Positions 1 to 64,000 of a stretch of 64,000 nucleotides of DNA are shown in pieces. The DNA comes from Dimorphilus gyrociliatus (lineage: Eukaryota > Animalia > Annelida). Below the pieces are notes generated by a model. That model worked only from the letters and a program-made list of their open reading frames with translations, searched no databases and was not told where the DNA came from. The stretch lies in assembly GCA_904063045.1 (NCBI GenBank), contig CAJFCJ010000002.1, positions 1,572,422 to 1,636,421 of the forward strand, in the 5' to 3' direction. Position numbers and translations under genes: made by a program. Each line of letters starts with the position of its first letter. Position 1 is the first letter of the stretch.

Positions 1-2439
1 AGAGACGTGGGAGGAGAGGTAAGTAACAATCCTTCTCTCTGAAGAAAATTTAGATGAAAGGAAAACAATTGCCAACTTATTCGAATATAAAAAGAAAATT
101 CCATACATATAAGCTTTTATTCGGACAAATGAGCATTTCTTATGAGATAATATCTAAAATAAACTGACTTGTTGTCTCTCTTTTTGTTCATACTCAATCA
201 TATCTCTATATTAATATTTAAATAGGAGGATTGACATCATCACTATTATTTAAATATACCGTCTTCTATCAATAAACAATGTACAAATTAACTTTAAGTT
301 TATACGTTTTATTACAAGTAATCTATTTCCGGTTTGTACAAAATAAACATGAAATTTGGATTGATGGTAATTCTATAACTTTCAACGGTAGCGAAACGAT
401 TGAATTTGGCAGCGGTAGAGAGTTTTTTATAAGTCAATTTATCGATTACTTAATTAAAATTCTAAACCATCTTACAAAGATTTAAAGGAGAACGAACGGT
501 GGATGAAAGCCAAACTCATTCGATTAGCTAATCAAGTTAAGAGAGATACCCTGCATTACGTAAGGAAACGGAGTAACGTTAATGGAACAGGCACTAAATC
601 AAAGCCCGAAAGAGGAAATCACGTGAATGCCAGGAAAGGTGTTAAGAATGAATTTACTAAAACAGCAAATGGAGTCACGTATTTCCGGTATATGAAAAAA
701 AGAAATAAATTAGTTTATTAAAGTAAATAGTGTTAATTAATTTAATGTATATAAATTATGTAACAATAGACTTCCAAAGAGTGTAAATATAGACCATCTG
801 GATGCTAAAAATTTTCAATGGAATCAACAATTAAATTCTTATGTAATAGGTAGTTCTCACTTTGATACTTCTTTACCATCAGCTCTTTATTGGATTCCAG
901 AAGAGGCTTTTCTTGAGTAAATAACCTTAAAAATTTGATAACGACCTCTTTTCCGATCTAGGCCTATTTATTTTTTTTCCTCTTAAACAGACATCCTATC
1001 CAGCGAAGAGAGAGTAAGAAGAATTTAGAAAAAATATACATTATTTTCTTAATAATTACTTCTAGCTTCGTTATTATTGTAAGATTCATTGTTTACTTGT
1101 AAATTTATTCGATATAAGCGTTACGCAACAGGTGATACTTCTCAAGTTTGTCTGTAAGAAATTAAACGAAAAGCGCAATTACTCATCTTGTTTGTAAGTG
1201 ATTAATAATCTAGACTTTTTAAAAGATAAGAATTATATTACTAACTTAGGAAAGAACATAGAATTGAACTTGGCGAGGATGAAGAAGAACAAAGAACGAA
1301 TGAGTTTATAATATCAAATAAATCGGAAAAAGTACCGTTAGTTAAAGAAGATTCTCTATTCTCTGATTGATTGTGTCTTTCGTTACTTAACTTTTCAATT
1401 ATTTGTTTATTTTCACTTTAAATCTATTCGAATTACTGATATAAGACTTCTGTAAAAAGTTTACTTTATCATTTATTGTTATCTCAATAGACATATACCG
1501 ATGAAACGTTTCGTATGGTTTCGTCTGTTCTCCGATAAACAGAATCGAACAAAGTTTTATAATACAATTGTATATAATAATACGGAAGAAAAAGGTGACT
1601 GGATTTTGAGATATAATAAACAGATTGGATTATTATTTTATAAATAATTAGTCGGTAGATAGTCGATTTAGATACTGAGAGAGAAAAACTTTGTAAAGGT
1701 CGAGATAAAAGGATGAAAGTGATGGAATAAAAAAAAACTGTTTTCAATATAAAAGCGACATCTAGTGTTGAAAGTGAGAGAAAACATTTAAAAAGTTGTG
1801 GGAGGGATTTTATTTTTCACTCCTACATCCGTAACATTTAGAATGACGTCAATGGGATATTTAAAACAGCAAAAGAAAAGAATCTATATTTTTAAAAACA
1901 TAGTTATGAATCGTACAATGAAAGTAAATAGGGCTGAGAGCGACGTTAAACAGTCAATTGGACGTTTAGAGAATACGTACAAATTGAAACCCGATAGCAA
2001 ATTAAAAGAGTCTTTATTGCGTAACATAGCTAAAAAGATACTTGATGGTAATTTAACCGGTAAAAAGAGTAGATAAATTAATCCAGAATTCGTTTTCCGA
2101 TAGATTTATAAAGAAAAAAAAACATTAAATAGACTGTTTTCTTATTCTAATCTAAACATTCTGTATATATTTTTTTCTCCGATAGGCTTAAAATATGAAG
2201 CTGAAATAATGAGAATTAAGGTCAAAGAATTGACCGATAAAATAAATGACCTAATAAAGACATTACATATCAAAAGATATAAATTTACAATTATTCTTCA
2301 TATAGTAGAAAGAAGAGGTGGCATTACGATTGGTTCACGTTGTTTATCCGACGTCGAATCTGATTTACAAACTAGTTATGCGTTTAACGCTCCTACTTTT
2401 TCAGCCATATGTTGTATATACGCGTTCTATTGCGAATAA
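1..2439 (+). CDS. Unidentified multi-exon protein-coding gene, 5'-partial
   Basis: Chain of phase-compatible GT-AG exons found by hand: 392-414, 480-687, 770-917, 991-1013, (1066-1194 uncertain), 1250-1302, 1491-1594, 1672-1698, 1756-1831, 1904-2059, 2186-2439. A GTAAGT donor at 19 suggests it continues beyond the window start. No recognisable domain. Junctions around 850-1250 and the last exon are ambiguous. Confidence 0.5.
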
Positions 2440-2691
2440 AATTTCAGTCTTTATTGTTTTTTATGCTTTTTACTTTTTATCTCTTTTTTATTTCAATACG
2501 TAATAAAAAAGAAAAGTGAAGAAAGCCATGAAATGTTAAAAAAAAATACTGTACTTTATTTTTTTTCTGTTTGTTTTATTATTTAAAAACATCCATTTGA
2601 CAAACATAAATTAACACTTTTGTAATGTACAAACTGTAGCTTGTAAGAAGGAAAGAAAAATTTCCAAGTTTAAATCTACCTAAGGAAAGTT

Positions 2692-2717
<26 letters not shown>
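2692..2717. repeat. (AG)n microsatellite
   Basis: Direct reading of the sequence. Confidence 0.95.
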
Positions 2718-2725
<8 letters not shown>

Positions 2726-3800
2726 AGAGAAAGAAAGAAAAAGTAATGGGTTAGGAAATAATTTGTTTGGAAAAGGAAGATATAAACGTATGAGATAAAT
2801 AAGCTATGTTCTATCATGCATTGCGCATCGCTGGAAAAAACTTTGGATAAACCTTTTTTGCCTTGTTTATTATAGGCACGTAACCTTGAAAATCGCTTAC
2901 TAAACACATTTTTCTTAAACTTTCTATATGATGTATACAGGTGCAAGCGGGCAACTGTTGGCACGTCGACGTTTGGGCATTTGAAAAGAATGTGTTTTCC
3001 ATTTCAGAATTTTCTTAGGAATTTATAAATACAGAAATATACGTATATTATTGTATACATATTACATTCCTTATCTTCTTTATTACTTATATATATATAT
3101 ATATTACCTAGCGCTCTCCTTAAGCATAAATTTAATAGAATTTATTTATAAATAATTGGTGTAAGGTGTCTAAAAAAAGGTTATGTAGGCCAAAAAAGAT
3201 AAGCAGATGGCCCCCCCCTCCTATACGTCAAAATGATTACGTAAAATGAGTTATACAATCGAATATACAAACTCGGTAAAACTATGATAAATCACTATTT
3301 AAAATAACGAAAAAAGCCAGCTTGCGCAGTTAAAAGCTGTTTAGATAAATTGGAAATGGAATAAGAAGTTCTTGGGTTTCAACGGATGGACGCAAGATAA
3401 AAGGAAAGGAAGATTGTAGCCAACAGGTGTGTCTGACAGTATAATTACCACGGAATTTTTTGACGAATATTTCTCCTGAAACAGCCTCAGAATCAACTGG
3501 TTCTTGGCCATCGATTCTTTCTATGTAAACTCTTAGGAAAAACTAGGTTTTGGGATATAAAGTTGTCTTATTGGGTTATCAATCCTCACCGACATACCAG
3601 ATACATATAGAACACGATCGGTTCCGTGTCATCGACAAAGCAAACATTTATTTTCCGCTAGAGGACAGCATCGGGGCTCAGCATCTGGTTCGCACGTTTG
3701 GTCCGACCGTTGCTATAGACAACAGACCACGCCCCCTTCCTGGCAAACTGGCAAACTCATGGTTAGTCTGTGCAGACACTCAGTGAAAGATGAGTGAGGG

Positions 3801-4002
3801 ATGAGGTGCAGCGAATACGTTCCAGGAGCCTCGGCGCTCAAGAAAACTTCGAAAAGTCCATCTAAGAGTCCATCTAAGCATCAGCCACCCCTAGTTACTC
3901 CGGATGAACATATTCAACGTGTAAAACTACATCTTCGCCGATTTCTTACATCCAGACGGACGCTATCGCTACGCGATGACGACGAGCCAGCAGTGAAGAA
4001 AG
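3801..4002 (+). CDS. Candidate alternative first coding exon A of MRTF (contains an RPEL1-like segment)
   Basis: ATG at 3801 is open to a phase-1 donor AAG|GTAGGT at 4002/4003, matching the phase-1 acceptor of shared exon 7511. Encodes HLRRFLTSRRTL, which resembles the LxxxLxxRR pattern of RPEL1. Confidence 0.55.
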
Positions 4003-4130
4003 GTAGGTCTAAAGCGACGCCTAAACTTATATAGCTAAATCTAGGTGACGCTTCGAGCGTCACTTACTTACCAAAAAACTTAACGGTAGGGCCAGATAGG
4101 CGTTCTTTGCACATTGTGTTTCGTATTATA

Positions 4131-4162
4131 GAGTGAGTGAGTGAATGAGTGAGTGAGTGAGT
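4131..4162. repeat. (GAGT)n tetranucleotide microsatellite
   Basis: gagtgagtgagtgaatgagtgagtgagtgagt. Confidence 0.9.
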
Positions 4163-4677
4163 TAGGGGCACAGAATGCCTGTGTCTGTATATGTGTGAGT
4201 GAGTGTGTTAGTGTGTATGTATATATGTGCATGAGAGTGAATGTAGGACCGAGTGTATGCGAAAATGAAAGCATGGCAATGGCAAACAAAAAGAAAAGTT
4301 TGTAATCACTAAAGAATTAGTTAGTAGACGAGACTTTCTTTAGCTCTTATTTTTTTATCATCTTTCTGTCGATAATTATTTACTCATTATTTATTCGTTG
4401 AGATAAGAGTGTCTTACTCACGGAATAGGGAATCTGTAACTAATTAATAAATAACCGTGAACGTGTCAGCTACTGTCAACATTCTCTTACCTATCCCTCG
4501 GGCGACAAATGACAGTACACCCCATACGCGTTATGTGTACATTAATGTATACATATAGATATAAAACGTTTATTGTTTTTCCAATTCCTCGTTATCCGAT
4601 AGCTGTTATCGTTTTACGAAACGTCTAGAACGCTTCATGACCTTTGATATATATTACATGCTGACCTTTTTCCATCG

Positions 4678-4759
4678 ATGCTGAAAACAGGAAAGTTTGA
4701 CGAAGAGAAAGAAATCGAGCATTCTTTCGACGAAACCACAGAATTTAACAACCGTTCAG
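4678..4759 (+). CDS. Candidate alternative first coding exon B of MRTF (no RPEL1)
   Basis: ATG at 4678, open for 27 codons + 1 nt (MLKTGKFDEEKEIEHSFDETTEFNNRS), strong donor CAG|GTATGG; phase 1 fits exon 7511. Confidence 0.45.
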
Positions 4760-5409
4760 GTATGGCTTTAATTTTCTTACCATTCTGATAAAAAGGCAAT
4801 ATCTAAATATATACCTTACTTCCACTTTACCCTTTCCCTTCGATAGTTACGCACATATCTTTAATAGAAAACATACATAAAAGTTTACTTTGAGTCACGT
4901 GACTTGTTTTATTGAGCATAATTCGTTGCCGTATCTAATTATAAGCGATAAAGCGTTCGACCGAATTAACGAATTAACACCCCCACTAAGCTCGCCACGT
5001 TTGTTTGCTGTAAGATTTCGCCTACATGCCTCTGCAAAAAAAAAACGAGCAAGAAGGTAAAGAGGTAGACAGAGAGAGTGAAAGAGTAAGTATATGTGCG
5101 GGAGCGGGGGGGGGAGGGGGAGAAATGCCCGATTGCTGACTCACAGCCCGACGATAAACAACTGCAAAAAGCGGAGCGCTTGCAGTCGCTGTAGTCTTTT
5201 TCCCGCCTGTTTACGTAATAAACCGGGTGCTCCTCGTTTCTCATCCCGGCTGTTTGTCGTTGTTTGTCTTATACACTCTGCAGGTCGTGCTCGTTTTTCA
5301 CTCTCCGCGAAGAATTTTTATTTGGTCTGGAAGATAAAAAAAAGAGATTGAAAAGGGTGTGGAAAGTAGGGAAAGGGGTAAAGGGTCGTCTGCATGCTAC
5401 GAAATATAA

Positions 5410-7645
5410 ATGATGGCAGGGCAAAAAGTAAGTTTTAAGTGGTACATTGCGTAATGAAGGCGAGTGTTCTGTGTTCCTGGCATCGGTTTCCAAATTGCAA
5501 AAGCCGCCGCCAAACCTTTTTATCCTTCCGTTTTACTAAACGAGCACTCGTAAGCACTTTAGAAGATGAAAGGCTACGTATTCGGGACGTATATTCTAAA
5601 TAATGAATACAGAGTGCGCGTTCTCTAAAAACCACCCAGAGTAATGGATTTGCCAAAAGCCGTGCGCGTCTTATGTGAAAGAAAAAAAAGCGAGTAAAAG
5701 TTTAGCAGCGCTCTGGAAAAAAGTTGTTTTAACCAATTCATGACGTCACTATAAAAAAAAACGTTCCTATGGTTACTGGTTGTGGCCTACGAAAAACAGG
5801 TGGCGTTCGACTTTTGTCCCGGGGTGCCTGGGATTCTAAAACTTTTCTACATTCCTGAAATAATTCAAAGACCGCTTGGCAGTTTTCCCTTTTCATTACG
5901 ATACTTCATTACCAGAAATATGTGAAAAAACATTTATAAGAATGGGGAGTAACCTTTTTCACATTTTACAGAACTTGTAGTGCACATTGAGGCCGCATGA
6001 GAGTTATAAAACAAAGACGCGAGTATTTATCGTTATCTTGTCACGCCCTGCCATTGCGCCTAAAGACACGCGCCTACGAACATTCCTTATCTAAACACGA
6101 CCGCTAAATCTATACACGCTTTATCAACTGGCACGCTTTTCTAGGATTCTTTCTTACCGCTTATGTCGACCTTTATCTGATCTGTTTTGCCTCTCGTTCG
6201 ACTTTGGCAGGGACTGATTGACAATCCTTGTCACCCATAAGGCTATGTTCTGCACGGGGTTCCTATCGAAGACAGGGGAGGTCACGTGGCACAACATCCG
6301 ATACGACATATGAAGAGATAGAGTCTATTATCTCTAATGAATAAAATAGCCGGCGGATGGCAGTATATTGGAATAGCCCCGTCCCGTCGAACCCTCTTCA
6401 AAGGGGACCTCACCGCCAGCCAGATAAAAATGTCAACAAGCGGCCCCTTTGATGATACTAATTGGCCGCATTCCTCTAAACCTCTTATCCTCTTCATCCG
6501 TTTATAAAAGGAAAGAAGAAAGAGCTTTTAACATATTGTTTTCTGCTTTTCTAACTCCGAGAAAACTCGATTTGACATGCCCGTGCAACGTCGTTAAAGA
6601 TTAGAGATAACACGCTTATCTTAATTACATTCCACGAAAGCCCCAAACGCGTTTTTATCTCCTTTCACCCTTTTCATTTTATTATTATTTTCTTTATTGA
6701 CCTTATTAATTTATAGTATATTTCATTTTTAACAATGGTAGATTTTGAAAGAACGGAGGAGAACCAAACAAATACTTCTTCATCATCTCCTTATCCGTTT
6801 ACGACTATTAACGGTGGTAGTGCCGGAAGTGATTTTAGTCCCAAGTCGAGCCCATTTAGTCCACTGTCTTCTCCAACGCCCGTCGCTGATTTCACGGACG
6901 ACGACGACTGTCTATTACCCGCAACTCCTCCGGAGTTAAAGGAAGGTCTAGACTCAGATACTATTACGTTCATCCATAGGTATGTAGGCCTTTTACGAAA
7001 ATGTGGTTAAATAATTTGTCTTAAAAACGTAAATTGGACATGTATCTAAAACAGAATCTACTGCAGAGAGTGTAGAATGGAAGAGCAAAAACGTTGCGGA
7101 GAGGACGAAGCGTCACCATCGTCACCTTGCGTTCAAGTCGAGCACATGTCGAATGATTTAGAAAAGAATCGAGACGTACTGGAAAGGCGATTAAACCAGA
7201 GACGATCTATCAGTGAATCAATTGGCCAAGGTATGTATCTTTAGAGATTTCTTGGAAAAAAAATTATACTAGATCTAGTTTAAGGAATTGATTGAACAAT
7301 ACGAAAAAATAGAGATATTTGTTTATGTTCCCCATGGTGGGCAGGCGATATTCACCTGCAATACAGCAAACTAAGCATTACGTCAGCAGTCATTCACCCT
7401 GCTGATTTATTATAAGGCTAACGTTTCATTCGTTCTGTTTACCCTTCTCCGAGGCTATCCGTACTACATAACTATTTTCTAAAAAGCAACTGAATATTTT
7501 CTTTTAACAGCTTTATCGACTCCACCTCATTACGCCACCCAACAAAAACAACTGCAACTTTCCAAGGTAAGATTTTTTAAGAATATAATATAAAAAAAGA
7601 AAGGAAAGTAGATAACGCGAGAGAGACGGAAAAGAGAAAAGAGTG

Positions 7646-7686
<41 letters not shown>

Positions 7687-10275
7687 AAAGATACATGTAA
7701 AGAGTGAAGATAAATAGTTAGAAAAAAAATGGTACCCATAAACAAAGTAATCTAGCGATAAAAAATGTCCTAGTATGCTAACTGAAATCTTTTTTCTATT
7801 TAGTTTAAGGCGCCTTACTTTTTTTATTAAAAAAAAAACATTACTAGCAGAGGCAAATGCGGGGAAAGATAAACAAAAAGTATATAAATTTTTAGGCGGA
7901 AACGAAATAGGAAATCTTATTAAGATATTCGATATCTCGGGCACGCGGCTCCACTCTTTGCTCCGCTGATTGTTTTTCGACTAAACACCTCTTCTAATGC
8001 CATTCGCTTGGAGAATAGCGAATGGTGTTTATTTTGAATACTAGCGCTTGATTCGTGACATATGGAAAGCTTTTAATTACTAAGAAAGTCTTTTTTCTTC
8101 ATACAATTTCATTCATCAGCTTATCTGAAAAAAAGTAAGCCTAGATAGCGATTCTTTTATTCGTTTACAAAAGTCAAGGTTTTGGCTTTTCGGCAACTAA
8201 GTATGGAAATCATTCGTATAATAGATGAAAGCGGCTTGTGTATGTAATTAGTGTGTACAGCGCATCCTAATCGACTTCACCTGATGGAACATCAACATAA
8301 CTAACCCCGTTTTACGATCGTCTTTAACTCGTTTAATCTTACTGAAAGTCTTTAATACCTAACAGACGAGCGATCTTCTAAAGCAGAAAATCGAGCAGAG
8401 GCCGGACAGGAAGTCGCTAGTTGACCAGAACATTCTTGATGACTGCAATATAGATCCATCGTTGTACGATAGACAGAGGCAATTAAAGAAAGCCAGACTA
8501 CAAGACGATTTATCAGAGCATTTAAAAAATAGACCTGGTCCGTTAGACTTAGTGAGGGACAACATTCTACCAGCAGATCAAGATTTACAAGAGGCTTTAC
8601 TGAATGATGATAGTCAATCGGCGGATGATGAGCAGTGGTTAACAGATGATTTAGAAGTGGATGATCTAAATATTACATCATTGATTGATAGACTACAAGA
8701 AGGTTTTCTTGATGGAGCGAACACTTCATCGAACACGTTCAACTTAGTTAATTGCTCTCAAGCGACTTCGCCAGCTTCCAGTACTTGCAGTACAGCTAGT
8801 AGCACGGCTGGAGCAAACATTTGCAGCTTTCGAAGATCACGAGATAAGATACGACAGCAAAAGTTTACACAGCGAAACAAAATTATAAAATTCCATGAGT
8901 ATAAGGGGCCGCCAAATCGTAAGAAGAGTCCGATAAGGCAATCTCAACCATCTCCACCAGTCGTTGTAGACGACGAGCCGCCTCCAGACACAAACTATGG
9001 AGCTATTCTTAAACAGCAGCAAATGTACTTAGATTGGGAGCAAAATTCTACTCAAATAAAACCTCCAACTCCTGTAACGCCTCCCCCAAATCCGAAACCA
9101 GTGAAAACGAGCCCGAAGACGCCGATCAAAGCTTTAGATGACCTTCGGGTCAATGATCTGAAGAGTGAGTGTCGTAAGCGTAGCCTACCGGTATCGGGTC
9201 CCAAACCACATCTGTTGGAAAGATTAAAGCAATTTGCTGAAGAAATTGTCACAAATTATAATGCTGCTTTAAAGTCGACCCCTGAGACCCCTACAAAGGA
9301 GGAGGCGGATGTTACCTCTCCACCGCAGTTGTCGCCGCCTAATTCTGTAGACGTAAACGATAACCCGAACAAAGATGAATTGCTTCGTCAACAACAACAG
9401 GAGATTGAACAATTAAAAAAGGCGCTGGCAATGTCTGAAGCAAAACTGCAACAGAAAGAAGGCCAAGGGAAACCTACTCCCCAGCCTATTCGTCCAGCTC
9501 CGCCGCCCAAATCATCATCGGCGCCTCTAATCGCCCAAATTCGCGTTTTACCGACCAACAATGGCTCAAATTCCGCTCACCCACCTTCTCAGAACATTAA
9601 AATGGTTATCGCTCATGCTCTACAGCAGGCACTAGGTCAAGGAATGAGTTTGGGTACTGGATCGAAGGTTGTCCATCTGAGAACAACCCCCAGCGGCCAA
9701 TATCAAGTGATCGTATCAAATCATACAATTGATAGCGCAAAAAGGTGAGAAAAGTCAGAATTTATTAGAAATTCGTACCAAAAAAAACACAACAAAACTG
9801 TATCTAATCCCTATTTCTTATCAGTTCGACGAAATCGGAAACGCCGACTACCAAAATGCCTCCCAATTACGAACAAGTTGTCAGGGGCCGAAGCGAAGAG
9901 GTTATGCAATTCGTTAACCCGATTATGGACCAATTAAGCAATAAACAAGTCGAAGTTCAAATTGATGATGGAACCACGACCGAAAAGCAGTTCAAGGATG
10001 TTCTAGATGTATTGCTATCGGACGAGGCGGAACGTATTAACGGCGCACTGGAATGGAATGATGATTTGATGCAGCTGCCAGTGCCGACTGATACAACATT
10101 GGCATCAAATCTAGCCCCTACACCACCCAGTGTTTCATGCTCGTCCAATGAGCTCGACGACTGGCTGGAAAGTATTGTCGGGACTCCTTCCGAACCGTCT
10201 TCCGTTTTACCGTCATCCATCGATTTCCTCTTCAACGACCTTCAACCCACGCTTGACCCGTTATTGGACACTTGA
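5410..10275 (+). CDS. MRTF: Myocardin-related transcription factor (MRTF/MKL/myocardin family)
   Basis: Exons 5410-5427 (MMAGQK, tentative), 6717-6979, 7055-7230, 7511-7566, 8366-9744, 9825-10275, all phase-compatible. Contains RPEL1 (LERRLNQRRSISES), RPEL2 (LKQKIEQRPDRKSLVDQNIL), RPEL3 (LSEHLKNRPGPLDLVRDNIL), basic region (KIIKFHEYKGPP), Q-rich segment (YGAILKQQQMYL), SAP domain (LDDLRVNDLKSECRKRSLPVSGPKPHLLERLK), a coiled coil and a PPNY motif. If the 5410 exon is wrong, the start is 6735. Confidence 0.9.
5763..5776 (-). promoter_or_regulatory. X-box-like (RFX) motif in MRTF first intron
   Basis: Minus strand reads GTAACCATAGGAAC, which matches GTHNYYATRRNAAC. Chance matches are possible in 64 kb. 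Confidence 0.3.
7648..7682. repeat. (AG)n microsatellite in MRTF intron
   Basis: Direct reading. Confidence 0.95.
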
Positions 10276-10616
10276 TTGGACCACTCTCCTATTTTCATTC
10301 CGGCGCGATGGGAACGACCAGTTATAGACATTCCCCTGCACCATTCCAGCGCCGCCCTCTTCTTCTCCTTTTCTTCTAAGAAGTATGAAAAAGCAAGCGT
10401 GCAGTGCCTTTTCTTCCTTGCAGCACACAGTAAATAGTTGCCGTTATAGTTCCAGGTAGTTAGACCTCGTATTTATTATAATTTAATTTATTCGTAGCGT
10501 CTAATTATTTCAATACGCCCCTTTAGAATTAGGTTGCGTATACATTATATGCAGAATGTTTCTTTTTTTTTTCTTGCTCTACATAAAAACCACATACAAG
10601 CATAAATTCATTCAAG

Positions 10617-10618
<2 letters not shown>

Positions 10619-10655
<37 letters not shown>
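10619..10655. repeat. (TA)n microsatellite downstream of MRTF stop
   Basis: Direct reading; slightly interrupted. Confidence 0.9.
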
Positions 10656-10658
<3 letters not shown>

Positions 10659-11394
10659 CACTATAAATATAAACATACACGCATATGAAAATATAAATGC
10701 ACTTAACATTTTTATGCACTGTACCTAAAAAGAAATAATAAAAAAAAAGAACTACCCGTTTACTATGCATGAATTCGTTTGGTTACTAAGAATAAGGTGC
10801 TAAAGAATATATATTTTTTTTTATAAAAAAAAAAATAAGTATTAATTTTGGAGCGTAAAAATCTATTTATACAATGTATATAATAATTTATATGTGTATA
10901 TTTTAATCTATGCATATTTATATACATATTTATTTATTTATTTCAGTGTGTTGAGAAAAATTTGCACGTTAAGTTTCCATTCAATTAAAAATTAATGCCA
11001 TACTCTTATGTATTAAAAAGTTTTCCCGAATACATTTCGACTTTTGCATTTAATCTTTCATCAAGAATATTTTGTATGAGATAGAACTATCAGAATATAC
11101 CGCTTGCCTAAGCTTTATAAATTCCAAATGTCAAGTCAGATTATAGCAGATTATTTATTTTTCTTCTCCACGCCAGCTACTTTTCCAGTTCATGTTATTA
11201 CTAAATTATACGATAGATGGCGCTTGTGTACAGTTTACTAACCGACCATGAGTTTACAAGGAGGATTTAGGGCATTGTTGTAAATATTAATATTTTATAC
11301 AGAAGATTAGGCTTAGTGTATTTAAAAAATTTTGATTAAAAATTAATAACTTTTGTTTTTAATATAAAAGTAGAAAGTAAAAAAGTTTTGGGCC

Positions 11395-12049
11395 TTATTC
11401 AATGATAGTGTTCCATAAGAGATCTGACATATACTCCTCCTTGTGTTCTTTCATGTTAATATCGAAAGGCCTTATTTTCCCATTGCTTATAGCAAGACCC
11501 CGATATTCACCGTTCTTGGCATATTCTAGGCGCGTTTTCGTTAAAAGTTCATACATTCTCTTTAAAATGACGGTAAACTCTTGAGTTCTTTTCAATTTGA
11601 CTTCATTTGCTTGTATTTTTCCTTTTCTGATATTTATTTCATCGTTTTTCGCAATTAAATCTCGATTTAATGCTTCGATCTAAAAGTAAACGAAAATATA
11701 TGATCAAACTGAATTGTTTTTAGAAAGACCGCTATATAAATATTTTGTTGTAATTAGTGCTTTGTACCTGCTTCTCATGCGAATTTTTAAATTGCGTTAA
11801 ACTTTCGCCACTTCTCTCTAGCGAAGTGGTTTCGGTATCAATGCTATCTTCAACGTCATTCATCAACTCGCTAACGTTCTGCTTAACCTCACTAGCAGCA
11901 TTTTTCAAACTGTCCAATTCCTCCATCTTTTTACGAATTCCATACATTAATTCAAAAAGTTTTTCAGCAGTTGCAGAATTTATTGTCGTTCGAGCGTGAC
12001 ATGCTTCAAACTCACATAAATCTTCGAATAATTTCTCGATATTTGACAT
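11395..12049 (-). CDS. SPC24: Kinetochore Ndc80-complex subunit Spc24
   Basis: Two exons, 12049-11768 and 11679-11395 (phase 0, 88-nt GT-AG intron), 188 aa. N-terminal coiled coil; C-terminal MYELLTKTRLEY...RGLAISNGKIRPFDIN...YMSDLLWNTI aligns with the Spc24 C-terminal pattern as recalled (LYHQVSKIEWDY...KGI...PIHLD...FISDYLW). Confidence 0.8.
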
Positions 12050-12062
12050 TTTTTGGCAGTGT

Positions 12063-12189
12063 TTTGAAAGAATAACAACAGAGAAATCAAACCGCCATTT
12101 TTTTCAAATATTCCAAGGTGGTTTATTTCCGGTTAAAACGGTTGTGAACCGGTTTTTTCAAAGGAAATTAACCGGTTGATTATTTCAAA
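12063..12189 (-). promoter_or_regulatory. SPC24 proximal promoter with CHR-like TTTGAA and AACCGGTT/AACGG clusters
   Basis: TTTGAA/TTCAAA at 12063, 12103, 12157 and 12184; AACCGGTT at 12147 and 12170; CCGGTT at 12129; AACGGTT at 12137. Confidence 0.4.
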
Positions 12190-15100
12190 AGACAACCTCA
12201 CTTTGTAGATGTGATTCTACAGGAAACAACACAGAAGTAAATAAAATTCTTATAAATTAATAAAGATAATAATAATGAATATAGACTAATTAATTGCTTT
12301 GATTCTAATGCTTCCTTCATGCATTTTTCACACTATGTATCTAATTTTAGCTATAAATTTTTTAAAAATTCATTATTTTCTGTATTTAATACAGCCATTA
12401 ATTAAATAGTTGGGCTTCTACCAAAAATTTCACCCTCATACAGAGTAGATAAAGGAATAGAAATATTACAATAAAAACTTGTTAAATAATAAATGCTGTA
12501 AGACAGGAATGATCTAAGGTATAAGCTGATTTGTATAGTTGGTAAGAAGATATTTCTCTAAAGAAGTGACGCCTTTGTTCGTTTAATTAAATAATAGGAT
12601 AATGTAACAGAAAACAGTTTGTTTTAATTACAGAGTAATACGTTTACTTGATAAATCTCTTTTTTATACAAGAATGCTTTTTGGTTTCCTTTAGATTATA
12701 TTGGTTTATTTGGCATTATTTAAATGGTAAATCCAATATTTCTGGAATTAAATAGTAAATTAATAGAGTGCTTTAAGCTGCATTGGGTTGCAGATTTCCC
12801 TGTCCTTTAATTATAAAAATGTACGGAATATACTGGAAGTCAGCTTCGTAAATGTCAAGTTAGATTATTGAAGATTATTTATTTTTCGACGTCAACGCAT
12901 TTCTTCCCAATAGGCTTTTTGTTATAAGGAAATTCGCTTTAGTATAAAGATAACAAGGTAGATGGCGTTAAGATTAAGGGAAAGAAACAGAAAAAGAAGC
13001 TCTCTTCTTTAAAAAGATGTTCGTGTTATATGCAGTATTATAAGCTATTCGCTTTGCCGATATGATGTTGAAATCTCCCTTAAGCCCTATATATGACCGA
13101 GTTGATAAATTATAACCCAGCAAAAGGAATATTCCACCCTCTCAACACATTTTTCTCGGATCGCAAGTGATAAACGAGTGGTGGACGTGAGCGGAAAAAA
13201 GTTAACCGCAATCTTATCGACTATCGTCGAAGTAACCGTTGACGCGCCGTCTATATAGATGATATAAAAACTAACTAGGCCTATAACGACAAAAGGAAAT
13301 ACTCGTGATATTCTGGAAGAAAAACGACGATACCGCCGACTAGTGGTTGATGGACGGGTTTAAAGCCTATACTTATCGTCTTCCATGTAGGTAATTCTCT
13401 AGTAATACATGCCCGATTATTTTTCTAATTTTGAAAAAAATGTCCTTCTCCAATACTCCAAAGCCTAACTTCCTTTCGGATCCCGTTAGAACTTCCGCAA
13501 ATACAACGAACATCCGGGACTGAGTAATTTTAGTTCTTCAAGCTACTGAATGTTGCAAGTCCTAGTTAAATTGCAAAGATATTGTATAAAACAGACGCTC
13601 TCGGATCAGTCTATAATACCCAATAGACGGTTGCCATGAAATTATTAGCGACCACATGCGAATAGTATTCTCAATATATAAATCTCTGCGTGGAAAAAAA
13701 GGGAATTCTATTTACGTTTGGACGTCTATATATCTTAGATTTAAATATAAGAAGATATTCTCTGACGTTATATTAAGCTCAACTTAAAAATATATTGACG
13801 TTAAAAAAACGACTCTTACCTTCAATGAGAATGCTTTTATCTTAGGATTGACAAACGTCCGGTCATACACAAACGACCTTGCATTCGTTAAGAATACTTC
13901 CTAAAAATGCTACAAAGAAACGGGAGCGATTGATTATGAGGGCTGCTCCTTCCATAGCATTTTTTGTGTACACAAAAAAAAGCCTACTTACCTAGTACTC
14001 CTAGAGAGAACATTCTGGAGAGATTAGGGCCGCAAAAAAGGGGATCTGGAAAGCGTAAGAACGGGCCTAAAGGCGTTTGTAATCGGACAGGATTCTCTAC
14101 AGCTAAGAAGAGACTACCAGCACCTGTTGTGGATTTTATTTCCGTTTTTTTTTTCATTTTACTTCCTTCTGATTTTTCGGAGCTTGATATGAATGGAGTG
14201 AAACGAGTACAAAAAGAAAGGAATTTTTAGATAGAACAAGTATTTTCCTGAGGCTATGACTTTCGGAACTATCGTTACATAAACACCTGCGACAGAGTGC
14301 ATCCCTTTTATCCCGTATGCAACCAGCTTTAAGGCATTTGTTCGTTTTTGAGCAAGCCTCTTTTATAGGCCTTCGCTGACGTCTAAACGTTACCTACAAA
14401 GTGACTAGTCATTGGCAACTGGATTAGGAGCGATTACCACAAATGCAAATAGCAATTGTTGATACTATACTCTGCTTTATATTTTTCAACAAACGCCTTT
14501 TCAGATTCGGATGCGATACGCCTTTGACTATCGACGTCGATAATTTCCGACAGATATTCCTCAGCGTAAATAGATTTCACCATCTTTGTGGCCATTATTA
14601 AACTAACCAATTCGATGGTGGGTAGCGTGGTGGAATATTGTTCCTCCTATCTAAACAGATTTACGGTAACGAGCCTTAACACGATCGGATCGTCCAGCGC
14701 CGAAAGGAGAAACAAAATAGGAGAATGGGGTGCGATCGATAGGTCATATTGCCGTTTCCAACTAAGATATACGAAAAATTATTACTCATTTTTATCCCTT
14801 TACTACACACCGTTACCTAGCGGCAAAAGAACGCCATCACGGCATTCTCCGATTTATTGCAGGCAATGGCGTGTTGAGAACATTCCCCTTTATGTCCTTT
14901 TGCACTGGAATTCAATTAAGTTTCGCACCTGCGAAAAAAAGTGGGAGGGTTTATGACCACACTCTCAGATATATCATAATTTTTTCCACTATCTTTAATT
15001 CAATGTGACGTCACTCGCTATATTGCGACGGATATAGACTATAATAAATGCATAATATTGCAAGCTGGCTCGTCTACAAGCGTATGCACACGTCTATGAG

Positions 15101-15728
15101 TGTAAGTAAATGAAGGAAGAAAAGATAAAACGAAAAAAGTCGACTGCAATACATCAAAAATCGTCCCTTGAGACACAATGGAAATTTAATGAATTTATTC
15201 TATTGGCGCCTTTTGTTTCCCTCTAAAAGTTATAAGCAACTAATAGACACCAGGACCGAGCGTCGAAAATGATTATGACCGCCTTATCAACATTCTCCAG
15301 AGAGTTTTGTCGGTTTATTCTTATTATTTTCGTCGTTCGCCCACAGCTCTGCTTGTGAATTCCAATTGGCTAAAACCGTCAATATTTTTACGTCTTAAGG
15401 TCTTCTTAATAGAATTAGCTATCTCAATTGAACTATGCCCAAGTTGTAAGTTAATGGTGTGAGATCTAAAAAAAATTATCCTGGCAAAAGTTTTCTTGAA
15501 TAATTGATATCAATTAAAGAAAAGAAGAGAGAAAACCATTCAAGATAAACCACTGCTATGAACGATCGTTTTTTTAAATTTTACTTATAAAATGTATTTA
15601 AACTATCTCTATTAATAAATGATTTAACTTCGTTTGCTTAAATTCTTTAATCCTTACACATTTCCTACTATATAATAAAGTTGTTTAATTTCCTTAAAGA
15701 CCTATCTAAAGGGCATTAGCTAGAAACG

Positions 15729-15742
15729 GTAACCATAGAAAC
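15729..15742 (+). promoter_or_regulatory. X-box-like (RFX) motif upstream of LAR
   Basis: GTAACCATAGAAAC matches GTHNYYATRRNAAC. Confidence 0.3.
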
Positions 15743-16526
15743 ATCACGATGTCTCTTTTGTATTTTTAAAAGGTTATTTTCAACATTTTTAGATCAAGTG
15801 TCTATATGTAATACACATTCCATTGTTTTTTTTCATGTCATATGTTTTTTCTCCTTTTTCACATGTAATGAAACAACATCCAATATCTGATGTTTTCCAG
15901 GGTTAATTGACAAGACAAAGTACAATAAACAAACAGCTCTCTTCTATTACTGGTCAATATAGTAAGTCTTCTCTCTTTAACTACATTGATCAATTCATTA
16001 ATTCATTAATTAATGCTATAGCCTCTTAACGTATAATCACTTCAGTGTAACAGTATTTTTTTTTCAAAAAGATAAAAGAGCTTTTTCATAATATATTTCA
16101 TAATACATGTGGTAATGTACTTTTATCTAAATAAGTTATTATGTTGTACGAACGGCTATTCAATAGAATACTGGCGAATTATTGTTATTATTCTTAGACT
16201 TTGACCGTTAAATCGCGATTTCGAAAGCCCCGCTCCTCTAGTTTGAAGCAAACTAGCCCGGATGATAAACTGTTAACATAAACTGGTATCATATTCCCCG
16301 TAGTTTGTACAATAAACGTCCTAGATGGAAGGCTCGTATCCGTATTAAATGAGAAGCTCAGTTGGATTTAGCCTGCAAGCGAGAGTGAGGAAACAAATTT
16401 TTGGATGGTAGCCAGTGTTCATTCTCCTCGAATGCTGAACGGAAATAAGAGACGGCTAGTTGTACCTGTTACAAATTGAATATACGTTTCTTAATTACTT
16501 TCTACTAGAATTTCTACTAACCTCAG

Positions 16527-16555
16527 CACTGAACGCGACCTTCTTTTTATACATG
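16527..16555 (+). other. Candidate 29-nt 5' UTR exon of LAR
   Basis: TACTAAC branch point immediately before CCTCAG acceptor; donor ATG|GTAAGT. Partner acceptor inferred at 19654. Confidence 0.5.
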
Positions 16556-16564
16556 GTAAGTGCT

Positions 16565-16645
16565 TTCTCTCTCTCTCTCTCTCTCTCTCTCACCCTTTCC
16601 ATCGCTCAATCTCTTTCTTTCTCTCTCTCTCTCTCTCTTTCTCTC
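16565..16645. repeat. Compound (CT)n microsatellite
   Basis: Direct reading; two CT runs with an interruption. Confidence 0.9.
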
Positions 16646-19600
16646 GTCTCTTGATTTCAATACACGCTGTTTTTCACAAACGTACAAATTGTCTATTTTT
16701 CTAGAGACGGTACCAATTACTGACAATAATTTACAAACAAATTTTCTGATAATTGCTTTGCCTTTTTGTCTCACTTCGTGTCAAAATATTCTTTTTTTAA
16801 AATGATCGATGGCAAGAAATTAGTATAGCTCCAGTATAATTGCCTTAGGCCTATTCCAGCGCTATAAGGTGTTCTCTTGTCGTTTGAAGTAAAAGGGGCA
16901 AGTTTGTACTGGTAATTATAAGATAAGAACTAATAGCTAAGCCAGCAACAGAGTCTAGCTTGGATTTGAACTTTTAACCCTAGCTATAGATTTTCCAGTA
17001 TTTTTCCAGGTGCAACACTCTTGATAATAGTGTCTAATTGCGGACTTTCGGCTAAACTGCAGAATATTCACCAAGCATTCGCTATATATTGAATAATTTA
17101 TATTATACTCAGTTTTTCCCAAACGAATGCGGCTTATGTAATATTGCCAGTACTAGTCGTTTCAATGCATCAAACAGCAGAATAAATGTTATTAACGAAG
17201 CATTACAGCACCGCCCAATATACTGACAAAAATCACAATATTGCGTTTTTGTTTTTACAGTCGTAAAAATCTCTTAATGCAGTAGGGTTTACTCTGTCGG
17301 GGCATCTCTGTTTGTCCACTTTCAAACTTCTGACGGCTTCTTTATCCTTTTTATTTATTATATGGGCAGGTTAATAAACTTTTCCCCCTCGCCCTTAACC
17401 TCATTACGTTAGGCTTATTGACAGCTGAACACTTTAATTCGCTAAGCGTCTAGTCTCGGATGAAGGACGAGAATAATTGTATATAGAACTTATAATTGCA
17501 GCTTTTGTCCTCCTTCCCTAAATAAATCGCCACTTAAGTTACGTTTGATTTATAACCTAACTTTAACGAGCTACTGCAAATTCGTGACTGCAACAATATG
17601 GAATGTTACACTCGGTTGCGTTTCTTAATATGGTTTGTCAAGCACTGAGGGATCCAGTATGTTTATCACGTCTGTAAATTTTAGGCGCAGCATATATATG
17701 TGTCGCTTCTGGGCGATTAATGAATACATAAATATATAAAAGACTACAGTCTGCAAATAGCAGGTTTTAGGAGTATAGAAAAGCACAGAATCATACTGTT
17801 ATGTACTTGAGTTGTACTTAATTGTATTTTTTTTTACGTATTCTTTTCTTTCGAAAGTAGGGGAAACGCCTTTTTTTTAGTTATTGATTTCGTCGAAAAT
17901 CACACCAGTAACGGCTATCGATTGCTAAGGGAATTTTTAATCGCAAATCATTACTGTCTTCATTAATAATTCTTATAATTAGAATTATTTTGCATCGTCT
18001 TTGTCACGGAGAACAAATAAGGATCATGGGAAAGAGAGAATGAAATCTCATAAGGAAGCGAAATGACTGTCTGCAGCGTTGATATTCGACTCAGTCAGTG
18101 TCGACGCCTGCTTTCTTCCGATAATCAACCGATAACGTATGCATAATAGGAAAAAAGATGTAAAGATATATCGAGGAGAATATTCGATTCGATTTAAGCC
18201 TAAGCCATAATTGCTGGTGACGCCTGACGTTGCGAGAATAATTCAAAAATCTCTTTAGTTCTGCTTCGCTTTCTATACACTTCTTTCATTATTTACGACG
18301 TCTTTTTCAATCAGTTTTCTACCAAGGAATATGTTTCAGCTTACTTACACCTTCTTTCTACTAAAAAGTAAATGAAATTGAAAATTGATTAGAGACCACC
18401 AGCCGACCACTAGATCGATAAAAGGACAACAAACATGCGTTTCCTTCTTTCACTTCCTCGTTCTAGCGCAATTTTCCAGATGACTGTTTACGCTCGATAG
18501 ACACTTTGCCGTTGAATGCGTTTGTTCCACGGTTTAACAATATCTAGTGTAAAATTGGATAAAACGGATAATATAATTAAAATATTTTCTTGCCATATGC
18601 ACATATGCAGAACCTCAGAATGTCTAACTAATGATCAATTTGTTCAATTCGGATTTTCGTATTGTATATTCGTCCTGTGGGAAGACGAGTAGTCGTCTTC
18701 CGTCTTGAGTTAGCTTTATATTACATTAGTTAGGCTTCTTGACGCTGGCGGCCTTTTTTCTCTTGTGCTTGTAATATTTAATAGCAAATATCACTCGTTA
18801 ATATTTACTCATTTACCTTAGCCGTCCATTAATTATGAATAATTCTACCGAGTCATTCAAAAGGACATTATTAATGGTAAAACAATTCTGTTGTTATAAT
18901 ATTTTAATACTATAGGTGGAGCTACCAACATGTAAACAATTGTAGGAGAACATTTTGTTTGTATTTCGCTTGCCATCGATCATTAATTAGAATAAAAACT
19001 AATGCGCTTATCATTATTGTTCATTTATTCTTTTATTTCCCATTATTCCTTCGTTAGTTATATTCACTGTATATTTATAAAACAGTTTGCGTTTATTTTC
19101 GCTATTTGCTTGATTAGCGTGTGCAAATTACAATACACGTAGTAATATTGCGCAATCCATTCATTTGACACATGTTCCAACATTTTTTTTTGTTTTCATT
19201 TTTGCTCGATTTTCCTGTTTGTTTTATATGTAAACAAAAACTTGAGATTATACATGACTTTGCATATTTTTGCAGAGAATGAACTGACAAGAGTTCAACG
19301 AAAGGATAACTATATCGTAAGTAGTCCAATAGGGGAAATGAAAAAAACCGTTGAGAACATACCCCAAAGGTGTCGCCACTTCGATAAAGTTAATGAATAT
19401 GCACAAACGAGTGGGCATGCGCAAAAGTTATTTTAGAGTTTTATGGACGATGCCGTCTAGTGCATTCAATACATAAACAAGAAGACTATAGGATTCTTAA
19501 ATAAAATACGGATTAAATTTGATTATCGAAATTCTATACTTGGAACTATTAAAACGATAGTTATTCCAAGACTGATCGAAGGCGATAGATCGGTGTATTT

Positions 19601-19679
19601 TCTCGATTGGTGTGAGTGATAATATCGGCAGTAAAAGGTATTTATGTTCTGTAGGTATTATTTGGAGTAAATGTAAAGG

Positions 19680-22600
19680 ATGAGGGTCAAGGAAATTTTG
19701 TTCCTTTTAATCATCCTTTTACTATTCGTTGATGGTAGAAAACACCGCCGCAAAGATCCAAAAAATGGTAAGTAAAATTTTACTATTTTATTCTCATATT
19801 TTCCCTGATAATAGGCCAAACACTCCTCTTATATTTATCTAAACTAGGCTACAAAGATTATGTTTATCAACGTGCTTTTTCACAGGGTATTCTTGTGTAT
19901 TGCCCCGTGAAAAACGCCTAAATAGACTTGTATTATTGTTATTTACAAAAAAGAGCGAACACGGAGTCTCGAAAATGACTTCGCCTACGCTCTCTAAATC
20001 ACTCTCTCTCTTTAAATACTCTACAATTTCTCGATATCAAGCAATAAAAGGCTTTAAGTCGTGAAATTGCTAATACTTAAGGAAGGAAAAAAGTTTAGCG
20101 TTTACAGAATCGACTTGAATGCGTGTTAACGAGGTGACAAAGCTGTCGTTCTAGTGAAAATTAGCGTTTAAGAGTGAAAGGGGGGAAATTCCTCTCACGC
20201 CAACGTTCAAAAAATGGAACCGTGTATGTAGGAAATGAATAAATGATCGATTACAAACCGATTGACGTGCTTTGCGATTGAAAACAATTTTCTCTTGCGC
20301 GCCGACTGCCATATATTGAATATAAATCATATTGCCTTTTTCTCTCTATTCTTCTATTCCTTTGCTCTGAACTTGTTTTTTTCGTTGAGACTGAATCGAT
20401 TTTTGTTAAAATATAGTAAGAGATAGACGTTACTATCCAAAGGATAGAATAGGTTTAAACGTTCTAACTAATAAAAAATATTTGATTATAATAAAAAAGA
20501 AGCGGAAAAATTGCAAAAGCTATTTACACGTACCAACACCTTGTTTGTACAGGTCGTTACCGATCTGGGGTTTTTGTGCTTGTTGCGTTCTTGTTTGTAC
20601 ATTTTGCAGAATTTTTGAGTAGGAGAGAGCAGTTTTCTAGGGAAACACCGTTTTGTTTGCAAAAGGTCACCGGTTTTGATGATAGAGTGGATGAGCTGCA
20701 GCTGCGCAACTTTTTATGGGTTTTAAAAAGTTATTTAGGGTCGTGAATCATCCTTGATTCTTTCAATGATAAACAAATGAGTAAGGGTTAGAGGGGTACA
20801 GACGAAGAGTATTGGCATTGTGACGTATTATGAGTGTAGATAACGGATGGTCGATAGTCTATTTATGAGTTCAAACAAATTTTCCCCCTCTTTCCGCGTA
20901 TTATTCGCTGCTTAGCTGGAAATATCCTCTTTTCTATACTCGGCGAATACCAAGGGTTTTATTTCTACAACTTCTTTTTGCGTGGTCACGAAGGGATTAA
21001 AGGGATCGAAGTGAGAAGAAGAGTTCGTTGTTATGAATATTCGTCAATTAATAGTTGTAGAAATTATCGTATAGTGTTTCCCAAAAGTATAACACTTTCC
21101 CATTGTAATATGCAACTGAATGAATTAAATGCCCTAATACGATACACACTACTTAATAGTTAAAAGCTTGGAAAATTATATATTTTCACGATCAGGGGAC
21201 CGATTTTTCCATTATATAAAATTATGTTTGAATAATTAAGGCAAAAAGAAAATATTAATAAGGTCGATAGGGCGATGAGGATCGATTTAGAAAACGCCAT
21301 TTGTCATACTAATTGAGTAAAGTTGTGCTAAAAGAGCATGAAATAATTTACGAACCATTCGTTCAATGTTTTTTTTTTGTTCTAATATCCATAAATATTG
21401 AAAGAAAAGATATAGTCATGTAGCTTTGCTTCCCTTTCACCATTTTTCATTGATCTATATTATGTAATCGATTCCTAGGCCGCGACAAACTACAATTCGT
21501 AGTTAACAAACCGTTAACCAGGCTACATTATAGAAATGCGATTGGACGACGGTTGTTTGCACGAATTGATGGGAAATTTTTGGCGCGTTACTAATAAAAT
21601 GTAGGCTGATGAGGGTTTGTGTACTACGCCTAGTAGTACATAGTAAAACTCACCACTGACTGTTTTTTCGTTTAATGTAAAATTAAGGGAAAAACAAGCT
21701 TGTCAGTAAAACGTTTAGAGGATCGAACTTGGCAGTACAATTTGGATTAACGTGGCACATTTTGCCGATATTTCTTTTCTCTTCATTACTCTTTCGATCG
21801 GTTTTTCTCCTTGCCCCAAGTTGTTCTCGTACTTCTTTTTATTGACCAAGACTCCTTGTTCGCTTTATCTATCATTATTTCTTTTTTTTATCACTATTTG
21901 TACATATACACGGTACATAGCTACACAGTATTGTATACGTTAGAATTTATACCATACACATATATTAGAATATATATTATTTACATTTCTTTGTGTTTCT
22001 TATATTTACTTGGTGTTTTATTTTTATTTCTCAAAAAAAAAATGTGTAAATCTTTCAGGAAGGAGACATAAAAAGCTCAAAAGGCTTCTAGGACCGACGA
22101 GTTAGTGTTGTTTTTTTTTTTTGTTTTACATGTAGTGATATTGATCTTTGATAGATTCTTAATTTCTTTCCATTGCTCTAATCTATATCATAAACATATT
22201 TATTACACAAAACTAATTGTGTAATTTCGTTTGTGATAAAGATGTTTGACTAACTAGTTCTTTAATTTTCAGGATAATTAAAAGACTTTGCGTTGGTAGT
22301 GCTAAATAATTTGTGATTTAATTAGCTTAGTATTCTACTTAATTTATTTGCGTCTTCCTCACTCATGTTTGGCCTATTAGAGGCCTGAATGTTTGTTTTT
22401 ATAATTAACTTTACTCTCTAACATTTAGGCCTCATCCATTTTGATATTTGTTCTTACTTATTTGCATATTAAAAAATTAATCCTCGCGCCAAACAGATAA
22501 GAAGAAGTACCGTTATCTTAATTTTAATTCATTAAAAAGTATGATGATTATTCTATACAGTTTACTGTATATATAACAAAAGGTTCGGCCCTGGTGGGCT

Positions 22601-25600
22601 GTTCCCTTAGGATTTCTATGTAATTGTTTAACACTCACACTCTACTCGACGATCGATATACAACGAAATTGTCATGTTTATCGTACAGCTTCTCTTTTCA
22701 TACGTCAAATAGATTTATATAGGTCTAATCAGCTTTGAGGGAACGGCACTGGGGCCGACGAATACTTGTGGACAAATCTTCAATTAACTATTGTTTTCTT
22801 GATTTATTTTAACAGCACCACCGAAATTCCTTGTGAAGCCTGAGCATTCAAAAGTCGTCCAAAATTCGATCGTATCTTTCTTCTGTAAAGCAACTGGAAA
22901 TCCTCAACCAGATATTCAGTGGTATCAAAATGGTGATCCTATTAAAAAGAAGGAATTCGAGAGGCGATTTAAGAAATTTGCCTGGGCAAATGGGAGCGTG
23001 TTACGTATTCAACCCGTTCATAAATCTGATGATGGAAGTGTATTTGCTTGCGTTGCCGATAACTCAATAGAAGAACGTGCATTCGCCTCTGCTACCTTAG
23101 AGGTGTTAGATGATAAAGTTGGTAAGTAGAACGACCATGTGACTAGACCCTCTGTAAGGTATTGAAATACCTCAATACCAGCATATTTCCCCGGGGTGAA
23201 CTGTCTCTTTATTATGACCAGTCTCGGGATTCGTTGCTGCTGCTTTTTTCTCTTGCGGTTTCTACGCTCCCCTTATCCTATGAGTATTGGGGAAAAATTT
23301 TCTTATTCCGAAATAGGATAAGAACATTAATCAGACGACTGTTAAAACAGGCGTCAATCTCAGTTCGCTAGCGGCGGAACCAAAAAAGAGTAACCATGGA
23401 TACCGAGTAAATTTAGCACCGGTTTGCCATTCAGTGTACTTGTAAAAAGCTAGGCTTCTTACTCATTCTACATAGCGCAATTGTTTTTCTGATGAGTAAC
23501 ACTGGCGATCTTTCTGTCATCTATCCGCATCTAGCAATCTTCTTCCTTGTTTAAAGATATAAATTGGCTGGGGCATATCTGGGAGTCGTTTAGATTTTTA
23601 TTTTCGCCTTATCTATTCCCAGTGCCGCACTTCTATCGTCCAACGCAATCGATAATTGACTTTACCCCTCCCTAGAATTGGTAGCCGGCTACCCCAGGAT
23701 CGAAGAGGGACCAGCGCTAAAGGCTGTAGAAAAAGGTAGAAGTGTAACATTGATATGCACAGCAGTTGGATTCCCGCAGCCGAAAGTTACTTGGTTGAAA
23801 GATTGTATACCTTTAAAAATGGATGATAGTAGGATAAGGGTAACTATTCAACTCAAATATTGGTAACAAGTACACATTAAAAAATTCGATATAATTAACA
23901 GCAAGATGAAACTGGCCACCTAAATATATATCAAGCCAAAGATGCAGATGAAGGCAAATATGAATGTTTTGCGAAGAATAAATGGGGTGTTGCTTATTCT
24001 TATGCAGCAACTCTGTATGTTAAAGGTATGTAATTGACGTGACAAAAGAAAACAAATAATTTCTTTCTTATAAACAAAATAATAAAATAATATATCCAAT
24101 GTTATTAAGTGGGATATTAAAGATGAAATATATATATATTTACCTGCGATAAAGTGTAGACTAAGATTCGGTTGTAATACGTCATATGCAGGTTTATAAT
24201 TTATTGTATATTTTAGTTTCACCATCGAAGACAGAGAAACAATGTAAGTGAGGATAGTCTGTTAAGGAAAAGAATATCTAATAATCGATGTCAGACTTTG
24301 AAAGAATCTAAAAACTGCATGTTTTACTCTTTAACTATATTAATGGGGGTTCAGTTTACAATCAGAATTAATCGCATGCACTAGTGTAAGATTGAGGTTA
24401 TTAAGTCCTTTCTTAATTAAACAACTAAAATAACTCATTTTCTGGTAAACTAGTTTTTTTTGGTTTTTTTTTTAAGAGAAGAGATATTTTTCTCGTTAAT
24501 TAAAAACAGTTTCGTGGGAAAAAACTGTTTAAAGTTTTTGAAGAAACTTTTTATTATTACTTCAGTTCGACAAACTCCACCAAGAATAACTAGGAAGCCT
24601 AAAGAATTGTACGAGGTAGAGATTGGTCAAGATCTTTCACTTAGGTGTGTTGCCTCAGGAGCTCCTGATCTTCCGGAAGTGTCTTGGCACGAAAAAGTTT
24701 TAAATACGGACACAGGTGAAAGGGTAGAAAGAACGGTTGAAGGATCTGAAACTAAGCATGGAGAGAATATATTTATTTTGAGAAATATTCAAAGATCTAT
24801 GGTTATTTTTTGCAAAGCTCAGAGCGAATTAGGTATTGTGGAAGAGCAAACACAAATTAAAGTCAAAGGTATAGGAAATTTTTCACTTATATTAATTTCT
24901 ATATGAAATAATAAGATATTGAATTATATACTTCAGTCGGAGGAGGTAAATTTCGGCATGGTTCGTTGTTGAATCACAACATGATAATTTATGATGTGAT
25001 TCCCTTCATCTCTAAATAATAATTATTTTCTGATTTAAATAACTCATTAACCACTCACTAAACTTTTCAAATTAACTACTAATCGTGTTGTCTGCTTTCA
25101 TTTCACTGGCTATTTATTTCAAGTGTTATTGATTATTGTCTAAATATTTAATAATTTTCTCTTTCTACAGACGTTCCTCTACCGCCAAACGGCTTAAGAG
25201 CAAATCAATATTCATCAACATGGATTTTTGTTGAATGGGAACCGTCGGATAGAGCTGAATCTTATATTGTGAGATATAGACGAGTTAGAAGCGAAGACAG
25301 TCCAGACGTGAAAGAAAATATTAAACACACCCGTTACAATATAACTGACTTGGATCCTTATGTGAAATACGAAATTTACGTCCAGGCAAGAAATGGCCAG
25401 GGACATTCTAAAAATAGTGTTGCAATCGAAGTCCAGACATCAGAAAAGGGTCAGTTATACTATTCTTAATCTACGAATTATTTTTAGTTTACTTTTTACC
25501 TTTTCTTATCTTTTTTCTGTTACTACTTTACAAGACTAATAATATTTGAAAACAAACAGCTTTTATCAAAATATTATAAGTATAAAAGCTGAGTGTTTGC

Positions 25601-28600
25601 GAGCGTGTTGAGTGTTTGCAGTGTTTGCTGTGTTGATTGACAAACTATTTGATTCTATACTTTCAGATTAACAAGAAATGTGGCGAGTAATAACATGTTA
25701 TCATTTCTTAAGTTTATTGATTATTTCACCCCACGGGACATATATAAGGGAAAATTAACAGAAAAATTATTAATAGACTAATATTAAACTATTTATTTAA
25801 TAACAACAGTTATATTAATCTTTCATTAATATAAACAGCTAGCTTTGTGGTATTCATTTAAACTAATTATAAAGATGAATAGTATCAAAATCTTTATTAT
25901 TATTTGTAATGTAACAGCTCCAGGAAGTCCACCTTACGATTTAACAGCTAAGGTACAAAGTTCCGATACAGTTTCATTAAGCTTCAAAGAACCAAAATTC
26001 CCTCATGGAAAAATAAAGGTCATTTGCTGAAATTATTTCCCGTTGGTCAATAATTTAAATGATTTTACTATTGCAAACAGTCATATAGAATCTATTATAC
26101 TGACAACCCCCATTTGAATCAAATTGACTTGTGGACTTTGAAACCTCTAATAAATAATAATGTTCAACCATCAACAACAATTACCAGATTAAATACGAAT
26201 AGAAATTACCGATTTAGGATTGCTGCTGTAAATAATGCTGGTGTGAGTCCATATAGTGAAATTTTGGAAGTACAAACTATACAAGGAAGTAAGTTAAAAG
26301 TTTTACTCTTTATTTATTGTTTATGAGTTTCTAATTTATAAACAAAAACAAAATACTAAACACTAAAAAAGATGAGAAGAAAGCGGATGGTTCGCGGTCA
26401 ATTTGTATATGAGTTTGTCAATTTTTTCAGTTTAAACGTACATACATTTTTTATGTTTATCGTTCACGATGCCATTTCTTTTTTTTTAAAAAATGTTTAT
26501 AATTTTTGACTTCGTGGCACAAATATGATTGTCGAACAGGCGAAAAAGGCACACAGGCAACGTTCGATAGTAAGTGGGTGCCCTGAGGCGTTGCACGAGA
26601 GTGAAGTATTTGGCACCGGTTCCCTTCTATGTCTTTTATTTATTTTCAACTTTTATTTCTAAATGTATTGTTTATATGTATCTTAGCTAAACGAAAGTTT
26701 ATCACGCAGCGTCCTTTTTTTCTTCTATTATTATTACAAATCCAGCAGACACCAGCGATCACCTTATGTTTAAGAGACTCGTCCGCTTTTCTATTTTTGG
26801 GTATATATATATATTCTCATCTGTTTTCTTAGACATGGTGCTATCTCTGGCGTTACGTTTGTGCAGATACTATTAATTTGATATACTATGAAAAAGGTCA
26901 TATAAACTTTTACGTATACTCTTCTTTTGTTTCAATTCTCACTCAGGAAACAATATAGCAAAAGTTATGATCTTTTTCTACGTAAAAAATATCTTAAAAA
27001 AAAAGAATGACGTCTCTCGATCTTCGAGTGACGTCTGTCCTTTCAAACAATATGTTCTAATTAAATTCTTTATATTTTTCCATTCGCCGCGTCTAGACGA
27101 ATACGGTAAGCCGACTTTGGATGTTTTGATTAGACATTTGTTCCAAATAAGTGAGATCCGTGATTGTCAAATTGTAAAAAAAAAAAATCTACCATATAGA
27201 ATTCTTAAACGTTTACTTCTTCATATAATCAAACATATGCCCTAAATGAAACTATTGTTATTCTTTTGTCTGATAATTAATTAATATCGCTTATAATGGT
27301 TTTATATATATATACTGTATATACATATATATTAGTATATATCACAGTATATACTGTTCTTTTATTATACTATGCAGTATATACAACATTTTTCTATTTC
27401 CTAATTGTTATTCTTCTTTTCATCTAATTTTTTTGTTGAATGTCAACCCTGATTCCTCTTTGTTCGCCTATAGATTTTCGGAATAATTTGTAAAGTTTTT
27501 TCTTTATATCTCTTTATGGAAGAGAAGAAGGAAGAACTTTTATTGCTGTAAAGAATATTATATTCTGAAACGGCAACTAAGTAATTTACCGTTTGTAATA
27601 GGAAATACTCTCAACTATCGGTTCTCACTTATAAATCGTATTTCTGTTCGTCAAAATGTTAATACTATTAGAGATTGTTGTGCGTGTTTTTTTTATTACT
27701 TTTTTTTAAATCATTCTTAAGTTTATCTATTTTTGTATTTTTTTAATTAATCTTCTATTATCCTTCATTTATTTCTTTTCCTTACTATTTTATAGAACCC
27801 GGAAAACCATTAGACGTTACAGCAGAGTCGATTTCACCAACTGAAATATTAGTCAAATGGCGTCATCCTCGGGTTAATCCAGATGCTGTTAAACAATATG
27901 AAATTTTACTTAACACGTCAACGTCTTCAACATTATATAATAAGAATAGCATTAAGTACAGTGTTGATCATACCGAGAATTCTTACAAAATCGACAACGT
28001 CAAGCCTGGCACAGTCTATCAAATTTGTATGAGAGCTCAATTGGACAATAACCGCTTTTCAACAAGAACGAAAAGAATAATGGTTACGACGAAGAAAGCA
28101 AAAGGAGACAGTAAGTTCTTTATTATTTAAGTTATTTTAAGTTTTATTTTTTTTTACGAAAAATATATAAGATAGGCTTAGAATTCAGAATCAAAATTCG
28201 AGAAATGTTAAACTAAGCAAAAATATATAAATAACTGGTATTAAAATATTAATACTAAAAAAAAAACCACAGATGAATAAGGCATTAGACATGTACAGGT
28301 GAAAAGAAAAAAAATATGACCCTATATACTTGAACATTCAAGTATATATAGAGAAAAAGTCATTGTATTTATTAAAATAATAACGTTGATAAATGATCTA
28401 AAATGATTTTTATTTACATATTTCAAAATTTTTCATTATAATAGGAAATACTGAAACTGAATAATATTTAATCATTTCTTGATATTAAAACAAAAAGTTC
28501 AAATAATAATTTGTTTCTTATTTTTAACTTTTATACTAAAATTCTTCTTTATTATTATTCTTTATTAATGAATACTCTATAAAGTAATCTATTATTTTTT

Positions 28601-31600
28601 TCATTGTAAAAGAAACAGTATTCATTAACTAATTATATAATTAAATTATTCGTTTAATTGTGTTCTACTGCTAAGCAAATAATTTCCGAGTAATATTTAC
28701 ACAACCTCTGACTTTTAATACTCTCAATCTTTATTGTTATATATTATTTTTTTTTATTTTTGACACTGTACATTTGTAATGCAAAAGATGTTTGGTTTTT
28801 TTTTAATGTTTGCAACAAAAAAATTTATAACTATACTAATTTTACTTTTCCATTTTAACTGGAAAGTAAATTGAGAAAGAAAGAAAAATTGAAAGAAATA
28901 ACAAAAATTGAATAATGTACAAAATGGCACTAGTTCACACTACACTCCTCTTTAGACTCTTGGTTGACGCTGTAATGGGCTTAGTTTTATCAGTTAATAA
29001 TAGCGCCTACAGTCCATCAGTGTCAATAAACGTCTCGTGAATCCCTTTTAATGTTATGTGCATCTCGTATATATAATTTTATCATCTTTTCTTTCTTCTG
29101 CCAGCAGACGAGATAATAATTTGGTAAATTTTATAATTTTAAGAATTTCTCGGTTTAAGGCAACATTTTTATGATTTCAAAAGTCTTATTTTTTATTGTT
29201 CGTAATAATACCAATGTTGCATTTTTGAATGCTCTTAACTACTACTTACATGGGTTAGATATGGAACTTTTATTTACTTAAATAAGTTGGATATCTTACT
29301 CATTTACTTCCAATATAAGCCTATATTTACATATATATATACTAATATATATATAAATATAAAGAAATATTTAATACACTCCAATTGCAATTCGTGCAAT
29401 TAAAGAGAGAAAAGCTTGCATTCAAAAATATAACTATTGGATATTTGTATGCATGTTTTCCATCGGCTATTCCAGCACCTGCATCAAATCCAGTAAATAT
29501 TCGAGCTATTACCGACAAACATACAATTACCGTTTTATGGGACCGTCCGGAGAGAATAGACTCACCAATAAAAAAATATCAAATTTTTATTATGGAGGAT
29601 TCTCCTGAAACACGCCGTATGAAGGAACCAGACGATTCGCCAACTAGACTTTCCGCAAAATCATTGGCATCAAGTCATACAATCTACGCTCTCAAAATAT
29701 GGACCCGGTATAAAATATGGATTAGAGCTGAAACACTAGACGGAGATGGAGAATTCGGTTCGATAATTGTTCGAACAGCCGAAGGCGGTTAGTTGTGAGG
29801 GCTGAAAACAGATTAAGGCGCGCCGCTTAATCGAATAATTTTAATTATAAGCACGTAAGGCGATTTTAGCGGCGCGCTATTAATTTATATAACCCCGTTA
29901 ACAGAGTGATTTATTTTTTTTTTTGAAAAAAAAAAAACCTGAGGTGATTTTCTCTTTAACCCCTCTCAGTTTTGTCGTTTGAGCATGCAGAGTGAAAAAA
30001 GGATATTATCAGCGTGATAATATCAATTTTTTCCTTAAAAAATTGTATTTTAATAGACATCTATCCTTCCTCCCTCCCCTCCTATCGTTGTGCTCGCATT
30101 AAGCACGGTAATACGAGGCCGCGGGGTTAATGAAACGATTTATTAGTGTACTTTTTTCAATACTAGCATAAAATGGAAGAAGGATGTTGGAAAATTTATT
30201 CCCTTTCTTTTTTTCATTATTATTTATTATATTAATTTTTTTTGCCAATTGAAACGAAAGAAACAAGAAAATACTCTTAAACAAAATTTTCCCTTATCCT
30301 TTTTTGTCTTGTAAAATGATTTCAGCGACTATTTTCTTTATTTAAAAGCGATTAATGAGTAGGGAGATGTATGATTTTATGCGACGGAAGTATAACAGGG
30401 AAAAAAAAAACATAATCTATAACGATGGTTTTTTTTTAATAAAAAAAAAGAAAAACTTTTACTAATCTCAATTAATTTTTTATTACAAAATATTTATTTG
30501 GTTTTTTTGTTTGTTTTCTCTTCCCCTTCTAACGGTATAGTTCCGAAAAAGCCGAAGAATCTTCGAGGTACAGCATTTAATTCAACTACTATTGGAATTT
30601 ATTGGGATAAGCCCCATAAAAAAGAATTGACTGGATTAATTCGAGGCTACTATGCAAACGTGTGGGAGATTGTCAACGATGGAAAAGTTCAATACATAAA
30701 AATAGGGAGGATAACATCGAAATCTTCCACTCCATTTATGCTAATTACTGGTTTAAAGCCAGACACAAACTACTCAATTACTTTAACTGGTCTATCTAAA
30801 GTTGGAGATGGTGAAAGCACAGACCCGATTATTGTGAGAACAAAAGGAGCTGTTCCCTCTCCACCGACTGACCTAAAGTTGACCCTTGTTGATGGCGAAC
30901 AAACTACTGTTCGTGTTACGTGGAAGCCGCCCATTAGAACTTATGGAAAAATCGAAAAATACAAAGTGCTCTATACTGCAGAAGGCGATAAGTATACAAA
31001 TGAGCGACGGCTAGATCCTCGGAAGAATAATAAGTATCAGGCACAAATGCTAGGTTTGTATATATTTACCTTGAACTTTTCCTAACCCCTTGTCCGCATT
31101 GTATTTCATCGTTTATTTTTTTTTATGCGTATATTTTCCTTTGAAACAGCTAAGGGCACGACTTACGAATTTCGAGTTGCAGCAAAGAATCAAGTGGAAT
31201 ATGGAGAATTCGTCGTCGGTTCTATATCGACACCTGAAGGACGTGAGTCAGTTCAGTGTACGAATGAGTCTCTATTACGCGAATAGAGATTGAGTGATTC
31301 TGTGTTTGTTTTATTCGCGTACGAAAGATCAAAAGGATGAAAGTGTACGAGTGAATGAATAAGAAACAATCTATAAAAGTTTCTTAAATAGTTGTATAAA
31401 ACAAAATAGAAAACGTTATTTGTACGATTGAGAAAGATGCCTCCTAAACACGATCTTATTACTTAAAAGAAGAAAAAAAAACCAATCAATTTGATTGATT
31501 TGCTATATATATATATATTTATAAATATTTTTAATTAGAAAATTAATTTTTTTCATAAACGGTGGTTGTTGATACAATCTTTTGAAACAACCATCTCTCA

Positions 31601-34600
31601 ATCGCCTGAACAAATTTTCTTTGCGATTGGGACTTTCAATCATAAAATGAAAGGAAAGAAACAAACAATAATATAAAAGAAACATAGCGTCTTTAGGAGG
31701 TTTTATCGAAGAAAATACTTCATAGTTAAAATCATAAATTTTCTTTTTTTTTTTTCATTTTTATTTTCATTTTAATTATTTCTTCTTTTTTTTTATTAAA
31801 AAAACTATGAAGTATACTTTTTTTGTATTGTTTATGAATGTATTGTAATTGAATCAATAATTTCTTTTACAGCACCCACTGGTGCCCCGAGAAACGTTAC
31901 TGTATATCCGTATGGAGTAAAGAGCTTTCAAGTTACGTGGTCCCCTCCCGAGAAAAAGCAAAGAATGGGAAAGATGGTAAATTATGAAATTGTATATCAT
32001 CCTGTTGGTAAAGAACAGTCAGAAATGTCTGTTAATTCATCTGAGGCAACAAGTGCGATTCTCCAGGATTTGACAATGAATATTTGGTATAGTCTCCAAG
32101 TGAGAGCCTATACGTCAGTAGCAGAGGGTCCTTTTACAAAACCAATAAAATTTCGTACGGAAGGCAAACAACCTGGTCCGCCTACGAATGTTTCGCTAAG
32201 AAAAGATGGGAAAAATGCTTTAATTGTATCTTTTGATCCTCCGCGAGTCGGAAAAGGCTTAGTTGAAAAGTACAAGATTTATTATTCATCTACATATAAC
32301 GATGACATGGAAAAATGGGATAGCGTAGAGTTTGATGCTAGTGAAACAGAGCATAGAATAGAGAGTATTGCTGAAAAGACCAGCTATTGCGTACGTGTTC
32401 GCGCACTCTCTTCTCACGGCGGTTTTGGTAACTTTTCAGAAGTTAAATACTATCATCCGAACGAAATTAGCAATGAAAGACACAATCAAGTCAGAAAACT
32501 AGACCTCCGAAACAATAATCCTGATTTTTTGTTAACTTGGGAAAGACCTACTTCCAATCGCCCAGTAGAGAGTTATCAATTGACTTTAAAGAGCACTGCA
32601 ACGTATTTCGATGAAAGGGGTCGGCCACAAACTGAATCTAAAATCAAAAGAATAGAGCTAGACAGCACGGCTAGAGAACGCATATTTCCGAATTTAAAAC
32701 CAAATACTCATTACAAATTTCTCGTCGCCGTACAATTCGAAGGCGAGCAACATTATGAACTACCGTTAGGTCTTGATACAAAAACTGATGGCATCCCACC
32801 GAAATTTATCCAAGCACCTGAGGCAGTACCATCTAAAGGATCTCCAAGGTTTAAGCTATTTAAATCGTCGACTAGAAACGGAGTAATAAAGCATTACACT
32901 TTATACGTCGTCGACGCCAGTGCCGTAGATAGCTTTGGACAACCACCAAAATTTCTCATGGAATATAATCAAAATAAAAATATTAAGTTGTATCCGACAG
33001 CTCAGTTCGACGGTAATCCAACATCGCCCAATCGCTTACCAAATGAATTCAAATTAGGCGATGGAAAAAAGTAAATATCTATTTCCACAAATAAATTCAA
33101 AGAAAGTTAGAGCTTCCTCTAATAAAATATTCAAAATTTAATTAACAGATATGGAGCGTATAAGAATAGACGTTTGACACCGGGAGATAAACTTACATTA
33201 TTTATGATGATTACGGAAGAAATGGGAAAAACTGCCTATTCTGGTTATTCAGATTTAGTAACAGTTCCTCTTGATGGAACTTATGATGTAAGCGTTGAAA
33301 TATCTATTAAATAACCCAAGTTTAATTAAAGTTTTATTGCATTCTTTCTTTTATTTAAATAGTACAATGATAGTAGCGAAATAGCAGAACAAGAAAATGG
33401 AAATTTAATATGGGTTGTTGGACCTATTTGCGGAGTTGTAGTTCTTATTTTAGTTGTTATCTTCGTCGTAGTATTTTTCAGGTAAATTACATAATTTGTG
33501 TTGTAAAAGAGCCGCAGCTCTCTCCTTGAAATTTCTTTCGCTTTGTTTAGTATGTCGACGATGTTTTGCAGGCGTAGAGCAGCTAAACGACAGTTAGATA
33601 AGACAAAATTGCAAACAACATTAGCAACACCTATTCCGGCTCCATCGAATGCTATTTCAAAACCCCCTCCGGTTTCTGCTGTGTCAACCCTCATGCCACA
33701 AAGTTCTATGGGACTCTCTCAACATAGTATGGATCCTGTTGAACATAGAAGAAGAAATAAAGCAACAACCGCTTTGGCAGCCCACCCGCCAATCTCTGTG
33801 GTGGACCTAGCTGATCATATAGATCGACTCAAAGCAAACAACGGTTCACAGTTTTCAGCGGAATTTGAGTCAATCGACCCTGCGGAGCAGTTGACTTGGG
33901 AACATTCCAGCATGGATGTGAATAAGTCAAAGAATCGATACGCCAATGTTATTTCTTATGATCATTCACGCGTCAAATTATCAATGGAAAATGGCATTAC
34001 TGGTAGCGATTATATAAATGCCAATTTCTTGGATGGATATTGTAAACAGAACGCCTACATAGCTTCCCAAGGACCAATGCCTGATACTATGTCGGATTTT
34101 TGGAGAATGGTATGGGAACAACAGGTAGCAAGCATAGTAATGATGACAAGATTAGAAGAGAGAACAAGGATAAAATGCGATCAATATTGGCCAAATCGAG
34201 GACCAGAAGTTTACGGATCGATGACTGTAACATTAGTTGATGTTACAGAACTGGCAACTTATACAATACGAACATTCAGCTTAACTAGAGCTGATGCGAT
34301 TGGTGAAAAAAGAGAAGTCAGGCAGTTTCAGTTTACCGCATGGCCAGATCATGGCACACCGCTACACCCTGGTCCCTTATTATTATTTATGAGGAGAGTG
34401 AAGGCCATGACACCAGTTGATGCTGGCCCCACAATTGTACATTGTTCAGCAGGAGTTGGTAGAACAGGTGCTTTCGTGGTTATAGATTCGCAATTAGAGA
34501 GAATAAAGCACGTTCCTACTGTCGATATATATGGTCATGTTACGTGCCTTCGGGCACAGAGGAACTACATGGTGCAAACAGAAGAGCAATATATCTTCAT

Positions 34601-35525
34601 ACACGATGCTATACTCGAAGCTGTACAAAGTGGGAATACAGAAGTTCCTGTTCGTAGTCTATTTAATCATATTCAAAAATTAACAACGCCCCAACCTGGA
34701 GCTGAGAGAACTGGATTGGAAGTAGAGTTCGCCAGACTCGCTCAAACAAAACCAAATTCCGCCACGAAATTTGTATCTGCAACCTTGGCTGTAAATCGTT
34801 TCAAGAATCGCCTCGTCAATATTCTACCCTATGAGAATTCCAGAGTGTGTTTGCAAGCGTTACGAGGTGTCGAAGGATCAGATTACATAAACGCCAGTTT
34901 CATAGATGGCTACAGATATAGGAAAGCTTATATAGCCACACAAGGTCCATTGCAGGAAACGACAGAAGATTTCTGGCGTATGCTATGGGAACATAACTCT
35001 ACTATAATTGTTATGCTCACAAAATTGCGCGAAGGTGGAAGGGAGAAGTGTTTTCAGTATTGGCCGGACAGATCTGCTAGATATCATTGCCTTGTGGTTG
35101 ATCCCGTTGCTGAATATAATATGCCCGCATATATTCTCCGAGAGTTTAAAGTCACCGACGCTCGTGACGGCCAGAGCAGAACGGTTCGTCAATTCCAATT
35201 TACCGAATGGCCCGAACAAGGAACTCCAAAATCAGGCGATGCCTTTATCGATTTTATCGGTCAAGTTCACAAAACAAAGGAACAATTCGGTCAGGATGGA
35301 CCTATTACGGTTATGTGCTCAGCGGGTGTCGGTAGAACGGGAGTTTTTATAGCATTATCAATAGTATTGGAAAGGATGCGCTATGAATGCGTTGTCGATC
35401 TCTTCCAAACAGTAAAATTGCTGAGAACACAACGACCGGCCATGGTACAAAGCGAAGATCAATACAGTTTTTGTTATACGGCCGCTTTGGAATATTTAGG
35501 ATCATTTGATCATTATGCAACATAA
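19680..35525 (+). CDS. Lar: LAR-type (R2A) receptor protein tyrosine phosphatase, PTPRF/PTPRD/PTPRS/Lar orthologue
   Basis: Exons: 19680-19767 (signal peptide [19 protein letters not shown]), 22816-23121 (Ig1), 23676-23839 and 23902-24025 (Ig2), 24566-24868 (Ig3), 25171-25449, 25918-26018, 26081-26288, 27796-28110, 29476-29787, 30541-31053, 31150-31242, 31873-33070 (nine FN3 in total), 33149-33287, 33363-33481 ([27 protein letters not shown]), 33551 or 33572 to 35525. D1 has [20 protein letters not shown]; D2 has [20 protein letters not shown]-terminus FDHYAT is typical of LAR. All junctions are phase-compatible. Confidence 0.97.
23390..23403 (+). promoter_or_regulatory. X-box-like motif in LAR intron 2
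   Basis: GTAACCATGGATAC, one mismatch to GTHNYYATRRNAAC, near-palindromic. Confidence 0.25.
24217..24243 (+). CDS. 27-nt in-frame micro-exon of LAR at the Ig2-Ig3 linker (meB position)
   Basis: ttttag|TTTCACCATCGAAGACAGAGAAACAAT|gtaagt; phase 1-1; changes LYVK-VRQTPP to [19 protein letters not shown]. Confidence 0.75.
24937..24945 (+). CDS. 9-nt in-frame micro-exon of LAR between Ig3 and FN1
   Basis: cttcag|TCGGAGGAG|gtaaat; phase 1-1; upstream intron 68 nt; adds VGG. Confidence 0.55.
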
Positions 35526-36064
35526 TTTCAATTATTTTTTTCTCCCTGACCTGCATTGCTTGTTTTTTTCATTTTATACTAATTTCTAACTTATCTATGC
35601 GGTCACATACAAGAAGTTTGTTTGTTTATTTGTATTTATTTTTTTTATTTCGCAATTATTACTTTTTTGATCTAGTCGCGCACATCAGTGTGTATAACAT
35701 AACATATATATATATATATATATATACATATATATATTTTTACTTACGTACTAAAAAAGTATATTAGAAGGAAGAAACAAGCATATATTGCATACACTAC
35801 GAAAAAAGGATATATTTTACATAATTCTATGTTACAACTTTTATCTCGAGGATGGACTTAAAACAAGAAATTTAGTTTCCGATTTTTATTGCTTTATCAA
35901 TAATGATGTATACTCGAGTGTGGCTGTTTGATTGTAGTTGAATTGTATAGAATTAGAATGCCGTTCATTGGTTGAGATATTTAAAAAACAAAAAAGTACA
36001 AATAAATTTCTATATGTATACATATATAATACATATCTTTGAAAATGAGGAGTTTTTTTTTTTA

Positions 36065-39000
36065 TCATTTTTGCTTTTTCGTTGGAGGTTGCTCATCATC
36101 TTCTTTAGATTCTTTGCTAGTAGATACAGCAGACTGATTCCTGTAAAATGAAAAAAAAAAAATACTTATAAATCTCACGATTTTATATTTTCTGCTATCA
36201 ATTTACTTTTTGTATGCTGGAGTAACCCAAAACGGATTTTTTTCAGCCTCTTCTGCATGACGTAATATAGCCGCCTTTATATCTTTATCTCGTTCATCAT
36301 GAGTTCTAACGGCGATTGATTGCAGTACGTATTGGGCTAAAGTTGCACCCTTAGTCGCCAATCTTCCTCCACTTCCTGGTCCGTTTACAGGTAGATCTGG
36401 CCTATGAGATTTCACAGGATCTTTTCTTTGTTTCTCCTCTAAAGTCTTTTTGCTAGAGTACTTCTTCTCTTTAAATAGAGATAGAGCATAAGGAGTGATA
36501 ATATGATTTATTTGATTATCATTCGTCTGCTTCTTCTTTTTTATCTTTCTTGCCAAGCATAGTTTTACACCCTTGTTACTCTTCTTTTCATCGTATAAAA
36601 TTTTTATATCACCATCGCCGCAGCCCAAAAATATTTGATTAAGCCGAGCATGCCAAGCTAGCCGCACGACAGATGACGTACTAACTGTCAAATCGGCTAC
36701 AGGCGAAAGAGTATCACGATCTAAAAATATTACGTTCCCCTCTTTTTCATTGAGTTTAGTTGAGAGTCCCGTTATGACTAGACGATCATCCGGGCTAAAA
36801 ATAACGTCAGTCATTGCAAATCTATTGTAAAGATCTGATTTTTCGGCAATATATTTTTTAGTATTTCGAATATCCCATAATTTAACAGTATCATCTCCAC
36901 CTCTGGTTGCAAAATTATTTCCATTATAGGCAAAAGATACGCAGGAAGTGTCACTTCCATTCTGATGACCATCTCGAATAATAAACGCCGGATTTACCTG
37001 GATTTTTTTTTTTTTGATATAAGTTAGATTATTAATTTTTATGACAGTTCACTTACAAAATATTCTTTATGGGGCCAAACTTGTATAGATCCGTCATTGC
37101 ATGCAGCTACTATATATTTTCCGTCCTTATTATATGTGGCAGCAGTAGGAATGGCTTTTCGACCTTGCTTAGTTTTTGTCTTTATTATATTTCTATGTTT
37201 ACGGTAACGTCCAACGTCCCACAATCTAATAGAACCATCGTTTGAGAAGGTCATAAACTCCTCTTGATAATAGGGATGCCAGTCTCCACCGTTTAACATG
37301 GCTATATGACCCTTTGTATTTGCTACATCAACTATATATTGATCACCTTTAACACATTCCATTTTCTATAAAATTAAATTTTATGTAAAAAAAACTAGTT
37401 GAAAATTTTTTGGCTCAATTAACACAAACCGTATATCCATCTCTATTTAATAATTTTGCTTGAGCACTACCAGATACACATAACAATAGATCACCCGTAT
37501 TATTATATTGTAAGGACTTTATTTGATGGCATTCACAAGGTCTAAATGACCGGAAAGCTTGAAATGTAGAATCCATGCCACCAAAATCCCATAACTTAAC
37601 ATCAAAGTCGAAGCTTCCACTAGCCATTCTAGCCCCATTGTTATCGATACCAATTGCTGAAATCGTCTTAGATCCGTGTTGTAAAATAACGTCTCCATCC
37701 ACGGGTATTCGACTCAAAGGATTCTAGGAGAAAGAAAAAGCAATGAGATCAAATTTTCCTCAAAGGATTTTATCACATTAAGACCAACAACAAAAGAACA
37801 ACACGATGCGATCTATTTTAGGCTACACTAATAAAACATGTCCCGCCTACGAAATTAGTAACCAATTCTTTCTGATACTATATTATCTCTTACGCCTATG
37901 GTTTACCTAGTATTACCTATGCTGTAGTCGTTATAATCTATAAATAACTATGTGTATATACATATATACAGTACAGGTACCCTATTTTTAGCCACTTGTT
38001 TTTTTTTTTTTCCAAAAATGAATTTTTCTTTTTTTTGGCCTAAACAAGATGTTTTAAAGAGAAGTTAAAATAAGGACAACTCATCTATCTTTAAGTGAGA
38101 TTTATAAAATCTTTGTTTATCACAATAGAAATAAGAAAATTATTGATTTATGCAAACATTGACTAAATTGGTTAATTAAGTAAAAGTAGTAAGTGATAAA
38201 TATTCAAGAATAATTTTCACAAATTATCTAATACTGTTACAAAATGACTTTCATTTTTACCATTCGCAACTTCATTATTCTTATTTTAAAAAATATAGAA
38301 AAATCGATTTTAACACCTCATTGATGAAAAGATATATTTTTCTTATCAAGTTTGTATTAAATACAGCTTTTATAATTCTCAAGTAAGGATAGATAATTTG
38401 TCTTCATTTTAATTTCTGGTAAAAACATCTTGCTTAGGCCAAAGTTGAAAAAAAATTTAATTTTCAAAAAAAAAAATGGTGGCCAAAAATAGGGTATCGG
38501 TACTGTATATAAATATATATGTATTTGTAAAGAGCACATTCCTATTAGCACTGTACCAACACACAATATTGTGCATATAGTAAACATTAATAATAATTTA
38601 AAGTATCTATATAGATATCTTTATATTGCTAGTAGAAATTGATAGTCAAAAATATCAAATTATTCCTGATTCGCCTTGAGAACAATTGTACTACGTAGCT
38701 CATTTTAATAGTAATCAACCTCTTTACGAGACATCTAGTATCTCTTCATCAAATAGAAGAGAATATACCTCAGAAAAATATACACCTAGGGACGAAATCT
38801 CTCAAGATTCACAAACAAAAGATTTCTTGTACTTTTCGTTTTTTTTTTGGGTTAAAAATATGTGTTAAAAATGTTCATTTAGTCGTATTCCTCTTCTCCA
38901 GGCTATTATGTATATAATATATATACTGTATATATATATATATTATAATTTTTGAAAAGCTTGTAATATAGAGTTATTAAAAACTAGCAGTTAGTGAGAA

Positions 39001-40270
39001 AACCATAAAAAAAAATTTCCTATTAAATATTCTTGAAACGTATAATTAAATATTAATTTAAATCCGGTTTTTTATTAAATTTTTTTTCAATAATAATTTC
39101 GTATTCTATTTATAATTGAATCTGTCAATGTTTAAATGAGTGTTACTGCCATTCTTAATAATAAAATTACTGCATTAGACTAAATTTTGTTGAATAAATC
39201 ATTAATCTCATTTTATATAATTTAAAATAAGGATGGATAAATAAATTTTGATCGTTAGCAGGAAGATAAATTATTACGTTAATGTTTGATAACTTTCAAA
39301 ATAAATAAAGGCGTTTACTGCTCTTTAACCATTAGCCATTATTCAGTAAAGTTAATGGCAACCTTTATACTAAAAGTTAGTTCCTGGATCAAATATACAA
39401 GATATCTTTACTGAACAAATGCCTTTAGAATTCGAATGAGAGGCAGATGTGTGCATTTAAAATTCTTATTGTTTGAAGAGATAGCCCGGTATTATGTTTA
39501 CTTACGACGTCTAAATTGTCAAAAGTTTCATCTTCATTTTCATCTTCATCTTCTTCGTCATCTTCTTCACTAGTGTCTCCTAGATCTTTATCTTGACTTT
39601 TTGGAGGTGGCATTGGACCTTTTTAGACAAAATGAATGGTTGTTTATTAGAAAATTTATCGAGGAATAAAGTAGACATTTTTTTTACCAATAACATCATC
39701 ATCATCATCGCTATTTTCTTCGTCGTCATCATCACCGTATGCTTTACTTGAACTAGGTAAATCTAATAAAAAATATGTTTAGTTCATGAACTTTAATGGA
39801 ATTTCAGTAATTCCACTAACCCAAATTCCGCTTTAATAGTTCTTTATCTTTTGAATCCTCGCCAGGTACTTTGTTCGAAGTGACATCATCATCTCTATTT
39901 GCTAATAAAGATAGATAAAGATGACTGTTTTGTTCTGATAAAGAGATATAATGATTTTTACCTAGTACACTAGCCCCTCTCTCTATTGCTAATTTTCGTG
40001 CCTTTTCAAACATTTCATTAAAATCAAATGTTCGAGCTTTTTCTGAAGAAAATATAGAAATGTTATATCTAGAAAGAAATTATTCTATTATCGCTCAACA
40101 AATCAATTAAAAACTGTAGTTTAGATAAATAAAGTGGAGATTTTAGATGGATCGTATCTAAATGATTCCATAAAAATACTCTAGTAGAAAGTGATTGCGA
40201 AAAATTGAACGTAGATCATTTAAAATGTAAACAACGTTTTAAATTCGTTCTTACTCTGTTTATCCGCCAT
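36065..40270 (-). CDS. WDR70: WD repeat protein 70
   Basis: Exons 40270-40255, 40042-39962, 39901-39821, 39762-39688, 39618-39506, 37723-37430, 37365-37057, 36997-36207, 36140-36065. Hallmarks: KKARTFD, PCECHQIKSLQY, KGDQYIVD, RGGDDTVKLWDIR, DPVKSHRPDLPVNGPGSGGR, AILRHAEEAEKNPFWVTPAY. Confidence 0.95.
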
Positions 40271-40429
40271 CTTTCGGTCAGCAACAATCAGCAATACTCA
40301 GCTGTGCAGCGCCTGTCAGCGATCCAAGATGGTGGCCAAAGAAGTTAATTTGTAAACATGCATATATCGTACAGAATTCTCCGTGACTGCGAAGGGCTTC
40401 TGAAAAAATTTACTTTTTAACAAAGTGTA
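40271..40429. promoter_or_regulatory. Bidirectional promoter between WDR70 and NUDT3
   Basis: Only 159 nt separate the two divergent ATGs; outward-facing AAGATGG(C/T)GG motifs and a phased CAGC array. Confidence 0.65.
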
Positions 40430-40923
40430 ATGGTGAAGGAGAAACCTAATTCTGTAAGGTGTTACGACAAAGATGGTTTTCGTCAAAGAGCAGCTTGTCT
40501 TTGCTTTAAAAATGCGCAAGAAAGCGAGGTAAATTGGCTTGATGTGTTTATATTAATTATGTATAAATATGTTTTTGATTTCTCCAGCTGCTCCTTGTAA
40601 GCGGTAGTCGTCGTCCAGACATGTGGGTCGTTCCTGGAGGAGGTTTAGAACCTGCAGAAGCTGCATATCAAGCTGCTCGAAGAGAGGTGATGGAGGAAGC
40701 CGGTGCTAGAGGACGAATAGATCGCTCTCTAGGAATATTTGAAAATGTTGATAAGAAAACAAGGACAGTTGTTTACGTCATGCACGTTAGTGAGTTGATT
40801 GAAGACTGGGCGGACAGGGTTGAACTGGGGAGGCGAAGACAGTGGTTCAGCCTTAGCGAGGCACGTAAACATCTTGCAAAACACAAACCTGTGCAATGTT
40901 CCTACGTCGATCTTCTACCTTGA
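40430..40923 (+). CDS. NUDT3: Diphosphoinositol polyphosphate phosphohydrolase (DIPP; NUDT3/4/10/11 family)
   Basis: Exons 40430-40528 and 40588-40923. MVKEKPNSVRCYDKDGFRQRAACLCF, Nudix box GGLEPAEAAYQAARREVMEEAG, and HKPVQ. Confidence 0.92.
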
Positions 40924-41135
40924 TTCCTTTCGTCTTAACTTGAGCGATATGAGGATTGTAGCATAATATTTGTTCTTCAAAACGATATTTATTTTTGGTA
41001 AAGTCTTTCATTAATTAACGCATAATTATCCGAATGAATGTGATTGTGTATTTTATAAAAAAAAGGAAAAAAAAAAAAAACGACTCGATAATTAGTTATA
41101 TTATGTGCAATCAAAAATTGTGCGAAATTTTAATG

Positions 41136-42509
41136 CTAAATATTTCTTCCGACAATCTTTACCGGTTCTAAAACAGATTCAACAACAGGTTTTATCAATA
41201 TAAACTCTAAGTGTTCCATTTCCACCAGATGAGGTCTTAGAAAACCAACTTCACATTCGAGGGTTGCCGACGAACTGCTAGACGAAGAAGATGAAGAACT
41301 TGAGGAGGATGACGAGGAAGATGATTGAGAGTCCGAAGGTGTAGACATTTTCCTTAGAGGCAGATCTTCAGACGTAAATTGAAACCTTTCTATGGGTTCA
41401 TCATCCGCTGATAACTCTGTAATTTTTTCATCAGTTTCTTTTGAAGAAGAAGTCGATATTTTGTCAATAGAACAATAATTTGAATCTTGATCATCCTGTG
41501 GAGCGAAATGATCCCAAATTTTTGATGTGCTTTCAATAGCCTCTTTTTCTGATTCATAAGGGATTCTGCAATTATCTGCTAGAGGATTTGTGACTTGATC
41601 TTCTACAACTGTGTAGATGATAACATGGTTATTTATCGTCTCTTCCACGGAGAAGGGAGTAAAGTCATCTTTTTCATCCATTTTGCACATTATGGCGACG
41701 TGGCGCCTGTCTAATCCACTTTTACGAATACTTCTACGCAATTCCGTCTGAACACTGAAATCTGCAGTTGCTGTATCGGTGGCACAGTCAGCCACCTCGA
41801 TATTTTGTGAACCAACCGGTATAACAGCTATTGCATGATACACGTGATCATCAGATTTCTCTATTGTTGTTACTCCTGTAGTTGAGTGGTTCTGTACTTT
41901 ATCTTTAGACTTTGGAGCTTCATCTTCTGAAGATGAAGAGCTAGAAGAATCTGATCTTGATCTCTCCCTTTCTTCGATAGTAATCTGCTTTGGTGGAGGA
42001 ATCATCTCAATTTCAATAGTTTCTTCTTTCTTTTCAATTTCTACTTTCTCAACTGTCCTTATAGGGGTAGCAACAGCCACCACAGATATGCTAGTCTTAG
42101 AAGATGACCTAGAAATATTTTTGACTTCTTTTTTCTCTTCTTTTTTCGTTCCTTTTTTTTCCGGTTCATCTTTTTTCTCTTTTTTCTTACTTTCAATGCT
42201 GTTTCCACTTCTAGCTTCGTTACCCACACTCTGACTTGTTTGCATCTCTTCTAAAGGTACGACTGCTGTGTTTAGATCACCCATTGTGTTGTATCTCTTA
42301 AGTTCACTGTATTCCGCATTGGTATTATTTAGTTCCAAAGTCGACAGCCATGTTGATAATTCTCTGTCAATTGTATCCCCATCAGCTTGAACACCTAATT
42401 CATCCCAACTTTTTTTCCCCTTTCTCTTCTTTTTCGAATGTTGTTTACTCAACTTCTTATCGTTATCTTTCACCTTTTCTGACGACTTTTTACTATTTTT
42501 ATTGCCCAT
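41136..42509 (-). CDS. Single-exon low-complexity protein of unknown function with MGxxxSK N-terminus
   Basis: Uninterrupted ORF of about 457 codons from ATG 42509 (MGNKNSKKSSEK...), far too long for chance in AT-rich DNA. Lys/Glu-rich and poly-Ser tracts; no recognisable folded domain. An in-frame TTG lies 12 codons upstream. Confidence 0.75.
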   Translation of the reverse strand: MGNKNSKKSSEKVKDNDKKLSKQHSKKKRKGKKSWDELGVQADGDTIDRELSTWLSTLELNNTNAEYSELKRYNTMGDLNTAVVPLEEMQTSQSVGNEARSGNSIESKKKEKKDEPEKKGTKKEEKKEVKNISRSSSKTSISVVAVATPIRTVEKVEIEKKEETIEIEMIPPPKQITIEERERSRSDSSSSSSSEDEAPKSKDKVQNHSTTGVTTIEKSDDHVYHAIAVIPVGSQNIEVADCATDTATADFSVQTELRRSIRKSGLDRRHVAIMCKMDEKDDFTPFSVEETINNHVIIYTVVEDQVTNPLADNCRIPYESEKEAIESTSKIWDHFAPQDDQDSNYCSIDKISTSSSKETDEKITELSADDEPIERFQFTSEDLPLRKMSTPSDSQSSSSSSSSSSSSSSSSSSSATLECEVGFLRPHLVEMEHLEFILIKPVVESVLEPVKIVGRNI

Positions 42510-44002
42510 GCTCAACAGAGAGAGCGATTCAAAGTGACTGAGCAACTAAGTTTGTAATGCATTTATAACTTTCTTATCAGTTGACGTGTATTAGTAATAT
42601 TTGTTAGTTCGCATACCTTTCACATCAAACACGTCACCTATTCATCTATTTAAACATTGAATGTCAATAGATAACGCAATACGTACAAACGCACAGATTG
42701 GTGCTTGTTAATAAAAATTACAAAGAAATGATGGATAACCGGAAGTAGGTCTTTGTCAGTACTTTTAGCGGATGCACATTGACTCCTCAAATTGCTAATA
42801 GGAATATGATTTTGATTGAACTATAACTAAGTGTTAATTATTGAATAAAGAGGAATAAAGACACGTATGATAAAACCCCCTTCCTTTAGAAGAAAAGAGC
42901 GAAAATTATACTAATTATCTAGTGCAAATTTGATAAAAAGTAGTAGATATTTCATTAGAATTTATATCTTTTACTATATTTTCTCATTTTGTTTTAATTA
43001 ACAATCCAAAAGATCTAAAACAAAAAAAAACAATCGAATATGGAACAATGGTTTTTTTATTCAAAACAATAAAAACAATAAAATATTGATTACATTAGAA
43101 TAAAACTGTCCCTCTATAAAATAACGTTTTTTCTGTTTATCTTCGAATAAATAGACAGAAAGAATATTATCAAAAAGCAATAATTTTTAAAGAAAACTAC
43201 AAAAAAAAATCAATCGTCAAAGCACTAGAAACTACTCAAAATAATTGACAATGATTTTATCGATAAAAAAATAAAAAAAAGGAATAAAAACTGGTAAAAA
43301 AAAATAAATTATCCCAGTTTAATCTCCATAAAAATCAAATATTTAAGAATTAATACTTTGAGCTTAACGTTTCTTGTTTAAATTGTCCAATTACTGATGG
43401 AACGAGACAAGCAGTTGCCAAGTGTTGTGCAAGTGGGGTAGCTTTTTTTCTTTTACTAGCTCTCTCCCTCTCTCTGTCTGTCTCTCTTTCATTCCTAATC
43501 TTTCATTTTTCTCACTCTTTTATCCTCCCTTCCATTCCCCATTACAAGTAAGTAATAAATGTATAAATTATCTTTCGTATGTAAATTTTATACTTAAATT
43601 TTAATGCAAAATTAAGACCATTTTAAGATCTTTAATCTTTAGATAATTTAGCAAAAGTATTATTAATCCTTGATGGAAACGGATGTATTCTTTCTATTAT
43701 ATTCTTATTTAGCATCACTTAAACGGTAGATGGAGTTGTTAAAAATTATTTAATTATTTTATGATAATATTACAGGAAAGAAGGGAGTTTTTTTTTGCAT
43801 CATTTCCACACTGTTCTTTCGTTCCGTTAAACCTTATTATATTCTAGATTCTTTCTTTCTTTTGCTTTTTTTTTAAGGTTATGAGAAACTTTAGAATTTT
43901 TTGCTAATCTAATACCTAAATGCATAAAAAAAGAGAGAAAAAAGGTGGTACTTGTTAGTCTTTTTTTCCCTTTATTTATTCTGCTATTATATTACATTAC
44001 AG

Positions 44003-44054
44003 GTTCAAAATGTCAGACGAAAAAAATTTTCAAGATTGATAATCGACTTGAAAG
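44003..44054 (+). other. Upstream 52-nt exon, probably belonging to EFCAB1
   Basis: ttacattacag|...AAAG|gtaagt; contains ATG at 44010 with a short ORF MSDEKNFQD*. Confidence 0.5.
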
Positions 44055-44268
44055 GTAAGTAAAGCATTTTATTTCTCTCTTTTTTCTTCGATATTAGCAC
44101 AAGAACTTTGGAAATATTTTCAATGTTTTACTCTCTTTTTATAATATTTGAGAAGGGTTTGGTTCTCTATTCTATCCTTTTTCTACTAGTTTCATAATCC
44201 TTGTTTGGCAAGTATACAAAATATATACATATCTACTTATAGTATAAGTAGGGGGAATTGAGAGGTAG

Positions 44269-44365
44269 GTAGATAGCTAGATAGATAGATAGATAGATGA
44301 CGTAAATTGTCTTTCTCTTTCTCTCTCTCTCTCTCTCTCTCGCTCTCTCGCTCTCGCTCTCTCTC
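44269..44365. repeat. (GATA)n followed by (CT)n/(CTCG)n microsatellites
   Basis: Direct reading. Confidence 0.85.
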
Positions 44366-45219
44366 GCCTGCATATATACTATTTGTACATATGATAAACG
44401 ATATGGAAAGAAAGTGGCAAGATGAAGAAAATGGGTTGTAGTTTTATTATATTTCTCTTTTCTGTTTTACAATTTATTTAGTTAAAATAGGTCACAAAGA
44501 TTTTTACTTTTAAATTTTTAAGTCGACGAATTCTCATGAAGGTTCTTTCACATACTTAGGGAAATCACCTACTCTTAGGCGACTCTTTCTCTGGCCTAAG
44601 TTAATTAAGCTAGAAGAAAGGGGTTGTTCTATTCGATAATATTATCTATTTCTCTTTTAATATCTGATTGTATTGAGTTTGCTGTTTATTTATATAATTA
44701 TCATATAATCTCAGAGATCTATCACCTTTCTATATAAAACACACATTGTGGTATAAAGTGTATGAGAACCAACCAGATGACTCTACTGCATTTAGAAAGC
44801 GCCCTCTATCACTGAGGCTTGTACTGATCAATCTTCTTGTGTTAATGAAACCGTCAGATAGTGTTATATTGCAGCGCTGTTTACGCTCAGTCTTTTTCTT
44901 CGAGTGGACCGCGATATTCGACGCTTTTTTTGCGCATTGGCAGATTTTAACAGAAGGCTATTCAGGTAACAAGATTAACGCTGATATTAATCAATATTTT
45001 CAGGGAAAAAAAGCAGGCAATGTAAAATCAATTTTTTTAGAGTGCCTTTTATTTGAAAACGGCGTCTGATTTTCGACGCTTTCCACTCGTCTGTACCGTT
45101 GGCCTGAATCTTTGACTCAAACCTTATGAGGTGAGCAAAGTTTCAGGTTATTGGTATGAGGCGTCTAATCTTCGAGCCACGCCATCTATCAGTTTTGTCA
45201 TAAGTATTACAGGTGGAGT

Positions 45220-45233
45220 GTTGTCATAGCTAC
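45220..45233 (+). promoter_or_regulatory. X-box-like motif 30 nt upstream of the EFCAB1 start codon
   Basis: GTTGTCATAGCTAC, one mismatch to GTHNYYATRRNAAC. RFX control of ciliary genes is established. Confidence 0.4.
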
Positions 45234-45262
45234 AGCAAACATAACAAAATTAAATCTCGAAA

Positions 45263-47417
45263 ATGTCGGATTTTACGCAGAATATGAGAAATGCAAGTCA
45301 AGAGAAAGATCTAATCGAAAGCTTGGTTTCCAGAACTCATTGTACGTTATTCTAATTAATTTAATCACTAAACGTATTACCACAATAGGTTGTATAATGA
45401 AAATTTCTTATCAGTTAAAAAGCCGGAGATAGAAGCCTTAATTAAGCATTATAAACGCCTCGTTACATGTGCAAGTTACACGTCCACAAATAGGAGGGGA
45501 CTAATGGACAGAACGATCTTTAGAGACTTTCTCTTACAACAGTTCCAAATGACGGACGATATTTTTATGGATAGAGGTAAACATTAATTTTCTCTAATTA
45601 AATACTAACATCGAATTGTAACATTTCCTATAATACTGTATTATTTCCTTTCCCAATGAGTAATCTACCCAATTTTAAGAATCAAGTATTCAATCATAAA
45701 TTGTTACATATTATAAGTATCAAAGCTCGTATATAATTTGCATTAGAAAGCTAATACAATCTCAATGTCAAAAGAGAAATTATGTCTTTATGTATACGAA
45801 CAAGAGAGACAGACAGAGAGAGAGAGAGAGAGAGAGGAAAAGTCTACAAACACTTGTCTGACATAAATATCAGTTATATATATATATATATATATATGCA
45901 TATTTATTAAAATCAGCATATGCCTTACATAAAAATGTGATTTATTAATATTAAAATGATTTATGAATGTTATAAAGTCTGAATAATATTTAACATTTAT
46001 TATGTAATAGTAAATTAATTGAAAAATATTGTAAATATCATTCATTCTTCCCTAATTATCAGATTTTTACCAACATTTACATCAAGTAAATCATCACAGT
46101 CGATTTACTCTTAAGTAATGTCAGTGAGTTTGTTGTAAAAATAAGTAAAAAATTAGGTCAATCTGTAATTGCCTAGAGATCTTAATTGATGGTTTGCTTG
46201 CATCAGCTAGTCATTAAAACATCTATAAATCATCCTTTTTTTTGCTATTCTATTATCCAAAATTCTGTATGAGCGGATTCCATTTCTGATAAATGCCTCA
46301 TTAATATGCAGAAGGCATACAATTTGCAATACAAGCCCGTTTACTTAGCCGTAGTGCAACATATACACATTAATGCTCAGTTTGATATATTCATCGATAA
46401 TAGTGTACCAAAATAGTTAGAATAAATGTTAGAAAGTTACTTTTCCTAAAAGAAACATCTTTGTCATCAATTCCATCGTTTCCTCTCCTTTTCCTACATA
46501 GTGTATTTATTATACTGTATATAAAACTCTCTTTACTATATTTACTGTTTATAGTTTATACTATAAACTCAACTTTAATAAATAGTATATAAGCAGCTGT
46601 TGCTTTATCATAATCAATTTCAAGGAAACTAATAAAACTACCGATCGCTTTCTTAACCACTTGGGAAAGTTACATTACGAAAAATATTAATCAAATGTCC
46701 AATCTTTGATAGAATAATTTTTTTTTCTTTTCTCTTCTCTCTCTCTCTCTCTCTCTCTCTCCGTCTGTCTTTCTTTCTTTTCTTTTCTTTTGCATAAAAA
46801 AAAATATAAACTACTTTGTTTCTTTAAACGCTTTTTTCTCTTTTATCTTTTCACAGTTTTTAGAGCTTTTGATACGGATAACAACAGTTACGTAAGTGAG
46901 GAAGAATGGGTTACTGGAATGTCTGTCTTCCTACGCGGCACGGTTCAAGAGAGAGTGAAATGTAAGTTGAACTTGGACTTAATTAAAGGCTTCACTTTGA
47001 CGTTTATTTAATTAATATCTGTGTTTTTTTAATTAAATAGTTTGCTTTACTGTTTACGATCTAAATCAAGACGGTTACATCAGTAGGGAAGAAATGTTTC
47101 ATGTATTAAAAAACAGCCTATTGAAGGTCAGTGCCATCTGCATTGCGGTATTTTGATTACAATTTATGGGATTTTTACAGCAAGCCAGCGACGAAGATCC
47201 CGACGAAGGAATTAAAGAACTTGTAGATATTGCTTTAAAGGCTCTCGATCAAGATCACGACAATAGAATATCTTTTCTGGATTTCGAAAATTCTAACAAG
47301 AAAGATAAATATACACTTGTGATGGAATTGTTGGGTCCGTGTCTACCACAAGATTGCCTGCGTGATGCTTATGAAGCCACTTACTGCGCTCCAGCTAATA
47401 AACAACCTTTTGCTTGA
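45263..47417 (+). CDS. EFCAB1: EF-hand calcium-binding domain protein 1 (calaxin)
   Basis: Exons 45263-45341, 45415-45576, 46857-46961, 47041-47126, 47181-47417. Contains [71 protein letters not shown] and GPCLP. Confidence 0.93.
46736..46760. repeat. (CT)n microsatellite in EFCAB1 intron
   Basis: Direct reading. Confidence 0.9.
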
Positions 47418-47608
47418 TTTACTCTTCAAACACATTTTTTTCAATGGGAAATCTTCAACAAGTACGCTTTTCCAGTGTAATGTGATGATACCACATAATA
47501 AGAATATCTAAAATAAATTAGAGTGCTTTTGTGGTTATTCAAATAAAATACCTTTATATCATCGCCACATGATGCTAGTCATAGCCTTAAGAGTAATCTT
47601 TAATCTCG

Positions 47609-47610
<2 letters not shown>

Positions 47611-47650
<40 letters not shown>
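47611..47650. repeat. (TA)n microsatellite
   Basis: Direct reading. Confidence 0.9.
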
Positions 47651-47652
<2 letters not shown>

Positions 47653-48196
47653 TCTATATTAATCTACACTGAGACATAACAAAAAAAAAAAACTCGAGCA
47701 CACAGAAACTAGACGGCGTTCAAAGCTGGAAAATAGTACAAAATAGAGCCTTACAATAAATCCTTTGTAGAATTAAGTGATATTTATAACTTATTATTAT
47801 TCAAATAAAGAGTTAATAAATATATTCAATTTAAACTAACACTCATTAACATATTAGCCATTTAGAATAAAACATTAAAATATTTTTGTATATATTGCTT
47901 TATATAAATATTTTTTATTGAAATTATATTCATATTCTCTCTATATATATAGGATAGATAGGAATAAGGATAATTTTCATTTAAGTTATTCCACTCTTTA
48001 TTTCATTTTTTTTCCTGGCAAATATTTTTTTATTGTTATGTAGATTTTGGTTTTTTTGATGTTTTTGATCTATAAAAAGTAATCAGGTGAAAGAGAAGTT
48101 TTACTCTTTTCATCTATCGATCTGTGCTCTCTCTCACACACACACACACACTCTCTCTTTCTCCTTCCTTGCCTCTTTTCCACTCATTCCCTTCTT

Positions 48197-48198
<2 letters not shown>

Positions 48199-48238
<40 letters not shown>
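48199..48238. repeat. (CT)n microsatellite (with a nearby (CA)n run at about 48133-48150)
   Basis: Direct reading. Confidence 0.9.
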
Positions 48239-48241
<3 letters not shown>

Positions 48242-48884
48242 TTCCTTTTTTAAACATCTATTTATATATTCCATTTATGGAGAAGATTCTATAAATTTAT
48301 CCGTATAGTTTTTAGAATTGAAATTGAAAACGATAAGTAATTTGAGATTGTGTTTTTTTTTATGAAAGAAAAGAACCTATTAGAATTTTAATCAATTGAT
48401 TTCTCTCAAAATCTCGTATATCGCATATATAAAGAATCTTTAATTAAATAGACTGAATGCAAATATTCCTGCTTGCTACATCTCATTAAGCGCAATTTTT
48501 AGAGCATATTATTGTACTTACTATATATTTCTTTGTTTGGTTTTCTTTAAACCTTATTATAAATATAGCCTTTGAATGACCTCATTGAAATTAACTATTG
48601 AATTTTAAAAAAATCGTTAATATTCATAAAGAAATTCAATTATTTTCTATAATTTTGAGATTAAAATTAGATGTAGACTTTGTTGATATTAGAAAAATAT
48701 CAATCCAATAAAGTATCTAACGTTTTTACTTTTGTTATGCTTATCCTCTCTGTCTTTTCTCACATGCCTAATGTATAAAAATAAGGTTTATTACATAACA
48801 ATATAACATATTAAATATACAGTATATAAGATTATAAGTAGCAAGAACTACGTGCTTTTCTATGTAAAAGTCTAGCATATACAG

Positions 48885-48923
<39 letters not shown>

Positions 48924-49128
48924 GCATATGAAATAAGCCAGATATTTTGGTTCATATAGTGAAATTCATTGTCTTTCTTATTCCTCATCCTTTCTAGCTT
49001 TCCGATTTTCTTTTCATTTCTTCTCCCTCCAGCCTTCCTTTCTTTCTATTTTCGCTTGATATTATTTGCTATAATCAATCAGGGTCAGTAAGTGATTATT
49101 CCTTTAATAATACTCTTTAATTTATACA

Positions 49129-49162
<34 letters not shown>

Positions 49163-50351
49163 ATCGAAACTGTATTATTTTAATACTTTGCGTTACGAAG
49201 TGTACGTCAGCTTTAGTTTAATATTAAATAATTATCATTCAACGCTCACGAAATGGAGATATATCCTGTATATGCGACATCTGACATAGGTTTAAATGGT
49301 TACATAGGTAACAGCTTTAAATTTTGCGATCATTTAATTAACATGCGGTAAGCAGATTGCAAAATTATACTGTATTACACCTTTAATTTACAAATGGTTT
49401 ATAAAATAAACTATGTTTTCATTGAAAGACACAAACTACAATATATAAAGAAGACATCTTTGTTTTTTCATTTAGAAACTTCATATCTATATGTCAGTTT
49501 GTAAAGTAGTACAAACAGTCTCGTATTGTAGATATATTTTATTTAAATTTATATAGATAAGATTAAATTATTTAACCAATCGAAATAATAATTTATATTT
49601 TCTTTTTATATTCTTTGATGATGCATATCATTGTCATTTTCTTTCGTTTAATACTAAGTACAATAACATTTTTACGTAATATGTAAATTAAGTGTGTAAT
49701 AATTTAATACACTGTCTATATATAAATATATTGATAATCGTTTAAATGATTCATCATTTTTTTATACATTTATTTGTTAATTTCTTATGCATTAACATTC
49801 AAAACTGCCGCTCTTTCTACAGCTCTATCCATAACTATATAAACTGGTATTATAAGTAAAATATAAATTCGAAAAAATTAAATTCTTTTCATGTTATCTT
49901 AATTATTTACATATTTTGACATGCGTTAATCTATCATTTATCTCTATTTCATAATGAAAACTAGTTAATTCACTTTAAAAGATAATTGATAGCGGGATAT
50001 GTTTTGTTATATAGGCCTTTCGATAAAAATTTAAGTCAATTTATGTAGATGTCGCTGTATACATGAGAGTGACTGTTTTTCTCGACCTCTTCGAAAATAA
50101 AGGGTAAATCAAAACGTATTTGGATATATCCACATTTCTGAAGCGATTAAATGGCTTTAGGATATTCATGTAATGAAGTTTTATTGGTGTGAGTTGTATT
50201 TAAAAAGAGGTGACCGGGAAAATCAATGATTCTTCGTTCTTCAAATATTCAGAATGATTATTGCGAAACACGTGTTACGAAATTTAGATAAACTATTGTA
50301 AATTTCAGTATTTGTATTCTGATCAATTCAGTTGTCAGTAGGAAGCGGAGC

Positions 50352-52361
50352 ATGGAGGCCAGAACTTTTCACTGGGTGGATTACCTAGTTTTTGCCATAT
50401 CGCTATCAATATCAACATGCATAGGCTTATATTATGGATGTATAGGTGATAAACAAGCAACAACCTTTAACTACTTGCTGGGCAACAAAAGTTTAAGAAT
50501 CATTCCGGTGGCTTTATCCCTGCAAGCATCATTCTTATCGGCGATATTTGTCCTGGGAACCGCTGCCGAAATTATGATTCACGGGACAATGTTTAGCTAC
50601 ATCGCTATTGCTTATCTTATAGCATTTCCTTTGGCTGCACACTTTTTCGTTCCAGTATTTCATCGTTGCAATATAGTTAGCTGCTACGAGTATCTTCAAC
50701 TTCGATTTTCAAAAAGTGTCAGGAGATTAGGATCTGCAATTTTCGTTCTAATGATGGTTCTCTATATGGGAGTTGTTTTGTATGCTCCTGCTCTTGCTTT
50801 AAGTCAAGTCAGCGGTCTTTCCATGTTATTATCGTTGCTTGGCATTGGATTAATTTGTACCTTTTACACATCTCTTGGAGGTATGAAGGCTGTTGTTTTC
50901 ACTGATGCCTTTCAGATGATTGTAATACTGTTGGCTCTAATTACTTTATTGATCAAAGCATTATTTGACGTGGGAGGTGTATCAAAAGTTTTTGATATAG
51001 CCAAGGATGGAGGACGTATTCAATTTTCCGAATTCTCTGCCGATTCAACAGTCAGACACTCTTTTTGGACTCAGGTTATCGGGGGATCATTAATGACATT
51101 GTCACTTTACGGAGCTAATCAAGCAATGATTCAACGTTATGCTAGCTTGCCTAATGCAAAAAAAGCGCAAGGGGCAGTTTATTTCGCGATGGTTAGCCAA
51201 ATTGTGTTCTTGATTCTGGTTGTATTTATTGGAATCGTTATGTACGCCTTCTACTCCAGCTGCGATCCCATCAAAGCTGGAAGAATTAAGCACAAGGATC
51301 AATTGGTTCCTCTATTTGTAATGGACATCTTAGGCGAGTTTCATGGATTACCGGGGCTTTTTACTTCCGCCATTTTTAGTGCTGCTCTCAGCACTGTTTC
51401 CTCAGGAGTGAATTCGTTAGCGGCTGTTGTTCTCGAAGATTTCGCCAAACCAGTTTTCAAATGGAGACGAACATTCAATATGACTGATAAAAATGCCACA
51501 TACCTGTCAAAAATTATTGCCGTTTTCTTTGGACTTTTAACAATTGGAGTAGCATACTTAACGAAATTATTAGGAAATATGGTTTTACAAATATCTCTAA
51601 GTGTTTTTGGTCTTGTTGGAGGTCCTTTATTAGGCGTTTTTTTCTGTGGGATCTTCTTACCATTTGTTGAATATTTAGGTGCGCTTTTTGGGCTGGGTTG
51701 TAGTTTAATTGTTTTAATCATTCTTCAAACTGGATCTATCATCCATAAATTTCCTGTAACGCCTTTACCAGCTAATATTAGCGGATGTATAAATGCAACC
51801 GTGCTATATGTCGGTGACATGTCAACGAAGAATACCTCCGAAATTACATCATATAATATCTTTAAAACTTCATATATGTGGTATACTCCAATTGGTTGTC
51901 TTGTTTGCATCCTTGCTGCATCTACAGTGAGTTGGATTCGAAGTGAGTTAATATTAATCTTTAAGTTATACTCAAAATTGAATCTATTAAACAATTATAA
52001 CTTCTTTCAGTCTGTATAACAAAAGAAAAACAATTTATCGACCCAAATTTAACATACGAATGGCCTGATATTTCGTCTAAAATTTTACCAAAATTCTTTA
52101 AAATCAATCCGTCGAACAATGACGAAAATCGAAAGTCATGCAGAACTAATAATCCAGAAAAGGTAGATACATATTAAATCATATCTTTTAAATAATCTAA
52201 TCTAATAATCTTTTAATATAATCTATCTCTAGGATACTGAAGAAAGTTACAAAGGAAAAGAATCTCATAAACAAGTTTTATTAAAGAATAGTCAGTCAAA
52301 TACTGATAGTTATAAAATGAAGTTGATGAATTCAGAAGTAACAAGAGTTAACTCTGTTTGA
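50352..52361 (+). CDS. SLC5 sodium:solute symporter, SMVT/SMCT/NIS-like (SLC5A5/6/8/12 group)
   Basis: Exons 50352-51942, 52011-52162, 52233-52361. Multi-TM protein with PVALSLQASFLSA, YTSLGGMKAVVFTDAFQ, YGANQAMIQRY and SAALSTVSSGVNSLAAV. The specific orthologue cannot be resolved by eye. Confidence 0.92.
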
Positions 52362-52774
52362 AGTTTGTTGCTTTAGGAATTTGAATCTTGTGCAGTTGTA
52401 TTTCTGACTTTATTATTTGTTTTAATTACACTGACGGATACAGCTAGCAGCTGCATTTGGAGTATTTGTACTGTTAAATTATGTAAATGTCATGATTTGT
52501 ATCAATTAGACGTTCGAGCTTCACTTTGCCAATTTCATCTAAACATATCATAAATAAGAATGATAGCTAATATCTCAAAGAGGTGCCAATTTTTAATATC
52601 AAATTCAGTTACGGGTCAAATTTAATAGAAAGCTTTTCGGAAATTAATCAATATTACTGTTTTCATGTGTTCATTTCTATTCTATATTCCAACAAAATAA
52701 AGCATAACGACCTATCACATATTTATTTAATTTCTAATTAATTAAATAAATTTGTCATTCGTATACTATTCATC

Positions 52775-54187
52775 TTACATTTTATGCAAATATTCCCCAA
52801 AACACAAAGATGCGTTAGTACCCCCAAAACCAAACGAATTTGTAAGGGAAATGCGTCTTTTCTTGCTTTTCCAGTCTCTTGCTTTTAAACCAACTATATC
52901 TAAGTTCTCTAAACCTTCAGCGACATTATCACAATTTAAATTCGGTGGTATGATTTCTTCAAAGCAAGCTAAAATAGAGAAAATTGCTTCAACGCTTCCA
53001 GCAGCACCTAACAAATGTCCGACAGAACCTTTAGTTGAAGAAACAGCAACATCGGAGCCGAACAGCTTTAAAATAGCTCCTCCTTCTGCCTCATCTCCTA
53101 GAGGAGTAGACGTGGCATGTGCATTTACGTAGCCTACATCACGTCTTCGAGCTTTCGCGTCATCTAAAGCTGCTCTCATGCAACGCAGTGCACCATCACC
53201 ATTTACTGACGGTGCAGTTATATGGCCAGCATCTGAAGAAAGCCCATAGCCTAAAACTTCCGCATAAATAGTTGCACCACGACTTAAAGCTCTATTTAAC
53301 TCTTCCAAAATCACTATACCGCATCCCTCTGACATAACAAAACCGTCCCGATTCTTATCAAAAGGCCTTGATGCTTGAGTGGGGTTATCATTATAATTTG
53401 TAGTGAGGGCACGCATTCGGCTAAAACTATAAAAGTAACATTAAAAGTCATGACGATTAATGATAATATACGGGCTCATTACCCTGCAACAGATAGAGGC
53501 GTTATTTGACTCTCTGTGGATCCAGCAATCATAACATCTGCATCTCCATATCTGATAAAGCGGAAAGCATCTCCAATCGAATGAGCTCCCGTTGTGCAAG
53601 CTGTTGATACAGTATGGTTTGGACCTCTAAAGCCATTAATAATGCTTAAATGGCCAGCTGACATATTAGCCAAAACTTTGGTAAAAAAATGAGGATTCAC
53701 TCCTCGATATTTGTTTTCAGACATAAGTTTGCATGTGTCACCTATCAAATCCATATCAACCAAACCGATTCCTAAGCATACGCCTGCTCTTAACTTCTCT
53801 TCATCAGACATTGAACTCAAACCAGCGTCTCTTAGGGCTTGGGAAGATGCAATTACTGCATAATGAGTTGCCGTTGTCATATTTCTCTGCTGGGCTTTAG
53901 ATAGATATTCATCAATTACAATTTCATCCCTGGGTACATGAGCAGCAATTTTACATGGTATAGTATCATATTTCTCAACTAAAAAAAGAAAAGTAATTTT
54001 ATGACTTTTAAAAGCTATTAAATAATAACTAACTATCTCGTATTTTTGTGATTCCACATTCCCCTCTTTTCAGTCTCTTCCAAGTATTATTTACACCCAC
54101 TCCCAAACAAGTAACTAATCCTAAACCAGTAACAGCCACGCGACGCCCATTACTAAAGTGTCTAATATGTGATTTAATAGAAATCAT
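52775..54187 (-). CDS. OXSM: Mitochondrial 3-oxoacyl-ACP synthase (FabF-like)
   Basis: Exons 54187-54034, 53978-53483, 53426-52775. Short presequence [16 protein letters not shown], then [10 protein letters not shown], catalytic [29 protein letters not shown] and [12 protein letters not shown]. Confidence 0.95.
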
Positions 54188-54707
54188 TTCGGGAATATTT
54201 CTCCCTCAAGCGAAGAAATTTTCTGCCGAAATTCTTCCAAAGCAACTTTGGACGGTGCACTGTTTATCGACAAATCTTCAGATATTTGGACAAATAAAGT
54301 CCTCAAATCGCAATGGAGTTTATCTAGTGTTTCAATGCGTTCCGTAATATCCACGGTTTGGTCAAGAGATGCTACTAAGCTAAAAAAAATATATATAGTA
54401 ATATGAGATATAATCGGTTGCAAAAAGTTTCTTTTACGTCAAATGCCCTTTAAGCTGTCCGATACGTCGGAAAAATTCTGCTGACTGAACGAAACCAGCT
54501 TCAAAGCCTTCTTGAGTGTTACTATTTTGCCCTTCTTCAAATCCTGATCTAAATCCGTCCTAATTTGTGTTTCCAATATTAAAGAATCACACGAAAATTA
54601 TATATAATAGTTACCTTAACGTGCTGATTTCGTAACTTTTCCCAGTCTTTATTTGCTATGTCCAATGAATTATCAGCACTATCGCTGTCTTCTAATAATT
54701 CACTCAT
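54184..54707 (-). CDS. YAE1: Yae1 maturation factor of ABCE1
   Basis: Exons 54707-54615, 54559-54438, 54379-54184 (136 aa; introns 55 and 58 nt). [34 protein letters not shown]...IGQLKGHL fits the Yae1_N deca-GX3 repeat. Lto1 carries a related repeat, but the [13 protein letters not shown] pattern favours YAE1. Confidence 0.8.
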
Positions 54708-55538
54708 AACATGAATATAAATCAAACTAGATTTCAATGCAACTTTTCATGTGTTCTCTTAAATATTTCACACAGTAGAATAATCAAAATCTGGATGAGT
54801 TTCGCTTATTAAATATTTTTGGTACATTTAGCTCGCCTGCCGGGTGACCAGTTTAAACTGTATCATCTTAAGAACTATACAATCTATATTACATTTGATA
54901 CCATATAAAACAAAAAAGCTTATAATAAATAATATTTTATAAATAAACAGAAAAAATGAAATAAACTAAATTATTATTAATCATTAAATGAACTTTGTTG
55001 AACAACTTTCTCTCGATACTGAGAATATGGTAAAGACAAATTAAAGATATGAATGAAAACTTCAACTGTTCTTTTTTAAAATATGTAAGGTTCTTTCAAA
55101 AGTGTTTGGGCAACTATCTTTCTAAAATAGAGTTACATTGGTTCAAGTAATACAAAAGTAATAATAACTCAATCTAGTAAAACTTTTGCAATTTCTTCTT
55201 TTACAGCACTCGTATAAGTCGTTTACAACTATATTGAAGTGTTTATAAAAACACTTATTAATAGTTATATAAAAAAAATAAGTAAACAATAACTGAATAA
55301 GATTTTTACCTTAAACAGCTACGTGAAATAAGGTAAAACAAACGATTCTACAACCTATGTAAATCCCTGTACAATGAACAGTAGTTCGTCTCCAACTGAT
55401 ACTCAAATAATTCATAAGTGTATGATAACATTTGTCATTTTTGCAGTACTCGTTTCAAATTTCGAGAATCAGATGACATCTACTAATAAACTTGCCCATA
55501 TACTATTCAATCGTTATTAAAAGTATTGCTATTATGTT

Positions 55539-56230
55539 TTATTTATTCTCTAATAATTTGCTATTTTTAGAGTTCAATTTCTTTAATTGATTTTCATCTT
55601 TTGACTTAGAATCATCTTCTGGTACGTACAGATCAAGAGCTCTAAAATATAACAATATATTTCTAACAACGTTTTCATCTAGTTTGTACTCTTTGGCAAT
55701 AGATTCAGCTGAATGCTTTACAGGATCGGTAGAGTGAAGACTGATAAATTGGACAGCTTGCTTAAGTGTACACTTCCCTTCTCTGACTTTTACTGGAGCA
55801 ATAAAACCAAATTCTGGATCGGTATGCCGACGACGATCCTGGGGGAGGCCAGGTTTTGCTGCTGTAATCTAGAGAAATTGCTAATATATAGTAAAGCCTA
55901 TTAGAAACTATAGTGGATGGTATTTACCTCAGGCATTTTTTCTGGTTCAACTACCAACCCATGCAGCATTTGATGAAGATTTTCGTTCTTTTCAATTGAG
56001 GATTTTGTAAATTCTTGATCTACAATTATTATGTTATAAACAAATTTCTCGTACAAATACAAGTTGTATTAAATACCTATTTCGGCCAGCCGATTATTTT
56101 CTTTACTACTTTGATGCCTTGGAGCAGCTATAGGTTTATCCTTATGCTTTTCGATAACTTTATGAGCACGGTTTTCAACATTCCAATTTTTAACCGATCT
56201 CCTTGTTATTTTTCCAATTGTTGAACCCAT
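55539..56230 (-). CDS. NDUFAF4: Complex I assembly factor NDUFAF4
   Basis: Exons 56230-56077, 56019-55928, 55868-55539. MGSTIGKITRRSVKNWNVENRAHKVI..APRH, then EGKCTLKQA, SAESIAKEYKLDENVVRNILLYF, matching the NDUFAF4 pattern as recalled. Confidence 0.85.
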
Positions 56231-56355
56231 TTTTTACAAGTCTGTATTTATTAAACTTTTCTAATTTTTCCTCACGAGTAAATGGTCAAGGTCATGCGGT
56301 GAGAAAGAGTAAAATATTCAGATTTTTTGAGAATAGTGAAAAAAAACCTAATAGT
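56231..56355. promoter_or_regulatory. Candidate bidirectional promoter between NDUFAF4 and the Gag-derived gene
   Basis: 125 nt between divergent ATGs (56230 minus, 56356 plus). Depends on the proposed first exon. Confidence 0.45.
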
Positions 56356-57863
56356 ATGGTTCTGAATTGGAATATTATTATAGGTGGCGCATTTTTTCCC
56401 ACGGTTTGTCATCCATCGAGAGATTTGAAAAGAAAAGTATAGCCTTAAATTGATAAACAGTTATTGAGCATTACTCAAGTAAAATTTCAGGAAATTGTAA
56501 AAGTAATTTGACAAGTTGGTTTTCACAAATTATTCTGTACGTTTTCAGAACTTTTCAAAAGTCCAAGATGGAATATATAACAAAATGAATTGTACACTTT
56601 CCAAAAATTTAGATTTCTATTGTGTATTATACTCTATTTTCAGATCAAATGGGCCGAATTAACGATTATTTTGAAAGGAAATTACAGCTTAAGAATGTTT
56701 TCTATCGCAAGAACGGTGAAAATAACGGCCATAACTTTGGCACCTCGAAAAATCTAGACAACCCCTTTAACACAAGTGAGATACTGAAAGACGCAGATTT
56801 AATAAAGAATTTAATTGGTCACTGGAGTAATAAGGATAGCACTATTCCTTGGGAGAATTGGTGGTGGAAGTTTAGATTTTTTGTTCAGGAATACGAAGAA
56901 GAAGAGAAACAAAAGTTATTTCTTTTTATGTCATTAAAGGACGAGGCAGCAGAACAAACTTTAACATTTATCAAAAGAGGCTTTTCCATGGAGAGAATTG
57001 AATATGAGTTCGGGAAATTATACGGAACTTCTAAATTAAAAACTTCTATTAAAGAAGAACTTTTGAAGAGAAAGTGGAACAAGCAAAGTGAATCTTTTGA
57101 AGATGTGTGTAAAGAGATTTCTGAAAAGGTAGACTTAGCTTATCCACTGTCCACAGAGGAAAAAAAAATTGCTAAAAAGATAAAATACGCTTTGGCAGCC
57201 CAAAATGAAATGTTGGTTAAAGTGAATGTAACAGATTGGGAACAATTTCTTAATTTCGCCAAAGTAATTGATCAGAATCGAAAACACAAAGAGAACATAA
57301 TCGATCTTAAAGAGTATTCTCCACTACCACTTTTGTGGAAAGAACCGCCTATTCCATCTACAAATTTGAATGAATTAACTGATCATGATCATAGCAAAAC
57401 ATCAAGAGTCTTTTTATTTAAAACTGGAGATGTTAGGGAAAAAACTGAAAATTCTAAGAATCTGGGTGGTTTGTCACGTACGAAAGGAATTACGCCATAC
57501 AGTTTTACAGTTACAGCTCAAATTAATAATGTGAATTTTATTGCTGTGATAAGTTCGGCTACCCAACATTCTCTCTTAGCCAAAAATATTACTAGTAAAC
57601 TGTCTTTAAGTAATAAAACATATTCTTCGGCTGCGATTGAGAAAATAAATGATGACAGAGCAAAATTTAATATTCAGATTGGAGATTTTCTTGGTGAAAT
57701 GGAATTTAAAATAATCGATTCCACTCGAAATGATGCAATAATAGGAATCGATATGCTTGTAAGATATGATGCAAGAATATCCTTTAATTCAAGTTTACTA
57801 TTGCTAAGGAAAGAGGGTAAAGATTATGATATAAAAATGTATATTATTTATGAATTACTCTAA
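56356..57863 (+). CDS. Ty3/gypsy retrotransposon-derived Gag capsid plus catalytically dead retropepsin; probably domesticated
   Basis: Main exon 56644-57863 is fully open. Capsid-like helices: WENWWWKFRFF, LFMSLKDEAAE, EFGKLYG, ESFEDVCKEISEKVDLAYP. Retropepsin fold: FTVTAQINNVNFIAVISSATQHSLL...DAIIGIDMLVRYDARISF. Proposed 5' exons 56356-56403, 56461-56502 (or 56478) and 56549-56591 are phase-compatible (about 450 aa). No pol or LTR. Confidence 0.75.
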
Positions 57864-58320
57864 GAAATGAACTTTTAGATATATTATAATAATGTATAAA
57901 TATATCAACTTAAAGAACTTCAACTAACTTACTATTGACAGCTACTTTAACATTGTTAATTGGATTTAGTCTTCCATTTTACCTTGTATAACTGTTTGAA
58001 TGTTTTATAAATAATCAAAAACAAATCTGAAACTTATGCTATTTAGCGAGAAAACTGGTATTAAATCATATAAGTATCATAGTTTTATTGATTTGAAAGA
58101 AATGCTTTTGATTTATGTTTTATAATTGAGAAATAATAGGAAAATTCTCTTCAAATAAAATATCTATCAATTTATTTCGAACTAAAAATTGAAGTAAGTG
58201 AAATATAAAACAGCCTGGTGCCCCTTTCCTGCCGGTTAAGGAATTCGTTATTGATACTACATGAATCGTGTATACCTTTTAATTCGAAAGCAATACCGGT
58301 AATACAGACTATGTTTAAGA

Positions 58321-60167
58321 ATGACCGATAGATCGTGTCGTTTCTCTGAATCAAAAATAGTATTTCACCCGTTTGAGTCTAAAGAAACCATTAAATCACT
58401 TGATACAATATTGCAACTATTAACCTGTTGTTTTGGGCCTTATTCTCGATTGAATGCATTTCAAAATGTAAATGGCGGTAAAGTTACTTTAACATCTTCA
58501 TTAGCTAGAACTTTAAAGCTTATAAGTATTGCCAGACCGGAAATTAGAGTTTTAACATCAATCTTAAATGGTTATTGCAATACATACAAAGAAGGAGGAC
58601 ACTTTGCTGGAATTCTTAGCATCCAATTGATTAAATCATGTTTGCAATTGAGAAAAGAAATTCATCCAAAATTGATATGCGACGTTCTAGAACTTCTTAA
58701 CGTAGAGTGTTCATCATACTTAAAATCTGAAATATGTAAAACAAAACGAAAGTTGGACTTAACTTCAATATCGCACTTTAAAAATGTTATTAACAGTATT
58801 TTACTAACAAAACCTTTAGTAAAATCCTATGCTGATCGTCTCTCTACAATATTATTAGAAGCTTTCATTAAAACGTTAGATGATTCTCAAAATTTGATAT
58901 TTGCCACTGAAAGAGGGCTGTTAAAGGATTCCAGATTGTTAAATGGTTTATACATTAGATATCATGGATGTAATAAATTCGAAGGGAGTTTAGATGGAAA
59001 AATTGTTATTTTCAACGAATCAATGAGTGGAGACGACTTTTCACAAAATTTTCAAACATTAAAGTAAATAAGTATCATAAAAAATAAAGATATATAATAA
59101 ATTGATTAAACTAAACTACAGGTTAATTAAAACATCTGATAAGGATACTAATTTCCCCATGCTTAACAAGATGCTTTTGTTTGTAGCTCACTTAAAAGAG
59201 ATGGATATCAAAGCCCTATTTTGTCAGAAAGTTATTCATCCTTTTGTTAAGAGAAGGTTTGTTAAAGCCTTTCGAGTTTTTTTCATTAATAACATATTAA
59301 GAGTTAAAATAGACTTATAGAAAAAGGCATTTTCTTTGTTGAGAGAATCGGTATAGAAATGACGAACTCGTTAAGTAAATTAACTGGTAAAATATTCTTA
59401 TAATCGTTTACTATAAAGGTGATGCAAATTTTTGGTAAAATTATAGGTGCAAAACTGATAAGTTCGTTCGAAACTTCCTATCTTGAAGAAGAAGATTTTG
59501 GAATTGGTAGTATATCTTTCGAAGAAATAAATCATAAATTTTATTTAACAATAAAATGTACGAAAAGTAGTATTCATACTTTTCTATTGATAACCAACGA
59601 CGATGACGAAGAAGATGAAATCTTAGTAATATTTATCATATTTATTTTTAAGTTAATATCTAACGAATCCTTTTTATCAGACTCTTCTAAAAAATGGAGA
59701 CTTTTGTTTGAGAACCTTGCTGCAAGTTCCTTTCGTTTTATGTGGAGGCGGTTGCTGGTTAGGCGATCTACATAATTTTTTAAATGAGAAGGTAACTTCT
59801 TACTTCAAAATCTTAATACTATTATTATAATAATGCTATATTAAAGGCTAGAAGCAATTTTAAAGAATGGTCTTTGAAGCTTAATTGCAAAGCGCAGCAT
59901 CTACAAATTATTGCCAATATATTGTCTGATAATTTGAAGAGAATGATATATATTCTTCATAAGACTCAAAAGAATTATATAGATGTAAGAATTAACGATG
60001 GTCACGTATTCTTAGACGAGAACAAGAGTTGTTGTTGCTCGAATTCAACAAACACTTCAGGTATCGTTCTTGATTGCTTGCATATAGTTGAAAATAGTCT
60101 AAAGTGTGCTATAAACATGTGCAATTTACTCATTTCAACAAATTTTTTCATTGAGGGACAAGTTTGA
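58321..60167 (+). CDS. MKKS: McKusick-Kaufman/BBS6 chaperonin-like protein
   Basis: Exons 58321-59063, 59122-59256, 59313-59386, 59447-59625, 59681-59791, 59847-60167. Contains CCFGPYSRL, SSYLKSEIC, SILLTKP, LFCQKVIHP, ERIG, VLCGGGCW and VLDCL. Confidence 0.88.
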
Positions 60168-61098
60168 TTTTAATTTATCTTCTTTTATGTTTTTTGTCAT
60201 TTGAAATAAACAGCGTTTAATAAAATTTCGTAAACATTTTATTACGTATATTATACAGCTTTGCTGTATATAGTAAGCATAAATATTTAACGATTTCTTT
60301 TATATCAATTGTTTACATTGTATATAGAAATTGACGGAACGATGAAAGATTATAATACCAGAGACGAGGAGAAGAGCTGCAGTTAGTTACATAGGGGATA
60401 ACATTCATATTAACAATAACAGTTATGATTTTTGATCTCAAAGTCAATAGACAATTCTGATTTTGTTGCAGAGATATAAAAATTTATTATTGTTCTTTTA
60501 AACTCTAGTTTCCAGATTGCCTTGAATTCGTATGGCCTTCAGAGCATTTACTGGTAAGGAATATTTTTGTCTGAAATAAATTTCAAAGGTATTTTACGAT
60601 TCTTTCCTAATGATGAAATAAACATTATGAAACAACTTCCTTTATTTCATGCTAAAAATCGAACGCATATTAAATAAAAAATGTTACAAAAGTTTGTTGC
60701 TAAGGGACCATCTCATGCTTTTTAGTTACAAAATACAGAGCGAAAAGAAAAAGAGCCAGATAGCCAGAATCTGTAAATAAGTAATACAAATGGGTGGAAA
60801 GGAGCAGGGAAAAGAAAACAAATGGAAATTAGAAGAAAGACTAGTATTGATTTTATCACAATGTTAACACAACTTTATAAGATCACATTTGGATAACATT
60901 CAACTTATTTTCAGCATATTTACGTATATACGCATACAACTGATGGTAGGACGACGTATTTCTTAGGTGTGTTTCATTCCATAGGATTATTTAATAAATG
61001 CGAAAAAAATGGGATATAAAAGGTATAATTTTGGAATATGAAACTAATAATGAATACGAAAATATAAAACATCTTTTTACTACTCTTACTCATTCTTA

Positions 61099-62152
<1,054 letters not shown>

Positions 62153-63328
62153 TATAGCTATGACTGCTCTGCAAAACGGTAGATAATTTTTTGTCGTCTG
62201 CTACCAACAACAGTTTTCGTAAAAGATGTTGAAATTTCGACAAAACCCGTTATTGATTTTAGAGAGTGTAGCATAAACTTGAAATCTCTTTTAAAAACGA
62301 ACAAAAAACCCAGCAAAATAATAATCTTAATTACATTGTTTATAGAATTTTAAATAATTGACATTCGTATTCGATTGATGTTAAAATTGAAAAGAAAAGA
62401 GAAAAAATCAATTTCTTTCGATAGAAATTGTACTTTTCTTTCATTCAAAAATATACTATACTTGTTTATATTTTCTTATTGTAACAATAGGATTTTAGAT
62501 GAATATCATCAATAATACAATTTATAATAGGAAAAAATTGAGAGATAATACATTCAAAAAGAGATTAGATTTATTATGTATTCTATTTATATGATATTTA
62601 TAATGATAATATTGGAGTTATCTTGAAATTTTTTAAGTAGTTGCATGTAAATAAAGTTTAGATTATTAGAATCTACAATAAAAGAAAGAAATATAACAAA
62701 TGTACTAAAACAGGTTAATAAGGACGAAAGCATCCTATTTCGTTAATACAGCGCATCTAGCGCTTGATATAGAGTTAATTATTAAAACATAATATTTTAA
62801 ATATATTTTTATCTGATGTTAAATGTGTATAACAGCATATAAAATATCAACTATTAGGGAACACTATACTTCTAGCTATAAACTTAAAGATAGACGGGAA
62901 GATGGGAAAAAACAACATCAGAATACAAATTTTTTATATATTACACCTTGTTTGTTTGGATTGTTTGCTTCTTTTTTCCATTTCTATTTATATTCATATA
63001 GATTGTTTTCTACATTGTATTCGTTATTAATTATATTGTAGTATATGAATGTATAAAGCCAAATAAGTATCAGCAGAGTTAATATGTTGTGTCAAAAAAA
63101 AGTCGAAAGAAGTAAGAATAAACGTCTTTTAAACGAAAGTAAAGGATTTCATTAAGTTGCCTTTAGACGTTTTACGATGCTTTATTAACATTTAAGAAAG
63201 TATATTACAGTCTCTATTCACATATTGTTAATTTCTTAGCTAAAAAACTACTCTGGAGTGTTCTTTATAAGCTCTTATTCCTTAGAATGTTATCTTACTA
63301 ATCTATAATTACAATATTTTATGTATAT

Positions 63329-63332
<4 letters not shown>

Positions 63333-63366
<34 letters not shown>
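63333..63366. repeat. (TA)n microsatellite
   Basis: Direct reading. Confidence 0.9.
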
Positions 63367-63369
<3 letters not shown>

Positions 63370-63793
63370 TGATCAACGTATTCCACATATTTATTTATAT
63401 TCCTAATTATACACTAACCATAAATATTGACCTTACTAAATTTATTAATATTAAATATTGACTTATTTACCATATTACTTTAAAAATATGCTATATCCTT
63501 AAACACTTTCAATATTAGTAAGATTTTCGAATAGCATATTATATCAATACTAGATATTTTACATTCTGAAGACAGTAATATTTATCTAACTAAGAATTTT
63601 ATCTTCCTCTTTGATTTAGTATTTATGTATATAAATACAATTGTATGCTTTATTTATTAACAGTTTATTATATTTACGTTAAGTAATATTTTTATAAAAC
63701 TGTAAATCAATAAAAAGGTTATAACTTTGACTATAAAGAAACTTTTTTGGGTCGAAAATGATAATATTTAGAAGAAACTAAAGGATTCCTTAC

Positions 63794-63878
63794 CGGTACT
63801 GCGAGTGTTCCTTGTCTTGTGGTGCACTTTACCAATTGCTCTAGTTCTTATTTTATTCGATATCGTAGCGACATCGGA
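63794..63878 (-). other. Isolated 85-nt exon on the minus strand (upstream UTR exon of NMNAT or exon of a gene beyond the window)
   Basis: cattttctcttag|...ACCG|gtaagg; open in one frame (SDVATISNKIRTRAIGKVHHKTRNTRST). Not in frame with NMNAT exon 1. Confidence 0.4.
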
Positions 63879-64000
63879 CTAAGAGAAAATGGACAGATTT
63901 AGCTAGATACCAACAATTTTTTTAAAAAATGTTGACTATGATATTGAATAGAAAAAAACGACTAAATTTAGTTGATTTTACTCATTTTATGTGTTCTGAA

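Follow-up and report, generated by a model that had tools for sequence, protein, structure and literature searches.

A single-exon orphan gene of the annelid Dimorphilus gyrociliatus with a predicted, catalytically degenerate retropepsin domain and a possible gag-pro ancestry

Retroelements are by far the commonest source of retropepsin-type domains, and the proteases of LTR retrotransposons are close relatives of the Ddi1 protease. Several host genes carry such domains. PEG10 and RTL1 are mammalian genes domesticated from Ty3/gypsy gag-pro; in PEG10 the CA domain can still be recognised, a CCHC knuckle and a -1 frameshift are present, and the D-S-G is active. ASPRV1/SASPase and NRIP2/NRIP3 are stand-alone cellular retropepsin-like proteins, and a retroelement origin has been proposed for such genes. 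Arc proteins have no protease domain. In the Ddi1 family, an N-terminal ubiquitin-like (UBL) domain is associated with the retropepsin domain (RVP), and the helical domain HDD, in which a four-helix bundle is combined with a two-helix hairpin (in all 6 helices over about 105 aa), abuts the RVP (PMC5028754).

The genome of D. gyrociliatus is compact (73.8 Mb, with a median intron of 66 bp and 4.87% transposable elements), contains Dingle as a resident Ty3/gypsy family, and was annotated with the use of transcript data (PMC7854359). The current work concerns one gene in a stretch of 64,000 nucleotides of this genome, here called the window. A reading of the letters of this stretch, referred to below as the sequence-only reading, had proposed that the gene is a domesticated Gag-pseudoprotease with acquired introns and a hydrophobic N-terminus. 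The features of the locus are collected in Table 1.

Table 1. Features of the locus, with positions counted from the first nucleotide of the 64-kb window
Feature	Position	Strand	Basis or remark
NDUFAF4 (UPF0240)	55539..56230	-	Pfam UPF0240, E=5e-12; head-to-head neighbour
Three putative upstream exons of the sequence-only reading	56356-56403, 56461-56502, 56549-56591	+	In frame; chance level; outside the annotated CDS
GT-AG intervals	56404-56460 (57 nt), 56503-56548 (46 nt; or 70 nt from 56479), 56592-56643 (52 nt)	+	
Strong acceptor-like site (pyrimidine run, then CAG)	56632..56643	+	Resembles the acceptors of uniquely solved neighbour introns
CDS of the 404-aa protein, with stop	56649..57863	+	Single coding exon in the GCA_904063045.1 annotation; codon usage
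Predicted all-alpha region, aa ~40-215, 9-10 helices	56766..57293	+	AlphaFold secondary structure, low confidence
Linker, aa ~216-285, without predicted regular structure	57294..57503	+	AlphaFold; at the nucleocapsid position
Retropepsin-fold (RVP-like) domain, aa 286-390	57504..57818	+	Pfam PF09668, PDB matches
Degenerate active site, Ser302-Ser303-Ala304	57552..57560	+	HMMER alignment to 7efy_A
Conserved G-I-D-M-L motif, aa 366-370	57744..57758	+	Alignments to 7efy, 3s8i and 4rgh
Cpn60_TCP1-family gene, 520 aa	58321..60167	+	Downstream neighbour; Pfam, annotation

The plus strand carries one continuous open frame from 56622 to 57863, in which the stop codon occupies 57861-57863 and the first ATG, at 56649, opens a product of 404 aa. 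The same product is found, residue for residue, in the public annotation (GCA_904063045.1, 4.6-Mb contig CAJFCJ010000002.1), where a single coding exon encodes it. An open exon of 1220 nt had been described here, and this length is recovered behind the AG at 56643, which looks like an acceptor. If each codon is a stop with probability 0.074, 413 codons without a stop would arise by chance with a probability of about 2e-14 per frame, and a frame of this length is expected with a probability of about 2e-9 in the whole window, on both strands, at 31% G+C. Codon usage, scored with a table built from the neighbouring exons, gives a log-likelihood of +0.13 per codon in the frame of the 404-aa protein, and values between -0.04 and -0.63 in the five remaining frames; all 50-codon blocks between codons 51 and 400 score above zero. 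The GC3 of the gene is 0.286 and matches that of the neighbours. The open frame is a real gene.

The gene sits in a compact, gene-dense interval. Upstream, 418 nt separate its start codon from that of NDUFAF4, which is read from 56230 on the minus strand; the earlier placement of NDUFAF4 about 125 nt upstream agrees with the UPF0240 match, since 125 nt lie between 56230 and the ATG at 56356. Downstream, the Cpn60_TCP1-family gene begins 457 nt past the stop, exactly the gap that had been claimed. No plus-strand ORF of at least 40 aa was found between the stop and 58321, and a search over 54000-60500 for direct or inverted LTR-like repeats detected none beyond short AT-rich chance pairs. The ORF scan and the repeat search thus agree with the earlier statement that the locus has no room for pol or LTRs. 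The large ORFs scanned in the 64-kb window are host genes, and none of them matched a transposable-element family. A fixed position between host genes, with neither LTRs nor pol, was taken as one of several marks of a domesticated retroelement gene, and it is what was found for this gene.

Relatives were sought widely. A word-indexed search of a set of 5.8 billion proteins returned the query alone for the whole protein and, at E<=10, for aa 55-235 and aa 275-404. An exhaustive phmmer search of 1.84 billion cluster representatives, with no length filter, also found only the query at E<=0.001, and scans of metagenome and viral contigs gave no relative of the protein. Its protein cluster has one member from one contig. 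Within the 64-kb window tblastn found only the gene itself, and no paralogue exists among the annotated proteins of D. gyrociliatus, assuming that the searched set holds the full annotation. On the same assumption, a recent family of several copies is absent at the level of proteins; this evidence on copy number covers the annotated proteins and the 64-kb window. As judged by these sequence searches, the gene is an orphan with no detectable relative.

This isolation counts in favour of a non-functional leftover, either the decaying remains of a transposable element whose family is very divergent and unsampled, or an ORF predicted in error. The length of the frame, its host-like and frame-specific codon usage along nearly the whole length, the compact gene-dense surroundings, and the lack of any LTR, pol or transposable-element remnant nearby all speak against such a leftover. 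The neutral survival of the frame was also simulated, with substitutions only, no indels, and the base composition of the window. The share of runs with an open frame was 19% at 0.02 substitutions per site and fell to 1.7% at 0.05, to 0.08% at 0.1 and to zero at 0.2 and above, so that a neutral frame would be gone after about 0.1 substitutions per site. The protease domain has diverged too far for single-sequence phmmer to reach any known RVP protein. An intact frame of 404 codons after such divergence points to selection against disruption, and the gene appears to have been maintained by selection. The argument would fail for a gene that had only very recently arrived from an unsampled family, a case that is unlikely because pol, LTRs and other copies are completely absent among the annotated proteins and in the window. 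A non-functional leftover is therefore considered quite unlikely.

The C-terminal domain is the part of the protein that can be compared with known families. Against the isolated residues 280-404, the Pfam family PF09668 (Asp_protease, Ddi1-type) scored 27.5 bits (E=3.7e-6, cut-off 26), and the alignment spans positions 12-108 of the 109 positions of the profile; on the whole 404-aa protein the score was 23.4 bits, just under the same cut-off of 26. The retrotransposon family PF13975 (gag-asp_proteas), which belongs to the same clan (Peptidase_AA), reached 16.8 bits on the same residues, about 10 bits less than the Ddi1 family. A sequence search of the PDB with aa 270-404 matched six chains (7efy, 3s8i, 4rgh, 7d66, 4z2z and 2i1a), all of them RVP domains of the Ddi1 type, with congruent aligned ranges and a best E of 0.0032; no retroviral protease was among the six. 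The retropepsin-like domain of the sequence-only reading is borne out by the profile score on the isolated domain and by these structures, and a retropepsin fold is supported for the C-terminal region. The frame ends soon past this domain, as had been noted earlier.

The catalytic residues have not been retained. In the alignment to 7efy_A, S302-S303-A304-T305 stand opposite D-S-G-A, the site that reads Asp-Ser/Thr-Gly in Ddi1 and in retropepsins, and no Asp occurs within the active-site strand-loop of the 404-aa protein, so that the catalytic triad is lacking. Judged by these residues, the protein cannot act as an aspartic protease, because Asp-Ser/Thr-Gly has been replaced by Ser-Ser-Ala, and the earlier term pseudoprotease is apt. 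The stretch G-L-D-M-L-x-R-Y/H of the Ddi1 RVP is retained as G-I-D-M-L-V-R-Y.

The profile scores and the uniform list of PDB matches raise the question of a cellular origin, in which the gene would be a diverged duplicate, possibly a retrocopy, of DDI1/DDI2, without the UBL domain and with the catalytic Asp lost, its helical half being derived from the HDD. The intronless CDS is what a retrocopy predicts. To our knowledge, few LTR-retrotransposon proteases are present in the PDB, and the all-Ddi1 list is for this reason partly a sampling effect. Since the Ddi1 and LTR-retrotransposon proteases are closely related and the latter are scarce in the PDB, the better score of the Ddi1 family cannot by itself settle the origin. 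In Ddi1, too, the RVP is immediately preceded by a helical domain (PMC5028754). The helical region predicted here, in models whose confidence is too low for comparing folds, has 9-10 helices over about 175 aa and a linker of about 70 aa behind it; by this count it would fit poorly with the HDD, with its 6 helices in about 105 aa and its direct contact with the RVP (PMC5028754). No UBL or other Pfam family was found in aa 1-70 at E<=10, a region which is predicted to be helical or unstructured, and the exhaustive phmmer search returned no Ddi1 protein at E<=0.001. A DDI1/DDI2 duplicate is accordingly regarded as unlikely, though it is a serious alternative.

The N-terminal half gives much less information. 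AlphaFold2 was run on the single sequence because there was no homologue from which to build an alignment. The mean pLDDT was 35 for the full length and 51 for aa 40-230, with values of 62-79 over aa ~69-134. Both of these low-confidence models place 9-10 helices between aa ~42 and ~212, followed by irregular structure until the beta-rich protease domain. Such a number of helices over about 175 aa, taken from low-confidence models, would be compatible with a two-lobed capsid domain. When the aa 40-230 model was compared with PDB and BFVD by Foldseek, nothing matched at E<1, which at a pLDDT of 51 is uninformative either way. With hmmscan, the Pfam families of Gag, capsid, Arc, PNMA, SCAN and the Ty3 capsid were absent at E<=10 from the whole protein and from aa 1-70, 55-235, 60-150 and 140-235, on the understanding that the HMMER filters hide most matches above E ~0.1. 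The Pfam entries that did appear for this half are unrelated families at chance level (E 0.007 and weaker), and searching the PDB by sequence with the helical half turned up nothing relevant, only one chance match to a copper chaperone. There is no zinc knuckle, as had been noted before; the protein contains a single Cys and no CCHC pattern.

By eye, a W/F-rich stretch at aa ~66-77 and a later acidic-aromatic stretch look Gag-like, and these can serve as a lead only.

The N-terminal half had been identified earlier as a Ty3/gypsy capsid. This identity comes down to a resemblance of motifs; Pfam, PDB and Foldseek (the last with a poor model) lend it no support, yet they do not refute it. Assembly into capsids, or a transfer of RNA, is pure speculation at present. 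Within the 404-aa protein, the only part that can be assigned from the sequence is the catalytically dead retropepsin fold.

The region upstream of the annotated start had been read as three small coding exons with acquired introns, beginning at the ATG at 56356. The GT-AG intervals and the reading frame could be reproduced, with coordinates differing by 1-2 nt: the chain of four pieces reaches the main frame at 56644 in frame, and the 70-nt alternative of the second interval begins at GTAAAA, at 56479. The three exons would add peptides of 16, 14 and 14 aa. What could not be sustained is their weight as coding evidence. An equivalent path was defined as a stop-free one that begins with an ATG, contains no more than three GT-AG introns, each of 40-100 nt, and lengthens the frame by 30 codons or more. 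One or more paths of this kind existed for 56% of the 400 anchors placed at random in the window and for 61% of the 300 dinucleotide-shuffled versions of the real upstream region (418 nt), and the three upstream exons therefore carry no statistical weight. Within the real region, such paths can begin at three to four different starts. A similar ambiguity was seen when neighbouring genes were solved by span and product length, where three genes had dozens of stop-free exon solutions. In AT-rich sequence of this kind, in-frame GT-AG exon chains should not be counted as evidence of coding exons.

The splice sites were compared by eye with the secure introns of the neighbours, two each in the SSF and NDUFAF4 genes and the first of the Cpn60/TCP1-family gene. 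These five donors read GTGAGT, GTAGAT, GTATTT and, twice, GTAAAT; two of the three donors of the putative exons, GTTTGT and GTACAC, differ from them, and two of the three putative acceptors look good. The unspliced reading from upstream meets an in-frame TAG at 56610-56612. The annotated CDS begins at 56649 and excludes the putative exons; the proposed acquired introns, a construct at the level of chance, are at odds with this annotated start. The signal-anchor N-terminus fares no better. Its hydrophobic run, about 14 residues long, crosses an exon junction of the same putative, chance-level spliced model; Gly-Gly and Pro interrupt the run, and a basic n-region is absent. The yardstick for a signal-anchored (type II) membrane protein was an expressed hydrophobic helix at the N-terminus, at least about 18 residues long. 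The proposed anchor also contradicts the annotated start.

The full model of the sequence-only reading combines all of these elements: an Arc/PEG10-like Gag-pseudoprotease with three acquired coding introns and a signal anchor, which would form capsid-like particles or a membrane scaffold. The in-frame pieces, the 46-57 nt GT-AG intervals in a species with a median intron of 66 bp (PMC7854359), the two good acceptors, and the context of the ATG at 56356 (A at -3, G at +4) are on its side, as are, as leads, the Gag-like stretches seen by eye. The abundance of such paths in the controls and the alternatives within the real region, the unusual donors, the short and broken hydrophobic run, and the lack of a capsid match of any kind weigh against it, as does the annotation, which draws on transcripts and begins the CDS at 56649 (PMC7854359). 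Moreover, the 125 nt between the ATG at 56356 and the start of NDUFAF4 would be tight for two 5' UTRs and a promoter. The full model is therefore highly improbable.

The start codon of the 404-aa protein is most likely the annotated ATG at 56649. The strong acceptor-like site ends at 56643, 5 nt upstream of this ATG, and is perhaps the end of an intron in the 5' UTR. The sequence 56356..56591 may be 5' UTR or promoter.

From these observations a tentative reading can be put forward, which is held with slightly less than even confidence: a lineage-restricted gene under selection, whose product carries a dead retropepsin domain as a likely dimer module and which is probably an old gag-pro remnant. 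The ancestor would have been the gag-pro segment of an LTR retrotransposon, from which pol and the LTRs were lost while the Gag part diverged beyond recognition. An origin from a retrotransposon Gag-protease is no more than plausible. It is favoured over a Ddi1 duplicate because of the order of the domains, a CDS without introns and a stop that follows directly on the protease; in addition, retroelements supply by far the most domains of this type, the UBL domain is missing, and the predicted helical part does not resemble the HDD. Two points stand against it. The N-terminal half matches no Gag/CA family, sequence or fold (the structure models being of low confidence), and the RVP domain scores some 10 bits higher on the cellular Ddi1 family. 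The claim of domestication is upheld for the residence among host genes, the lack of an annotated paralogue and the lack of pol and LTRs. As to homology with a retroelement gene, the RVP fold is common to Ddi1 and retroelements, the retrotransposon profile PF13975 reaches only 16.8 bits on it, and Gag homology was not detected.

The retropepsin domain would most likely serve as a module for dimerisation and peptide binding. Retropepsin domains are obligate homodimers, and by analogy with what is established for them and for Ddi1 (PMC5028754) the 404-aa protein most likely dimerises through its C-terminal domain. The dimer would hold two helical halves together, so that the protein could act as a non-catalytic adaptor or scaffold, and the domain may still bind extended peptides. 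A stronger version, an independent gag-pro domestication in an annelid lineage whose dead protease dimerises a domain that is still capsid-like and which forms particles of the Arc/PEG10 type outside vertebrates and insects, is very unlikely.

If the gag-pro origin is true, the gene would be a spiralian addition to the host genes built from structural genes of retroelements, and a case of a protease fold retained as a non-catalytic module. As of now it is an uncharacterised orphan in a compact genome, a well-defined candidate for better structure prediction, and it will come as no surprise to specialists.

Several known systems can be set beside the 404-aa protein. Dingle, as an LTR-retrotransposon lineage of the same genome, is a conceivable type of donor (PMC7854359), although no annotated protein of D. 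gyrociliatus resembles the 404-aa protein. Ddi1/DDI2 proteins, with their UBL-HDD-RVP order and with or without UBA/UIM, give the best RVP profile match, PF09668, over nearly its full length. The G-x-D-M-L-x-R-Y/H stretch, a helical region before the RVP and an overall size of about 400 aa are shared with them. The 404-aa protein differs from them in having no UBL, UBA or UIM, in Ser in place of the catalytic Asp, and in a longer predicted helical region with a linker of about 70 aa before the RVP; in sequence, true Ddi1 orthologues resemble one another far more closely than they resemble it.

With Arc, dArc and other domesticated capsid genes of the Gag-only type, the likeness would lie in a hypothesised two-lobed helical domain, with which the predicted 9-10 helices in about 175 aa are compatible; in contrast to them, the 404-aa protein matches no Gag, Arc or PNMA family or structure, the model used for Foldseek being poor. 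PEG10 and RTL1 are closer in organisation, since they too have a helical N-terminal part followed by a retropepsin-type domain and are host genes without detectable paralogue, LTRs or reverse transcriptase. The CA domain, CCHC knuckle, -1 frameshift and D-S-G of PEG10, however, are neither present nor detectable in the 404-aa protein, which is encoded in a single continuous frame.

ASPRV1/SASPase and NRIP2/NRIP3 are families of vertebrates or mammals, and SASPase, unlike the present protein, is catalytically active; the word-indexed and exhaustive phmmer searches showed no sequence relationship to any of them. The common feature is that of a cellular protein whose sole recognisable domain is a retropepsin fold. 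By its domain matches and its degenerate active site, the 404-aa protein falls among the cellular retropepsin-like pseudoproteases, and its gene possibly belongs to the class of domesticated gag-pro genes.

Exon structure, when sought as stop-free exon chains fitting the annotated gene span and product length, was ambiguous for three of the five intron-containing genes in L001 (the part of the window beginning at 46649) of this AT-rich genome. This ambiguity calls for caution with any by-eye splicing model in this region. For the gene annotated with Yae1_N and ketoacyl-synthase domains (see table), dozens of stop-free solutions were found; its product may reflect two adjacent genes merged in one model, or a true fusion.

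The orphan gene, which encodes a protein with a catalytically dead retropepsin-fold domain, lies head-to-head with NDUFAF4. Because only 418 nt (window 56231-56648) separate the two start codons, a shared bidirectional promoter is suggested. The orphan gene ATG at 56649 is preceded, at a distance of 5 nt, by the end of a strong acceptor-like site, a hint of an intron in the 5' UTR.

Coordinates of other gene features in the window
Feature	Window	Strand	L001
Open frame with RPEL repeat and SAP domain	8462-9748	+	
Receptor-type PTP gene (fibronectin-III repeats, then tandem tyrosine-phosphatase domains)	30498-35525	+	
469-codon open frame	41139-42545	-	
Annotated 536-aa product, Yae1_N and ketoacyl-synthase domains	52775-54705	-	6127-8059

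The product of the 469-codon frame is of low complexity and rich in Lys, Glu and Ser, with long poly-Ser runs, and it matched no Pfam family; the frame probably represents one exon of a host gene for a disordered protein. The combination of RPEL repeat and SAP domain is the signature of a myocardin/MRTF-like cofactor.
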